A stretch of 64,000 nucleotides of DNA, from assembly GCA_965209055.1 (NCBI GenBank), contig OZ242374.1, forward strand, positions 5,920,001 through 5,984,000, read 5' to 3'. The DNA comes from Acidobacteriota bacterium (GTDB taxonomy: Bacteria > Acidobacteriota > UBA6911 > RPQK01 > JAJDTT01). Both the position numbers and the translations under genes were made by a program. Of this stretch, positions 1 through 64,000 are shown in pieces (the stretch's first letter is position 1; every line of letters begins with the position of its first letter). The notes under the pieces are model-generated. The model searched no databases. It was given only the letters and a program-made list of their open reading frames with translations, and was not told the origin of the DNA.

Positions 1-796
1 GGCTCGTCTTCCTCCCGGCGTCCCTCAGGAGGAAATGGACCTTCTCGGCCTGTTTCCGGGTCGCGCAGTAGACGATTCCGGACTCCCATTCGTCCAGGAT
101 CTCGATCACCCGGTCCAACTTGGCCTGGTGGTTCGCCGTCCGCGAAACCACCAGCCGGAGGTTGGGCCTTTCCAGGCCGAAGACCAGAAGCCGGGCCTCG
201 GAACGGCCTTCCTGTCCCAGTCCGAGTTGCTTCAGAATGTCCTCCCGAACGTAAGGCGTGGCCGTGGCGGTCAGGGCCATCACCCGGGCCCGGGGGAACC
301 GGGTCAGGACCGGAGCCAGGCGCAGGTACTCGGGACGGAAGTCGTGCCCCCAGTGGCTGATGCAGTGGGCCTCGTCCACCGCCATCAGGGAGACCTGCCG
401 ATTCTGAAGGACTTCCATGAAACGCCGGTTCCGGAAGCGTTCCGGAGCCACGTAGACCAGCTTGTACGACCCCCTTTCCAACTCCCGGATGCGGTGGTCC
501 ATTTCCTGCCAGGAAAGGGAGGAGTTGATGAAGGTGGCGGGCAGGTTCCGGGCCACGAGTCCGTCCACCTGGTCCTTCATGAGGGCGATCAAGGGCGAGA
601 CCACCACCGTGACCCCCTCCAGCAACATCGCGGTCAACTGGTAGCAGAGGGACTTTCCCTTCCCCGTCGGCATGATCACGATGGAATCGTCGCCGTTCAG
701 GGTGTGGCGTATGGTCTCTTCCTGCCCCGGAAGAAAGGAGGGGAAGCCGAAATGCTCCTTCAGCGCCGCCCGCAGGTCGGGTGCAGGATCCACCAC
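1..796 (-). CDS. recQ: RecQ-family ATP-dependent DNA helicase (5' part; runs off window start)
   Basis: Manual minus-strand translation (absent from ORF track) gives HFGFPSFLPGQEE, MPTGKGKSLCYQL (Walker A), DEAHCISHWGHDFRPEY and ALTATAT; GTG start at about 796/793. Confidence 0.93.
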   Translation of the reverse strand, partial: MVDPAPDLRAALKEHFGFPSFLPGQEETIRHTLNGDDSIVIMPTGKGKSLCYQLTAMLLEGVTVVVSPLIALMKDQVDGLVARNLPATFINSSLSWQEMDHRIRELERGSYKLVYVAPERFRNRRFMEVLQNRQVSLMAVDEAHCISHWGHDFRPEYLRLAPVLTRFPRARVMALTATATPYVREDILKQLGLGQEGRSEARLLVFGLERPNLRLVVSRTANHQAKLDRVIEILDEWESGIVYCATRKQAEKVHFLLRDAGRKTS

Positions 797-966
797 GTTC
801 GTATCTATTGAGCACAAACCGGCACTACCCTCCCACGGCGAGGATCGACCTGGTAAGCCTCAAAAAAAAGTCCGACAATTGGATGTTCGTCAAAGCTGCA
901 ACCAGCGTGGCGGACCCGAAGGGCCGAGCAGACGCGGCGCTTGTGCGCTTCCGATCTGTTCATCCC

Positions 967-1533
967 TCAAATCAGCGCTCGGTGGACGCATTTCCTGATG
1001 GCATCGTAGTCTCCCTCATGGGACCGCCGGGAAGCTTCCATCCAAGCCTCGCGATCCAGCCGCGTGAGATCCATTCCATGACCGGCCCGCTCCGCCAGTT
1101 GCTTCACATACTGGAGTTGGACACGACCATTACCTTCGCGGAATGGATGGACGAAATTGACATCACCCAGAATTGGCCCAACTTGGCCGGCAAACTGTTT
1201 CCGGGTCGTCCCCTGAAAATACGTTGCCACGATAATCCGGCGATGGACATCCATCATGCCAGTCTCGATGAACCGCCTCGGCTGGAACTGATTGCCGCCT
1301 TTCTCAATCTCTACGGTCCGTACCTCTCCGGCCCATTCGTAAATATCCTGAAAGAGATGGTGGTGGATCGCCTTGAGGTGATCAAGGTCGAAATCCCCCG
1401 TAGGAATCGCTTCCAGAAGGCGTTGCGCCACAAACTGGCGCTCCGCCGACTCCAGCGTTTGGAGATCCCTAATGTTCAACCTGTTTCGAAGAACCGTGAA
1501 ATCGGGAGGGTAGCAATAGTCAGGATCGCTCAT
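967..1533 (-). CDS. Fic-domain toxin (VbhT/FicT-like adenylyltransferase)
   Basis: Canonical HPFREGNGR motif; N-terminal DPDYCYP..VLRNRL; ATG at 1533 overlaps upstream stop (ATGA). Confidence 0.92.
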   Translation of the reverse strand: MSDPDYCYPPDFTVLRNRLNIRDLQTLESAERQFVAQRLLEAIPTGDFDLDHLKAIHHHLFQDIYEWAGEVRTVEIEKGGNQFQPRRFIETGMMDVHRRIIVATYFQGTTRKQFAGQVGPILGDVNFVHPFREGNGRVQLQYVKQLAERAGHGMDLTRLDREAWMEASRRSHEGDYDAIRKCVHRALI

Positions 1534-1748
1534 TCGGCCGCGACAAGACTCTTGCGGTCCTTCAGTCGCCGTGCGATGTAGGCGCGGCGGTCGGCGGGGC
1601 TCCATTCTTCCCGTTCGAACATCTCGAACATCTCCACCTCATCGGACCGGAGGGGATTAGCCTCCATCGCCTGTAGATGCAGAGCCTCGGCCAGACGTTC
1701 TCGAACGGAGGCGACCACGAGCCGACCTAGTTTTTTCTTCTGCATCAC
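1530..1748 (-). CDS. Probable VbhA/FicA-like antitoxin
   Basis: 72-aa ORF coupled upstream of Fic gene; LQAMEANPL resembles the inhibitory (S/T)xxxE(G/N) helix. Confidence 0.75.
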   Translation of the reverse strand: MMQKKKLGRLVVASVRERLAEALHLQAMEANPLRSDEVEMFEMFEREEWSPADRRAYIARRLKDRKSLVAAE

Positions 1749-1866
1749 AAGGTCAAAATATCACAGTTCCCCACGCGGATCAGGAGATTGTGGCGAGGAC
1801 GAGACCGGCACTTTCGACCTCTGGAAACCAAGATGGCCAGATATGTCCGAATGTGTAGGAGTGGTC

Positions 1867-2850
1867 TCAGCCTGCCAAAAGTGGTTTCAGATACCGGGCG
1901 CTCCGGGCCACCGCTTCTTCCACCGGCATAACGCCGGCGAAGGCCTGGTGGACGGTCACATAGCCTCCATACCCGATGGCGTCGAGGCCGCGGAAGACCT
2001 CCTCGAAATCGACGCCTCCTTCTTCCCAGAGTCCGATGTGGTCCACGGCGACGCCGCCGCGCCCCCAGGTCTCGACCACCGTCACCCCCGTGGGAGTCAG
2101 GAGATGGTTCTGAACATAGACGTTCATGATCCAGGGTTCGAGGCGGCGGATGGTCTCGGCCCCGTAGTCCTCGCCGGCGATGAACCAGTTGGCCGGTTCG
2201 TAGATGATGCCGAAATTGGAGCGGCCGACCCGCTTGAGGGTGTCCAGAGCCCCCTGGACCGTCTCGAACAGGCTGGCGCAATGCGCCTGGTGGGCAAGCC
2301 GGATCCCCCGCTCCCGGGCCTCGTCCGAGGCGCGGGCGGCCCATTCGATATCCTCTTCCTTCTTCATGCAGATCCGGATCAGATCGGATCCCAGCGCCTC
2401 GGTCAGGTCCAGGTAGGGGGTGATGTTCCGGAGTCCCTCGGGCCCCTGCTCGTCGTTTCGGGGAACCGCGAAATCGCCGGTGACCATGGAGACGGTCAGA
2501 CCCGCCCGGGCGATGGAGCGGGCGGCTGCCCGGACTCTCTCCGGCGGCGAATGGGTGCCCACCTGGGAGGCTCTCATGCAGATCGCTTCATATCCGTGCT
2601 CCTGAGCCAGGCCGATGATCTGGTCCAGGGTCAGGTCCGCCCTTTCCTTGGAGCTGAAGGATTCGGCCACGCGTGCCGAGAGGGAAAGCTTCATGGTGTC
2701 CTCGCTGTTCGATTTGGAATCGGAAGGCTCCTCAGCCGCGGGACGGCAACCGCTCAGAAGACCTGCGGCGCCCAGTCCCAGGATGCGCCCCAGCAACTGT
2801 CGCCGAGTCGGCGACGCCACCTGGTTCCACGCGCCTTCAGTTGCGCTCAT
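1867..2850 (-). CDS. Sugar phosphate isomerase/epimerase (xylose-isomerase-like TIM barrel) with Tat-lipoprotein signal
   Basis: TRRQLLG Tat motif, LSGC lipobox; AP-endonuclease-2-like pattern ending in GYGGYVTVH. Confidence 0.8.
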   Translation of the reverse strand: MSATEGAWNQVASPTRRQLLGRILGLGAAGLLSGCRPAAEEPSDSKSNSEDTMKLSLSARVAESFSSKERADLTLDQIIGLAQEHGYEAICMRASQVGTHSPPERVRAAARSIARAGLTVSMVTGDFAVPRNDEQGPEGLRNITPYLDLTEALGSDLIRICMKKEEDIEWAARASDEARERGIRLAHQAHCASLFETVQGALDTLKRVGRSNFGIIYEPANWFIAGEDYGAETIRRLEPWIMNVYVQNHLLTPTGVTVVETWGRGGVAVDHIGLWEEGGVDFEEVFRGLDAIGYGGYVTVHQAFAGVMPVEEAVARSARYLKPLLAG

Positions 2851-3926
2851 CGGCTGAGGCTCACCTCGACGCGCCGGCCTGAGCGGCGGGTCCGGTCTCC
2901 AACCAGTCGTTCGGCGATCTGGACGGCGTTGAGGGCCGCCCCCTTGCGAATCTGATCCCCGCAGACGAACAGGTCCAGCCCGTGGACCCCGTTCTTCCCC
3001 GACCGGCTGATGTCGGAGCGAATCCGGCCCACGAAGACATCGTCCCGGCCCGATGCGCCCAGGGGCGTCGGAAATCGGTTGCCGGTCCGGTCGTCCAGAA
3101 TCGAGACTCCGGGAGCGTTTTCCAGCAGACTCCTGGCCTGTTCCGCATCGAGGGCCTCCTCGAGCTCCAGGTTGATGCTCTCGGCATGGGCGCGCATGAC
3201 CGGAACCCGGACACAGGTGGCGGTGATGGCCACCGAGGAGTCGCCCCAGATCTTGTGGGACTCCCGAACCATCTTCGTCTCCTCCGTGTTGTACCCCTCG
3301 GGTCCGATGGCCGAGTCGTGGCTGAAGAGATTGAAGGCGTACTGCTGCCGGAAGATCTCACACTTGGGGGCCCGGCCGGACAGCACTTCCCGGGTCTGCT
3401 GCTCCAGTTCGGCCATGGCGGCGGCTCCGGCGCCGCTGGCGGCCTGGTAGGTGCTCACCACGATGCGCCGCACCCCGACGGCCCGGTGTATGGGAGTCAC
3501 CGGGACGATCATGATGATGGTCGAGCAGTTGGGGTTGGCGATGATGCCGCCATTGCCCAACTGCACGCCCTCCAAGGCTTTGGGGTTGACCTCCGGGACC
3601 ACCAGCGGAATCCCCGGAGTCATGCGAAAGGCCGAGCTGTTGTCGACGACGGTGGCGCCGGCCTCGGCGGCCAGTGGAGCGAACTTCCGGCTGATGGACG
3701 CGCCGGCGCTGAACAGGGCCAGTTCCAAGCCCCGGAAGCTGTCCTCCGTCAGTTCCTCGACGGTGTGGGGAATTCCTTGGAATTCAATGGTCTTGCCCGC
3801 GCTGCGGCGGCTGGCGAGAAGCTTGAGCCGGCCCACGGGAAAACGCCGCTCGGCCAGCAGGCGGACAAATTCCTGCCCGACGGCTCCGGTCGCACCTACG
3901 ATGGCTACGTTCAAATCGCCCGACAC
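2847..3926 (-). CDS. asd: Aspartate-semialdehyde dehydrogenase
   Basis: VGATGAVG, DNSSAFRM, IANPNCST, STYQAASGAG, DQIRKGAALNAVQIAE. Confidence 0.97.
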   Translation of the reverse strand: MSGDLNVAIVGATGAVGQEFVRLLAERRFPVGRLKLLASRRSAGKTIEFQGIPHTVEELTEDSFRGLELALFSAGASISRKFAPLAAEAGATVVDNSSAFRMTPGIPLVVPEVNPKALEGVQLGNGGIIANPNCSTIIMIVPVTPIHRAVGVRRIVVSTYQAASGAGAAAMAELEQQTREVLSGRAPKCEIFRQQYAFNLFSHDSAIGPEGYNTEETKMVRESHKIWGDSSVAITATCVRVPVMRAHAESINLELEEALDAEQARSLLENAPGVSILDDRTGNRFPTPLGASGRDDVFVGRIRSDISRSGKNGVHGLDLFVCGDQIRKGAALNAVQIAERLVGDRTRRSGRRVEVSLSR

Positions 3927-3954
3927 GGCACACCTCCGTCTTACGTGGAAAAAA

Positions 3955-3963
3955 AGTATACCA
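3955..3963 (-). promoter_or_regulatory. Extended -10 promoter (TGgTATACT) for asd
   Basis: Minus-strand TGGTATACT about 30 nt upstream of the asd start. Confidence 0.5.
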
Positions 3964-4014
3964 AGATGCCCGCCGCTGAAGTTCGGGACGGCGGGGTGCG
4001 GGTAGGCTGCAGTT

Positions 4015-4854
4015 TCAGTTCAGCAGCGTCGCCTTCTTGATGTAGTCCAGCTTGGGGAAATCCCGCTTGAGATAACCGTTCCCTTCGGCTCGAATCCGCC
4101 CCTGACTCGGCCCTCTGCCCGAAAGAGCACCCTCGCCGTACCCCTTGTAGACGGAGTCCACCACCTCCATCCCTTCGATGACTCGGCCGAAGGGAGAAAA
4201 GCCGTAGCTGTCCAGGCTCCCGTTGTCCTTGTAGTTGATGAAGAACTGCACCGACCGGGAGTGGGGCATGTTGGTCTTGGCGAAGGAAATGTAGCCCCGC
4301 TGGTTCGACTTCACCACCGGGTCGTCCTGGATGTTGGCGGCGCTCCACTTCTGCCCGATGGCCGGATCGCCATGCATGCCGAACTGGGCCATGAACCCCT
4401 CGATCACCCGGAAGAAGGCGATGTTCCGGAAGTAGCCGATCTTCACCAGGTTGTAGAAACGGTCCGCGCCTCGAGGCGACCATTCCCGGGTCACCTCGAC
4501 CACGAAGTCCCCCTTGGTGGTCTCGAATCTGGCCTTGAAACTGGCGGGAGCCTTCTCGCTGGCCAGCGAGGGATTCCTCAGAGCGGGATTGGGCCCTTTC
4601 ATGGGCCGTGGCGGTTTGTCCATCTTGACGGGCTCCGGTTTCGGTTCATCGGGTTTCTTGGCCGGTTCCGGCGGGATCACATCCGCAACGTCGCCGGCCG
4701 CTTCCTCGGCGGTCGCCTTGTCTCCTGCGTCGGCCACGGCCTCTTCAGCCGCCGGCGGCTCCGCCAAATCCGGTTCATCAGTGACAGGCGCGCTACAGGA
4801 GAGCGAAAGCAACAACAAGAAAAACGCACAACAGCTCCATCGCCTCTCATGCAT
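4015..4854 (-). CDS. Cyclophilin-type peptidyl-prolyl cis-trans isomerase, lipoprotein
   Basis: LSLSC lipobox, Pro/Ala/Glu-rich linker, FFRVIEGFMAQFG and QFFINYKDN motifs. Confidence 0.92.
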   Translation of the reverse strand: MHERRWSCCAFFLLLLSLSCSAPVTDEPDLAEPPAAEEAVADAGDKATAEEAAGDVADVIPPEPAKKPDEPKPEPVKMDKPPRPMKGPNPALRNPSLASEKAPASFKARFETTKGDFVVEVTREWSPRGADRFYNLVKIGYFRNIAFFRVIEGFMAQFGMHGDPAIGQKWSAANIQDDPVVKSNQRGYISFAKTNMPHSRSVQFFINYKDNGSLDSYGFSPFGRVIEGMEVVDSVYKGYGEGALSGRGPSQGRIRAEGNGYLKRDFPKLDYIKKATLLN

Positions 4855-5044
4855 GTCTCTTTATCTCCTTCATGGTTTCTCGTGTCCGGTCCTCTCTCCA
4901 GTCCGCCGATTATTGCCCGGCAGGGGGTTGGGTTCAAGAGACAGGGTCTCGAAGCCGAACTCGTATTGGCAATGCGCGATTGCCGATCCGCGTTTCTTGA
5001 CACCCTTCCCGGTCGTCCATAGGTTGGTGCAGGGAGGTCGACAT

Positions 5045-6700
5045 ATGCAGCAGAGGCGCCTTGGATGGTCGAACAGTGAGATTGGCGGGTCCCCGGCCGG
5101 CGCCGAAACCGGCTGGCGGTTCGCCGCGGGTGTCCTGGCGGCATGCCTCGTCTTGGCGGGGACGGCGGCGGCGGGATCTGCGGGCCTGCTTCATATCGGC
5201 GGAAACAAACAGCTCTTCATCGACGACCACGTCATCGAGAGTCTCAGCCACGTCAAGCAGATCCTCAACCCGGCCGTGAAACATCCGGCAAACCCCCTTT
5301 TGAAGCAGGACCGGCCCTGGGAGGGTCATTACATCGGGCTCCAACGGATCATCTACGACCCGGATCAGGGACTGTACCGGATGTGGTACCGGGTCACCGG
5401 AGCGTTCGAGTCCCGGAAAGGGGGCGCCGATCGGCTCAGGCCTTACCGCTGGGACTGGAACGTGGTCGACGGAAAAGCAGTTCGCAGCAAGGTGGAGGAG
5501 GTTTACGGTTACAGGCAATACGCCGGCGGCGAGGATTGGCTTCTCTGCTACGCCACCTCCCGGGACGGCATCCAATGGGAGAAACCCAATCTGGGCCAGG
5601 TGGAGTTCGAGGGCTCCCGCGACAACAACATCCTGCCGCACGGCACGCTGGTCCCCCTATTTCGGGACGAGCACGAAACCGATCCCGCCAAGCGCTACAA
5701 AGCCATGAAGTCCGAGGGCACGACTCCCACCGCCTGGAAGCGGGGAATCAAACCGGGGATGCGGCAAAGCCTCTACTACTCGCCCGACGGCGTCGAGTGG
5801 ACGCCCTACGAGAACAACCCGGTGATCGACACCGCTCCCAAAATAGGCCGCTGGGGACCCACCCAACACATGGGCTGGGATCCCATCCGGCAGGTCTACG
5901 CCGTGTTCATGGAGCAGTGCCTGCACCGGGGCTGCCCCCAGGGGCAACGGATCATCGGCCGGGCCGAGAGTCCGGACATGACCCGATGGACCCCGGACCA
6001 GAACGTCCTGATCCAGGATGAACTGGACTTTCCCGACACGGAGTTCTACTCGATGCCGGTCATGGCCTACGAGGGGATCTACATCGGGCTACCCTGGATC
6101 TTCCGCACCACCAATACGCTGCATTACCCCCAACTGGCCTTCAGCCGGGACGGAATCCGCTTCGAGCGGCGGTACCGCCAGCCCTTCCTGCAGGTGGGCG
6201 ACAAGGGGGACTTCGACGAGAGCACCATCTACGTGCACCAGCCCATGGTCCGTGACGGCGAGATCCGCATCTACTATTACGGGGGCAACTGGAGGGGCTC
6301 AGAGTCGCTCCACGCCCAGGGAGACCGGGCCATGTTCGCGGTGGCGCTGGCCACGGTTCGCGAGGACGGGTTCGTCTCGGTGGACGCGGGCAAGATCCAC
6401 CCGGGCTCCCTCAAGACCCGCTTCCTCAGCTTCGAGGGCCGCCGTCTGGTGGTGAACCTGGAGGCCGCCAAGCACAACCACGGCGCCGGACAACCCGAGG
6501 TCCGGGTCGAGATCATCGGAAACGACTACCATCCGATCCCGGGCTATACCCTGGACGAGTCCGACCCGGCGCGGGTGACGGGAAAGCACGTGATGAGCTG
6601 GCGGGGAAACACGGAACTCGGCGCCTTGGCCGGAACCCCGGTACAGCTTCGCTTCCTGATACGAAACGCCAAGCTCTTTTCGTTCCAGTTCCGGCCGTAG
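5045..6700 (+). CDS. Secreted beta-propeller glycoside-hydrolase-like protein (Asp-box repeats)
   Basis: ATG 5045 after GGAGG; signal peptide; QLFIDD; repeated SxDGxxW; C-terminal DGFVS...LRF..AKLFSFQF. Confidence 0.7.
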   Translation: MQQRRLGWSNSEIGGSPAGAETGWRFAAGVLAACLVLAGTAAAGSAGLLHIGGNKQLFIDDHVIESLSHVKQILNPAVKHPANPLLKQDRPWEGHYIGLQRIIYDPDQGLYRMWYRVTGAFESRKGGADRLRPYRWDWNVVDGKAVRSKVEEVYGYRQYAGGEDWLLCYATSRDGIQWEKPNLGQVEFEGSRDNNILPHGTLVPLFRDEHETDPAKRYKAMKSEGTTPTAWKRGIKPGMRQSLYYSPDGVEWTPYENNPVIDTAPKIGRWGPTQHMGWDPIRQVYAVFMEQCLHRGCPQGQRIIGRAESPDMTRWTPDQNVLIQDELDFPDTEFYSMPVMAYEGIYIGLPWIFRTTNTLHYPQLAFSRDGIRFERRYRQPFLQVGDKGDFDESTIYVHQPMVRDGEIRIYYYGGNWRGSESLHAQGDRAMFAVALATVREDGFVSVDAGKIHPGSLKTRFLSFEGRRLVVNLEAAKHNHGAGQPEVRVEIIGNDYHPIPGYTLDESDPARVTGKHVMSWRGNTELGALAGTPVQLRFLIRNAKLFSFQFRP

Positions 6701-6736
6701 GCGAGAAACCGGGAGGGCGGCCGCAAGGGTCGTTCC

Positions 6737-8230
6737 CTACCGGAACCGGAACGAATAGAGATCGGCGTCCTGCAGGACGAAGCGCAGGCGGACCGTCTTC
6801 CCGGCGACCCGGCGGAGCGGTTTCTCACGAACCTTGCCTCCGTAAATCCATCCTGCCTTCCCCTCCAGCTCGTCCCCCCAGATGGGGACCGATTCGGTCA
6901 GCGAGAGTTCGGGCACCGGGTTGCCGTTGACGTCCTGGATCTCCACCCGAATGGAGCCGGCCGCCGAAGTGGAGTAGTTCAGGACCAGGTTTTCTCCGCT
7001 GAAACGGAACGGTTTCGTGATCAGCTCGCCTCCCGGATAGCCCGCGCTGGCGGAGGCGAAGCCGTCGGTCCGGACGACGACGCGCTGCAGGTGGGCCGAA
7101 GGATAGGTGTAGTGCTGCACCAGGTAGAGGGAAAGCTCCCCCGGCGCCGTGGGGACGATGCCCCGGGCGACCAGACCGTTCCGGTGGATCCAGTTACGCC
7201 GTTCCCTTCCGGGACGGATGAAGGCTTCCATGAAGCGGTGCCAATGGACGCCGTCGCGGCTGCTCATGAGGACACCGTCGGAGAGGCCGGGCCATTCCGC
7301 GGCAGGGGCGGGATCCAGATGTTGGGGAATGCGGTAGGTGACGAAGCGCTTGGGAAAGGCCAGGTAGATATGGGGCGCCCGAAAATAGGGCACGGTGGCA
7401 TTGGTGTAGAGATGTTCGGTGGGAGCGTCGCCGTAATCCACCCACCGGCCCTCGGACCATTCCACGAAGTCCTTCGAGGTCGCGTACTTCAGGGTCCGCA
7501 CCCCGTGGAGGAAATCCCGGTAGAGCGCCACGTAGACCCCCCGCTCGCCATCCCAGAAAGCCACGTTGTGGGAGTCGAAGGCGCCGTCGGTGAGGACCGG
7601 AATCTCACGCATCCAGCTCCAGCGGATGCCGTCGGGAGAGGCCAAAGCCACGAGACCCCGATGGTTCCCGGGCTTGGCGAAGGCCACCGCCTTGTAGCGG
7701 GCCTCCGCCGGAGCCGCCGGATTGTCGTCCCGGAAGGGATTCAGCTTGGCGGCGCCCCGGACCTCCAGGATATTGTTGTCCCGGGAGCCCTCGAACTCCA
7801 CCTGCCCCAATGAGGGACGGGTCCAGTGGATGCCGTCGCGGCTCTCCGCGTAGCAGACGACCTTCTCGTGGGCGGCGACCCAGGTCTCCCCCGGCTCCAG
7901 CTCTTCCCGGTGGATGTAGTCGACCGCGGAGCTGCCCCGGTAGTACATGCGGTAGATTTCGCCGTCCTTGAAGACCGCCACGTGGAAGGGAATATTCCCT
8001 TCCCAGGGCTGGTCGAAGACGAAGACCTTCTCGGCGCGCCGGGGCTGCTGGACCTCCAACTCCACCCCATCCATGGACTCGATGAGAGTGTCGTCGACGA
8101 AAAGCTCCAGGCGGTTTCCCAGGTCGGGAGCCGGGTCGGAATCGGCAGCCTTCTTTCCGTGGCCCGACGCCCCGAAGCCGGACCCGCCCGCCAGAACCAG
8201 CAATACGAATATCCGCAAAATCGATTTCAT
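6737..8230 (-). CDS. Secreted beta-propeller glycoside-hydrolase-like protein, paralogue of 5045..6700
   Basis: Signal peptide; ELFVDD; SRDGIHW/SPDGIRW/SRDGVHW; DADLYSFRF end. Confidence 0.7.
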   Translation of the reverse strand: MKSILRIFVLLVLAGGSGFGASGHGKKAADSDPAPDLGNRLELFVDDTLIESMDGVELEVQQPRRAEKVFVFDQPWEGNIPFHVAVFKDGEIYRMYYRGSSAVDYIHREELEPGETWVAAHEKVVCYAESRDGIHWTRPSLGQVEFEGSRDNNILEVRGAAKLNPFRDDNPAAPAEARYKAVAFAKPGNHRGLVALASPDGIRWSWMREIPVLTDGAFDSHNVAFWDGERGVYVALYRDFLHGVRTLKYATSKDFVEWSEGRWVDYGDAPTEHLYTNATVPYFRAPHIYLAFPKRFVTYRIPQHLDPAPAAEWPGLSDGVLMSSRDGVHWHRFMEAFIRPGRERRNWIHRNGLVARGIVPTAPGELSLYLVQHYTYPSAHLQRVVVRTDGFASASAGYPGGELITKPFRFSGENLVLNYSTSAAGSIRVEIQDVNGNPVPELSLTESVPIWGDELEGKAGWIYGGKVREKPLRRVAGKTVRLRFVLQDADLYSFRFR

Positions 8231-8258
8231 GGATCGCTCCTTACTCGAAAACCGAAGC

Positions 8259-9164
8259 CTACATGCCGAGCCGCCGGCTCGCCGGATCGATGATCCAGAG
8301 CCAATCGTCCGCGAGAAACTCCAGCCTCTGGGCCATCAGGGCGATGCGCCCCATCACCGTGTAGCCGAAACCGGCCCCGAAGGTGATCATGAGGAACCAG
8401 ATTCCCAGGCGCGAGACGCCGCCCACCATCCCCTTGTGTTCGATGGAAAAGAAGAAATAGGTCAGGCAGGACAAGACTCCCACCACAATGGTCAGGTTCT
8501 GAATGGAGGCCGAAAAATCGAATCCCTGGGACCCGACCACCACCAGGGGAAGTATCGTGCTCTGGATCTGCCGGAGAAAGTCGCTCTGGAGGTAGCCCAG
8601 GAGCCGGATCCCGGCGGTGGCGCCGATGAAGAAGGCCAGGGCCCAGCGGGAGATCCAGCCCCCAACCGGCGAGAGCCGCATCAACATCAGGACGCTCAGC
8701 AGCAGCGGAAACAGGTAGATGAGTTCCTGCTCCTGGGATTCGGGGAGGCCCGGAAGCAGCGAACTCCGGATCAGATCGGGAGCCAGCTTGCTGAAGAGGT
8801 TCTGAACCATTCCGGTCCAGAACCCGACGACCATCCAGTAGGCCGCCGAGACCCCGACGAAGACGGCTTCCGCCAGTTTGTAAAGGGGGTTGTCGCCGTA
8901 AAGAAAGGAGAGGATGCAGAGCGTGAAGAGGGCGGCCAGCCAGTTCCCCGCGGTGCGGGACCAACTCACGCGGACCCCCTCTTCTCCCTGCCGCTTGGGA
9001 TCCACTCCCACGGCCCGGCTCCACGATTCCTGGCCCGGTTCCTGGACTTCCACGGGCTGGTCCTGAACGTAGACCATCCCCATGCCTCCCGTGGCCAGCC
9101 TCACCAGCAGGTAGATCCCGGCCACCACCATCAATGCCATCCAAACCCATCCGGACCGGCTCAT
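8259..9164 (-). CDS. Conserved multi-pass membrane protein (glmL-like operon)
   Basis: About 8 hydrophobic segments; SFLYGDNPLYKLAE and FLMITFGAGFGYTVMGRI; ATGA-coupled to upstream gene. Confidence 0.75.
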   Translation of the reverse strand: MSRSGWVWMALMVVAGIYLLVRLATGGMGMVYVQDQPVEVQEPGQESWSRAVGVDPKRQGEEGVRVSWSRTAGNWLAALFTLCILSFLYGDNPLYKLAEAVFVGVSAAYWMVVGFWTGMVQNLFSKLAPDLIRSSLLPGLPESQEQELIYLFPLLLSVLMLMRLSPVGGWISRWALAFFIGATAGIRLLGYLQSDFLRQIQSTILPLVVVGSQGFDFSASIQNLTIVVGVLSCLTYFFFSIEHKGMVGGVSRLGIWFLMITFGAGFGYTVMGRIALMAQRLEFLADDWLWIIDPASRRLGM

Positions 9165-10021
9165 GACGCCACCCCCTTTCGCCGCTCCCAGAAGTAGATG
9201 ACGTTGCCCAAAACGATGAGCAGGAGCACCAGCATGTGGGCCAGGAGCTGCGGGCCCATGCGCCGCAGTCCCTCCTGTGCCGTGTCATTGTCCGCCAAGG
9301 CGGGATAGAGGTCGATGACCGCCTGCTCGTACTCGGCCGCCGCCTTGATGGCCGCCAGCAGGCCGGTCAGTTGTGACGGAATATAGGGATACAGCGACGG
9401 GGCCGTGACTCCAGTGGTCCCCCCGACGATCTTCAGGTCGTAGGGGGTCGCGGCATAGAGCACCCACTCCTTGGTGCCCGGATAGCCCGCGCTCACGTTG
9501 ACGATGAGGTCCATCTGGCGGATGTTCTTCAGATTCCGGGTGAGCGGCAGCTCGTCCAGGCTGGTCCCGTCCACGTCGTTGGCGAAGAGCTTCTTCAGAT
9601 CCCCCACCACCACCTTGATGACCCCCTCGCTGCCGGGACGGAACCCCATGTTCACGTAATCGCGCCCGTATTCGTAGCCGGGAAACTCCCGATTCAGGAG
9701 GTCGATGCTCTCCTGGATCAACGGTCCGCCGGTGGCCCAGAGCGTCAGGAAGTAGAGCTTGTGCTTCTTGTAGGCGCAGTGGCGGACGAAAGCGGCGGCC
9801 ATGGGGCTCAGCTCGCCCCGGCTGGCGGGGTCGAAGTCCCAGGCCATGAGGACGTCCGAGCCTTCGGGGAGCTCTTCGATGGCCGAACGGACGTTCAGGA
9901 CCATGGGCGACGGACTCTCGGGAAACCGGATCCCGAACAGAAGCGGAATCAGGATGGACAACAGCATCAGCAGGAAGATCCAGCGCCGGTCCAGGTTGCG
10001 CAAGAATTCGGTGACCTTCAT
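9161..10021 (-). CDS. Membrane-anchored protein with soluble alpha/beta domain (glmL-like operon)
   Basis: N- and C-terminal TM helices; YGRDYVNMGFRPG and GLLAAIKAAAEYE. Confidence 0.75.
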   Translation of the reverse strand: MKVTEFLRNLDRRWIFLLMLLSILIPLLFGIRFPESPSPMVLNVRSAIEELPEGSDVLMAWDFDPASRGELSPMAAAFVRHCAYKKHKLYFLTLWATGGPLIQESIDLLNREFPGYEYGRDYVNMGFRPGSEGVIKVVVGDLKKLFANDVDGTSLDELPLTRNLKNIRQMDLIVNVSAGYPGTKEWVLYAATPYDLKIVGGTTGVTAPSLYPYIPSQLTGLLAAIKAAAEYEQAVIDLYPALADNDTAQEGLRRMGPQLLAHMLVLLLIVLGNVIYFWERRKGVAS

Positions 10022-10024
10022 GGG

Positions 10025-10711
10025 CTATTCCTCCGTTCCCAGATAGGAGCGATCGACGCCCAGCAGAATCTTCAGGGAAAGGGAGACCACGCCCAAGCCG
10101 ATCCCGATGGTGATGGCCCTGTTCCCGGCCAGGTTGAAGATGTTCATGATGGTCTCGGAGAGGTTGGCGAATTGGAGAGGCTCGGGCAGCCATCCCGTCA
10201 ACGCCGTGCCGGCGTACGTCCTTCCCACCAGAACGATGAAGGCGGTGGAGAGCAGGATGATGGCCTCGGTGTTCTTGGCCCGGAAGGCCCGGAACGCGGC
10301 CGAGGCGATGAAGCAGGCCAGCAGGGCGAACATGGTGGCCCCCAGGGGATAGAAGGCATACTGGTAGATGAACCAGAAAGAGCTGCCCTCTTGAACGTAG
10401 TCCCCCGACCAGGCGAACTGGGGAAACTGGGCGCTGGGGTGGACGCCCATCTTGGCCATGCCCACCACCAGGGTCAGGAAGAAGGCGATGACGGTGACGG
10501 CTGCGTAGCCCCAGCCGGCCCGCCGGTCCGAGATCTTCTGCAGGTTGAGCTTCACCAGGTTGGCGCCTCCCAGAATGAAGGCGATTGCGGCCAGGATGTC
10601 GAACCAGATCATGGCCTCTTCGCCCCACGATTGGGTGTAGGGAACGAAGTGGGCGCCGATGAGGACGAATCCCGTCACCGCGGCAATGAGCAGGGGGAGA
10701 GTTCTCTTCAT
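10025..10711 (-). CDS. Multi-pass membrane protein (glmL-like operon)
   Basis: About 6 TM helices; PLGATMFALLACFIASAAFRAFR. Confidence 0.75.
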   Translation of the reverse strand: MKRTLPLLIAAVTGFVLIGAHFVPYTQSWGEEAMIWFDILAAIAFILGGANLVKLNLQKISDRRAGWGYAAVTVIAFFLTLVVGMAKMGVHPSAQFPQFAWSGDYVQEGSSFWFIYQYAFYPLGATMFALLACFIASAAFRAFRAKNTEAIILLSTAFIVLVGRTYAGTALTGWLPEPLQFANLSETIMNIFNLAGNRAITIGIGLGVVSLSLKILLGVDRSYLGTEE

Positions 10712-10723
10712 AGCGTGCTTTCC

Positions 10724-11944
10724 TTACCAGCCCTGGTTGCCCAGGACGTTGTCGGTCAAATACGTCAGCACCTGGCCCAGAACCGGCGCATCGGTCAGGA
10801 CCGCGACGGTGGAGAGCAGGCATCCGACCACCACCAGCGTTCCACCCAGGACCTTTCCCACGTCCTGGCCCTTGAGGCTGCCCAGTTGGTGGCTCTCCCC
10901 GGAGAGGTAGGCCGAGGCGGCGAACAGCTCCTCCCCGATGAGGGTGTAGTCGCACGCCGCCACGAAGAAGGGGAGTTGCGAGGGCATGGCGGTCCCGGCC
11001 ACCTGGATGGCGCCGACGGCGTTTCCGGTCTCGGCCAGAATCAGCGACTCGGCAAAGAAAGCGCCCATGTAGAAGCAGGCCGCCGGCCGCTCCCGGAGCA
11101 TCTTCCCGGTGACGCCCGCCACATAGCCGAACTGCTCGTCCGTCAGGTAGTAGACCGAGTCTTCGTTGAAGGCATCGGGACGGCCCGCCCCCAGGTAGGC
11201 CGCCTCCACCGTCTCCCGGCAGGCGGTCATGACCAGGGAACGGGAAGTGGGCACGTCCAGCCGGGCGTCGAACTCGGCCGTCAGTCCCGCCACCCGCGAC
11301 AGGACCGTCACGCCGGCGAGGGTCTGCATGTCGTTGATGTCCAGGATTCCCGGGACGTAAAGGCAGGGACGGCCCATTTCGGTAGCCCGCCCCACTGCCT
11401 CATCCACCGCTTCCAGCCCGGCGATCCGGCGGACCTTCAATTCCCGTCCGCTCCGGGCCAGTTGGATGTAATAAACGACGCTGCCCCCCACGATCAGCAG
11501 GACCACGCCGAACCAGAATTGGGAAAAGTCGAAGTACTGCATCACCGGCGTCACCGGACTCACGGTGGCGGCGGCGGGCGATCGCGCGCCGGCCGGGCCC
11601 AACGCCACAACCTGGTAGAAGTAGCTGGCTCCCCGCGTGCACCGGTCGTCCTTGAAGGACCGGGTCTGGTAGGTCTCTTCTCCGATCTTGGCGAACGCCT
11701 CCTCGCCCGCTTCGCGCCTCAGGATCTCGTAGCCGACGACCAATCGTTCGGCGGGCCGGGGTTGGTCGTCGGGGGACAGCTCCCACTCGATCCGCACCGC
11801 CTCCCCGGCGTCGTTGGGAAAGTCGGCGGCCCGGACATCACCGGGCGGCCGGGGGGATTGGGCCAGGATCGGGGAGGCCCCGCCCCCAAGGACGAGACCG
11901 GCGGCCAGCACCGACAAGAAAATCGATTTGTCCATCGTAATCAC
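10724..11944 (-). CDS. Fibronectin-III plus DUF6754-like membrane protein (glmL-like operon)
   Basis: Signal peptide, FN3-like W..GYEILR..YFYQVVA, TM helix, then RRIAGLEAVDEAVGRATEMGRP and DYTLIGEELFAASAYL; domain name from recall. Confidence 0.7.
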   Translation of the reverse strand: MITMDKSIFLSVLAAGLVLGGGASPILAQSPRPPGDVRAADFPNDAGEAVRIEWELSPDDQPRPAERLVVGYEILRREAGEEAFAKIGEETYQTRSFKDDRCTRGASYFYQVVALGPAGARSPAAATVSPVTPVMQYFDFSQFWFGVVLLIVGGSVVYYIQLARSGRELKVRRIAGLEAVDEAVGRATEMGRPCLYVPGILDINDMQTLAGVTVLSRVAGLTAEFDARLDVPTSRSLVMTACRETVEAAYLGAGRPDAFNEDSVYYLTDEQFGYVAGVTGKMLRERPAACFYMGAFFAESLILAETGNAVGAIQVAGTAMPSQLPFFVAACDYTLIGEELFAASAYLSGESHQLGSLKGQDVGKVLGGTLVVVGCLLSTVAVLTDAPVLGQVLTYLTDNVLGNQGW

Positions 11945-13065
11945 GCCTCAATCAGTTCCACGTTGGCCCGCGGCACCACCAGCCGGCGGCCCGACTCCAA
12001 TCGTACCTCCAGGACCCGCGCCCGTGAACCGGATCCCAGAATCCGGGGTTCTGCCGGGAGCCCGGAAACCACGCCGATCAATCCGAAATACGGGTCCCGG
12101 ATGACCCGGACCGGCGTCCCCAATTCCAGCAGGCCGGCAGGGCGAGCGGCGTCCACTTCACCCGCGGTTCCGTCAGGCGACGGAATCACGATCTCCGGCC
12201 GCTGGACTCCGGCCCGGATCTGAGTGGCGCCGTTGACCGACGCCGGGTCCCCTTCCCGGGAGGCCAGCAACCGGAAGGTCTTGCGGGCCATGGCGATGGT
12301 TCCGAAACCCTCGGTGATGATCAGGGTCGTGGCCACCGGTTCCGATCCGGTGACTGCGACCCCCAGGTCGTAGCCGAGGATCTGCCGCAGGTCCGCATCG
12401 TCCATGCCTCCCGAGACCAGAGCCGAGATTCCGATCCGAAACGCCTTGCGGACGGCGCCTCCCGTCATCCGGCTGCCACCCACGACGACGGCGCCCCGCA
12501 TCCCCTCGTCCAGCCGGCCGGCCGTCAACTCTTCCTTCTCGTCCCGGCAGGCCATTCGCACCGGTCCGAACGCCTCGCCCCCGATCCCGAAGATCCCCTG
12601 GATGAAGGTGGCGTCCGACTCCAGCACGACGCCTTCTCCCGGGATCTCTTCGACCACCTGGCCGGCCAGATAGGCCAGGACCCGGACCGGGATCGGTTCT
12701 CCGCGAATGATGACCTGACCCGTGACCTGGGAAATGGACTCGATGGTCCCCGGGACCCTGGCCCTGCACTCCGACTTGAACATCCCGAAAATGCCCTTGG
12801 TCCGGGCCAGCGCCTCGCCGGTTTCCACTCGCATACCAGGCTCTTTGAGCATGCATTCGGGGACGTCCGCGGGAGGCAGCGACAGGAGGTTGGCCACGTT
12901 GACCGGGGTGATGTTACCCGGCATGAAGGTCTGGGCGACCACGTCCCGGGAACCCACCCGCTGTCCGGTGCGAACCAGAACCTCGCCCTTGATGGGCAGG
13001 ATCCGACGGCACCGGTATCGGGTGCGGGGACTGACCTTCAGACCGGGCGTGTAAGCATGGGCCAT
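11941..13065 (-). CDS. Soluble protein with barrel-sandwich-hybrid (biotinyl/lipoyl-like) repeats and C-terminal KOW-like motif
   Basis: GEVLVRTGQRV; GMRVETGEALA...ARVPGTIESIS; LGTPVRVIRDPYFGLIGVV. Confidence 0.65.
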   Translation of the reverse strand: MAHAYTPGLKVSPRTRYRCRRILPIKGEVLVRTGQRVGSRDVVAQTFMPGNITPVNVANLLSLPPADVPECMLKEPGMRVETGEALARTKGIFGMFKSECRARVPGTIESISQVTGQVIIRGEPIPVRVLAYLAGQVVEEIPGEGVVLESDATFIQGIFGIGGEAFGPVRMACRDEKEELTAGRLDEGMRGAVVVGGSRMTGGAVRKAFRIGISALVSGGMDDADLRQILGYDLGVAVTGSEPVATTLIITEGFGTIAMARKTFRLLASREGDPASVNGATQIRAGVQRPEIVIPSPDGTAGEVDAARPAGLLELGTPVRVIRDPYFGLIGVVSGLPAEPRILGSGSRARVLEVRLESGRRLVVPRANVELIEA

Positions 13066-13086
13066 ACTGCGTCGACCTCGCCACTC

Positions 13087-14898
13087 CTATGCCGGGACCG
13101 GGGGGACCAGATCCAGATCCCGGACCCATTGATCCATGGCCTTGCGGCAGGCCTCTCGATCGTCGGGCAGCGACAGAGGGCGGCCTCTGGCGTCCAGCAG
13201 GACTCCCACCGTCCCACCCCTGAGCTCACCCTCCACGGGCCGGCCGGGACCCGCCCCCGCGTCCACCTTCCGCGCCGGCTCCACCACGATTCGGGCGCCG
13301 GCTCCCAGACCCAACGGCAGCCTCCTGACTTCGCCGAAGGAGAGGACGCCCTCCTCCTCCAGACCGCCGGAGATGGCGTATCGGAACGCCGGGCTGCCCC
13401 AGGCGCCGGTTCCCCTGGGGGACACGCAGGTTCCCAGGGAGATGAGGCAATCCCTCTGGAACACCTGGAGCGCCGCCTCCGGATGGACCTGGGCCAGCAC
13501 GCCCAGGTGGGGCATCATGAAGATGCTGTCCTTGGCCAGCCAGGTGATCCCCTCGGGCTGAAAGGCGTCCACCAGGAGCGCCGCCGTCTGCTGCATCAGC
13601 GGAGCGTGGGAGAGGACTCCGCCCGAACCCACCAACAGATCCAGCTTCATATTGTCCACCAGGGTCTGGCCGCTGGCCTCCTGGCTGAAGGTGTCTCCCA
13701 CGGTCCTCTGCTGCTGCACCCCCTTGAGCGTGGTGGCGAACTGCTTGTGCTGGTCGTAGGCCAGGCGCAACGCCTCGCGGGCCACGGCCTGCTCGAAGAA
13801 GAGGGATTCCCGGGTCTGGGGAATCGTGGTGGGCCGGATCATCTTGTTCTTGACGTGGTTTCGCAGTTCCCCCTCCTCCATTTCCAAGTGGACCCAACGA
13901 AGGATGGAAGGCAGCGTCGCCTCGGCGCACACGTTGGAGATGGAGTAGCTCATTCCCAGGTTGGCGCTCACGGTCCGGTTGAAGGTGCCGTCGAAGACGC
14001 TGAAGACATCGGTGGTCGCTCCGCCGATGTCCACGCCCACCACGTTGATCCGCTGCTGTTCGGCAATCCTCTGGAGGATGTTTCCCACCGCGCCCGGCGT
14101 GGGCATGATGGGGGCGTCGGTCCAACGGATCAGGCGGTCGTACCCGGGGGCATGGGCCATGACGTGTTCCAGAAACAGGTCATGGATCCTGTCCCGGGCC
14201 GGTCCCAGATTCTCCCGTTCCAGGACCGGACGCAGGTTGGGAACGATGGAGAGCTGGACCGATTCGTCGAAGGTCTGCTCCACCAGCGGCGCCGCGTCCT
14301 GGTTCCCCGCGAAGATCACCGGCATCCGGTACTCGGCGCCGAAACGGGGCTGGGGCCGGGCCGGCGCGATGAGCTCGGCCATCTGCACGACGTGGCGGGT
14401 GGTTCCGCCGTCGGTTCCGCCCGAGATCAGCACCATGTCGGGCCGCAGCTCCCGGATCCGGTGGATCTGCTCGTGGGGAAGGCGGCGGTCATTGGAGGCC
14501 AGAACGTCCATGACGATGGCGCCGGCCCCCAGGGCCGCCCGCTTGGCGCTGGCGGCGGTCATCTCCCGGACCACGCCGGCCACCATCATCTGGAGGCCGC
14601 CGCCGGCGCTGGAAGTGGAGATGTAGAGGTCGCATCCTTCGCCGCCGGTCGCCGGCCTCAGGATCCGGCCCGCATCGTCGATGAGACGGCGCCCGGCCAT
14701 TTCGGCCACTTCGGCGACGGCGTTGACGACCCCCAGGGTGACGTCGGCCGCCGGTTCCTCCACGGTCGTGGGAGCCTCGCCCCGGTGGGTCTGCCGGTAC
14801 TCTCCGTCGACCTTCTGGATGAGGATGGCTTTGGTGGTGGTGCTCCCGCAGTCGGTGGCCAGGATCACGTTGACGGAGTCGGGATCGATCTGCTTCAT
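13087..14898 (-). CDS. GlmL/MutL-family (glutamate mutase L-like) actin-fold ATPase
   Basis: Phosphate-1 ATDCGSTTTKA, TSSAGGGLQM, GGTDGG, phosphate-2 VDIGGATTDV, GSGGVLSHAP; ATG 14898 overlaps upstream stop. Confidence 0.85.
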   Translation of the reverse strand: MKQIDPDSVNVILATDCGSTTTKAILIQKVDGEYRQTHRGEAPTTVEEPAADVTLGVVNAVAEVAEMAGRRLIDDAGRILRPATGGEGCDLYISTSSAGGGLQMMVAGVVREMTAASAKRAALGAGAIVMDVLASNDRRLPHEQIHRIRELRPDMVLISGGTDGGTTRHVVQMAELIAPARPQPRFGAEYRMPVIFAGNQDAAPLVEQTFDESVQLSIVPNLRPVLERENLGPARDRIHDLFLEHVMAHAPGYDRLIRWTDAPIMPTPGAVGNILQRIAEQQRINVVGVDIGGATTDVFSVFDGTFNRTVSANLGMSYSISNVCAEATLPSILRWVHLEMEEGELRNHVKNKMIRPTTIPQTRESLFFEQAVAREALRLAYDQHKQFATTLKGVQQQRTVGDTFSQEASGQTLVDNMKLDLLVGSGGVLSHAPLMQQTAALLVDAFQPEGITWLAKDSIFMMPHLGVLAQVHPEAALQVFQRDCLISLGTCVSPRGTGAWGSPAFRYAISGGLEEEGVLSFGEVRRLPLGLGAGARIVVEPARKVDAGAGPGRPVEGELRGGTVGVLLDARGRPLSLPDDREACRKAMDQWVRDLDLVPPVPA

Positions 14899-15236
14899 TT
14901 GCCAGCCGAGTCGAGTTCTTCGATCCGGCGACAAAGATAGTCCACCGAGCCCCGATGCTCAAGAAAGGCGGCCAGGTGCCGGTGCCCGTGGGACTGGGTG
15001 AGCCCCGAGAGCACGGGCGAAAGGAAATGCAAGAGCTGGGAACCCAGGAAGTTGAGGGGCCGGGACATTTCAAGAAACATGAGAGCCGGCGTCGCCAGCC
15101 GGCGCCGCACCAGCTCCCGGCAGATCCCGTCGGCCACCTGGCGCTGCTCGTCCGTGGGTTGGAATTCGGTTGGCGTATCTACGGCAAAGGCGTGCCGCCA
15201 ACCCTTTCGCGGCCTTCCCTCTTCTTTTTTCGCCAA
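14895..15236 (-). CDS. Small conserved hypothetical protein, first gene of glmL-like operon
   Basis: Likely TTG start at 15236 after GGGAG; LEMSRPLNFLGSQ..F..P helical motif; ATGA-coupled to ATPase. Confidence 0.65.
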   Translation of the reverse strand: MAKKEEGRPRKGWRHAFAVDTPTEFQPTDEQRQVADGICRELVRRRLATPALMFLEMSRPLNFLGSQLLHFLSPVLSGLTQSHGHRHLAAFLEHRGSVDYLCRRIEELDSAGK

Positions 15237-15246
15237 TCTGAGACTC

Positions 15247-15273
15247 CCAGGAATTATAACCCGAATTTCCTGG
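15247..15273 (-). promoter_or_regulatory. TATAAT -10 box of glmL-like operon within a CCAGGAA-N13-TTCCTGG inverted repeat
   Basis: Minus-strand TATAAT at 15253-15258; perfect 7-bp inverted repeat at 15247-15253 / 15267-15273. Confidence 0.5.
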
Positions 15274-15396
15274 AACTTGAGAATCGCATCCAGGCTCACC
15301 ATGCTTTACACTGCGAGAGCAGCTGCTACCCTACACCGGTTGATCAGAGGGTGAGGACGCCGGGAGCAGGCTCCCATACTCGCAAGGAGAAACGAT

Positions 15397-16341
15397 ATGA
15401 AACTAGCCACGTGCAGCCTGGAGGACCGGTCCTTCGTCGCCGTAGCCACGGACGACGGACGGGTCGTGGATCTCGCTGCCGCCGACGCCGAGCTGGCCCG
15501 CAAGGAGGAGCGGCCTCCCCACGCGTTCTTCCGCGACATGATCGACTTTCTGGAACATGGGACCCAGGCCCGGGAGGCTGCCGACAAGGCCGTCCGGGAA
15601 GGCCTGGACGGATCCGCTGCGCACCCCCTTTCCGGCGTGCGCCTGCGGGCTCCGGTGCCGGTTCCCCGGAAGCTCTTCTGCCTCGCCGGCAACTTCCAGG
15701 ACCACATCGAGGAAGGCGGCGGGAAGATGGACTCCCAGGACAAGGAGACCCCGCGCTTCTTCATGAAGCCCGCCAGCACCTGCGTGATCGGTCCTGAGGA
15801 CAGCATCCGGATTCCACCCGTGGCCCGGGCCATGGACTGGGAGGGAGAGCTGGCCGTGGTTCTGGGCCGGCGGTGCAAAAGGGTCTCCCGGGACCAGGCT
15901 CTCGACTACGTCGCCGGATACACCATCATGAATGACGTGTCGGAGCGGAAGCTCAAGATCTGGCCCCGAAGTGAGGACCGCCCCCAGGACAGGTGGTTCG
16001 ATTGGCTCAACGGGAAGTGGCTGGATTCCGCGGCACCCATGGGACCCTGGATCGTCACCACCGACGAGATCCGGGACCCCCAGACCCTGATGATCAGCAC
16101 CTACGTCAACGGAGACAGAAAGCAGCACAACAGCACCAGCCAGATGCTGATTTCCGTGGCCGCGCTCATCGAGTACATCTCGGCCATCGTCATGCTGGAG
16201 CCGGGAGACGTGATCAGCACCGGCACCGTCTCCGGCGTCGGAAACGTCACCGGGGAGTACCTCAAACCGGGAGACCGGGTGGAGGTGGACATCTCGAGAA
16301 TCGGCCTGTTGTCAAACCCGGTCGCCGCCAGTTCCAGCTGA
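15397..16341 (+). CDS. Fumarylacetoacetate hydrolase family protein
   Basis: MDWEGELAVV, GYTIMNDVSER, GK, PGDVISTGT. Confidence 0.92.
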   Translation: MKLATCSLEDRSFVAVATDDGRVVDLAAADAELARKEERPPHAFFRDMIDFLEHGTQAREAADKAVREGLDGSAAHPLSGVRLRAPVPVPRKLFCLAGNFQDHIEEGGGKMDSQDKETPRFFMKPASTCVIGPEDSIRIPPVARAMDWEGELAVVLGRRCKRVSRDQALDYVAGYTIMNDVSERKLKIWPRSEDRPQDRWFDWLNGKWLDSAAPMGPWIVTTDEIRDPQTLMISTYVNGDRKQHNSTSQMLISVAALIEYISAIVMLEPGDVISTGTVSGVGNVTGEYLKPGDRVEVDISRIGLLSNPVAASSS

Positions 16342-16396
16342 CCGTCCGCCGACCAACCGTTTTTCAATCCTGATTCGCAATGAGGTAAGGCTACTC

Positions 16397-16906
16397 ATGG
16401 CTCGATACATCGAAATCACTCTCAAAAAGCGCGGGATCAGTTGCGTCGCCCTTCTGTTGGACGAGAAGGCGCCCCGGACCTGCGAGGCGGTCTGGAATGC
16501 CCTCCCCCAGGAGGGAGAGGTGTACCACGCCAAGTACGCCAGCAACGAGATCTACATCCTGGTCCCCGGCTTCGCTCCCGAAGAGCCGGGACCCGAGAAC
16601 TGCTCGATGGTTCCGGCGGCGGGAGATGTCATGTATTTCACGCTGGGGCCCGGCCTCCAACTGCCGGTCCGGTCCGATTCGGAGGCTCCGGTCATCGACC
16701 TGGCCGTGTTCTACGACCGGGACAATCTGCTCCTCTCGCCCAAAATGGGGCCGACGCCCGGAAACGTCTTCGCCACCATCATCAAGAACCGGGACGGCAT
16801 ACGCGACGGGGGCAACAGCGTTTGGCGCGAAGGGGCGGTGGGAGAAACGCTCTCCTACAGCCGCCTCGAGGGAGACGCGTTGCGGGCCTGGGGCATCGAG
16901 CCGTAG
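16397..16906 (+). CDS. DUF3830-like (cyclophilin-like fold) protein
   Basis: APRTCEAVWNALP, HAKYASNEIY, PGPEN pattern; family name from recall. Confidence 0.7.
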   Translation: MARYIEITLKKRGISCVALLLDEKAPRTCEAVWNALPQEGEVYHAKYASNEIYILVPGFAPEEPGPENCSMVPAAGDVMYFTLGPGLQLPVRSDSEAPVIDLAVFYDRDNLLLSPKMGPTPGNVFATIIKNRDGIRDGGNSVWREGAVGETLSYSRLEGDALRAWGIEP

Positions 16907-16946
16907 CCGGCGGAATTCAGAATCGCATCGGCCGGGCCGTCCGGCC

Positions 16947-17912
16947 TCAGACGTGGATTCCGGGCCAGGCCTGTCGAATCCGCTCTTCCAGAATCGACTC
17001 CGGCGCCGGGTTTTCCAGCCGCAGCCGGTCCGTCGCATCCTTGTCCAGAGCGTCCCGGGGAGCCAGGCCCACGATCTCCGAGGAGGAGACCCGGGTGCCC
17101 ATCGCGCGGGCAAGCCGGTCCGTAGCCTCGAAGAGCCGGACCAGCGAAGTCCTGCGGTAGTCGGTGAGATTGGTGCTGACCTGCGCCCGGTTCCGGCTCC
17201 CGATCCACAACCCCAGCGCCCTGACGCCGGGTAGCCCTCCGTCCCGTTCCCGGATCCGGGCAGCCACTTCGCGGGCCGCGGCCGGATCCGGATCTTCGAG
17301 GTACATGTTGTAGGCGATCAGGTAGTCCCGCGCTCCGACGCAGGTGACACCGGCCGTGGGATGGGCGCGCGGCGGGCCGAAGTCGGGCGTCCAGTCCGGG
17401 TCCCTGGCCATGCGCCGGCGCAGGGCCTCCAGTCCTCCCCGCCGCAACTCCGCCAGGGATCTTAGCGGCCGGCGGGTCGCCGCCCGCTCATAGAGATAGA
17501 CCGGGAGTTGGATCTCTTCCGCCAAGGCCCTTCCCAGGCGGCGGGCGCTCCGGATGCAGTCGGACATGGAGACTCCGCGGATGGGAACGAACGGAATGAC
17601 GTCCACGGCGCCGATCCGGGGATGGACGCCCTGATGGCGGGAAAGGTCCAGGAGGCCGACGGCCCGGCGGCACAATGCGGCCGCGGCCTGTTCAAGGCCC
17701 GGAAGGGAGCCTGCCAAGGTGAAGACGGTCCGATGGTGGTCGACGTCGGCGTCCCAGTGGAGCAGAGCGGCGCCGGGCGGCGCCGCCGCGGTCCGGGCCA
17801 GTTCGCGGAGGCAGGTCTGGTCGCGGCCCTCGCTGACGTTGATGACGCACTCGGCTAGTGGCGGCGATTCCGGTCCGGTGCGGTGGACCTGTTTTCGCAT
17901 ACGTTCCGACAT
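16947..17912 (-). CDS. ftcD: Glutamate formiminotransferase (FtcD N-terminal domain only)
   Basis: ECVINVSEGRD, DVDHHRTVFT, HQGVHPRIGAVDVIPFVP, GARDYLIAYN; start at 17912 or 17900. Confidence 0.88.
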   Translation of the reverse strand: MSERMRKQVHRTGPESPPLAECVINVSEGRDQTCLRELARTAAAPPGAALLHWDADVDHHRTVFTLAGSLPGLEQAAAALCRRAVGLLDLSRHQGVHPRIGAVDVIPFVPIRGVSMSDCIRSARRLGRALAEEIQLPVYLYERAATRRPLRSLAELRRGGLEALRRRMARDPDWTPDFGPPRAHPTAGVTCVGARDYLIAYNMYLEDPDPAAAREVAARIRERDGGLPGVRALGLWIGSRNRAQVSTNLTDYRRTSLVRLFEATDRLARAMGTRVSSSEIVGLAPRDALDKDATDRLRLENPAPESILEERIRQAWPGIHV

Positions 17913-17997
17913 ACTGCCGGCCAGTCTAGTTCCAGGCCGGGGCGATTCTCCAGGAGAGGAGGTTGGAGGATGTGTAAAGGGAGGACTGGCGTTCCCG

Positions 17998-18921
17998 CTA
18001 ATTTTCCTCATCGGCGACAAGGATGTCGCCGCTCCCGGCGACAAGGATGCCACCGCTCCCGGCGACCGGGATGTTGCCGGTCCATTCGCTGCTCCGTTGG
18101 ACTACGCGGGCTACTGTGAGGATCAGGATCCGGCCCGCCTTGCCGTCCCGCTTGAGGACCTTGCAAATCTCGCGGACGGTGGCGCCCGTGGTGAGTATGT
18201 CGTCCACCAGGACGAGATCCTCACCCCTGAGTCGCCGCGCCTGCCGGAGGCGGAAGGCGTTGCGGACATTTCTCCTTCGAGCCACCAGGTCGAGTCCGGA
18301 CTGGGGCAGCGTCGGACGCGACCGGCGGAGGCCCGGGAACACCGGCAGGTCCAGTCTTCGAGCCAGGGTTCGAGTCAGCAGGAGTGTCTGGTCGAATCCC
18401 CGTTTTCTCCGGCGCCGCGGATGGGAAGGGACCGGCACCAGGCAGGAAGGAGAGAAGGGATCGGGCCGTGCCCGGTAGGCTTTCTCGAGCAGGGAAGACA
18501 GAGGATGCGCCAATCGGCGGTGGCCGGAGAACTTGAAGCGATGGATCAGTTTTCTCAGGGTTCCGGCGTACGGTCCCCAGGCCCGGGTCGAGTGATGGAA
18601 GGTTCGCTGCTCCCGGCAGTTCGCGCAGGGTCTTGGAGTCCCGGGATCAGTTTCCGGATTCGGAATCGGCAATTCCCCGGTGGGTGCAGGCAAGCCGCAT
18701 ATCGGACAGAGGCTGCGCCGGAACCGGGGCACTCGCAGAAAGCATTCGGCACAAAGGGGGCTGGCGTCCCAATTGGCGACCCAGCGGCTGCATAGGACAC
18801 AGCTTTGGGGGAAAAAGAGGACCTGGAGGACTTGGAGGAACGGCGCGCACCAAGTCCGCCGGGACGGCCCCGGCACCGTGGCCCCTGCGTCGCCGGATCT
18901 GGTTTCCGGACTGGAAGACAC
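17998..18921 (-). CDS. comF: ComF family phosphoribosyltransferase-like protein
   Basis: Double zinc-ribbon CxxC pairs, VPVPSH..RR.KRGFDQ, LVDDILTTGAT. Confidence 0.88.
   Translation of the reverse strand: MSSSPETRSGDAGATVPGPSRRTWCAPFLQVLQVLFFPQSCVLCSRWVANWDASPLCAECFLRVPRFRRSLCPICGLPAPTGELPIPNPETDPGTPRPCANCREQRTFHHSTRAWGPYAGTLRKLIHRFKFSGHRRLAHPLSSLLEKAYRARPDPFSPSCLVPVPSHPRRRRKRGFDQTLLLTRTLARRLDLPVFPGLRRSRPTLPQSGLDLVARRRNVRNAFRLRQARRLRGEDLVLVDDILTTGATVREICKVLKRDGKAGRILILTVARVVQRSSEWTGNIPVAGSGGILVAGSGDILVADEEN
18013..18084. repeat. Three tandem 24-bp REP-like hairpin units (GGCGACAAGGATGTCGCCGCTCCC)
   Basis: Units at 18013, 18037 and 18061; the first is a perfect GGCGACA-AGGA-TGTCGCC stem-loop, the others are degenerate. 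Confidence 0.85.
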
Positions 18922-18984
18922 ACCAATCCGAACGTCTGACCCGGAAAACCTGCGACGAGAGTTGGGAATCCCCCAGGAGGTCTG

Positions 18985-19344
18985 TCAGAAGAGTCGACCG
19001 GACTCCTTGAGTTCCTGACAGCGGACGCAGAGAAGCGCCCAGGGCACAGCCTCCAGCCGCCGGCGCCCCACGGTTTCGCCACAGTGGGTGCACTCACCAT
19101 AAGAGCCGTCCTGGATTCGATCCAGGGCCTCCTCAACCAGGATGATCACTTGCCGTTCCAGGTTGCTGAGGCTGAACATGAACTCCTTGGTGTAGGACTT
19201 GGTGGCTCGATCCGCCATGTCCATGGCCTCGGCTTCGCTGTCCATCTCCCGGCCGTAACTCTCGGTCTTGTGGACGACGTCGATGAGTTCGGTCTTTTTT
19301 TCCAGGAGCTGATTCTTGAAGTAGTCCAGGTCGCTATGTGTCAT
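18985..19344 (-). CDS. dksA: DksA/TraR C4 zinc-finger transcription factor
   Basis: DMADRA coiled-coil tip; CTHC...RRLEAVPWALLCVRCQ. Confidence 0.85.
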   Translation of the reverse strand: MTHSDLDYFKNQLLEKKTELIDVVHKTESYGREMDSEAEAMDMADRATKSYTKEFMFSLSNLERQVIILVEEALDRIQDGSYGECTHCGETVGRRRLEAVPWALLCVRCQELKESGRLF

Positions 19345-19454
19345 GCCCTACCTCCACTACTTTGTGTATCTCAATATACGACAGGCTCCGAAAAAGGTTC
19401 ATGTTCCGGCATGGTGGTTGCGGCCGGGCGCTGAGAACGCCCGAAATCCGGGGA

Positions 19455-19811
19455 TCAGGACTGCGGAGTGGGCGCCAGCAGCCGGCCGTCGCTCCACAGT
19501 TTCTCCAATTGGTAGAAGGCTCGCGCACGCAGCGAAAAGATGTGCACCACAAAGTCCAGATAGTCCAGGAGAATCCACTCGCCTCCTTCGTACCCCTCGA
19601 TATGAGTGGGCCTGACCTTCTCCTGGTTCCGCAGGCGATGCCGGATCTCGTCGCAGATCGCCTGAGTCTGTCGCTGGTTGTTCCCCTGGCAGATGACGAA
19701 GAAGTCGGTGAAGGACGAGATCTCGGAGATGTCCACGACCCGGACGTCCTCTCCCTTCTTTTCTTGAATCGACTCACAGACCAGGGTCAGCAATTCTCTT
19801 GTTGTCTTCAT
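19455..19811 (-). CDS. rsfS: Ribosome silencing factor
   Basis: EKKGEDV, TDFFVIC, EWILLDYLDFVVHIF, FYQLEKLW; ATG 19811. Confidence 0.95.
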   Translation of the reverse strand: MKTTRELLTLVCESIQEKKGEDVRVVDISEISSFTDFFVICQGNNQRQTQAICDEIRHRLRNQEKVRPTHIEGYEGGEWILLDYLDFVVHIFSLRARAFYQLEKLWSDGRLLAPTPQS

Positions 19812-20436
19812 AGAGGTGGTACTTCCGAATGTACTGCAAAACCTTGGGAGAAACCTGCTGGGACAGCAGGCGGCCCCGTCCGGCGAGGCTCTCCCGGACT
19901 TGGCTCGAACTGAGATCGTCAGCCCCGACGTCCAACAGGAAGGAGTGCCCTGGCCGGATCTCCGGACTTGTGGAACTCCTTGCCGTGACCTCCTCCAGGT
20001 GGATTTCCGGAAAGTCGGCGGTTTCGACCCGTGCTCCCACTCGCTGCACGAAGACACAGCAATTGTCCCGGAGAAGGATGTCGTGTTCCTTCCAGATGTG
20101 GATGTCCTTCAACGAATCGGTTCCACCGATGAAGCAAAACCGGTGGCGAGGGTAGCTCTCGCGCAAGAGCGCCATGGTCTGGACGGTGTAGCTGGGCCCG
20201 CGGCGCCGGAGCTCGAAGTCGGAAGCGTACAGATGGGGTTCCTCCAGGGTCTCCAGCGCGACCATGGCATGGCGGTGATGCTGAGCGGCCAGGCCGTTCC
20301 GCCGCTTGTGGGGAGGCAGGCGGGACACCATCAGCAGGACCCGGTCCAGCGAAAGCGCACGCCGGACCCGGTTGGCGATAGTCGTATGTGTTCGGTGAAC
20401 CGGGTCGAACGTGCCCCCGTAGATACCGACCCTCAA
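19774..20436 (-). CDS. nadD: Nicotinate-nucleotide adenylyltransferase
   Basis: GIYGGTFDPVHRTH, PPHK, PSYT, LSSSQVR. Confidence 0.95.
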   Translation of the reverse strand: MRVGIYGGTFDPVHRTHTTIANRVRRALSLDRVLLMVSRLPPHKRRNGLAAQHHRHAMVALETLEEPHLYASDFELRRRGPSYTVQTMALLRESYPRHRFCFIGGTDSLKDIHIWKEHDILLRDNCCVFVQRVGARVETADFPEIHLEEVTARSSTSPEIRPGHSFLLDVGADDLSSSQVRESLAGRGRLLSQQVSPKVLQYIRKYHLYEDNKRIADPGL

Positions 20437-21434
20437 CCCTTGACGACTCCCAAATGCTCTGCCAACAACCGCTTCAATTCCTGGATTCCGTCACCCCGGA
20501 CCGATGAGATCCGGCCAAAAGGCACACCTTCCCGGGAGCAGTGCTCCTGGAGCCTCCTCACCTTCTCCCGGTTGGCGGCATCCATCTTTGAAGCCGCCAC
20601 CACCTGTGGCTTGGCCGGCAGATCGGCTCCGTAGAGCGCCAACTCCGCTTGAATCGTCCGCACTGCGGCGACGGGATCCTCCGGACCGAAGTCGGTGACG
20701 TCCACAAGATGAAGCAGGACGCGGCAACGTTCGATGTGCCTCAGGAACTGGTCGCCGAGACCGTGACCCTCGTGGGCGCCTTTGATCAGGCCCGGGATGT
20801 CGGCGACCACGCAGGTCCGAAAATCCTCCAGTGAAACCGTTCCCAGATTGGGCGTCAGAGTGGTGAAGGGATAGTCGGCGATCTTGGGGCGAGCCGAGGA
20901 GATCACCGAAATCAGAGTCGATTTCCCGGCGTTGGGGAGTCCGATCAGCCCGACGTCGGCCAGTACCTTGAGCTCCAGCAGAAGGTGCTTCTCCTCTCCC
21001 TCCCTGCCGGGTTCCCACCTCCTGGGGGCTTGATTGGTGGAAGTGGCGAAACGCGCATTGCCCCGGCCACCCCGGCCGCCTTGGGCCACCAGCCGGCTCA
21101 GACCCGGTTCGTCCAGATCGAAAAGGAGTTCGCGCGTCGGCTCGAGATAGATCAGAGTGCCGACGGGGAGATCGATGACCAGGTCCTTGCCCTTCTTCCC
21201 ATGCCGCTGGGAGCCGGACCCGTGAGAGCCTCTGCCGGCTTTGAACTCCCGCTTGTAGCGGAACGGCAGCAGGGTGTTCAGATGGTTGGTGCTGCGGAAG
21301 TAGACGTTTCCCCCATCCCCTCCGTCGCCGCCGCTGGGGCCTCCCCGGGGAACGAACTTCTCCCGGCGGAACGCCAGGCAACCGTTTCCCCCGTCGCCGG
21401 CTTTGACGAAAACTCTGGTGTGGTCAAGAAACAT
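20433..21434 (-). CDS. obgE: GTPase ObgE
   Basis: Gly-rich Obg fold, GLPNAGKST, YPFTT, DIPG. Confidence 0.98.
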   Translation of the reverse strand: MFLDHTRVFVKAGDGGNGCLAFRREKFVPRGGPSGGDGGDGGNVYFRSTNHLNTLLPFRYKREFKAGRGSHGSGSQRHGKKGKDLVIDLPVGTLIYLEPTRELLFDLDEPGLSRLVAQGGRGGRGNARFATSTNQAPRRWEPGREGEEKHLLLELKVLADVGLIGLPNAGKSTLISVISSARPKIADYPFTTLTPNLGTVSLEDFRTCVVADIPGLIKGAHEGHGLGDQFLRHIERCRVLLHLVDVTDFGPEDPVAAVRTIQAELALYGADLPAKPQVVAASKMDAANREKVRRLQEHCSREGVPFGRISSVRGDGIQELKRLLAEHLGVVKG

Positions 21435-21481
21435 GCACGCAAAGTGGAGATCCTGGGGTCCGATCTCCGGAATTCTGCGGG

Positions 21482-21733
21482 CTAGCTGAGAATGTGGACG
21501 AACCGCCCCAAACGTCCCCGGCGCTGAAACCGGACTTTCCCCGTAGTGAGGGCGAAAAGGGTGTCATCGCGGCCCCGGCCCACATTGTTCCCGGGCTTGA
21601 TGGGCGTCCCTCTCTGGCGGACCAGAATCGAGCCGGCCGTTACCAACTGGCCGTCGAATCGCTTGACTCCGAGACGCTTGGAATGGCTGTCCCGGCCGTT
21701 TCGAGAGCTGCCCAAACCCTTCTTGTGTGCCAT
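21482..21733 (-). CDS. rpmA: 50S ribosomal protein L27
   Basis: [16 protein letters not shown]. Confidence 0.99.
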
Positions 21734-21738
21734 GGCAT

Positions 21739-22074
21739 CTACTCCTGGTCCGTGCCCTCTCCCGCGATCCGAATCGGCCCGATCTCCACTTCGGTGAAGC
21801 GCTGGCGATGACCTTGCTTGCGTCGATACATCTTGCGGCGTTTGAACTTGAAGACCGTGATCTTACGGTCCTTGCCCTGCTCGACGATGGTCCCGGTGAC
21901 GCGGACGTCATTCAGAGACGGGGCGCCGACCTGGATTGAATCGGGATGGCCGACCAACAACACGTCCTCCAGACTGACCTCATCGCCCACTTTTCCGGCG
22001 ATGCGCTCCAGCCGGACCCGGTCCCCTTCGGCGACTCGATATTGTTTCCCGCCGTTGCGAATGATTGCGTACAA
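21739..22074 (-). CDS. rplU: 50S ribosomal protein L21
   Basis: [26 protein letters not shown]. Confidence 0.99.
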
Positions 22075-22111
22075 ACCGATTCTCCCGAATCCACGTTTTC
22101 AGAAGGTGCAT

Positions 22112-22140
22112 AGTATATTTGCGAACCCCGATCCTGTCAA
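22112..22140 (-). promoter_or_regulatory. Sigma70 promoter TTGACA-N17-TATACT for rplU operon
   Basis: Near-consensus hexamers with 17-nt spacing. Confidence 0.8.
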
Positions 22141-22210
22141 AAATCCAGCCCCCGCGGGGTGCCCCGCCGGCAGCGGCCGGTGGCGGTTTTTCACGCCCGT
22201 GTCACGTGGA

Positions 22211-23662
22211 TCACATCTTCCAGAAGGGCCGAGTGAAAAGTACCAGGAGCGTGTAGAACTCGAGGCGGCCTGCCAGCATGCAGATGCTCAGGACCCACTT
22301 CGCCGCCGCCGGCAGGTCCCCATAGTGTTCGGCGGGGCCGACCTGCCCCAATCCGGGGCCAATGTTGAACATGCAGGCCGCCACCGCGGAGATGGCGGTG
22401 AGCACGTCCATCCCCAGGGCGGTCAGACACAGGCAGGCCGCGAAGTTGACCAGGAACGCCAGATAGACCAGGTTGAGCAGACTCTGGATCGTCTTCTCCG
22501 GGATCGCTCTCCCGCCGAAACGAACGGCAAAGACGCCGTGAGGCTCCACCAACCGGTGAAACTCGCGGCCCACGACCCGGAACAGGAGCCCGATGCGGGC
22601 CACCTTCATGCCTCCCGCCGTCGAGCCGGTGCACCCGCCCACGAACATCAGAACCAAGAGCAGGAGCTGTCCGAAGGAACTCCACCCCTCAAAATCGGCC
22701 GTCGAGAATCCGGTGGTCGTCAGAATGGAGACGACTTGGAAGGACGCCAGTCTCAGGGACTCTCCCGGAGAAATCTCCGAAGCCTGAACCAGGGTTGCCG
22801 TCATGGCCGCCGTCATGACTCCGATGACGATCAGATAGAGGCGCAGTTCCACGTCTCCCCAGAAAGTGGAGGCGCTGCGCTCCACCAGCAGGCGGTAGTG
22901 CCGGGTGAAGTTGATGCCCGCCAGGACCATGAAGAGCAGAATGACGATTTCCAACGCAGGATTCGCGAAGGCTCCGATGCTTTCGTTGCGAGTGGAAAAT
23001 CCGCCCGTGGCCAGTGTCGAAAAAGCGTGGCACAGAGCGTCGAATTTCCCCATTCCGGCAAACCTCAGAGCCGCATAGCAGGCCAGCGTGAATGCGATGT
23101 AGATCTTCCATAGCGCCAACGCGGTCTCGGCGATCCGGGGCCTCAGCCGTTCCGAACGGGCTCCCGAGAACTCGGCCCGGTAGAGCTCGCGGCCGCCGGC
23201 CCCGACCAGGGGAAGAATGGCGATACCCAGCAGGATGATGCCCATGCCGCCCAGCCAATGGGTCAACGAGCGCCAGAGCAGGAGGCTGGCCGGAAGGGCC
23301 TCCACGTCCGCCAGGACCGTGGCCCCCGTGGTGGAGAAACCGGAGACCGACTCGAAGACCGAATCGGTGAAACTGGGGACATGGGAAGAAAAATAAAAAG
23401 GGAGAGCCCCCAAAAGAGCGGCAATCAGCCATGTGGCCACGACCAGGAGCAAACCCTCGCGGCGGCTCAACGCACGCACGCCGAGCCGAAATACGAGGAT
23501 CAACAGCACACCGGAGATCACGCCGACCGCCAGCGAGACCGCCAACGGGACCAGACCCTCGTCTCCGTTGGCCAGTGCAAAGCCAACGCACGCCAACAGG
23601 GCTGCGGAAAGGCCCAGGGTGAAGAACCCCAAGAGGTTCAGGAGGTTGGACCAGCGAATCAA
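22211..23662 (-). CDS. trkH: Trk potassium uptake membrane protein
   Basis: FESVSGFSTTGAT, STLATGGFS, GGCTGSTAGGMK, NIGPGLG, GRLEF. Confidence 0.96.
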   Translation of the reverse strand: MIRWSNLLNLLGFFTLGLSAALLACVGFALANGDEGLVPLAVSLAVGVISGVLLILVFRLGVRALSRREGLLLVVATWLIAALLGALPFYFSSHVPSFTDSVFESVSGFSTTGATVLADVEALPASLLLWRSLTHWLGGMGIILLGIAILPLVGAGGRELYRAEFSGARSERLRPRIAETALALWKIYIAFTLACYAALRFAGMGKFDALCHAFSTLATGGFSTRNESIGAFANPALEIVILLFMVLAGINFTRHYRLLVERSASTFWGDVELRLYLIVIGVMTAAMTATLVQASEISPGESLRLASFQVVSILTTTGFSTADFEGWSSFGQLLLLVLMFVGGCTGSTAGGMKVARIGLLFRVVGREFHRLVEPHGVFAVRFGGRAIPEKTIQSLLNLVYLAFLVNFAACLCLTALGMDVLTAISAVAACMFNIGPGLGQVGPAEHYGDLPAAAKWVLSICMLAGRLEFYTLLVLFTRPFWKM

Positions 23663-25026
23663 CGTTTGTCTTCCCGCAGGAAAGCAGACTCCAGGTAGGG
23701 CACCAGGCTCTCCAGGCAGAAGAAGATCACACGGTCACCGGCCTGGATGACGGCGTCTCCCCTCGGGACCAGGACTTCTCCGGAGGGCCTGCTGACGGCG
23801 CCCACCACGGTCCCGGCAGGCAGGCGGATCTCGCGCAGGCTTCTTCCCACAAATCTGGAGCCTGGCGTCGCCAGCAGCTCGATGGCTTCCGCCTCTTCCT
23901 CGCGAAGAGTCGTGACCGAAAGGACGTGGCCCGAGCGAACGAACTGGAGGATCCGGTCCACGGCGGCGACGCGGGTACTGAAACTGGAGTTGATGCCCAG
24001 ACGCTGGGCCATGGGGAGAAACTCCAGACGATTGACCAGTGCGACCGTCTTGCGGGCCCCCAGCCTCTTGGAAAGGAGGGAGGCGATGATGTTGACCTCG
24101 GATTCGGCGGTGAGGGCAAGGTAGGCATCGACATGCTCGACGGCGTGCTCCGTCAGGACCCTCTCGTCGGTCCCGTCCCCATGAACGACGACCGTGCTTT
24201 CGACCAGCGTCGAGAGCTTCCGGCATTGCTCCTGATCCCTCTCGAAGAGCTTGACCCGGACTCCCCGCCGCTCCAGCCGGCGGGCCGCTTCGATCCCCAG
24301 TTGCCGGCCGCCCACGATGAAGACCCGCTCCACCTTCTTCGGAAGCTGGACTCCCATGAACCGGAAGACCGATTCCGTCTCGGCGGCCGGACACACGATG
24401 TAGACGTGGTCTCCCGCCTGGAGCCTGTCCCCTCCTCTCGGTATCAGGGTCCGGCGCCCCCGAAAAATGATCGCCATCAGCGAGTTCCTGGGCGGCGAAC
24501 TCCGATCCAGTGCCGCCATGCTCTTGCCCACGACCCAGTTGTCCGGTTCTATGTTCATCCCGAAGAGCCGCACCCGGCCTTCTGCGAATTCCAGCACGTC
24601 GGAGATGCCCGGCAGTCCGATCACGCGAAGAATGCGATCCGCCGTCTCGCGGTCGGGATTGATGACCAGATCCACCTTCAAGCCGGAGCTGTCGAAGACC
24701 TTCTTCCAGCCATCGACCTCGTGGCTCCGGAGGCGGGCCACCTTGATCCTGACGTTGGAGTGCCGTTCGGCGATCAGGCACCCGAGAACGTTGGCTTCGT
24801 CGCTGCTGGTAACGGCGATCAGCATTTCGGCTTCGCGGATGCCGGCCCGTTCCAGAACCCGGATGCTGCTGGCGCTGCCTTGAACGATCTTGGCGTCCAG
24901 ACTCTCTTCCAACAGCTCGCAGCAGTCCCGCCGCTGCTCGACGATGACGACCTCGTTTCCCTCCCGGACGAGACGGCGCGACACCATGGTGCCGACCGCT
25001 CCGCCGCCAAGCACGAGGATTCTCAT
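23659..25026 (-). CDS. trkA: Trk potassium uptake NAD-binding subunit
   Basis: Two RCK_N/RCK_C pairs; MRILVLGGGAVG start at 25026. Confidence 0.95.
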   Translation of the reverse strand: MRILVLGGGAVGTMVSRRLVREGNEVVIVEQRRDCCELLEESLDAKIVQGSASSIRVLERAGIREAEMLIAVTSSDEANVLGCLIAERHSNVRIKVARLRSHEVDGWKKVFDSSGLKVDLVINPDRETADRILRVIGLPGISDVLEFAEGRVRLFGMNIEPDNWVVGKSMAALDRSSPPRNSLMAIIFRGRRTLIPRGGDRLQAGDHVYIVCPAAETESVFRFMGVQLPKKVERVFIVGGRQLGIEAARRLERRGVRVKLFERDQEQCRKLSTLVESTVVVHGDGTDERVLTEHAVEHVDAYLALTAESEVNIIASLLSKRLGARKTVALVNRLEFLPMAQRLGINSSFSTRVAAVDRILQFVRSGHVLSVTTLREEEAEAIELLATPGSRFVGRSLREIRLPAGTVVGAVSRPSGEVLVPRGDAVIQAGDRVIFFCLESLVPYLESAFLREDKR

Positions 25027-25040
25027 TGGGTTCGGGGTAC

Positions 25041-25697
25041 TTACGGACTGGATCTGAGCAACTCGACGGAGGATCGAGGCCGGCCCAGCCAGCGAAACGA
25101 CGAGATCAACTGCTGAAAAACGGGAAGCGCCTTGGAAATCGATGCCTCGTCGCGAGCCGACAGGACGAAGATGACGAAGTAGTCCGGGACTTCGGTAAAG
25201 GCGACGACTTCCTGTTTGACTCCGGGGCAGGCGCACAACTTGGCCACGACTCTGGGCCGTTTGCGCGTCTCAGGATTCAACTCCAATTCCAGGCGCAGGT
25301 CACTGATCTCCAGCTTCGGACAGAGTACCTCCTGCCCGGCCAGTTCGGACTGCAGGAAATTCTCCAGGTCCTCGTCCTGATTCCTGGGAAAGAACCGGGA
25401 GAAGGCGACGACATCGGCCTCTCTCCACTGAGTCCCCTCCCGGTGCATGACGAAGTTGGCGACCTGAATCGCCGACCCCACGTCGATGGTCCAGCCCGAC
25501 GGTTCGGTCACCAGAAAGGAATAGTCCAGACCCCTGATGCGCAGCGTCCGTCCCCCTTCCAATGCGGGTACGCAACCGAGCAGGCACACGATGGAAACAC
25601 AGACCTTCGCCAAACGGTTCGAGAAAGAGGTGCGGGCCGGGACCGCCAGAGTCCGGGAAGCGGGTTGCGGATCGAGAGGGCCGGCAAACCGATTCAT
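25041..25697 (-). CDS. Hypothetical exported protein
   Basis: Signal-like hydrophobic segment; compact ORF co-oriented with trkA; start uncertain. Confidence 0.55.
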   Translation of the reverse strand: MNRFAGPLDPQPASRTLAVPARTSFSNRLAKVCVSIVCLLGCVPALEGGRTLRIRGLDYSFLVTEPSGWTIDVGSAIQVANFVMHREGTQWREADVVAFSRFFPRNQDEDLENFLQSELAGQEVLCPKLEISDLRLELELNPETRKRPRVVAKLCACPGVKQEVVAFTEVPDYFVIFVLSARDEASISKALPVFQQLISSFRWLGRPRSSVELLRSSP

Positions 25698-25884
25698 TCC
25701 GGCGCCAGTCTAGCAGGAACGGGAGGAGTGAGGCGCGTTGAGTTTGGCCTTCTCGTTGGCTATCCTATAGCCTCGATTCGGAAGGAGACACGGAGCGCAC
25801 TACCGGGCGGCGGATTCCCCAGGCTCGACCGTCTCGTGAGCGTCTCTTCAGATCAATACCCGTATCTGTCAAAAGGGTTTCATA

Positions 25885-27171
25885 ATGCCCGACGAGAGTC
25901 TGTCCATTACCGATAACCGGACCGGGAAGCAGTATGAGCTGGCTGTTTCGCACGGTACGATTCGCGCCATAGAGCTTCGTCAGATCAAGACGTCGGAGGA
26001 CGACTTCGGGCTCATGGCCTACGACCCCTCCTTCCTCAATACGGCATCCTGCCGGAGCACCATCACCTACATCGACGGAGACAAGGGCATCCTGCGCTAT
26101 CGCGGCTACCCCATAGAGCAACTCGTGGGAGAGTACAGCCACCTTGAGGTGGCGTACCTGCTCCTGTACGGGGAGCTTCCCAACGAAGCCGAGTTCCGGC
26201 AATGGAGTGACGATATCCGCCAGCAGATCGAGTTGCCGCAGGCCGTCCTGCAGTTGGTGCGGAGCTTCCCTCCCGGAGGATTTCCCATGGCCATGCTGGC
26301 GACGGCGGTGGCCTCTCTCTCCAATTTCTATCCTGACGGCCGTTCCGTGCTGGACCCCCAGGTGCGCTTGCTCCAGCTCCATCGGCTCCTGGCTCAGGTC
26401 CCGGCCCTGTCGGCCCAGGTCTTTCGCCGCCTCCAGGGCTTGCCGCTGACCGCTCCCGCGGACGGACTCTCTTATGCCGGAAGCTTTCTTCAGATGGCAT
26501 TCGACCGGACGCCGGAACCCGTGTTCGAGAAGGCGATGGACGCACTGTTCATCCTGCATGCCGACCACGAGCAGAACTGCAGCACCAGCGCCATGAGAGG
26601 CGTCGGCAGTTCCCAGTGCGACCCGTATCTGACGACCGCGGCCGCCATCGGGGCGTTGTCCGGTCCCCTGCATGGAGGAGCCAACGAAGCGGTCATCCGG
26701 ATGCTGGAGGGAATCGGGTCCAAGGACCGGGTGCCCGGACACGTGCAGAGGGTCAAGGGAGGCGAAATCCGCCTCATGGGCTTCGGGCACCGGATCTACA
26801 AGAACTACGATCCCAGGGCCAAGATCATCAAACAATTGGCCCACGAGGTCTTCGAAGTGACCGGGTCGGATCCTCTTCTGGACGTGGCTCTGGAACTGGA
26901 GCGGATCGCGCTGCAGGACGACTACTTCATCTCGCGGAAGCTCTATCCCAACGTCGACTTCTATTCCGGTTTGATCTACCAGGCACTCGGGTTCCCTCCT
27001 TCCATGTCCACCGTCCTGTTCGCGCTGGCCAGAACCGCCGGCTGGCTGACTCAATGGGAGGAGTTGGCGCGGGATCGGGAACAGAAGATCGCCCGGCCGC
27101 GGCAGATCTACGAGGGTCCTTCGGTGAGGGACGTCCCGGTCCGGAGATCCTCGCCGGTCGCATCTTCTTGA
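25885..27171 (+). CDS. gltA: Citrate synthase
   Basis: GILRYRGYPIE, HADHEQNCST, GPLHGGAN, GFGHRIYKNYDPR, YPNVDFYSG. Confidence 0.97.
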   Translation: MPDESLSITDNRTGKQYELAVSHGTIRAIELRQIKTSEDDFGLMAYDPSFLNTASCRSTITYIDGDKGILRYRGYPIEQLVGEYSHLEVAYLLLYGELPNEAEFRQWSDDIRQQIELPQAVLQLVRSFPPGGFPMAMLATAVASLSNFYPDGRSVLDPQVRLLQLHRLLAQVPALSAQVFRRLQGLPLTAPADGLSYAGSFLQMAFDRTPEPVFEKAMDALFILHADHEQNCSTSAMRGVGSSQCDPYLTTAAAIGALSGPLHGGANEAVIRMLEGIGSKDRVPGHVQRVKGGEIRLMGFGHRIYKNYDPRAKIIKQLAHEVFEVTGSDPLLDVALELERIALQDDYFISRKLYPNVDFYSGLIYQALGFPPSMSTVLFALARTAGWLTQWEELARDREQKIARPRQIYEGPSVRDVPVRRSSPVASS

Positions 27172-27199
27172 CTCCGGGCAGTTGCGGTATAATCGCACA

Positions 27200-27427
27200 A
27201 TGCCGATTTATGAATACCGCTGTCTGGATTGCGAGACTCATTTCGAACAGATCGTCCTGGGCACCCAAAACGATGCCGAGTGTCCCAGTTGCAGTGGAGA
27301 ACGCTTCGAGCAGCTCTTCTCCTCATTCGCAGTCGGCGGCGGCTCCATGGAATCCGCCCTCAAGGAGAACGGCCCTTGCGGCTGCGGAGCGCCCCAGCGG
27401 GGAATGTGCGGGCAACTCGCCAACTAG
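27200..27427 (+). CDS. FmdB-family zinc-ribbon protein
   Basis: MPIYEYRCLDC...CPSC; TATAAT ends 6 nt before ATG (probably leaderless). Confidence 0.85.
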   Translation: MPIYEYRCLDCETHFEQIVLGTQNDAECPSCSGERFEQLFSSFAVGGGSMESALKENGPCGCGAPQRGMCGQLAN

Positions 27428-27452
27428 CTGATCGTCCGGACGGCAGCGAAAG

Positions 27453-28520
27453 ATGCAACAAACGACCATAGAAACCTACAAGGACCGGCTGGAGTCGATC
27501 AGCAGGTCCCTGCGGCCGCATCCCGATCAGCATCTGGAGTTTCTGGGCAAGAAGGACATCATCGAGCGGATTCTGTATCTGCGGGACGTCAAGAACGTCC
27601 TGATCCTGGGCCACAACTACATGGAGCCGCTGGTCTTCCATCTGTCCGGCGAAGGCGAGAGAGGCGATTCGTTGGCGCTGAGCCGCTACGCCGCCAAGTC
27701 GGACAAGCCCATCATCCTCTTCGACGGCGTCCTCTTCATGGCGGAGACGGCCAAGATTCTGAATCCGGAAAAGAAGGTGCTGATCGCCGACCTGAATGCG
27801 GGCTGCAGCCTGGCGGACCCCTTTTCGGCTGAGGACGTGAGGTTCTATCGGCAGCGTTATCCGCAAGCCCCGGTGGTCACCTACATCAACAGCTACGCCG
27901 AGATCAAGGCCGAATCGGACTACTGCTGCACCTCCGCGAACGGGCTCAAGGTCATCGAGCATGCGGCCCGGGAATACGGCACGGACCACGTGGTCTTTCT
28001 CCCCGATTCCCTGATGGGGGAGAACCTGCAACAGGAGCTGGTCAAGAGGGGATCCGACCTGGACCTGATCTACCCGGGCAAGTATGACGCCAACTTCGGC
28101 CGCTGCGAGGTCCACGAGAAGTTCACCGCCAGCCACATTCGGGACATCCGGAAACAGTACGACATTCCCAGGGGAGGGCGCGACGCCGCGGTCCTGGTGC
28201 ACTGGGAGTGCCTGCCCGAAGTCCTGGAAGAGGCCGACTTCTACGGCAGCACCTCCCAGATGGCCGGTTACGTCAAGAACCACGCCGAGCTGCGCCGAGT
28301 CTACATGGCCACCGAGTGCGAGATGGCGGCGAATCTGGCCACCGAATTCCCCCAGGTGGAGTTCGTCAGAACCTGCAACGTCTTCTGCCGCCACATGCGC
28401 AGAATCAGTCTCGAGAAGATCCTTCACAGCCTGGAGCATGAGGTCTACGAAGTGGAGGTCCCGGAGCCGATCCGCCGGGCCTCCCTGGGAGCCATCCAGC
28501 GAATGCTGAGTATCGGCTGA
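27453..28520 (+). CDS. nadA: Quinolinate synthase
   Basis: GHNY, GDSLAL, FMAETAKILNP, three Fe-S Cys (AGCSLA, RCEVH, FCRHM). Confidence 0.95.
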   Translation: MQQTTIETYKDRLESISRSLRPHPDQHLEFLGKKDIIERILYLRDVKNVLILGHNYMEPLVFHLSGEGERGDSLALSRYAAKSDKPIILFDGVLFMAETAKILNPEKKVLIADLNAGCSLADPFSAEDVRFYRQRYPQAPVVTYINSYAEIKAESDYCCTSANGLKVIEHAAREYGTDHVVFLPDSLMGENLQQELVKRGSDLDLIYPGKYDANFGRCEVHEKFTASHIRDIRKQYDIPRGGRDAAVLVHWECLPEVLEEADFYGSTSQMAGYVKNHAELRRVYMATECEMAANLATEFPQVEFVRTCNVFCRHMRRISLEKILHSLEHEVYEVEVPEPIRRASLGAIQRMLSIG

Positions 28521-28578
28521 TTCGGAATCCGGGACGGGATCGGCCGGAACACCACTGGGCTGCTGCAGAGAATAGACC

Positions 28579-29673
28579 ATGAAGCTGGATGGGCTGGACA
28601 CACCTTCGGTCCTGGTCGACGTGGATATCATGACCGCGAACCTGGACCGGCTGGCCCGCTACTGCCGGGATCACGGCCTCAATCTCCGGCCCCACGTCAA
28701 GACCCACAAGATTCCCGAGCTGGCTCGGCTCCAGGTCAAGAAGGGCGCCGTCGGCGTCACCGTGGCCAAGCTGGGAGAGGCCGAGGTCATGGCGGACGGC
28801 GGGGTCGAGGACATCCTGCTGGCCTATCCGGTTTACGGAGAGATCAAGTGGAAGCGGCTGGCCGCACTGGCCCGCCGGACCCGTATCTCGGTGGCGTTGG
28901 ATTCGCTGGAGGTGGCCCAGGGCATCTCGAAGTACGCCCGGGAGGCCGGGGTCCGGATTCCGATACTGGCGGAGTTCGACACCGGGATCGGGCGTTGCGG
29001 CTTGAACATAGCCCGGGAGTCCATCGGCGTGCTGGAGCGGATCGCTGAGCTGCCGGCTCTGGATTATGAGGGGCTGCTGATCTATCCCGGTCATTTCCTG
29101 CTGAACTGGGAACGGCGCAATCAGCTCCTGGAATTGGAAAACCAGCAGTTGTCCCAGCTTCTGAGCCTTCTGGACGATGCGGGAATTCCTTACCCGGTCA
29201 TCAGCGCCAGCTCGACCCCCACGGCCTACTTTTCGCACCGGTTCGAGAGCATCACCGAGGTTCGTCCGGGTACCTACATCTTCAATGACCGGAACACCGT
29301 TGGTTGCCAGGCGGCCGGTCTGGAACACTGTGCCGTGAGTGTCGTGACCACCGTCGTGAGCACCAGCGTTCCAGGGAAGGCGGTCATTGACGGGGGCAGC
29401 AAGACCTTCGCCAATGACAGATATCTCTCCGGCGACGGCGTGGGATTCGGCCATCTGATAGGAGATCCGGGTACGGTCGTGGAATATCTCTCCGAGGAAC
29501 ACGGGCATCTGGATCTGGCCAATGCCTCCCGGCAGTACCGCGTCGGGGACCGGGTTCGAGTCATCCCCAATCATGTTTGCCCCTGTGTGAACATGCACGA
29601 CCGCATCTACGGGGTCCGGGACGACGAGGTGGTGACCGAATGGCGGGTGACAGCCCGGGGCACCGTGCAGTGA
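28579..29673 (+). CDS. D-threonine aldolase / D-serine deaminase (DSD1)-like PLP enzyme
   Basis: LDTPSVLVD, RPHVKTHK, EVRPGTYIFND, LSEEHG, PNHVC. Confidence 0.88.
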   Translation: MKLDGLDTPSVLVDVDIMTANLDRLARYCRDHGLNLRPHVKTHKIPELARLQVKKGAVGVTVAKLGEAEVMADGGVEDILLAYPVYGEIKWKRLAALARRTRISVALDSLEVAQGISKYAREAGVRIPILAEFDTGIGRCGLNIARESIGVLERIAELPALDYEGLLIYPGHFLLNWERRNQLLELENQQLSQLLSLLDDAGIPYPVISASSTPTAYFSHRFESITEVRPGTYIFNDRNTVGCQAAGLEHCAVSVVTTVVSTSVPGKAVIDGGSKTFANDRYLSGDGVGFGHLIGDPGTVVEYLSEEHGHLDLANASRQYRVGDRVRVIPNHVCPCVNMHDRIYGVRDDEVVTEWRVTARGTVQ

Positions 29674-29729
29674 CCCGAACCGGACCGGGACACCGCCTGA
29701 CGCACCGGCGGTGAGGAGATTCGAGCATC

Positions 29730-30707
29730 GTGGAGCCCGCCCGAGAACTCCTGTATCTGTCGCGCGAGGACATCGAGGGAATCGGACTTTCGATGGCCCG
29801 CATCGTCGAGGCGGTGGAGGATTCCCTGGTCCAGAAAGGATCGGGGAACGTGGAGATGCCGCCGAAGCCGGGCATCCATACCCGGCCGGGAGCGTTCATC
29901 CACGCCATGCCGGCGTACATCCGAACCACGGGCGCCGCCGGATTGAAGTGGGTCGGCGGTTATCCCGGAAACTCGGCCCGCGGCCTCCCCTACATTACGG
30001 GCCTCATGATCCTGAACGATCCGGAGTCCGGAGTGCCTCTGGCGGTGATGGACGCCACCTGGATCACGGCCATCCGGACCGGTGCGGCCACGGCCGTGGC
30101 GGCCCGTCATCTGGCCCGCCGGGACTCGAATACGGCCGCCATTCTGGGATGCGGGGTCCAGGGCCGATCCAACCTGGAGGCGCTGACAGTGGTCCTCCCC
30201 GAACTCCGGGACATCCGTGTCTACGATGTCCGGCTGGAAGCGGCCCACGCCTTCGCGAGGGAATGCGTAGAGCGTCACGAACTCTCTTGCACGGTCTGCG
30301 CCTCCCCCCGGCAAGCCGTCAGAACCGCGGACGTGGTGGTCACCGCAGGACCCATGCCGAGTCCGCCCGCACCGGTGATCGAACCGGACTGGCTCCCGGA
30401 AGGGGTCTTCGTCTGCGTCCTGGACTTCGACGCCTATGTGACACCCGCGGCCTTCCACGCCGCCGACCTGCTGGTGACGGACGACGTGGCGCAGCTCGAC
30501 TACTATCGCAGCGTGGGGTATTTCAAGGGTCTCCCCCCCGTGCTTTCCGAGTTGTCAGACGTGGTTCGGGGACGGGGAGGGCGCCTGCGGGCGGAGCAAC
30601 GGATCATATCCGTCAACCTGGGACTGGGCGCGGAAGACGTGGCCACGGCCCAATTGATCTACACGAGTGCATTGGACCAGGGAGCGGGAACCGTCCTTCC
30701 CCTCTGA
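29730..30707 (+). CDS. Ornithine cyclodeaminase / mu-crystallin family imine reductase
   Basis: MPPKP, HAMPAY, ITAIRTGAATAVA, GCGVQG, GLGAEDVA. Confidence 0.9.
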   Translation: MEPARELLYLSREDIEGIGLSMARIVEAVEDSLVQKGSGNVEMPPKPGIHTRPGAFIHAMPAYIRTTGAAGLKWVGGYPGNSARGLPYITGLMILNDPESGVPLAVMDATWITAIRTGAATAVAARHLARRDSNTAAILGCGVQGRSNLEALTVVLPELRDIRVYDVRLEAAHAFARECVERHELSCTVCASPRQAVRTADVVVTAGPMPSPPAPVIEPDWLPEGVFVCVLDFDAYVTPAAFHAADLLVTDDVAQLDYYRSVGYFKGLPPVLSELSDVVRGRGGRLRAEQRIISVNLGLGAEDVATAQLIYTSALDQGAGTVLPL

Positions 30708-30735
30708 TCCGATGAGATAAGAAAGGAGCATCGCA

Positions 30736-31314
30736 ATGGTTCTGACTGCATCGACCATGTTGGGTCTCGGCACCGAGGCCCCGGACTTCCAGTTGCCGGA
30801 CGTGACGACGGGTGAGACCGTTTCCCTGGACAACTTCTCGGGGAACAAGGCCCTGTTGGTCATGTTCATCTGCAAGCACTGCCCTTACGTCGTTCACGTC
30901 CAGGAGGAGCTGGCCCGCCTGGGGAACGAGTACCAGGCCCGGGACGTGGGCGTCGTGGCCATCGGCTCCAACGACGTGGACGCCTACCCGGGAGACGCCC
31001 CAGGCGAGCTGAAGAACATGGCCCGGGAGCACGGGTTCCAGTTCCCCTACTGCTTCGATGAGACCCAGGCGATCGCCAAGGCCTACACGGCGGCCTGCAC
31101 ACCGGACTTCTTCCTCTTCGACCAGGACCGGCGCCTGGCCTATCGCGGCCAGTTGGACGACAGCCGGCCCGGAAGCGACGCGCCGGTGACCGGCGAAGAC
31201 CTGAGAGGAGCCCTCGACACGGTCTTGGCCGGGGACGTCCCCGATCCGGAACAGCAGCCCAGCCTGGGTTGCAACATCAAGTGGAAGCCGGGCAACGAGC
31301 CGGCCTACTTCTGA
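30736..31314 (+). CDS. Thioredoxin-family (AhpC/TSA-like) protein
   Basis: FICKHCPYV, AACTPDFF, GCNIKW. Confidence 0.92.
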   Translation: MVLTASTMLGLGTEAPDFQLPDVTTGETVSLDNFSGNKALLVMFICKHCPYVVHVQEELARLGNEYQARDVGVVAIGSNDVDAYPGDAPGELKNMAREHGFQFPYCFDETQAIAKAYTAACTPDFFLFDQDRRLAYRGQLDDSRPGSDAPVTGEDLRGALDTVLAGDVPDPEQQPSLGCNIKWKPGNEPAYF

Positions 31315-32738
31315 GGCCGATTCGAATCTGATTCGGGGGCCGGCGGTGAATCCGGTCCCCTCCCGCCGACGCGCTTCAGACCTTCCTGGGCGTACCGGTT
31401 ATCCGGGTTCATGCCCACGGCGCGGCCGTAGTGCGCCCGGGCAGCGGCCCGGTCCCCCTCCAACTCCGACAGGTACCCCAGGGCAGCCCAGTTGTAATCG
31501 TCGTCCGGGTCGAGGGACACCGCGGCCCGGAACGATTCACCGGCCTTTTCGACTTGTCCGTCCCGGAGCAGCGCGACTCCCAGGTTGTAGTGCGGGCGCG
31601 CCTTTCCCGGGCTCTTGGCCACCGCGTCGCGCCAGAGCAACAGGTCGTCGTTCCAGATCCGGTTGCGCGCCAGCGTCGGCGGAATCAGCAGGACCGCCAG
31701 GACCCCGATGCCCACCCATTGCACAAGGTTCGGCCAGCCTCTATTGGTCCGGCGGGGAAACAGCAACCAAGCCGCCGCCAGGGCGAATCCGGCCGCCGGC
31801 AGGTAGAGTCGTTGCTCACTGAAGGGATCCAGGTTGGGCAGGATCCAGGTCGGCAGGCTGAAGGCCAGGATCCAGAGCAGTCCGATTCCAGGTGTGGAGC
31901 AGCTCCGGCGGGAGCCGAGCACCGCGATCGCCACAGCGAGCAGCGCGGCCGCCGAGATCACCGTCAGCAGCAGGTTCGGCTCGGGGACCTGATGGTCCAG
32001 GTTCAGGTTGGCCGGCCATAGAAACAGCCCCAGACCCTTCCAGAACATCACCGGCTGCAACAACCAGTAACCGACCGGATCGGGATGGTTCCACGCCATT
32101 CCCGCCGGCGAGTACTTGAGCAGCGACCAGCCCAGGGCCAACCCGTTGGCAATGGTCAATCCGGCCCACCATCTCCATCGTTCCCGATTCACCACCCAGA
32201 GAAATGGAAGCAGCATGGCGGCTTCCGCGCGGCTCCAGAGCGCCAGTTGGAAACAGAGGACCGCCGCCCACGGCCTGCGCGCCGCCAGCAGGAGCGCGGC
32301 CAGTCCGAAGCCGCTCATGAGCAGCACCGAGCGAGCCCAGACGTAGTTCACGGCCTGCGTCTGGATCGGATGCAGCCCGAATAGCAGCGCCGTCGTCAGG
32401 GCCAGGCCCAGGTTCCGGAAGCGCTCCAGAATCAACAGGAACAGGAGCAGGACCACCGCCAGGTGGAGAAGGAGGTTCACCAGGTGAAAGGCCCAGGCCT
32501 GAGGGCCGGAGACCAGGTAGTTCAAATGAAACGTCCAGAGCGTCAGGGGCCGGCCGCCGTACTGTTCCAGAAACGCCCCGTATTCGAAGCGCTCGGTCAC
32601 CAGGGAACTTTCCAGGATCAGCGCGTAGTCATCGAAGTGGAAGGCCGCCGGGAACGAGTTGAGATAGACGGCGCCGGTGATCAGAATGAGCGCTGACCCG
32701 GCAATTCTCGTTGCGCCTGGTGAATCCACAAGCCCCAT
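31305..32738 (-). CDS. TMTC-like GT-C membrane glycosyltransferase with C-terminal TPRs
   Basis: FHFDD first-loop motif, RPLT, FHLVNLLLH, LHPIQTQAV, EQRLYLP, RN.IW...LW, TPR repeats. Confidence 0.75.
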   Translation of the reverse strand: MGLVDSPGATRIAGSALILITGAVYLNSFPAAFHFDDYALILESSLVTERFEYGAFLEQYGGRPLTLWTFHLNYLVSGPQAWAFHLVNLLLHLAVVLLLFLLILERFRNLGLALTTALLFGLHPIQTQAVNYVWARSVLLMSGFGLAALLLAARRPWAAVLCFQLALWSRAEAAMLLPFLWVVNRERWRWWAGLTIANGLALGWSLLKYSPAGMAWNHPDPVGYWLLQPVMFWKGLGLFLWPANLNLDHQVPEPNLLLTVISAAALLAVAIAVLGSRRSCSTPGIGLLWILAFSLPTWILPNLDPFSEQRLYLPAAGFALAAAWLLFPRRTNRGWPNLVQWVGIGVLAVLLIPPTLARNRIWNDDLLLWRDAVAKSPGKARPHYNLGVALLRDGQVEKAGESFRAAVSLDPDDDYNWAALGYLSELEGDRAAARAHYGRAVGMNPDNRYAQEGLKRVGGRGPDSPPAPESDSNRPQK

Positions 32739-32816
32739 ACTATGGCTCCGCTTCGAACGAAGCATTCTGACCCACGTTGGAGAGCATTCTCATCCTTTGA
32801 TTCACAATTTCCAGGT

Positions 32817-32845
32817 TTGACACGTATTTGGGGCTTCGTTATCGT
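32817..32845 (+). promoter_or_regulatory. Sigma70-like promoter TTGACA-N17-TATCGT for PIG-L gene
   Basis: Consensus -35 with 17-nt spacer. Confidence 0.55.
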
Positions 32846-32963
32846 GAGTTCTCCTCGACGACTGGCCCTCTTGGGCACTTGATCCCAGAGTGAATCGGCG
32901 GTTCCCGGAGAACTCGCGGATGGTCGCGCTCCAGTCCGGGGGAACCGATTCAGGAGAACCCAA

Positions 32964-33761
32964 ATGACAGATGGAAAGACCAAGACTGTACTCGTGATCA
33001 CGGCCCACCCGGCCGACGCCTTCGACCTGGCCGCAGGCACCATCGCCCTGCACCGGCAACGGGGGGACCAGGTCCACGTGGCTTCCGTGACCCACGGGGC
33101 CCGTTCCCACGCGCCCAGCATTTACGATGACAAGCAGGAAGCTCTGGACGAGGCCAGGGAGGCCCAACTCCTCCAGGAGATCATCCAGGAGAAGAAGCAG
33201 GAGTTCGAAGCCGCCGCCCGGGCGGTCGACGCCACCGCGACCCACTTTCTGGGAGAGGATGACGAGCCCTTTGTAACGACCCGCAGAGTCATTCTCCGCC
33301 TGGCGGAGCTCTACCGGACGGTCCGGCCCGACATCCTGATCACCCATCACCGCACCGAGCAGAACCACCACGACCACCCGGAGGTGGGAGACGCCTCCGC
33401 CCGGGCCATCGTCACCGCCGCGCGTTGGCTGGAGGGTTCGCGCCTGGAGCCCTACGACGTGCCGACCGTCTACTACTACGGCACCCAGGACCGGCGCGAC
33501 GTGCGGATCAACCGCGGTACGGTGGGGGTGGCGGCCACCCACGTCGTGGACATCGAGAGCGTGGTGGACCAGAAGCGGGAGGCGCTCAAGGCTTTCGCCA
33601 CGCAGAAATACCAGGGCAAGGGTTACGCCACGCCGGAGTACCTGAACCGCCGGCTCGAGAGCGTCGAGGGCCACTACGGGCTGTTCAGCGGGTGCCGTTA
33701 CGCCGAAGAGTTCATCGCCCGAGGCCCCCACGTCACCCGGCTACTGCCCTCGGTCCGCTGA
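32964..33761 (+). CDS. PIG-L/LmbE family deacetylase
   Basis: AHPAD, RPDILITH, HHDH motifs. Confidence 0.88.
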   Translation: MTDGKTKTVLVITAHPADAFDLAAGTIALHRQRGDQVHVASVTHGARSHAPSIYDDKQEALDEAREAQLLQEIIQEKKQEFEAAARAVDATATHFLGEDDEPFVTTRRVILRLAELYRTVRPDILITHHRTEQNHHDHPEVGDASARAIVTAARWLEGSRLEPYDVPTVYYYGTQDRRDVRINRGTVGVAATHVVDIESVVDQKREALKAFATQKYQGKGYATPEYLNRRLESVEGHYGLFSGCRYAEEFIARGPHVTRLLPSVR

Positions 33762-33810
33762 TCCTGTCGGTGGGGGGAGAGATCATTCCCCAGAGCTCTG
33801 TGCCGTGGAA

Positions 33811-34077
33811 TCAGGCCGCTTCGCTCTCTTTGCGAAGTCGTGCTTGTGCCAAATCATACGCCGCTTGGAGGCGCATCCAGAAATCGGCATTCGACCAGCC
33901 CACCGCTTCGAGCTTCAAAGCCATCTCAGGTGAAATTCCCGCCTTGCCGTTCAGCACACGAGAGAGAGTGACCCGGGCCACGCCCAGCTTCTTGGCTGCC
34001 TCGGTGATACTCAGTCCCGCTGCTGCACAATCTTGTTTGAGTCCACGTCCGGGATGAGGTGGGTTCTTCATCGGCAT
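33811..34077 (-). CDS. higA: HigA antitoxin (Xre HTH)
   Basis: [38 protein letters not shown]. Confidence 0.93.
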
Positions 34078-34090
34078 TACACCGATCCTC

Positions 34091-34369
34091 CTAATGGTAG
34101 TCGGTCAAGTCCACGTCAAAGACGTCGCCAGCCTCAATACGGAAGATGATCCGCATGTTGGCAGAAACCCGAATACTCCAGAAGCCCCGCAGGTTCCCCT
34201 TAAGCGGGTGCAGCCGGTAGCCTGGAGTGTTCAGGTCGTTCGTGCTGACGGCCACATCAAGGCGGGCAAGGATCTCCTCAATCCGTACGACCTGATAGGC
34301 CTGTAGCTTGCTTTTGTCGCCGCGCTCGAAGAGCCGCTTCAAGCCTCGGTGCCGAAACGTCCTGAGCAC
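34091..34369 (-). CDS. higB: HigB/RelE-like toxin
   Basis: [32 protein letters not shown] end. Confidence 0.93.
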
Positions 34370-34375
34370 ATCGAA

Positions 34376-34404
34376 ATTGTATCGTTATACGACTCAGTGT
34401 GCCA
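34376..34404 (-). promoter_or_regulatory. higBA promoter TGGCAC-N17-TACAAT overlapping an imperfect palindrome (putative HigA operator)
   Basis: -10 ends 6 nt before GTG; TGTATCGT-TAT-ACGACTCA inverted repeat at 34378-34396. Confidence 0.6.
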
Positions 34405-34441
34405 CTCCCTCATCATCAACAGTGTCGCTCATTGCGGTCAG

Positions 34442-34576
34442 GATCACCCCACCGAGCAGAACCACCACGACCACCCGACCGTGGGTGACACCTCTGTCCG
34501 GGGGCATTGTCACCGCCGCACGTTGGCTGGAGGGTTGCCGGCTGGAACCCGATGACGTGCCGAACGTCTACTACTG
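34442..34576 (+). pseudogene. Diverged internal fragment of the PIG-L deacetylase gene
   Basis: Aligns by eye to about 33338-33478 (EQNHHDHP.VGD...IVTAARWLEG.RLEP.DVP.VYY) with indels. Confidence 0.85.
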
Positions 34577-34704
34577 GGATGAACGTTTTCTGTTTGTGGC
34601 TTCGTGCAACGGAACGGACCTGAGCCAAACCTGGAACCACTCCTCGACCGGAGCACAGAACCCGGCGTCCGCGTAGTGGGACTCCTGCAGCGGGAGATCC
34701 TCGC

Positions 34705-35100
34705 TCATTCCTTCACGATGGTGTTGCTGGAATAAATTCCGAGTTCGCCGTCGATCCGGATCTCCGCCACCAACCGGTATTCGCCCGGATTGGTCGGCGT
34801 ATACGCGCACAGTTCCCGGGTCGTTTCGGTCCCGGAGATGTCCGTCCATTCGGTGTTCGGCGTCGCGCGAGCCTGCCAGTTGGAACTGACGACGGCGTAG
34901 CGATCGTCATCGAAAATCACGTCCTCCATTCCGATACAGCCACCGCTCGAAATGGGCCCGAAAGTCACCTCACCTGAAGATACCGAGACCAGTCCGAGAA
35001 ACACATACGGGTCCGCGCCGGCACCGCTGCGTTGGAAGACCACAAGCCCTTCATCTTCCGTGTCCAGGTATGCGGGGGAAGAGATGGTGACTGTCCCTTT
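34705..35100 (-). pseudogene. 3' fragment of a beta-rich (surface-protein-like) gene, 5' end replaced by intron fragment
   Basis: Coding-like translation ending PGEYRLVAEIRIDG...; upstream in-frame sequence is intron RNA; no start or RBS. Confidence 0.5.
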
Positions 35101-35122
35101 CTCGGATAGCGACGGTCTCCTT

Positions 35123-35371
35123 CCTGCCTCTTTCCCCCCGCGCCGCCCGGCTCTACCTGGTGCGTCTGGATGGAGTTCGGGTTTCGCTGTTGCTCGCCAG
35201 CTCACCGCCCGCACCCGGCCTCACTGCCGGTTCGTGTTCCTGCAGTCGTGGGTTTGCCTGCCGCTTCCTCCAGCTTCACCTCGCGGCTACGCCTTGCGGT
35301 TCGGCTAAGGTTGGTTCCATCACCTCCTTCGGGATCTTTCATCCCTTAGAGACAGCCCATGTCGGGCACAC
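35123..35371 (-). mobile_element. Truncated group II intron (class C-like) 5' fragment, no RT ORF
   Basis: Minus strand begins GTGTGCCCGACATGGG, followed by GGGATGAAAGATCCC, CCGCAAGG and GGAACACGAACC, resembling IIC domain I; starts 3 nt after a hairpin; 3' limit approximate. Confidence 0.8.
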
Positions 35372-35395
35372 GAGCGGCGGTTTCCTAACCGCCGA
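35372..35395. repeat. REP-like hairpin GAGCGGCGGTTTCCTAACCGCCGA (intron target)
   Basis: Perfect 8-bp stem CGGCGGTT/AACCGCCG with TCCT loop. Confidence 0.75.
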
Positions 35396-35541
35396 CTTCC
35401 GGAGTGTCTGTGAACAAACGCGAAACGTGGGCGATGGGTAATCGCCCCGCCTTTGTCTCAGAAGCCGACGGCGCGGAAATCGATCTGTTTCGAGAGCTGG
35501 CAGGTCCCGTTCCGCGACAATTGAAAAACCGTATTCTTTCC

Positions 35542-36066
35542 TCAGGCTCCAAAATACCGGATCGCCTCTGCCAGCAACCCTGAGAGGAAAACCGCGATCA
35601 GGACCGCCCCCACTGCGGTGAACGCCGTGGCGACGACGGTAGCGATCCCAACGCGCCGAAAAACCTGCCAGATCAGGACCACGAGATATGCCTCGAACGT
35701 CGCCAGGGATGCCAACTGCCAGAACTCGATCCAGAAACTCCGGAGCGTCCAGAAGCGTTCGAATACGGGCTCCGAGAGCACGAATCCCAACGCTGCAAGC
35801 ACCAGGGTGGATTCGGCCACGTGCCCCCAACCCAGATAGGGGCGCGCGAGCCAGCTATCTCTTTGTATGCGAGTCCCGATCACGGAGATCACTCTCTCCA
35901 CTATGGACACAAGCAGCAGTGCGCGAACCGGCCGCCGGTCTCCGACCCCAAGACAGACCAAGACCAGGAACAGCACCACGAGACAGGCAGACAATCTCCA
36001 GTCCAGACGCGGAGCATTACCAGTGTGCCATCTGCCTCGAAGCGGACTCACTTCCTTTTCCGGCAT
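35542..36066 (-). CDS. Hypothetical membrane protein (about 5 TM)
   Basis: Hydrophobic 174-aa ORF with AAGGA upstream. Confidence 0.55.
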   Translation of the reverse strand: MPEKEVSPLRGRWHTGNAPRLDWRLSACLVVLFLVLVCLGVGDRRPVRALLLVSIVERVISVIGTRIQRDSWLARPYLGWGHVAESTLVLAALGFVLSEPVFERFWTLRSFWIEFWQLASLATFEAYLVVLIWQVFRRVGIATVVATAFTAVGAVLIAVFLSGLLAEAIRYFGA

Positions 36067-36086
36067 GGGATTCGTCCTTGGTACAT

Positions 36087-36305
36087 GGCCGCTGCCTTCT
36101 GGTTGCGCCGTTTACCGATCGGTGGGCGCCGGGGCCGGGTGGAACAGCCGGTCACCGGAACCACTGACCCGGACTCCGACGACCAGGCCGGGTCCATACT
36201 GCGACTGGCTGTAGGATCAGCGTCAGAGTCTCCCCGCTCACCCCCACCGTCACCACCGGCGCATCCGACGACGTCGCGCGGAAGATCAGCGTGTCCCCGG
36301 CGGCG
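36087..36305 (-). pseudogene. Fused remnants of the adhesin gene (3' end plus an internal piece)
   Basis: 36087-36216 matches 37148-37282; 36220-36305 matches about 38756-38844. Confidence 0.85.
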
Positions 36306-36332
36306 GTGCTGTGAACGGTCGTCCACCCCGGT

Positions 36333-37084
36333 AACTAATGACGTGTGGAAAACGAAAACCGGACAGTCTCGCCGCGGAAAGTGTGGGCTATTCGCCCTTG
36401 GCAACCTTCGAGAGCGCCTCGGCGAATGCGTGGGAGTCCGCCGGCCGCGCCGACCGGGCAGCCGTCAAGATCGATGCTGCAACCCCGATCACGGCCGCTC
36501 CCGTCTTCGACCCTGCGGTTGGCTCGGCGGCGGGAACAAGACGGCGGCGCCGGATCCGGTCCACCGTCTCGTTGAGTCCTGGGGCCGCGAACGGATGCCG
36601 GCCGGACACCATCTCGTACAGGACGACGCACAGGGACCAGACATCGTCGCCTTCATCGGCCATGCGGCCCGAGAGCACATCGGGCGACATGTAGCGCAAG
36701 GTGCCACCTGTGGTCGCGGCCTCGTCCGTCTCACGCGCCAAGCCGAAGTCCAGCAGTTTGGGCGACCCCTCGGACGTGAACCCGATATTGCTGGGCTTGA
36801 TGTCTCCATGCCGGAATCCCTTGGCGTGCACCGCCGCCAACGCGTCGGCCAGCCTGGCCATGGTGGAAACGGCCTCCAGCGGAGGGACCGGGCCGTCCCT
36901 CAGCCGATTCCTCGAGGGTGCCGCCGGGATGAAACTCGACGATGAGGATCGGACGGCCCCGCCAGAACTCGATGCCGTAGATCTGGACGGCTGCCGGATG
37001 CGTCACCGTCGCCATGGTATGCGGGTCCGGCCTCAGGCTCGCCAGATGGTCGGGGGAGACCCTCCCCAGGGTCTTGACCGCGAC
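36333..37084 (-). pseudogene. Frameshifted duplicate of the Ser/Thr kinase C-terminus plus downstream promoter
   Basis: Near-identical to 42611-43361; begins at the VAVK codons; extra T near 36908 shifts the frame. Confidence 0.92.
36335..36365 (-). promoter_or_regulatory. Putative ECF promoter copy TGTCCG-N16-CGTCATTAG
   Basis: Same motif and spacing as 42613-42643 and 45493-45523. Confidence 0.55.
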
Positions 37085-37171
37085 TCGGAAAGAAAGTTGT
37101 TCCTATTGGAACCCCTGCAGGAATCAGCGGACCTCTCAACGGTAGAGGGCCGCTGTCTTCTGGTTCGCCGG

Positions 37172-40100
37172 TTATCGAACGGTAGGCGCCGCGGCCGGGG
37201 CCGGGTGGGGCAGCCGGTCACCGGAACCGCCGACCCGGACTCCGACGACCAGGCCGGGTCCGTACGATGACTGGCTGTAGGAGCAGAACCAGGTCAGCAG
37301 GCGGTCGGGCCGCAGCCGCACCGCATAGCCGGCGCCGGCGTCCACGCCCCAGTCGGCCGGTTCGGCGCCGCCCCGGTAGCCGCGGTAGACCTGCTCCTGC
37401 CAGAGTCTGCCGCCGCCGTTGGCCTGATCTCCCCAGCGCGGCGACAGCGACAGCGACAGGCCTTGGTGCCGGCTCCCCACGCTGAGCGTCACCCCGACTC
37501 CTCGCTCGCGATATCCCGCGGCCGAATGCAGCACCAGCATCCGCCCCTGGGCGTCGACCCGCACCCGGCCCCCAGCCGCCCGCAGGCCGCCGGCCAACTC
37601 CAGGCCGGTCCCCGTCTGTCCCGCCCCGCCGTCGCGCCGCACGTGCGCCTCGACGAACGGCGCCAGCGCCAGTCCGTTTTTCATCCGCACCGGACGCGAC
37701 ACGTCCGTGCCGAAGCGCGCCTGGCTGACCCCCACCCGGTGCGCGTCGATGGTCTCCTCCCCCGCCCCGGTGGCCAGCCGCGCCCACGCCGCGTCCCCCC
37801 GCAGACCGATCTCGGCCCGGCCGCCCGCCGCGCCGTAGCGCCGCCGCACCTCCACCAGGCCCAGGCCCAGGCCCAGACCGCTGGTTCCCAGGCGACCGCT
37901 CCGCCGCACGTTCTCCACTTCGCCCCAGCCTCCGCCGCCCAGCGCCGAGAACGAGGTCCTCCCATCCGACCAGTGCAGGTACGGGTGCACCGCCGTCAGC
38001 GTTGCCGCCAGCGAGCCGCTCGACCCGCCCACGCGCCAGTCGCCCGATCCCTGACTGCGCGCCAGCGCCACTCCCGCCAACCAGCTCTCCGACAGCCACG
38101 TGTCCAGTCCCAAGTACCCGGTCCGCAGGTCGCCACCGTAGCCCACCGCCGCCGATCGCGCCCCTTGAAACGTCTGGAGGTCCCCCTGGCCCCACACCTG
38201 CCAGCGCCTCCCGGGACGCGTCGGTTCGTCCGCCGCCTCGCCTCCGCCCCAAGCCACCACGAACTCCGTGCCGCTCAGCCACCGGTCCGGCCCGAGTCCG
38301 TCTCCTCCGTACCCGACAGGGCTTCCCAGCCTCCCGGCGCAGTCCCGCTGCGCACCGGCGCCCGGCCCCATCGGGCACTCAGGATCTCCTCCCGGCGCCA
38401 CACCCATCGCGCCGCCGCCGAACGACCCCAACCCGGGCCGCCTCGCCGGGTTCGAATACCGGCCGGCGAACGGCCGGCCGCCCGACATGAACCGCTCCGC
38501 CTCCGCCCGGCTCAGCGGCACCCTCCGTCCCATCACCGTCAGCTCGGTCCGCCGCCCCGGGCCCGCCGCCGCCCGACGCCCCAGCGTCATCCGTGCGCTC
38601 GCCAGATGCGACCGCGCCAGGGCCGCCAGCGTATCCTCCACCACCGCGCGCACGAGCCGGTCGCTCACCCCCACCCCGAACGTCTGCGTCGCCCTCATCC
38701 CATCCGGGTCCTCCCCCGTCACCCGGACCGTCGCCCTCCCGTATTCCACCGGCGTCAGAGTCAGCGTCTCTCCGCTCACCCCCACCGTCACCACCAGCGC
38801 ATCCGACGACGACGCGCGGAAGATCAGCGGGTCCCCGTCGGCGTCGTGGAAGTACCGGCCCAACTCCACCGTCACCTCCGAACCGCCCTCGTCCAGATCC
38901 TGATCCGGAATCGTCCCGACGGTCACCGGCGCATCGTTCGCCGACACCACGACCACCTCCACGGCCGCTTCCGCCGTCCCGCCGGCTCCGTCGGAGACCA
39001 CATAGGTGAACCGGTCCGTTCCGTGGTAGTTCGCCTCCGGCGTATAGGCCACGCCCCCGGAGACGGACCTCGCCGTCCCGTGCTCCGGGGCCGAGACGCT
39101 CTCGACGTGCAGGGCGTCGCCGTCCGGATCCGTGTCATTGGCCAGCACGTCCACCGTGACTCGCTGGTCCTCCTCCGTTCGCGCCTCGTCGTCCTTTGCC
39201 TCCGGCGCTTCATTCAGGTTGGTCACCGTCACCACAATCGGAACTCTCGCCTCCGCCCCGTGGGGGTCGCGGGCCCGGGCCGTCAGCTCGTACCGGTTCG
39301 GCTCCGACTCGAAGTCCTCCCCCGGACCGGCATAGGTGACGGCGCCGTTTTGCGCCCCGATGGCGAAACGCTCGCGGTCGCCGGACAGCAACGCGTAGGT
39401 CACCTCGTCGCCGTCCGGATCCGACGCCGTCACGAGACCGAGGGCCACGGGTCGTTGGCGGCCATCCAGGTTCTCGCGCAGTTCGAAGGCATAGGCCGGC
39501 TCCCCGAACACCGGCGGCTCGTTGACGACTTCGACGACGACCTCGGCCGACGCCGTACCGCCCCGGCCGTCGGAGACCTCGATTCGGATCGTGACCGGCC
39601 CGGTGGCCTCCGGTGCCCGCCAGCGCGCCGTGGCGGCGTCCGCGGCTCCCATGAAACCGCCCTGCGGCGCGCTCCACCTGTAGGTCAACGGGTCGTCTTC
39701 CGGGTCTGACGCCGTGGCCGTCAGACGGGCTTCGCCGCCCGGAGCCACCACGCACGGGTCGCATGATGCCGTTACCGTGGGCGGGCGGTTCTCCCCGGGC
39801 GGAGGGTTGGACCGGACGACCCTGACGGTCACGACGGCCGACGCCGTACCGCCCCGGCCGTCGGAGACCACCACTCGGACCGTGACCGTCCCGGTGGCGT
39901 CCGGCGCCCGCCAGAACGCCGTCGCGGCGCTGGCGGCTCCGCTGAAGCCGCCCCGCGGCGCGCTCCACGTGTAAGTCAGCGGGTCGCCGTCCGGGTCCGA
40001 CGCCGACGCCGTCAGACGCACCTCCCCGCCCGGGGCCACCCTGCAGGGGTTGCACGACGCCGTCACCGTGGGCGGGCGGTTCCCCCGCGGCGGCCTGGTG

Positions 40101-42397
40101 TCGTCGTCGTTCGTGCGCACCGTCACGTCGCCGGTCACGCCGTCGTAGCCGCCGCCGGACGCCGTGTGCGTCAATGTCACCGTCTCCGAGGTCGTGTTCG
40201 AATCCTGGGCCGCCGTCACCGTCACCGTCTGCGCCGTGCTCCAGTTCGCCGTCGTGAACGCCAGCGACGCCGGACCAGCGCCGATCCCGCGGCCCATGCC
40301 GGTGATCGACGCGAGTACCTCGGCGCCCGGCTGGGTCGCCAGCGCCACCGTGTAGCCCGCCGTCGAGCCCTCGTCCACCGGCACGTCGGTCCGGCTGAAC
40401 ACCAGGCCGGGCTCGCCCGGCGCGCCGGTCGTCGTCTCCGTGCCCTCCCACCAGATATAGCCGGTGACGTGAGATCCGTCCTGGCCAAGCCCGGTCAAGG
40501 GGATTGCCCTCAGGTCATAGGGTGTGTTGGGAGAAAGGCCCCGCCAGGCCTTGCGTCTCGCCGTGGTCTTGGACGTGCGGAAGACGCCCGGGCCCTGGAT
40601 CTCGAGTTCGTAGCCGGCCGCGCCCTCGACGCGGGGCCAGGTGAGGGTGATCTCATCGTGCGTGGCCGACGTCGTCACGTCCATCCGCTTCAGACTGTCG
40701 ACGACGGTGACGGCCACGTCGTCGATGGCCGCGCCATCGTAGGCGCCGCCGCTCGCCCCGTGCGAAATCGCGGCGCTGCCCGCCCCAACGCCCGTGACCG
40801 TCACCGTCTGCGCGACATTCCAGTCCGACGGCGTGAACGTCAGGCTTGCGGGCAACACCGTCGCCACGCCGGCGTTGCCGCTCGACGCCGTGACGGTCAC
40901 GTCCGCGTTCGGCTCCACGTCCAGGACCACGCTGTAGGTGCGGGTGGCGCCCGTTACCACGAGGAGGTCTGTCGGGGCGACGGTGACGGCCGGGACGTCG
41001 TCGTCGGTCACGGTGATGGCAAGGCCCTGCACGAGAGGGATGTCGGGATCACGCGGCTGTGTGTACCGATGGGAGATTATCGCGAAGCCGTTCCCCAGGG
41101 CGTCATTGTCGACCGTACTGGCTCTCACCCTCATTTCCGTGCCCGAAGCGGCCTCGGTCCACGTCAGAATCCGGGTCTCGGGGTCGATCGCCACCACCTC
41201 CGGGTCGCTGCTCGTCACCTCCAGCGAGACGCTGCCTTCGCCCTGCCTCAGGGTGGTCCGCAATCCGTAACTGAACGCCCGCCCCTCCGGCACGGACACG
41301 GGAACGGGCTCGTCATCCGCGGCCGTCACCCTTATCGGCGAGGTCGTCACCATGTCGTAGTCCGCGCCGCTGATGGTGACGACGATCTGCGTCCTTCGCT
41401 GTGGCCTGTTGTAGATGTCGTCGTCGACCGCGGTGACGGTGATCTCCGCCCGCTGCTTCCAGTTCGATGGGGTGAAGGTCACGCTGGTCGGGTTCACGGT
41501 CGCCACGCTGGTGTCCTGGGACGCGAGCGTCACCGTGACGTTGCCCGTCGGTTCGCTCGTGATCCAGATGGAGAGCACCCTCCGGCCGCCGTTCTCCGAG
41601 AGGGCAAAGGAATGGTCGGTGACCCTGAATGTCCGCTGGTCGTCGTTTCCCACCTGCACCGTCACCTGAGCGCTGACGCCGTCGAAGTTCGCGCCGCTCG
41701 CCGTGTGGGTGATCGCCGTAGTCCGAACCGCCGGCGTGGCCAGGTCGTCGTCGACCGCCGTCACCGTCACCTCTTGCCGCGTATTCCAGTTCGTGGAGGT
41801 GAAGGTCAGGCTCGCCGGGCTCACCGTCGCGACGCTGGTGTCGTCGCTCGCTACCGCCACGACGACGTTCCCGGTCGGTTGGCTGGACAGCGCAATGGTG
41901 TAGCTGTTCGTGCCGTCGGGCTCGTTGACACTGACGGACGCCGTCGATCGCGACAGGGACTGGGCGTGGGCGACGTCGACGCCGAAGGCTCCGGCGAGGA
42001 CGACCGTGAACCCGAATCCCACGGCGCCCGCTCGAAACGTCCGCGACACGCCCCAGCGTGTCCGGGAATCATTGGCCGGCTCTCGCCCGGCTCGGAAGCG
42101 ATTGACTCGCACACGGCCAACCGCCGGCGTCACGCCGCTTCGCGGCTCCTGAGCGCCGGCGAAGCCCAACGGCGCGGCCGCCGCGAGGCGGCGGACTCGA
42201 GTCGCAAGCCAAGAACACAAGGAGACGATTCGGACTCTTCCCGATGCCGAGAAGACAAGAACCGGCAGTCCCGCTGCCATGAGCCGTCGGTGCAGGTCCC
42301 GGCTCCAGCGTCCTGGTAGTGAAACCGGCCGCGACCGCTCCGCGCGCACGGCGGGTACAAGCACCAGGGAAACCAACGCCCAAAGGTTTTTCTTCAT
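37172..42397 (-). CDS. Large adhesin (1741 aa): Calx-beta/cadherin-like repeats, FN3, 2x PKD-like, cadherin, Ig-like domains and C-terminal autotransporter-like beta-barrel
   Basis: ATG 42397 after AGGAG; repeated ATVSPASLTFT..NW...Q.VTVTA; ASDPDGDPLTYTW; ELRENLD; DVLANDTDPDGD; barrel signature VWGQGD..VHPYLHW..LSLSPRWG. Confidence 0.85.
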   Translation of the reverse strand: MKKNLWALVSLVLVPAVRAERSRPVSLPGRWSRDLHRRLMAAGLPVLVFSASGRVRIVSLCSWLATRVRRLAAAAPLGFAGAQEPRSGVTPAVGRVRVNRFRAGREPANDSRTRWGVSRTFRAGAVGFGFTVVLAGAFGVDVAHAQSLSRSTASVSVNEPDGTNSYTIALSSQPTGNVVVAVASDDTSVATVSPASLTFTSTNWNTRQEVTVTAVDDDLATPAVRTTAITHTASGANFDGVSAQVTVQVGNDDQRTFRVTDHSFALSENGGRRVLSIWITSEPTGNVTVTLASQDTSVATVNPTSVTFTPSNWKQRAEITVTAVDDDIYNRPQRRTQIVVTISGADYDMVTTSPIRVTAADDEPVPVSVPEGRAFSYGLRTTLRQGEGSVSLEVTSSDPEVVAIDPETRILTWTEAASGTEMRVRASTVDNDALGNGFAIISHRYTQPRDPDIPLVQGLAITVTDDDVPAVTVAPTDLLVVTGATRTYSVVLDVEPNADVTVTASSGNAGVATVLPASLTFTPSDWNVAQTVTVTGVGAGSAAISHGASGGAYDGAAIDDVAVTVVDSLKRMDVTTSATHDEITLTWPRVEGAAGYELEIQGPGVFRTSKTTARRKAWRGLSPNTPYDLRAIPLTGLGQDGSHVTGYIWWEGTETTTGAPGEPGLVFSRTDVPVDEGSTAGYTVALATQPGAEVLASITGMGRGIGAGPASLAFTTANWSTAQTVTVTAAQDSNTTSETVTLTHTASGGGYDGVTGDVTVRTNDDDTRPPRGNRPPTVTASCNPCRVAPGGEVRLTASASDPDGDPLTYTWSAPRGGFSGAASAATAFWRAPDATGTVTVRVVVSDGRGGTASAVVTVRVVRSNPPPGENRPPTVTASCDPCVVAPGGEARLTATASDPEDDPLTYRWSAPQGGFMGAADAATARWRAPEATGPVTIRIEVSDGRGGTASAEVVVEVVNEPPVFGEPAYAFELRENLDGRQRPVALGLVTASDPDGDEVTYALLSGDRERFAIGAQNGAVTYAGPGEDFESEPNRYELTARARDPHGAEARVPIVVTVTNLNEAPEAKDDEARTEEDQRVTVDVLANDTDPDGDALHVESVSAPEHGTARSVSGGVAYTPEANYHGTDRFTYVVSDGAGGTAEAAVEVVVVSANDAPVTVGTIPDQDLDEGGSEVTVELGRYFHDADGDPLIFRASSSDALVVTVGVSGETLTLTPVEYGRATVRVTGEDPDGMRATQTFGVGVSDRLVRAVVEDTLAALARSHLASARMTLGRRAAAGPGRRTELTVMGRRVPLSRAEAERFMSGGRPFAGRYSNPARRPGLGSFGGGAMGVAPGGDPECPMGPGAGAQRDCAGRLGSPVGYGGDGLGPDRWLSGTEFVVAWGGGEAADEPTRPGRRWQVWGQGDLQTFQGARSAAVGYGGDLRTGYLGLDTWLSESWLAGVALARSQGSGDWRVGGSSGSLAATLTAVHPYLHWSDGRTSFSALGGGGWGEVENVRRSGRLGTSGLGLGLGLVEVRRRYGAAGGRAEIGLRGDAAWARLATGAGEETIDAHRVGVSQARFGTDVSRPVRMKNGLALAPFVEAHVRRDGGAGQTGTGLELAGGLRAAGGRVRVDAQGRMLVLHSAAGYRERGVGVTLSVGSRHQGLSLSLSPRWGDQANGGGRLWQEQVYRGYRGGAEPADWGVDAGAGYAVRLRPDRLLTWFCSYSQSSYGPGLVVGVRVGGSGDRLPHPAPAAAPTVR
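39544..40088. repeat. Tandem 291-bp intragenic duplication (two PKD-like domains)
   Basis: CGGCCGACGCCGTACCGCCCCGGCCGTCGGAGACC and ACCGTGGGCGGGCGGTT each recur about 291 nt apart. Confidence 0.85.
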
Positions 42398-42531
42398 GAC
42401 TTCCTGCACTCCTTCTTTTTTCAGCCGACGATCTATGGCAGAAAGCCTTTCTGTGACCGCCCCAACTCTGCCCTGTCCAGATCGTCCAATCGGCGAACGG
42501 CGCCGCTTGGAACGGCCTCCCCTCTGGGCAA

Positions 42532-42680
42532 GGAATGGCGCGTGGAAAGTGAAAACCGAACTGTCTCGCCGCGGGAAGTACGGGCTTCTCGCCCCTCCTT
42601 CCAACTCGACAACTAATGACGTGTGGAAAGCGAAAACCGGACAGTTTCGCCGCGGAAAGTGTGGGCTATTCGCCCCTGGC
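42532..42680 (-). promoter_or_regulatory. Tandem pair of about 65-bp units, each containing the ECF-like promoter motif (42613-42643 intact; 42532-42562 degenerate), upstream of the adhesin
   Basis: TGTCCGGTTTTCGCTTTCCACACGTCATTAG versus AGTTCGGTTTTCACTTTCCACGCGCCATTCC. Confidence 0.65.
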
Positions 42681-45389
42681 AACCTTCGAGAGCGCCTCGG
42701 CGAATGCGCGGGCGTCCGCCGGCCGCGCCGACCGGGAAGCCGACAAGATCGATGCTGCAACCCCGATCACGGACGCTCCCGTCTTCGACCATGCGGTTCG
42801 CTCGGGGGCGGGAACAAGACGGCGGTGCCGGATCCGGTCCACCGTCTCGTTGAGTCTTGGGGCCGCGAACGGATGCCGGCCGGACACCATCTCGTACAGG
42901 ACGACGCACAGGGACCAGACATCGTCGCCTTCATCGGCCAAGCGGCCCGAGAGCACTTCGGGCGACATGTAGCGCAAGGTGCCACCTGTGGTCGCGGCCT
43001 CGTCCGTCTCACGCGCCAAGCCGAAGTCCAGCAGTTTGGGCGACCCCTCGGACGTGAACCCGATATTGCTGGGCTTGATGTCTCCATGCAGGAATCCCTT
43101 GGTGTGCACCGCCGACAACGCGTCGGCCAGCCTGACCATGGCGGAAACGGCCTCCAGCGGAGGGACCGGGCCGTCCCTCAGCCGATCCTCGAGGGTGCCG
43201 CCGGGAAGAAACTCGACGATGAGGATCGGACGGCCCTGCCAGAACTCGATGCCGTAGATCTGGGCGGCTGCCGGATGCGTCACCGTCGCCATGGTCTGCG
43301 CTTCCGGCCTCAGGGTCGTCAGATGGTCGGCCGACACCCTCCCCAGGGTCTTGACCGCGACGTCGCGGGCCAGTTGCAGATCACGGGCCAGATAGACCGC
43401 TCCCATGCCTCCGGCGCCCAGGCGCCGCGTCAGTCGAAACTTTCCGGCCAAGAGCTTCGGGACCCCAGCCTCCTCGTAAGCGGCTCCGCATTCGCACTCG
43501 GGCGGGGCACCGGCCATCACCACGCAACGGCAGACGGAACACTCCTGCGCCGGCGGCGGCTCCAACGGTCGAGCGTCCGGCCCGCGCAGCAGGTTCAGGC
43601 GCGCCACCGCCAACCCGACGGCCGCCGCGAGCGCTTCCAGAAACGGAAGGTCGACGGCGCCCACGTTGCGTTCGTCGAAACGATGTCCCACCACCAGCAC
43701 GCCGAAGATCACCGTTCCCGGACCGCGAAGCGGCAGGATCACGTCTGCGGAGGTCTCGACGACCCACGCCGCATCGTCGGGCGGAAGCAGCGGGAAAACC
43801 GATGTCTTGTCCTTCGGGTGTACCCTCAGTGGACCGCCGGCCGTCTCCAGCAGGTGGACGATGGCCGAGGCCCGCGCCAGAGAAGCGGTCCCGGCACCCG
43901 GCTCGCAAAAGTCTGGTGCTATGGTTTGGGTATCCGCCGCAATCAGCAGAATGGCGGGCGACCCGCATCCACGATTGACCGTCCATTTCACTGCTTGGCT
44001 GACCGCCGTCATCCGTTCGGCCTGCGCCAACGCGGTCCCCGCGACGGCCAGTGCGTACCTCTGGTCCTTGGTCTCGGGGAAGATCCACGTGTCCAGCCGG
44101 ATCAGGATCCGTTCGCGGTTGATAAACACCAGCGCCATGACCCCGCATGCCGCGACCAACGTCGGCGCCAGCGGATCGGTGACGATCGCTGCTACGGTGC
44201 GCTCCGGATGACTTGCCACCATCCAGGACAGGGCCGCCGCCGGAACTGCGGTCGCCGCCCCCAACAGGCCACCGCGCATCAGCAACCGCCTGTAGCTCGC
44301 CCGGACGACCTCTTTCGGGCGAGGCACGCGCACCGCGAGCACGGAATACCAGAGCAGGATCACCCCGGGGAATCGCATGAATAAGACCACCAGAATAAGG
44401 GGCGACCATTGAAAATTGGTCACCCACATTCCTGGTGAGAACATCTCGACGACACTGACCGTGACCCTCGCTCCTGCGAAAATAATGAACCCGAAGCCGA
44501 ACATGACGACGCGCCTGACCTCGTCGGCCGGCGCACTGTGCGCCCGTAGCGCAATGACCACGGCCGCCGCCAGCGTCAACAGCTCAACAATGGCAAATGA
44601 TCCATCGATGGCCAGAGAAACAGGCGCATTCGCGTAACCGGCCCGCGCGAATTCCAGTGTCGCCACGAGTGCGACCCAGACGGCAACCCCTGCTGCGACG
44701 CTGACCGAAACCATGCGGCGCGCGAGATCATCAAGCCGGGTTCGACGATGTATCCGCGGACACTCTCGAGCAAACGCCCAAAGGAACGCGGGAGAGAAGT
44801 GGAACGCAGGAACGTAGAGACAAGCGAATATTCTAATTTGCAGAGGTGCGCCTTGAAGAAACGTTTCGACCAGGTGCGGCGCGGGGAGGTCCCCCAAAAT
44901 CGCCGGCAGCATGTGAAACGGCCCCAGTGTGGCCCGGACCAGGAAAAAGCCGCCGAGCAGCCAAGTCCGCCGTTCCCGCGCACCGGCGAACAGCAGTAGG
45001 GATGCACTCGCGCAATGCCCGGTGAGCAGCACCACAAAGAAAACAGCCAAGTCGCCATGCTGTCGGTGGTAGTCCGTCCAAGCCCACGGGAGCAGAATCA
45101 ACCCGACCACCACCTCGACTGTGGCGATGACCATCAGCGTGCGTAAGACACGGCCCATGAACGCCCCGGCACGCGGATGGAGACTGGTCGCCGGGGGTTC
45201 CACCGCCGCCGATGCCGGTCCGGCACGGCGCCGGCTCTTGAAGACACGGGCTGTGACCCGCAGGTTTTCAAGCATCTCGCGGTCGGCGGGCTCGGCGAGC
45301 TCCAGGCATCGATCCCATTGGACGTCATGGTCCAGGGTGAGCGCGTCCGCTACGTCAGCTATGAGATCGTTGCGATTCTTGTCACTCAC
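42666..45389 (-). CDS. Membrane-bound Hanks-type Ser/Thr kinase (multi-TM, GAF-like region, Cys cluster, C-terminal kinase)
   Basis: [39 protein letters not shown]; about 9 hydrophobic segments; CSVC...CECG. Confidence 0.92.
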   Translation of the reverse strand: MSDKNRNDLIADVADALTLDHDVQWDRCLELAEPADREMLENLRVTARVFKSRRRAGPASAAVEPPATSLHPRAGAFMGRVLRTLMVIATVEVVVGLILLPWAWTDYHRQHGDLAVFFVVLLTGHCASASLLLFAGARERRTWLLGGFFLVRATLGPFHMLPAILGDLPAPHLVETFLQGAPLQIRIFACLYVPAFHFSPAFLWAFARECPRIHRRTRLDDLARRMVSVSVAAGVAVWVALVATLEFARAGYANAPVSLAIDGSFAIVELLTLAAAVVIALRAHSAPADEVRRVVMFGFGFIIFAGARVTVSVVEMFSPGMWVTNFQWSPLILVVLFMRFPGVILLWYSVLAVRVPRPKEVVRASYRRLLMRGGLLGAATAVPAAALSWMVASHPERTVAAIVTDPLAPTLVAACGVMALVFINRERILIRLDTWIFPETKDQRYALAVAGTALAQAERMTAVSQAVKWTVNRGCGSPAILLIAADTQTIAPDFCEPGAGTASLARASAIVHLLETAGGPLRVHPKDKTSVFPLLPPDDAAWVVETSADVILPLRGPGTVIFGVLVVGHRFDERNVGAVDLPFLEALAAAVGLAVARLNLLRGPDARPLEPPPAQECSVCRCVVMAGAPPECECGAAYEEAGVPKLLAGKFRLTRRLGAGGMGAVYLARDLQLARDVAVKTLGRVSADHLTTLRPEAQTMATVTHPAAAQIYGIEFWQGRPILIVEFLPGGTLEDRLRDGPVPPLEAVSAMVRLADALSAVHTKGFLHGDIKPSNIGFTSEGSPKLLDFGLARETDEAATTGGTLRYMSPEVLSGRLADEGDDVWSLCVVLYEMVSGRHPFAAPRLNETVDRIRHRRLVPAPERTAWSKTGASVIGVAASILSASRSARPADARAFAEALSKVARGE

Positions 45390-45492
45390 TTTTCATCCGG
45401 GTTCGTGTCATCAGGCTCTTCGACGCCGACGCTCGCGTGAGATCCGCTGCAGTCGGACTGATGCGGCGTCGAAAGTTCTTTCCGCCTACCCC

Positions 45493-45523
45493 TTAGTAAC
45501 GTCTGATGGGGAGATTTCGGACA
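45493..45523 (-). promoter_or_regulatory. Putative ECF promoter TGTCCG-N16-CGTTACTAA upstream of kinase
   Basis: Same boxes and spacing as at the adhesin, with a largely different spacer sequence. Confidence 0.6.
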
Positions 45524-45815
45524 TTTGAAGCACGATGGGCCGGATTTCACGGGTCCTGGCGTACGAACCGCCGCAGGCCCGGCCCCCGACGAAACACGCC
45601 GGATAGGAGTCTGCGCGAAAACAGGACTGTCACCGACGCTGTTCTTCGATCGGCGGGCGTCGCGCATGGAAGCGGGTCACTGCAGTGATGCACACCGCCG
45701 CCCACCATCTCTTTCCGTCTGCTCTCATCCAATTCCCCAGCTCCCGGACCAGGAGCGGAGAGTTGGCGCGCCGGATTGTTGCGGAGGCATAAATCCCGAT
45801 TACTGGAATGAGGAA

Positions 45816-45871
45816 GACGCCACGACCGGGGCCGAGTGGGACAGTCGGTGACTGGAACCACCGGCCCGGAC
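45816..45871 (-). repeat. Third, diverged copy of the adhesin 3'-terminal sequence
   Basis: 46/56 identities to 37185-37240 by manual ungapped alignment. Confidence 0.7.
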
Positions 45872-46600
45872 ACAACTCCCAAGGCGTAGCAAACGATTCG
45901 ATAGACCCAAAAAGTCCAGCGCCGGTTCCGACTCCATTTCGTCCGTCCCGGCGGAGTAACTCCCGGTGTCGGACTTCAGCCACGCACCCGCCCGCAATCG
46001 GCGTCTCGATTCGGCCGTCACTCGGGGCAACACACAAGGCGGACACGTCCGCGCGAACCGGGATGGACGCGCGCATCGAGTTCTCCATCCGGGAATGGGA
46101 CCGGGCGAGATGGAGTCGGCAGGCCCAACGGTCGGACGATGTTCGGTGGAGCCCCGGACCGGACGGGGACATCGGCCATGAGAAGTGGGAACCGATGCCA
46201 ATGGTGACCAGCATCAGCGAAGTCCATGTCGTTCGCCTATTGCTCATCATGGAACTTCTCTTCCTCTTCGCAACAAGACAACTTGTATTGCAAGCGGGCC
46301 CTCCTCGCCTCCCGCGAAATGGCGGAGAACGTCGAGTCGAGCAGGTTCCGGCTCCTGATCAGGAGAGGATCGGGCAGCACAATGAAGAGATAGGATACCG
46401 ACCAGTGTGTGATATTATGGAGATAAAATACGCACTTTTTGTGATAATACTGTGTTATCTTGGCCATTTGCGCGCCGCCGCGCCCACTTCCCGCACACCG
46501 CGTTTTGCGTGTCGTGTCGGCGCTATCGTCCCTGTTGCCGATCGAAATTGGAGGCGGCAAGCACGATCAAGAGCAACGGGCAGAGCCGTTCCTCCGGGCC

Positions 46601-46858
46601 ATGAACCAGCGGATGAAGCAACCGGAAAGCCGAACGTCGTACGCGCGACGCAAGACGATCGCGGAGCCGGTGTTCGGTCAGATCAAGAACGCGGGTTTCC
46701 GAGGGTTCGGTCTACGTGCCAAGGCGAGGGTGGCCGGGGAGTTCTCGCTGGAGTGTGCCGCGCACAGCCTCAAGAAGATCATCCCGGCAGCAGTTCTAGG
46801 AGAGGTGTGTCCGGCGTTCGTGAAACGGGTGACTCTGACGTGCATGAGGGGGAGATGA
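46601..46858 (+). mobile_element. IS1182-family transposase C-terminal remnant
   Basis: YARRKTIAEPVFGQIK..GFRGFGLR.KARVAGEFSL.C.AH.LKK. Confidence 0.8.
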
Positions 46859-47035
46859 GGCGGCGTGAAGCCGAAAACCAGCCCTGATCGGCCTCTTCCG
46901 AGTCGCACATAGCGCAACAATTCGATTCCCCCGGAGTTGGAGGACAGGAATGGATGGTGTCCGGAACCATGAACCATTGCCCATGAGCATTGGTATGGAC
47001 AAAGATCGCTCAATGCCGAGTTCCCGCGCAGGCTG

Positions 47036-47650
47036 CTAAGCCTTCGGCATGACCTTGCTCAGCCGAATCACGGCCCGCTTGAGCGCTTTGCGGGCCGCGT
47101 CCGCGCTGGGCATGCGTTCGATGGCCGCGAGTTGCCGGTAGCTGTACCCGAGTTCCGCACGTCCGACGATCAGGTGTCGATCACGGTCCTTCAGGCCCTT
47201 GAGGCCATCCCGGTAGCGCTTCCACATCTCTTTGTTCAGCATCTGTTGATGCTGTGGGGACGCTTCCTCAGTGGGACGAAAGGGTTCCTGCGGCGGTGCG
47301 ACACGGCTGTCATCCAGACGCCGGGTGGCGCGTCGCAGCTCGTCCTGGACGCGGTTCTCCACGGCGCGCCGCAGATAGCTCCGCAAGGCGCCCATGTGCT
47401 TCGACTCGAACCATTTGAGCCGTGCAAATGTGTGGTGCAGGACATCCTGCGCCAGATCGCTCGTGGTGATCCCGTCGCGGGCCCATTGCGGCAGGCGTCC
47501 CCGCACTCGTCTTCGCACCCATGGTGAATACCGGGTGAACAGCACCTCGATGGCCGAGGCACTGCCTTGTCGCACCCGTTTCAGAAGGCGCTGGTCGGAA
47601 CCACCGGTCTGCGAAACGTTTTTGCTCGACCGTTTCGATGGGGGAATCAT
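47036..47650 (-). CDS. ECF sigma factor (kinase-associated type)
   Basis: Sigma2 (LFTRY, DLAQD, YLRRAVENRVQDELRR) and sigma4 (GYSYRQLA..SADAARKALKRA). Confidence 0.9.
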   Translation of the reverse strand: MIPPSKRSSKNVSQTGGSDQRLLKRVRQGSASAIEVLFTRYSPWVRRRVRGRLPQWARDGITTSDLAQDVLHHTFARLKWFESKHMGALRSYLRRAVENRVQDELRRATRRLDDSRVAPPQEPFRPTEEASPQHQQMLNKEMWKRYRDGLKGLKDRDRHLIVGRAELGYSYRQLAAIERMPSADAARKALKRAVIRLSKVMPKA

Positions 47651-47707
47651 CTGAGCCGTTATCCTATCCGATCAGCCCGGCGCTCGCCGCCAGATGACCG
47701 AATCTGT

Positions 47708-47730
47708 CGGCTTCGGCTGATCCGAGGCCG
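47708..47730 (-). terminator. Hairpin directly after gltD stop
   Basis: CGGCTTCGG-CTGAT-CCGAGGCCG stem; no U-tract. Confidence 0.3.
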
Positions 47731-47734
47731 GAAC

Positions 47735-49216
47735 TCACGGCAACCGCGTCGATCCCATAAGGAAGCGGTCGCACTCCCGGGCGGCTTCCCTACCCTCCCG
47801 GATGGCCCAGACCACCAGGCTCTGCCCCCGCCGGACGTCGCCGGCGGCGAAGATGCCCGGCATGGTGGTGGCATAGTCGCTGGTGTCGGCCTTGATGTTG
47901 GAACGCGGGTCCCGCTCCAATCCCAGTTGATCGGGAAGCCGGTCCTCGGGCCCCAGGAATCCCATGGCCAGCAGGACCAGTTGGGCGGGCCACACCTGCT
48001 CGGTTCCCGGGATCCGTTCGAACGACGGCCTCCCTCCGTTTCGCGACCACCGGATCCCCACGGTGTGGACCTCCTTCAGGCGTCCCGAGGCGTCGCCCTC
48101 CATCCTGACGGTCATGATGGAGAAGCGGCGGGGGTCCGCTCCGAAGAGGGCCGCGGCCTCCTCCTGCCCGTAGTCCATGCGGTAGATCCGGGGCCATTGG
48201 GGCCAGGGGTTGTCCGGCGCCCGGCTGTCGGGCGGCCGGGGAAGGATCTCGAACTGGACCAGACTGCGGCAACCGTGGCGCAGGGCGGTTCCCACGCAGT
48301 CGGTTCCCGTGTCTCCGCCCCCGATGACGATGACGTCCTTGTCGCGGGCGGAGATGTATCGCCCGTCCTCGAGATTGCTGTCCAGCAAGCTCTTGGCGTT
48401 GGCGTGCAGATAGTCCATGGCGAAGTGGACGCCGTCCAGATGGCGCCCCTCCACCGGCAGGTCCCGGGGCTTGGTGGCGCCGCAACAAAGGACGGCCGCG
48501 TCGAATTCGTCCCTCAGCCTGGAGGCCGGGAAGTTGCCGCCCACATCCATCCCGGTGAGGAAGCGGACGCCCTCCGCCGCCAGGAGCTCGACCCGGCGCC
48601 AGACCACTTCCTTGTCCAGCTTCATGGCCGGGATGCCGTAGGTCAGGAGCCCCCCGATCCGGTCCGCGCGCTCCAGGACGGTGGTCTCGTGCCCGGCCTG
48701 GTTGAGCTGGTCGGCGCAGGCCAGACCGGCTGGTCCCGACCCCACGATGGCGACCTTCTTGCCGGTCCGGCGGGAAGGCGGACGGGGGACGATCCAACCC
48801 TCCTCGAATCCGCGGTCGACGATGGAGCACTCGATGCTCTTGATGGTGACCGGCGGTTCGATGATGCCCAGGACGCACGAGCCCTCGCACGGAGCGGGAC
48901 AGACTCGTCCCGTGAACTCGGGGAAGTTGTTGGTCTTGTGGAGGCGCTCCAGGGCTTCCCGCCAGAGCCCCCGGTAGACGAGATCGTTCCACTCCGGGAT
49001 CAGGTTGTGGATGGGGCAGCCGGTGGCCATCCCGCCCATCACCTCCCCCGTGTGGCAGAAGGGGACGCCGCAATCCATGCAGCGGGCTCCCTGGCGCTCC
49101 AGAGCGGAATCGGGCAGATGCTCGTGGAACTCCCGCCAGGTTCCGACCCGCTCGCCGGGAGTCAGGACCGGAAGCGGCTCCCGCTCATATTCCATGAAGC
49201 CGGTGGGCTTACCCAT
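47735..49216 (-). CDS. gltD: Glutamate synthase small subunit
   Basis: [50 protein letters not shown]. Confidence 0.97.
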
Positions 49217-49261
49217 CTACTCCCCTTGTCATGCTCTCCGAATTTGCGGGCTCGACGACTG

Positions 49262-53856
<4,595 letters not shown>

Positions 53857-53860
<4 letters not shown>

Positions 53861-54855
53861 GATGTCCCCCCGGTGCGGACCCCGGCGGAACCGCTTCGGG
53901 GTGCGCGCCGCTGACCCGAGGCAGGAGGTATCTGGCCGCCTGCCGGCCTCGCGGAGCGGTCCTTGCCGTTATGGTTCCCGGAGTTTTTCAGGAGGTCCAT
54001 GAAGCGGTGGGCGGCCAGACTCAAACGGGCGTGGCGCCGAATGATGACTCCCAGGGGCCGGACCATTCCCGGCTCGACCAGAGGCACGGCGGCGAGCGTT
54101 CCCGACCGGACTTCCCGCATCAACGTGGGTTCGGGCAACAGGGCCACTCCGGCCCCCACTTCCACGGCTTCCTTGATGTTTTCGATGTTGTCGAACTCCA
54201 GCACCACGTTCACGGCGACTCCCTGCTCCCGCAGAAAACGATCGACCTCGCGCCGAATCACCAGCCCTTTCTCGAAACCGATGTAGCTCTCCTTGGCAAG
54301 GTCCCTGGGGTGAACCCGCGTCAGACTGGACAGGCGGTGACCTGGGGGACAGACCAGCACCATGGGCTCGTCCCTCCAGGGACGGGTGGTGAGCTCCCGG
54401 GTGTTCCTGGGAAACGAGACCAGTCCCAGATCCGCGGTCCCTTCCAGAACCCGCCGATAGACACGGTCCGGATGGAGGTAGTCGATGTGGACCTCCGCGT
54501 TCCGGTAGCTCCTCCGAATGCGGTCGACGTACTGCCCCATGTCCCTGAGTCCCACGGAGTAGATGGCCGCCACCTGCACCGAGACCTCCATCCGCTCCCC
54601 CTCCTGGCGAATGGATGCCTCGAGATCCGTGTACTCGCCGAGCATCTTCTTGCATCCCCGGTAGTAGACCTTGCCCAGCTCCGTGGTCTGCAGGGGGCGG
54701 GTCGACCGGTCGATCAGGTTGACACCCAGGGTCCTCTCCAACTGCAGCATGGCCTGGCTGGCGGCGGACTGTGAAAGTCCGTTGAGGCGGGCTGCCTGAG
54801 AGAAACTGCGAAGGCGGACGACGTCACAAAACAATTTCAGGCACTCGATTCGCAT
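53857..54855 (-). CDS. LysR-family transcriptional regulator
   Basis: [12 protein letters not shown]...SQSAASQ..LE HTH; ATG 54855; stop overlaps gltB start. Confidence 0.93.
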
Positions 54856-54866
54856 AGATTGAGCGT

Positions 54867-54918
54867 AGTATATACATTTCTTATACGGCGTCAACCTATT
54901 ATTAGATATTTAAATAAT
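54867..54918 (-). promoter_or_regulatory. TTGACG-N16-TATACT promoter with adjacent ATTATT-N9-AATAAT inverted repeat (candidate LysR site)
   Basis: AT-rich patch; hexamers at 54889-54894 and 54867-54872; inverted repeat at 54898-54918. Confidence 0.55.
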
Positions 54919-55137
54919 GGTTGGAATCCCTTCCCGGATGCGCCGACGTTGTGGAAGGGCAACGGGAAATACGGAACACCCGTTTACCGGATGCCCTCAC
55001 GCGCGTATTATCTTGCCGGTCAACAGCGAGCCCGGCTCCGGCGCGGACCGGCTGGACCCGAACGGCCTCGTGATCCGGAACCACTACCGGCAGCGCGTGT
55101 GATTCGCAACTGCCGGCTTTTGAGAGGAGATCCGAAA

Positions 55138-56031
55138 GTGAAGCGATTTCAGGGAGTCTATCCGGCGTTGGTCACTCCCGTGGACGACCGCGGAAACATA
55201 CGGACGGGAGCCCTCCGGGACCTGATGGAGTGGCATCTGGAAGTCGGGGTCGACGGTTTCTACATCGCCGGCGGCACCGGAGAAGGCCTTTTGCTGACGC
55301 AGGATCAACGCAAGGAACTCACCAAAGAGACCGTGCGGGCCGCCGACGGAAGGGTTCCCGTCATTGTCCACGTGGGACACGTTTCCACCCGGGCGGCCGT
55401 CGATCTGGCCCGTCACGCCTCTGCCTCCGGCGCCGACGCCGTCAGCGCCATCCCGCCCATCTACTACGGCACGGACCCGGCATCCATCGTCGGGCACTAC
55501 ACGGCCATCGCTTCGGCCACGCCGCTGCCCCTCATCGTCTACCACATTCCCGCAGCCACCCATTCCCAGATGACCGTGGGCCTCATGACCGAACTGCTCC
55601 GGCTACCCACGGTCAAGGGGATCAAGTTCAGCGACTACAACCACTTCCTGATGCGGCAGATCGGCCTCCTGGGACCGGAGCTCCTGGTCTATTCCGGGAA
55701 TGACGAAGTCTTCCTGTCCGGCCTGGTCATGGGGGCCAACGGCGGGATCGGTCTGACCTACAACTTCATGCCCCAACTCTTCGTCGGAATCTACAAGGCC
55801 TTCCATGCGGGCGACCTCGCCCGGGCCCGGGAACTGCAATGGACGGCCTGCGCCATGATCGACGTCCTGCTGGGAATCAGCGGGTCCACGCTTTCCGCAG
55901 CCAAGGTGCTGCTGCGGCACCTGGGATTCGAGGTGGGAGAAGTGCGGCGGCCGATCCGTCCGCTGACCCGACAGGACACGGATCTGGTCGTGGGCCGGAT
56001 GACCGAACTGGGACTCGGCCAGCGCAGTTGA
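55138..56031 (+). CDS. DapA-family lyase (N-acetylneuraminate lyase-like)
   Basis: GVYPALVTP, GGTGEG, YHIP, GIKFS, GGIGLTYN; GTG after GAGGAG. Confidence 0.88.
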   Translation: MKRFQGVYPALVTPVDDRGNIRTGALRDLMEWHLEVGVDGFYIAGGTGEGLLLTQDQRKELTKETVRAADGRVPVIVHVGHVSTRAAVDLARHASASGADAVSAIPPIYYGTDPASIVGHYTAIASATPLPLIVYHIPAATHSQMTVGLMTELLRLPTVKGIKFSDYNHFLMRQIGLLGPELLVYSGNDEVFLSGLVMGANGGIGLTYNFMPQLFVGIYKAFHAGDLARARELQWTACAMIDVLLGISGSTLSAAKVLLRHLGFEVGEVRRPIRPLTRQDTDLVVGRMTELGLGQRS

Positions 56032-56077
56032 CGGCCGGCTGCGGCTTCCGCGGAATTCGACCGAATCGCGCCTTGGA

Positions 56078-57013
56078 TCAAGGCTCCTGCTGAAGCCGGT
56101 CCTCGATCTGGCTCACGCGGATCACGCCGTGGTCGGCGTCGTAGGGGAGCCCGCGGGTGGCCGCCACCCGGTCGATGAAGCTCAGCCCCAGGGGCCCCGC
56201 GTAGGTTTCGGGAGTCTTGAAAGCCGGGTCCTCCAGGGCTTCCGCCATGGAGATGAAGGAATACCCCCGGTCCTGGAGCATCTGAATCGTATCCTCGAGG
56301 AAACTGGCGGTGGCGATGGCGCAATGCAGCCAGAGGATGTGCGGGATGTTCCGGCCGAACACGGCTTGCGACTGGGCCTCGCCGTAGTCGACCGCCTCGC
56401 CCACGTGCGCCAGGTAGATGGCCTTGAGCCTCTCCCTGACAAGGTCGTCGTTCTCCACGTCGAGAAAGATCCGGTTGAACCGGCGGTCTCCCGTCTTGAT
56501 GGTGACCCGGGCAATCTCATAACTGGCCCGGTAGAGGGCCTTGGCCACCCGGTTCTTCTTCTTTTCGTTGTCCCCTTGGTGGAGGTAGGGGAACCGCAGG
56601 TAGCGGTAGTTGAACCCCCGCCGGCTCCGGCTGAGCTGCTTCAGGTACTTCTGGCCGTCGCCCACGTGTTCCAGAAACTCGTTGGCCCTCAACTGGTGAA
56701 GATCGACGTGGGCAAAGGTGTTGTTGCCCACGATGTGCCCCGCGTCCGCCCAGTCCTCCAGGATGACGAAGGTGGCCAGATCATCCTGGACGCGCTCCTC
56801 CACCACGAAGCCGGCCGCCGGAATGTCCTGCCGCTTCAAAGTGCGCAGAATCATGTTGCTGATCTCTCGCGGGCGCCAGTAACCCAAGGGTCCCAAGAAC
56901 GGGAGATCGTCGAAGGTCAGGGCGATTTTCCGGTCGGGTTCAGCGAGTCCGGGAACCGGCAGGAGGAAAAAAAGAATGAGCGGCAGACCGATTCGCCGGC
57001 CGAGTTGCTTCAT
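56078..57013 (-). CDS. Exported polysaccharide deacetylase (CE4-like)
   Basis: Signal peptide, IALTFDDLP, GNNTFAH, LRFPYL. Confidence 0.85.
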   Translation of the reverse strand: MKQLGRRIGLPLILFFLLPVPGLAEPDRKIALTFDDLPFLGPLGYWRPREISNMILRTLKRQDIPAAGFVVEERVQDDLATFVILEDWADAGHIVGNNTFAHVDLHQLRANEFLEHVGDGQKYLKQLSRSRRGFNYRYLRFPYLHQGDNEKKKNRVAKALYRASYEIARVTIKTGDRRFNRIFLDVENDDLVRERLKAIYLAHVGEAVDYGEAQSQAVFGRNIPHILWLHCAIATASFLEDTIQMLQDRGYSFISMAEALEDPAFKTPETYAGPLGLSFIDRVAATRGLPYDADHGVIRVSQIEDRLQQEP

Positions 57014-57037
57014 GTTCCTCTTGCTCCAATCCGGAGG

Positions 57038-58009
57038 TCAGGAAGTCAGCAGAAGAACCTTGCCTGTAGTCTTCCTTCCCTCCAGCGCGCGATGCGCGGC
57101 CTCGGCCTCTGCCAGCGGGTAGGTCGAGCCGATGCGCACTTTCAGTTCTCCTCCAGCGTACCACTGGAACAGGTCGTCGGCGCGGCCCATCAGCTCTTCG
57201 CGGGTGAGGGCATAGTGATTCAGGCTGGGACGCGTCAGGAAGAGGGAGCCCTTCTGATTCAGAATCTGGGGATCGAAGGGGCCTATGGGCCCGCTGGACT
57301 GCCCGAAGAGGACCAGGTATCCCCTGGGGCGCAGGCAGTTCAGGCTCCGCTCGAAGGTGGTCTTGGCCACCGAATCGTAGACCACGTTCACTCCGGCCCC
57401 GCCGGTCAGCCGTTCCACCTCGATCTGGAAATCCTGCTCCGTATAGAGGATGACGTGGTCGGCGCCCGCCTCCCGGGCCAACTCCGCCTTGGCCTCGGTC
57501 GAGACCGTCCCGATGACGGAGGCCCCCAGGCGTTTGGCGATCTGCACCAGGAGCAGACCGACGCCGCCGGCGGCGGCGTGCACCAGCGCCGTGTCTCCCT
57601 CGCTCAAGGGAAAGGACCCGTGGGCCAGATAGTGGGCGGTGAGTCCCTGCACCATGAGGGTGGCCGCGACGGAAGCGTCCATATCGTCGGGCAGGAGCAC
57701 AAGCTTCGACGCGTCCACCGCCGCCCGCTGAGCATAGGAGCCCAGGGTCATGGCGTAGGCAACCCGGTCGCCGGCGCGGACCCCATCCACCCGGGAACCC
57801 ACTTCAAGCACGGTCCCGGCGCCTTCCACACCGGGCGTGAAGGGTACGGGCGCCGGATAAAGGCCGTACCGATGGTAAGTATCGATGTAGTTGACGCCGG
57901 CGACCTCGATCTCGACGAGCGCTTGGGCCGGACCGATCTGCGGTTCGGGCGTCTCCTCGTAGCGCAGGACCTCGGGGCCCCCGTTTTCGTTCACACGGAT
58001 GGCTTTCAT
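57038..58009 (-). CDS. qor: NADPH:quinone oxidoreductase (zeta-crystallin)
   Basis: [33 protein letters not shown]. Confidence 0.92.
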
Positions 58010-58308
58010 AGGCTGATCCCAATCGACGGCCCGGATTCCCGCGTCCGAATCAAACTCCTGATCCCGCGGATCGGGCTCCAATCGTAGCCGGAGTATAGCT
58101 TCCGGAGAAAAGCGAGGGAAGACGCGGGGCGAGTCTCCCGGGGCAGGCCTCGGCGAGATTCCGGGTGGGACGGAACGGCCCCGATTTCCCAAGAACCCCC
58201 TCTCTCATACTTCTCACTCCCCATTCCGATTTCCTCATTCCTCTTTTCTCCTCTTGGTGTTATGATGCCGAAAATTAAGGTTCGTCAAGCAGTCCAGCGA
58301 CTGTTGCA

Positions 58309-58806
58309 ATGAAGGGGATGAAGATGCCGAGAGTGGCCCTGTTGGTTTTGTTGGTCATGTTTCTGACATTTCCGGTCCTGGGCCAGGACCGCGTCACCAT
58401 GTCGTCTCCGGTCATCAGGACGACGGTCGATGACATCATCCTCTCCGTCGAACTCAGCGATTTCTCGTCCGGGAATTCCTACCGGCTCGGATTCGGCGCC
58501 GCGAAGGGCCAGATCAAGGCCCGGCTGCAATTGGTCAAGGGCACGGAAGACGTGCCCATTCCGATGACGGATTTCGTCCAGGGTCACACCGATTCCTGGT
58601 GGAGCGTGCCACAGATCTCCGCCCGCGGCTGGAGCCTGAAGGGCGCCAACCTGCCCAAGGCGGGCGAGCGGCTCACCTTCCGGGTGATGATCGCCCGACC
58701 CGACGCCAAGGAAATCACCAAGGTCTACCTAATGATCTCGCGCGACTACGGTGGCGGCCTGTGGTACCTGGAAGACGGCGTGGAGATGGATCAGTCCATG
58801 TGGTGA
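58309..58806 (+). CDS. Hypothetical exported protein
   Basis: Signal peptide; extended -10 TGtTATGAT upstream. Confidence 0.65.
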   Translation: MKGMKMPRVALLVLLVMFLTFPVLGQDRVTMSSPVIRTTVDDIILSVELSDFSSGNSYRLGFGAAKGQIKARLQLVKGTEDVPIPMTDFVQGHTDSWWSVPQISARGWSLKGANLPKAGERLTFRVMIARPDAKEITKVYLMISRDYGGGLWYLEDGVEMDQSMW

Positions 58807-58869
58807 GCCGATTTCATCCCCCATCGGCCGCCCGGTCTTCGTTTCTCTTGAGTTCCTGAATTTCCATCG

Positions 58870-61437
58870 ATGCAGACCCTTCTCGACCTGATCCCCCATC
58901 TACAGGGGCGGGACGGCGAAGCGGTTCGTTTCGACGACGGCCTCCGCACCCGCATCCTCTCCTATCCCGAGTTGTGGCGCCGGATCGCCTCCTTTGCCTG
59001 GCATCTCAGGGAGCGGGGCATCCGGAAGGGAGACCGGCTCCTGCTCTGGGGAGAGAACGGACCGGAGTGGGTCGCCGTTTTCTGGGGTTGCGTCTCCCAG
59101 GGAGTCCAGGTCGTCCCGTTGGACCCCACCTCCAGTCCGGCGCTGGTGGAGCGGATCCAGGAGAAGGTCCAGGCGCGCCTGCTGGTGCACGGCCGGGGGA
59201 TCAGGCCGGAGGCCGGCGTGGAACACCTGTCGTTCCGGAACCTGGCCGCACTCGAGCCCAAGAGCGAGACGCTCCCCCGGGTCCCGCTGGAGCCGGACGA
59301 CCCGGTGGAGATCGTCTTCACCTCCGGCACCACGGGGTCGCCCAAAGGTGTCATCCATCGCCACCGGAACATCTGCGCCAACCTGACGCCCTTCGCCCGC
59401 GAGATCGCCCGCTACCGGAAGTACGCCAGGCCTTTCCAGCCCGTCCGGTTCCTGAATCTGCTTCCCCTGAGCCATATGTTCGGCCAGTCGGCCGGACTCT
59501 TCATTCCCCTCATCCTGGGGGGCGGCGTGGTGTTCATGTCCGAGCTCCATCCGGCGGCGATCCTGAACTGCATCCGCCGGCACCGGGTTTCCGTCCTGGT
59601 TTCGGTGCCCCGGGTCCTGACCACTCTGGAGCGGCGGGTCCGCAAGAGCGTCACGATTCCCCCGGGGCCGGTGAAGAGGCGTGGGCTGGCAGGGGTGGCC
59701 GTCCGCTGGTGGAAGTACCGGCGGGTGCACCGGACCTTGGGCTGGAAGTTCTGGGCCATCGTCGTGGGCGGCGCCCGGCTGGAGCTGCGGCAGGAAGAGT
59801 GGTGGGCCGAACTGGGTTTCGCGCTGCTTCAGGGGTATGGACTCACCGAGAGCAGTCCCGTGGTGGCTGTGAACCACCCGTTTCGACCCCGGCGCGGCGC
59901 CCTGGGACGCCCCCTCGCCGGACAGGAGGTCCGGTTGGCTGCGGACGGCGAGATCCTGGTCCGCGGGGAGAGCGTCGCCACCGAGTACCTGACCGCCAAG
60001 AGCGAGACTCAGGACGTCCTGGACGGCGGTTGGTTCCGAACCGGCGACGTAGGCGAACTGGACGAGACGGGAGTGCTCTATTACAAGGGCCGCAAGAAGG
60101 ATCTGATCGTGACGGCCGACGGCCTCAACGTGCATCCCCAGGACGTGGAATCGGTGCTGAACCGTCTTCCGGGCATCCGGGACAGCGTGGTCGTGCCCGG
60201 CCCCAGCCCGGTCGGCGACGTGGTCCACGCGGCTCTCATTCCGGCGGACGAAAAGCAGGACCCGGAGGAACTCGTCCGTCTCGCCAATCGACGCCTGGAA
60301 ACCCGCCAGCGCGTCAGGAGTTGGTCCATCTGGCCGGAGGCGGATTTCCCGAGAACTCCGTCCACCTGGAAGGTCCGGCGCCACCTGGTGGCCCGCCGCG
60401 TCGCACAACGGCGCGGGGCTCACCGCCGGGAGACGGTCTCCCCGGCCCGCGCGATCCTGGCGCAGATCACGGGACGCGACCCGCGTCAGATTCGCGGGGA
60501 CCAGCGTCTGGACGAGGACCTGGGACTGTCGTCCCTGGACCGGGTCGACCTTCTCTCGCGGCTGGAGGACCGCCGGGAACTGGAGATCGACGAAGAGGGA
60601 CTGGCCCGCATCGGCACGGTCCGTGAACTGGAGGCAGCACTGACCGGACCGGCGACGGGTCCGGGTTCTGTTGAGGCGCAGGAGGCGCGGAGCCCGGATG
60701 CTTCCCCTCCCCGGGACCGGCCCCAGACCGTCCTGCCCTACTGGACACGCCGGGCGCCCGTCCGCTGGGCGCGGACCGGCCTGCGGGAGGGCTTCATGGT
60801 TCCGCTCCTTCGCAACCGCCTTCCCCTCACGGTGACTGGCGCAGACCTGCTGGAGCGGGTCCGTCCCCCGGTGATCTTCGCCGCCAATCACGTCAGTCAC
60901 CTGGACACGCCGGTGATCTTGGCGGCGCTGCCCCCGTTCTGGCGGCGGCGGCTGGTCCCGGCCATGGTTCAGGAGTGGTTCCTGCCGCACTTTCGCCCCC
61001 GTGGGTTCACCTGGAGCGAGAGGTTCTCCGCCAGCCTCCAGTACGTTCTGGCGTGCGGCTGCTTCAACGCCTATCCCCTCCCCCAGAGGATGGGAGGGAT
61101 CCGGCGCAGTCTCCGCTACACGGGCGAACTCCTGGACCACGGCTACTGCCCCCTGGTCTTTCCCGAGGGCCGGCGGTCTGCCGACGGCGCCCTCGGCAGC
61201 TTTCAGCCTGGAATCGGCCTCATGGGCGTGCGGTTGGAGGTCCCGGTGGTTCCGGTCTACGTAGAGGGACTGTCCCGGGTGTTCCCGGCCGGCAGCCGGT
61301 GGCCCAGGAGAGGTCCGGTCTCGGTGGCCTTCGGCGAGCCGGCGCGGCTGAACCCGCGGCAGGGGTACTCCCAGGCGGCGGCGGAAGTGCGCCGGGCCGT
61401 GCAAGAGTTGATTCCGAAGGAAACAAGTGAGGTTTGA
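58870..61437 (+). CDS. AMP-binding acyl-CoA ligase - carrier domain - lysophospholipid acyltransferase fusion (Aas-like)
   Basis: FTSGTTGSPKG, GYGLTE, FRTGD; carrier DLGLSSL; NHVSHLD and FPEG. Confidence 0.9.
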   Translation: MQTLLDLIPHLQGRDGEAVRFDDGLRTRILSYPELWRRIASFAWHLRERGIRKGDRLLLWGENGPEWVAVFWGCVSQGVQVVPLDPTSSPALVERIQEKVQARLLVHGRGIRPEAGVEHLSFRNLAALEPKSETLPRVPLEPDDPVEIVFTSGTTGSPKGVIHRHRNICANLTPFAREIARYRKYARPFQPVRFLNLLPLSHMFGQSAGLFIPLILGGGVVFMSELHPAAILNCIRRHRVSVLVSVPRVLTTLERRVRKSVTIPPGPVKRRGLAGVAVRWWKYRRVHRTLGWKFWAIVVGGARLELRQEEWWAELGFALLQGYGLTESSPVVAVNHPFRPRRGALGRPLAGQEVRLAADGEILVRGESVATEYLTAKSETQDVLDGGWFRTGDVGELDETGVLYYKGRKKDLIVTADGLNVHPQDVESVLNRLPGIRDSVVVPGPSPVGDVVHAALIPADEKQDPEELVRLANRRLETRQRVRSWSIWPEADFPRTPSTWKVRRHLVARRVAQRRGAHRRETVSPARAILAQITGRDPRQIRGDQRLDEDLGLSSLDRVDLLSRLEDRRELEIDEEGLARIGTVRELEAALTGPATGPGSVEAQEARSPDASPPRDRPQTVLPYWTRRAPVRWARTGLREGFMVPLLRNRLPLTVTGADLLERVRPPVIFAANHVSHLDTPVILAALPPFWRRRLVPAMVQEWFLPHFRPRGFTWSERFSASLQYVLACGCFNAYPLPQRMGGIRRSLRYTGELLDHGYCPLVFPEGRRSADGALGSFQPGIGLMGVRLEVPVVPVYVEGLSRVFPAGSRWPRRGPVSVAFGEPARLNPRQGYSQAAAEVRRAVQELIPKETSEV

Positions 61438-61478
61438 ACCGGCGCCCCTCACATCCCTCACAAGAAAAGGATGACGAA

Positions 61479-62630
61479 ATGCCGAGAGTCCAAGAGTGTA
61501 CGCAGCGAGAGCTTCCCGAGGTCATCGGATTGGTCGACGACGCCATGCGCCAGGGCATGGACCAGACCATGCTCACCGACTACCCCCTCGTCTACCAGGA
61601 AAGCAACCATCGCAACATCCGGGTCGTCAAAGTGGACGGCCGCACCGTGAGCGTCGTGCCCTTCCTGCTTCGAACCGTCGACGTGGAAGACGTCTCGTTC
61701 AACATCGGGATCATTTCGCCGACGGCAACCGATCCGGAGCATCGCCACCGGGGCTACGGACTCGCCTGTCTCAGGAGCTGCCTCGCGAGCATGGAGGAGA
61801 TGGAGTGCGACCTCTCGGTTCTCTGGACCCGGATCGCCACCTTTCCCTTTTACGAACACGGCGCCTTCGAACCGGTCCGCTATCAGGAATGGATTTACAC
61901 CTGCACCGGCGAGGACGGCGGCCGTTTCCGCGACCACGCCGAGCAAGTCGTGCGTTATGACCCGTCTACCGGGACCCATCTGGACCGGATCCGAACCATG
62001 CACGAAGCCGAAGGATACGGCGTGCGGAGATCACGGTCCGAGTGGGAAGCGCTCCTTCGGCTCCCGCTGATGCGCACTCTCGTAGCCGTGGAGGACGGAG
62101 CCACCACCGGCTACCTGATCGTCTCCGGCGCGGGCAACAAGCCGGGACTCATTGAAGCGGGGGGCAGCAGGAAGGCCGTGGAGACCCTCTATGCGCACGC
62201 TCTCCGCCGGTTTCCGGATGGCTCACAAATCCAATCCTATGACCCCCTGACCGGGTCGACCGCAGGGCAACTGCTGGAGCGGACACTTCCCCGACGACGG
62301 CAGTTGACCACCAAGTCCATGATGATCCGCATCAACTGCCCCACGGCGTTCCTGCACAAGATCCGCCCCTGGCTGGAGCGGCGGACGGGGTCCGGGGAGG
62401 AGGAGTTCTCCATCGGGGTGACCGACGCGGCCGAGCAGATCAGCTTCCGCTCCACCAAGGAAGGCCTGCTCCTGGGACAGGATCGGCTGGAGCGGCACTA
62501 CGAACTGACGCGGCGGGAGCTGACGTCGCTGGTTTTCGGTCCCCACCCGGTCCGCGGCGAAGAGTCCACCGGGATCGAAACGAGGCTGTTCCCCTTCTAC
62601 TTTCCGCTTTGGCAACTGGACCAGAGTTGA
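61479..62630 (+). CDS. GNAT-family N-acetyltransferase (Eis-like tandem GNAT)
   Basis: ATDPEHRHRGYG acetyl-CoA motif, FYE..GF-like motif. Confidence 0.8.
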   Translation: MPRVQECTQRELPEVIGLVDDAMRQGMDQTMLTDYPLVYQESNHRNIRVVKVDGRTVSVVPFLLRTVDVEDVSFNIGIISPTATDPEHRHRGYGLACLRSCLASMEEMECDLSVLWTRIATFPFYEHGAFEPVRYQEWIYTCTGEDGGRFRDHAEQVVRYDPSTGTHLDRIRTMHEAEGYGVRRSRSEWEALLRLPLMRTLVAVEDGATTGYLIVSGAGNKPGLIEAGGSRKAVETLYAHALRRFPDGSQIQSYDPLTGSTAGQLLERTLPRRRQLTTKSMMIRINCPTAFLHKIRPWLERRTGSGEEEFSIGVTDAAEQISFRSTKEGLLLGQDRLERHYELTRRELTSLVFGPHPVRGEESTGIETRLFPFYFPLWQLDQS

Positions 62631-62690
62631 ACGGCTCGAATCGCAGTCCGGGCCGCCGGGATGTCGATCCTGGTGAATTGGCCGAAGGAT

Positions 62691-63470
62691 TCAAGGAGAA
62701 ATGGCCCGGGCCAACCGGATGCCGATGCCGAAGGTCCCGCCGGTGGTGTACCCGAGGCGGTACGCGGAACGCAGGGACCCGGGGTCGCTGACCAGGGATC
62801 CGCCGCGCATGACGCGCAGGGAACAGTCCCCGCGCTCCCACGCCGTTCCGTCCGCCGGCGCTCCCCGGTAACTCTCGTTCCAACAGTCCTGCACCCACTC
62901 CCACACGTTCCCGTGCACGTCGTAGAGGCCCCATCCGTTCGGTCCGAACGACCCTGCCGGCGCCGTTTGCCGATCATCCCACCGGCTGCCGCAGCCCCGG
63001 CAGTTCGCCCGGTTGCGGCCGATCGCGCTCCCCCAACTGTAGGGCGTCGCCGTCCCCGCCCGCGCCGCATACTCCCACTCCGCCTCGCTGGGCAGCCGGT
63101 ACCGCCGCCCCGTCTCAGCCGACAGCCACCTCGTATACGCCACCGCATCCGCCCAGGAGACGTTGATCACCGGCCGCCGTCCCCGGCCCCAGCCCTGGTC
63201 CGCCGCGGGCGCCCGGCCGGTCGCTTCCGTGAACCGATCGTATTCTTCGAACGTCACCTCGTATCTGGACAGCTCGAACCCCTCCACCCTCACTTCATGC
63301 ACCGGATGCTCCCAGTCGACGCAGTCGCGGCCCGAGACGCATCCCATCCGGAAACTTCCGCCCGGAATCTCCACCATTTCCGGCTCGCGCGGCAGCCGTT
63401 CCCCGGCCACACCCGTCCCGGGGGACGTCAAAAGATGAAAAATGAGGGCGACGAAGATCAGTCCGGACAT
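62691..63470 (-). CDS. Formylglycine-generating-enzyme (SUMF1) domain protein
   Basis: PGGSFRMG, YEVT, PVINVSW, RLPSEAEWEYAAR, GLYDVHGNVWEW; ATG 63470. Confidence 0.92.
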   Translation of the reverse strand: MSGLIFVALIFHLLTSPGTGVAGERLPREPEMVEIPGGSFRMGCVSGRDCVDWEHPVHEVRVEGFELSRYEVTFEEYDRFTEATGRAPAADQGWGRGRRPVINVSWADAVAYTRWLSAETGRRYRLPSEAEWEYAARAGTATPYSWGSAIGRNRANCRGCGSRWDDRQTAPAGSFGPNGWGLYDVHGNVWEWVQDCWNESYRGAPADGTAWERGDCSLRVMRGGSLVSDPGSLRSAYRLGYTTGGTFGIGIRLARAISP

Positions 63471-64000
63471 CACTTCCGCTTCACCCGCCGGGCGATCTCG
63501 GGGAGGCTGGCCAGGACCACCTCGCCGACCACCTCCAGGTTGGACGCCGAGAGCTTGTCGAGCGTGTCCGAAGGCTTGTGCCAGTGGGCGTAGCTGAGGT
63601 CGATGAGGTCCACGGCGGGGACTCCCGCCCGGAGGAAGGGGAGGTGATCGTCTTCGATGTGAGAGCCGCGTCCCGAGGGCCGGAAGATTCTCTCGTGGCC
63701 CAGCCGGGAGGCCTGGTTCCAGATGATCTCGTTCAGCCACGGAGTGGAATATCCTTCCCGGAAGAGCCGAAGGTCTTTCCCTCCCACCAGGTCCAGCAGG
63801 ATCATGGCGCCGATTTTGCGCAGGTTCCCCCGGGCTTTCTCCCGCTTCACGAACTCCCGGCTTCCGTAAAGGCTGTCGGCGGAGGTCCAGGTTTCCCCCA
63901 CTGCCTCCTCCCCGTCGAAGAAGACGAACCAGAGGGTCAGGCCGGTGGAGTTTTTCTCCACCAGCACCCGGGCCAGTTCCAGGACCAGGCCGCTGGTAGA
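63470..64000 (-). CDS. M28 family peptidase / glutaminyl-cyclase-like (3' part)
   Basis: FFDGEE, LLDLVG, EDDHLPF, HWHKPSDT. Confidence 0.85.
   Translation of the reverse strand, partial: STSGLVLELARVLVEKNSTGLTLWFVFFDGEEAVGETWTSADSLYGSREFVKREKARGNLRKIGAMILLDLVGGKDLRLFREGYSTPWLNEIIWNQASRLGHERIFRPSGRGSHIEDDHLPFLRAGVPAVDLIDLSYAHWHKPSDTLDKLSASNLEVVGEVVLASLPEIARRVKRK

Follow-up and report, generated by a model that had tools for sequence, protein, structure and literature searches.

A conserved seven-gene cassette around a MutL/GlmL-family ATPase probably encodes an undescribed ATP-driven membrane machine

Introduction

What could an ATPase of the GlmL family do in an operon of membrane protein genes? 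GlmL is the accessory protein of methylaspartate (glutamate) mutase and has relatives in ornithine and lysine fermentation, and the "reactivase" role of these relatives is a presumption from gene context. In the window, i.e. the whole 64,000-nucleotide stretch of Acidobacteriota DNA analysed here, such an ATPase was encoded together with six other proteins. No published description of this seven-gene cassette was found, and it is probably a new, undescribed kind of ATP-driven membrane machine.

Organization of the cassette

The ORF listing gave seven tightly packed or overlapping genes (g1 to g7) in one orientation on the minus strand (8259-15302), with 4-base overlaps at 14895-14898 (ATGA), 11941-11944 (GTGA) and 9161-9164 (ATGA) and remaining gaps of 21, 12 and 3 nt, which reproduced all the co-oriented genes, overlaps and 3-21 nt gaps of the original prediction.

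g1, 14895..15302, minus strand: small soluble protein, conserved over a core of about 100 aa; family not assigned
g2, 13087..14898, minus strand: ATPase with the actin (ASKHA) fold, from the MutL/GlmL Pfam family, extended by about 120 aa at the C terminus
g3, 11941..13065, minus strand: N-terminal barrel-sandwich hybrid, central swivelling beta/beta/alpha domain and C-terminal KOW/SH3-like domain; putative cytoplasmic coupling protein
g4, 10724..11944, minus strand: signal peptide, periplasmic FN3, TM helix, cytoplasmic DUF6754, TM helix; first gene of the module
g5, 10025..10711, minus strand: polytopic membrane protein with about six hydrophobic segments; family not assigned
g6, 9161..10021, minus strand: bitopic protein with TM helix, alpha/beta-looking domain of about 215 aa (presumably periplasmic) and TM helix; family not assigned
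g7, 8259..9164, minus strand: TM helix at the N terminus followed by a variable region and a conserved membrane core of six segments; closes the module

In a Kyte-Doolittle scan hydrophobic segments were present in g4 to g7 and absent from g1 to g3, so g5 to g7 were indeed the three further membrane proteins that had been proposed.

The cytoplasmic proteins g1 to g3

A small gene overlapping the g2 start by ATGA was found as proposed; its start was ambiguous, either 15302 or the 15236 given before, with the conserved core beginning at about residue 35 of the long ORF. Pfam and NCBIfam scans of g1 gave no match, and nine columns were invariant in 20 orthologues, including H-A-F-A and R-P-L-N motifs. 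In many other lineages an eighth gene (g0), encoding two TM helices and a bacterial PH domain, lay directly upstream of g1; it was absent from the window.

The g2 protein matched Pfam MutL (PF13941, E 2.1e-127) over the whole model (1-450 of 450) with residues 12-484 of 603, and weakly matched PF01968. Its phosphate-1, phosphate-2 and adenosine motifs were invariant in 20 orthologues, bearing out the claim of an ASKHA ATPase with both phosphate loops intact, and ATP hydrolysis by g2 is assumed from these motifs. Identity was 71-77% to 19 orthologues of other lineages and 68-80% across phyla in related loci, the latter range leaving out two short end fragments (L075 and L094) at 42-48%. A sequence search for a relative of g2 in PDB gave no result. 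The scores of g2 were below the NCBIfam cut-offs for GlmL (233 vs 475 bits), Or-4 (211 vs 600) and TIGR01319 (163 vs 204). Public records label such g2-type proteins "glutamate mutase L".

A mutase partner for the ATPase was not revealed: no mutase or B12-binding domain existed in the 45 window ORFs scanned, and no cobalamin riboswitch reached the Rfam gathering score within the window, in agreement with the original prediction. The g2 gene was the sole MutL gene in its own genome, where four B12-binding domains were encoded elsewhere, outside the cassette. Methylaspartate mutase E (PF06368) was absent from this genome and from five of five other carrier genomes tested, so that strict co-occurrence with glmES or mutase genes did not hold elsewhere. 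The cassette is not a B12-mutase reactivase.

The AlphaFold model of g3 (pLDDT 83.9) supported the barrel-sandwich and KOW parts that had been proposed, and fold matches to these parts agreed with modest Z scores of 7-8; over the g3 matches as a whole Z was middling (7-9.5), in a range that can reflect common arrangement only. By fold match the central domain resembled the swivel domain of diol dehydratase reactivase. Long invariant motifs were observed in 22 g3 sequences, in which no histidine at all was invariant, thus a phospho-His relay is not conserved. The hairpin lysine was present in all but one of 22 separate g3 forms (21) and in 3 of 4 that are fused, so g3 is not a lipoyl or biotinyl carrier.

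The membrane proteins g4 to g7

The g4 protein had been called DUF6754-like; the domain was present, and "like" proved too weak, since g4 is a full member of PF20539 (E 5.3e-120). The predicted fold of this domain was of low confidence, with pLDDT <50 for residues 269-340. For g5, mean column identity was 58% over 21 orthologues, with an invariant F-R-A-F-R-A-K-N motif, and a Pfam scan up to E 5 gave scattered weak matches only. The g6 protein (59% over 21 orthologues) had hydrophobic segments at residues 10-36 and 254-279 and, at 90% identity, no fewer than 3013 clusters of homologues in the protein collection; the best 120 matches listed were unnamed, "hypothetical" or "uncharacterized", without Pfam assignment, and PDB and Atlas searches gave no lead. 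The g7 gene was the sole copy in its own genome. Its profile found 2421 clusters at 50% identity (E ≤ 1e-3), no Pfam family being assigned to the core in the 56 scanned of 150 matches listed, and the motifs F-F-F-S-x-E-H-K-G and D-N-P contained invariant polar residues. In g5 and g7 the charged residues that are conserved appeared mostly in loops, so a translocation path was not evident. The periplasmic domains were variable, comprising FN3 and inserts of EF-hand and TIG type.

Conservation, fusions and distribution

The cassette was conserved across genomes. Of 80 related loci, 48 had g1 to g7 in one order and on one strand, and contig ends cut 26 of the remaining 32, with carriers in Acidobacteriota, Planctomycetota, Gemmatimonadota, Marinimicrobia/Fidelibacterota and Verrucomicrobiota; because it recurs across phyla, this order is not chance. 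Genes g2 and g3 were fused in 11 loci, eight as single ORFs of about 990-1010 aa and three cut by contig ends, and a residue-level check confirmed four of the fusions. In more remote proteins of about 1060 aa, MutL and a Biotin_lipoyl-labelled domain were joined. Protein P0139 was a g6-g7 fusion; P0144 and P0157 were of similar length, and the g7 profile matched their C-terminal half only.

The g4-g5-g6-g7 unit was also found in 74 distant metagenome loci, as a single copy in 53, two copies in 6 and three in 15, i.e. as tandem repeats in 21. The g4-g7 paralogue types were common to different loci and are old. In six distant loci g1-g2-g3, or g3 alone, directly preceded the first unit, and in L157 the motor genes followed the first unit, with g3 directly ahead of the second. 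In seven distant loci a unit had over 4.5 kb of sequence ahead of it and g1-g3 were not seen, thus the module may function on its own or together with a motor encoded far away. In L129 and L147 a fusion of ABC ATPase and ABC-2 permease occupied the position directly before the unit where the ASKHA motor would be.

Among 301 Planctomycetota genomes, 76 had both g3 and DUF6754, 4 had DUF6754 without g3, 2 had g3 without DUF6754 and 219 had neither, so the two occurred together in 76 of 82 carriers. This included unlinked cases, with 0.25-2.9 Mb between them in G342, G198, G076 and G166. For five loci without some parts, g7 and MutL were present elsewhere in all five genomes. By co-occurrence, missing parts found elsewhere and fusions, the ATPase and membrane sides are linked in function.

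In Acidobacteriota the cassette was carried by 7 of 201 genomes and 3 of 136 genera, yet by 8 of 8 other genomes searched of the window's genus, which suggests acquisition by transfer. It was retained in genomes of 0.9-1.1 Mb in the phylum of genome G042, where DUF6754 occurred in 81 of 121 genomes. Many carriers came from sea water by their record titles. Contigs from sponge metatranscriptome RNA libraries (three runs, two studies) touched all seven genes and spanned five of the six junctions between genes, g2/g3 being the exception; this is weak evidence, as RNA libraries can hold DNA.

Gene neighbourhood

Outside the window's genus, lipid genes neighboured the cassette in 32 of 72 loci in three arrangements, a count inflated by shared ancestry since two of the three lay within one phylum: cdsA directly upstream (9 loci), plsX-fabH-fabD downstream (13 loci) and uppS-cdsA downstream (9 loci). 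The string of DAG kinase gene, cdsA and cassette persisted in three small G042-phylum genomes, although g1 had moved there to between g3 and g4. ORF scans showed no lipid genes beside the cassette in the window itself. The link to lipids does not hold everywhere, as the 74 distant loci had none of these genes. Given the flanking cdsA, DAG-kinase-like gene, plsX-fabH-fabD and uppS, membrane phospholipid or envelope biogenesis is the likeliest field for the cassette, with a possible role in lipid or envelope biogenesis.

Proposed machine

We consider the cassette, with a probability of about 50%, as a two-part ASKHA-powered inner-membrane machine and not a B12-mutase reactivase; the binding of motor to module, the direction of energy and the substrate are all what we infer. 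This reading is based on the conserved gene order, the sequence constraint on g2, the g2-g3 and g6-g7 fusions, the modularity of g4-g7, the co-occurrence of g3 with DUF6754, the parts found elsewhere and the absence of mutase, together with the lipid neighbours, the retention in small genomes, the ABC protein replacing the motor in L129 and L147 and the RNA contigs.

The first part would be a cytoplasmic motor of g1, g2 and g3. The second would be a four-protein inner-membrane module of g4 to g7, with the cytoplasmic DUF6754, two polytopic proteins and two putative periplasmic domains (FN3 in g4, the alpha/beta-looking domain in g6). ATP binding and hydrolysis by g2 would move the swivel domain of g3, whose type undergoes large rigid-body rotations in PEP-utilising enzymes and diol dehydratase reactivase. 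The movement of g3 would act on the cytoplasmic DUF6754 of g4, whose helices could relay it to the g5/g7 core and the periplasmic domains, where the work done would be substrate translocation or mechanical work on the envelope.

Alternative explanations

The lipid neighbours, and the strings of DAG kinase, CdsA and cassette in small genomes, would also fit a membrane-anchored ATP-dependent enzyme on a lipid or lipid-linked precursor, with g7 and/or g5 catalytic, g2/g3 activating substrate or enzyme, and no transport or mechanical work. The invariant polar residues of the two g7 motifs, the long invariant motifs of g3, of a kind seen at active sites, and the distant relation of MutL to the ATP-dependent hydantoinase A family (the PF01968 match) agree with it. 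We regard it as unlikely, since no component matched an enzyme family in Pfam or NCBIfam, cdsA, plsX, fabH, fabD, uppS and the DAG-kinase gene lay beside none of the 74 distant loci, and tandem g4-g7 paralogues behind one motor better fit interchangeable membrane modules.

All subunits were very highly conserved, as in respiratory and ATP-synthase complexes, and a primary ion pump or osmo-adaptation device driven by the ASKHA protein could have reached marine and host-associated bacteria through gene transfer, giving the many sea water carriers and the patchy distribution (7 of 201 Acidobacteriota, 80 of 301 Planctomycetota). Mrp/Nuo-type antiporter-like genes lay upstream of the cassette, but in one planctomycete group only; no conserved intramembrane ladder of acidic or basic residues stood out in g5 or g7, and variable periplasmic domains are not expected of a pump, making this explanation improbable.

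Slightly more doubtful still is a membrane-attached cytoskeletal or positioning system for cell shape, division or envelope growth, in which g4-g7 would anchor g2 polymers. The actin-fold family signature of g2, its conservation above that expected for an accessory enzyme and the envelope genes among the neighbours (an RlpA-like gene and uppS) speak for it. In 3-4 related distant loci ftsZ and ftsA were near the array, but on the opposite strand and in one lineage. Filaments are not suggested by a g2 that can be fused to a swivel/KOW protein, nor by a stoichiometry of one to three membrane units, and within the actin superfamily the glutamate-mutase family is placed with enzymes, not polymers (PMC5597319).

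Membership of g2 in the Pfam family of GlmL, the four B12-binding domains elsewhere in the genome and the swivel domain of g3 could point to an in-trans reactivase or chaperone for a soluble enzyme, B12-dependent or not, with the membrane genes as unrelated neighbours. This is close to refuted, since methylaspartate mutase E was lacking in six of six genomes, g2 fell far short of the equivalog cut-offs for GlmL and Or-4, and the membrane genes kept their order with g2 across phyla and co-occurred with g3 when unlinked. An anti-phage defence or other conflict system, which the patchy, transfer-prone distribution and the rarity in the phylum would allow, is hardly credible given that none of the seven proteins matched PADLOC models, 72,556 plasmid records contained no copy, DUF6754 is so frequent in one phylum with some genomes near 1 Mb, and the cassette evolves extremely slowly.

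Comparison with known systems

The two-part membrane machine would give a new setting to an actin-fold ATPase family so far known only as presumed helper of vitamin B12 enzymes. With GlmL/MutL (PF13941; NF040745, NF040744, TIGR01319) g2 shares the full Pfam model and the ASKHA nucleotide motifs; unlike them it has about 120 aa extra at the C terminus and is always paired with g3 and the membrane module, in a genome without mutase. The large subunit of diol dehydratase reactivase, DdrA (PDB 2d0o), is among the closest known systems, and EutA is grouped with it.

The central domain of g3 can be likened to the swivelling phosphohistidine domain of PTS enzyme I, PPDK and rifampin phosphotransferase, but the cassette has no ATP-grasp or PEP-binding domain. 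Its N-terminal domain can be likened to the barrel-sandwich hybrid of NqrA/RnfC, peripheral subunits of membrane redox pumps, whereas Fe-S, flavin and NADH-binding parts and Nqr/Rnf membrane subunits are lacking here.

PilM-PilN-PilO, GspL and FtsA are systems of ASKHA proteins docking on bitopic membrane proteins, with energy from separate hexameric ATPases. The cassette likewise combines an actin-fold protein with small membrane proteins with periplasmic domains, but its partners are unrelated, and no PilM, FtsA or GspL signature was found in g2 by Pfam scan.

Mechanotransmission ABC systems (MacB, LolCDE, FtsEX) and the GldAFG type combine an ATPase in the cytoplasm with membrane helices and a large domain in the periplasm. 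The Pfam scan gave no ABC_tran, FtsX or MacB domain in the seven proteins; the cassette has no sequence relation to these systems, and its motor is actin-fold, not P-loop. The logic is alike, with the putative periplasmic domain of g6 held between two helices.

Gene organization of the cassette

Seven packed ORFs on the minus strand, running from 15302 down to 8259, made up the cassette (g1-g7) in the ORF listing of the window. Neighbouring genes overlapped by four bases at three junctions (14895-14898, 11941-11944 and 9161-9164), and the remaining three gaps were 21, 12 and 3 nt. The original prediction, an operon around an orphan GlmL-type ATPase, had both coordinates and junctions right.

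Genes of the cassette and its flanks in the window
15397-16341, +, FAA-hydrolase family gene (Pfam), upstream of the cassette and divergent from it
14895-15302, -, g1, 135 aa as listed
13087-14898, -, g2, MutL/GlmL-family ASKHA ATPase, 603 aa counted from the ATG overlapping the g1 stop
11941-13065, -, g3, 374 aa
10724-11944, -, g4, FN3-DUF6754 membrane protein, 406 aa
10025-10711, -, g5, 228 aa
9161-10021, -, g6, 286 aa
8259-9164, -, g7, 301 aa
6737-8230, -, secreted protein without family, downstream of the cassette, kept within the genus only

Because its conservation was limited to the genus, the gene at 6737-8230 was not counted as part of the cassette. It formed a convergent pair with the ORF at 4514-6700 (+), whose true start probably lies further in than 4514. 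The two look-alike secreted products, neither with a Pfam family, had the stretch L-G-Q-V-E-F-E-G-S-R-D-N-N-I-L and similar C-termini in common. A promoter and terminator scan was uninformative, with no promoter-like site and eight terminator-like sites against 4.7 expected. Further along, 37172-42760 (-) encoded a large adhesin-like surface protein of 1862 aa that combined an autotransporter beta-domain with domains of the Big_9, cadherin-like and PKD types; the host bacterium was found in sponge metagenomes.

Conservation and phylogenetic spread

When one genome per species was scanned, 192 stretches with g4 relatives came up, and the best 80 were retained. All of these were from uncultured bacteria, 79 as metagenome-assembled genomes and one under a Candidatus strain label. 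They were labelled Acidobacteriota (the window's own genus), Planctomycetota, Gemmatimonadota, Neomarinimicrobiota/Fidelibacterota, Verrucomicrobia and Eisenbacteria. All seven genes, with order and strand unchanged, were recovered by tblastn with the window proteins in 48 of these best 80 of 192. Among the other 32 loci, 26 ran into a contig end. Only g4 was present in L065 and L084, L032 was without g1 and g2, L093 without g1-g3 and L076 without g6 and g7, and L071 was interrupted by a 6.8-kb insertion. In the genomes of L065, L084, L032, L093 and L076, MutL and a homologue of g7 were both encoded elsewhere (5/5 for each).

Outside the genus, identity to the window proteins (tblastn) was 52-71% for g3, 45-69% for g4, 46-69% for g5, 44-71% for g6, 38-62% for g7 and 38-63% for g1. 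For g2 it was 68-80% across phyla, two short end fragments excluded, which exceeds the usual level for housekeeping actin-fold proteins. The g6 profile matched at least 3013 clusters at 90% identity.

In 301 Planctomycetota genomes (>=85% complete), DUF6754 was present in 80 and g3 in 78. Comparison of the two lists gave 76 genomes with both, four with DUF6754 alone, two with g3 alone and 219 with neither; in G342, G198, G076 and G166 the two genes lay on one contig, 0.25-2.9 Mb apart. DUF6754 was also found in 81/121 genomes of the Marinimicrobia/Fidelibacterota, including genomes of 0.9-1.1 Mb, and in 7/201 Acidobacteriota genomes (3/136 genera), as well as in all eight other genomes of the window's genus. 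None of the 14 control genomes had it, and no plasmid copy of the cassette was found in 72,556 plasmid records. By these frequencies (81/121, 80/301 and 7/201), the cassette belongs nearly to the core genome of one phylum and is frequent in a second, and in the window's own phylum it is a rare acquisition.

Membrane proteins and g1

Neither Pfam nor NCBIfam gave a match for g1, g3, g5, g6 or g7. Hydrophobic segments were absent from g1-g3; g4 had two and a signal-like one, g5 about six, g6 two, and g7 one followed by about six. By the positive-inside rule, the FN3 domain of g4 and a 215-aa domain of g6 would be periplasmic and DUF6754 cytoplasmic. The match of g4 to DUF6754 (PF20539) reached 399.8 bits (gathering score 27), and a fold test recovered the FN3 domain. 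Comparison of orthologues showed the DUF6754 part to be near-invariant and the FN3 part variable. An AF2 model of g4 had pLDDT 67.7 and pTM 0.40; pLDDT fell under 50 for residues 269-340, and FN3 was the only searchable part of the model. A predicted complex of g3, g1 (residues 30-135) and g4 (residues 130-406) scored 0.00, which speaks neither for nor against an interaction.

A membrane enzyme complex and an ion pump are two rival readings of the cassette. Relaxed Pfam scans (E up to 5) with 21-22 orthologues per protein for g5, g6 and g7 gave no consistent family. P-loop ABC_tran and known permease families were absent from all seven proteins, with weak single-member permease matches at E above 1. 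PDB searches found no relative of g6, an Atlas search among named clusters gave no usable match, and the 120 best g6 matches listed were nameless, 'hypothetical protein' or 'uncharacterized membrane protein'.

The best matches of these scans, of g5 sequences to DUF7521 (11/21) and Acyl_transf_3 (6/21), at E 0.007-0.02, were taken as hydrophobic noise. Paralogy within the module was rejected for g4/g6 (hhalign probability 21%, resting on one TM helix only) and for g5/g7 (0.7%).

The ATPase and the missing mutase

The product of g2 covered the whole Pfam MutL model PF13941 with 426.1 bits (cut-off 27, E 2.1e-127) and carried about 120 additional residues at its C-terminus. It scored below the cut-offs of the GlmL equivalog NF040745 (233.1 bits, cut-off 475), of NF040744 for the ornithine-pathway relative Or-4 (211.5 bits, cut-off 600) and of the TIGR01319 subfamily (163.4 bits, cut-off 204.05). 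The phosphate-1, phosphate-2 and adenosine motifs were invariant among 20 orthologues.

A cytoskeletal system is a further rival reading. With g2, no match at E<=0.01 was obtained with the Pfam actin-like polymer families (MreB, FtsA, ParM and PilM sort), and a passage of PMC5597319 counts glutamate mutase with those actin-superfamily enzymes that do not form polymers. Sequence and profile searches of the PDB found no relative of g2.

A reactivase acting in trans, another rival, would serve a soluble enzyme encoded elsewhere, B12-dependent or not. The own genome (6.08 Mb, one contig, 98.4% complete) had four B12-binding domains; if its one contig closes into a circle, the shorter path from the cassette to each of them is about 1.1-2.3 Mb. 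This genome held one MutL gene and no methylaspartate mutase E (PF06368), which was likewise missing from five of five other carrier genomes in four phyla. The original prediction had seen no mutase, B12-binding protein or cobalamin riboswitch in the window, and this was borne out: no B12-binding domain was present among the 45 window ORFs scanned, and Rfam found no cobalamin riboswitch, its sole match being a group II intron domain (RF02001, 35122-35290, -, 80.9 bits, E 1.4e-14). As for a defence system, none of the seven proteins matched the anti-phage models of PADLOC-DB 2.0 at E<=0.01.

In three proteins of about 1330 aa (P0272-P0274), one labelled Bacillota, MutL (about 50% identity to g2) was joined to Peptidase_M1, which is another, unexplained partner of this type of ATPase.

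The g3 protein

A fold search not reliant on Foldseek divided the AlphaFold model of g3 (from 22 orthologues; pLDDT 83.9, pTM 0.70) into three predicted parts, an N-terminal barrel-sandwich hybrid, a central swivelling domain and a C-terminal KOW/SH3-like domain. Foldseek against the PDB gave weak domain matches only for this model, and sequence and profile searches of the PDB gave no match below E 0.18.

A role as phospho-His carrier, as in the mobile domain of PEP-utilising enzymes, was ruled out by the lack of any invariant histidine among 22 sequences. The idea of a carrier domain was prompted by ligase-like neighbours of the LplA kind together with a near-invariant lysine of g3. One such gene, of the lipoate/biotin protein ligase family (LplA-B_cat), followed g7 directly at L167:3117-4031, and its cluster also occurred in the distant loci L142, L145 and L153 (four loci in all). 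The hairpin lysine, Lys90, was kept in 21/22 separate forms (Pro in L074) and in 3/4 fused forms (Arg in L044); since it is not invariant, a lipoyl or biotinyl carrier was rejected.

Gene fusions and modular build

The conserved gene set consists of two modules, a cytoplasmic one (g0-g3, the proposed motor) and a membrane one (g4-g7). Fusions were found within both. Genes g2 and g3 formed a single ORF of 989-1011 aa in L044, L049, L052, L060, L070, L071, L073 and L080, and also in L050, L067 and L088, where it was cut by a contig end; in the alignment, a linker of 15-30 residues separated the end of g2 from the start of g3. More distant relatives, about 1060 aa long and with about 40% identity, joined MutL to a Biotin_lipoyl-labelled domain under the source name 'glutamate mutase L'. 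P0139 (598 aa) was a g6-g7 fusion, and in two more proteins, of 598 and 579 aa, the g7 profile match was confined to the C-terminal half.

An eighth gene, g0, co-oriented and with its end touching g1 or no more than a few bases away, was present in 27/72 non-genus loci and preceded g1 in two distant loci too. It encoded two hydrophobic helices and a bacterial PH domain (PF10756, E about 1e-5). None was found in the window, nor in the own genome with one query protein.

At E<=1e-3 the g7 profile matched 2421 clusters at 50% identity. Many of these were proteins of 213-290 aa with the six-segment core only; no Pfam family for this core appeared in 56 scanned of 150 matches listed. With 20 distant g7-profile proteins, 74 distant metagenome loci were fetched, and their six-frame ORFs were searched with the g1-g7 profiles. 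The g4-g5-g6-g7 unit was single in 53 of these loci, occurred twice in six and formed a tandem triplet in 15. Directly 5' of the first unit stood g1-g2-g3 in L108, L112, L120, L140 and L142, and g3 alone in L102. L157 differed in having its motor genes after a first unit, g3 being the gene next to the second. In a g6 tree, units from different loci clustered by their position as first, second or third, so the duplications are old. In a group of related distant loci, ftsZ and ftsA lay just beyond a triple unit array on the opposite strand at L119:10921-12075 and L122:12271-13497, and also in L108 and L113.

In 7/74 distant loci a g4-g7 unit had no motor genes upstream, with more than 4.5 kb in view. 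Two of them (L129:2165-6236 and L147:3439-6227) had an ABC ATPase-ABC-2 permease fusion, then a 265-aa protein without family, then the unit, with both genes on the same strand and in the position held by the ASKHA motor in other loci; the presence of T9SS-type sorting domains in the vicinity suggests that the host is Bacteroidota-like. Upstream of the other five were unrelated housekeeping genes.

In several Planctomycetota genomes DUF6754 genes occurred in pairs about 3.3 kb apart, which the modular g4-g7 build may explain. G655, the genome labelled Eisenbacteria that holds L093, had six g7 homologues on six contigs against two MutL genes, i.e. many membrane units and few motors. The spacing between g4 and g5 was 0.8-1.4 kb in L047, L066, L076, L077, L079, L081 and L092 against 12 nt in the window, owing either to a long N-terminal extension of g5 or to a small extra gene.

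Neighbouring genes

In 32/72 non-genus loci, one or more genes of phospholipid or carrier-lipid type lay within about 5 kb of the cassette, in three arrangements; all such neighbourhood counts are inflated by kinship among the genomes.

Arrangements of lipid genes beside the cassette
A, 9 loci, Marinimicrobia/Fidelibacterota and unnamed bacteria: dihydroorotate dehydrogenase, RlpA-like, (DAG-kinase/YegS-like), cdsA, g0-g7
B, 13 loci, Planctomycetota: g0-g7, plsX, fabH, fabD, SDR
C, 9 loci, marine Planctomycetaceae: g1-g7, SDR, csrA, uppS, cdsA

One further locus had uppS and cdsA upstream on the opposite strand. In L171, L172 and L173 (genomes G598, G554 and G590 of the Marinimicrobia/Fidelibacterota) the order was DAG-kinase-like, cdsA, g2, g3, g1, g4, g5, g6, g7, with cdsA abutting g2, g1 displaced and g0 missing. 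These three genomes were small and AT-rich, two of them about 1 Mb, and their g4 was without an N-terminus of FN3 length. None of cdsA, plsX, fabH, fabD, uppS or a DAG-kinase gene was found in the 74 distant loci, and no lipid gene lay beside the cassette in the window, which counts against a general lipid link.

Transcription and habitat

The window stretch was found in sequencing runs of ten studies, seven of these runs being labelled sponge metagenome. Three sponge metatranscriptome libraries from two studies held contigs 90-97% identical to it, with pieces of all seven genes and across the g1/g2, g3/g4, g4/g5, g5/g6 and g6/g7 junctions. They are compatible with transcription of the relatives' operons, as weak evidence, since RNA libraries can hold DNA and contigs are not single transcripts. 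The depth of such contigs gives no basis for ranking expression.

Proposed function and comparison with known systems

The two modules travel jointly, co-occur when separated and have internal fusions, and no B12 mutase was found. In the mechanism we propose, g2 would hydrolyse ATP, and g3, in analogy to the swivel mechanisms of DdrA and the PEP-utilising enzymes, would turn the hydrolysis into a swivelling motion. The movement would then work on the DUF6754 domain and be relayed through the membrane. Transport or mechanical work at the membrane is the favoured role, with phospholipids or their precursors perhaps as the object. In its full form, to which we give a probability of about 0.3, the reading makes the cassette the founding case of a new class of ATP-driven membrane machine, with an ASKHA motor and a swivel partner in place of a P-loop, P-type or rotary device. 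Its g0-g3 module would serve one to three interchangeable g4-g7 units that move or remodel lipids or envelope precursors.

Such tight conservation of a system in abundant bacteria of the ocean and of sponges makes a basic role at the membrane most likely. Five of its seven proteins are without a described family, and the other two are labelled 'function unknown' or by a borrowed name; the set is common nonetheless. The public name 'glutamate mutase L' on such genes misleads metabolic reconstructions. If the motor reading is true, it would provide a new energy-coupling principle for membrane biology and the first mechanistic context for the MutL/GlmL family outside B12 enzymes. On the full form of the reading, the 'reactivase' label of the whole family would be a special case of a general ATP-driven prying-open of alpha/beta domains. 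A true lipid link would bear on the open question of how phospholipids are moved and balanced in bacteria.

The DUF6754 family is without a described function; among the papers searched, none mentioned DUF6754 or PF13941, and searches on GlmL-like or MutL-like ATPases and on ASKHA proteins with a swiveling domain returned nothing on such a cassette. The reactivases DdrA and EutA offer the comparison. In them the swivel domain is inserted in the ATPase chain, whereas here the predicted swivel domain is in a separate gene or a C-terminal fusion; they have a small beta subunit and their target enzyme nearby, whereas no dehydratase or lyase is found among the window ORFs. To our knowledge no known system has this make-up.
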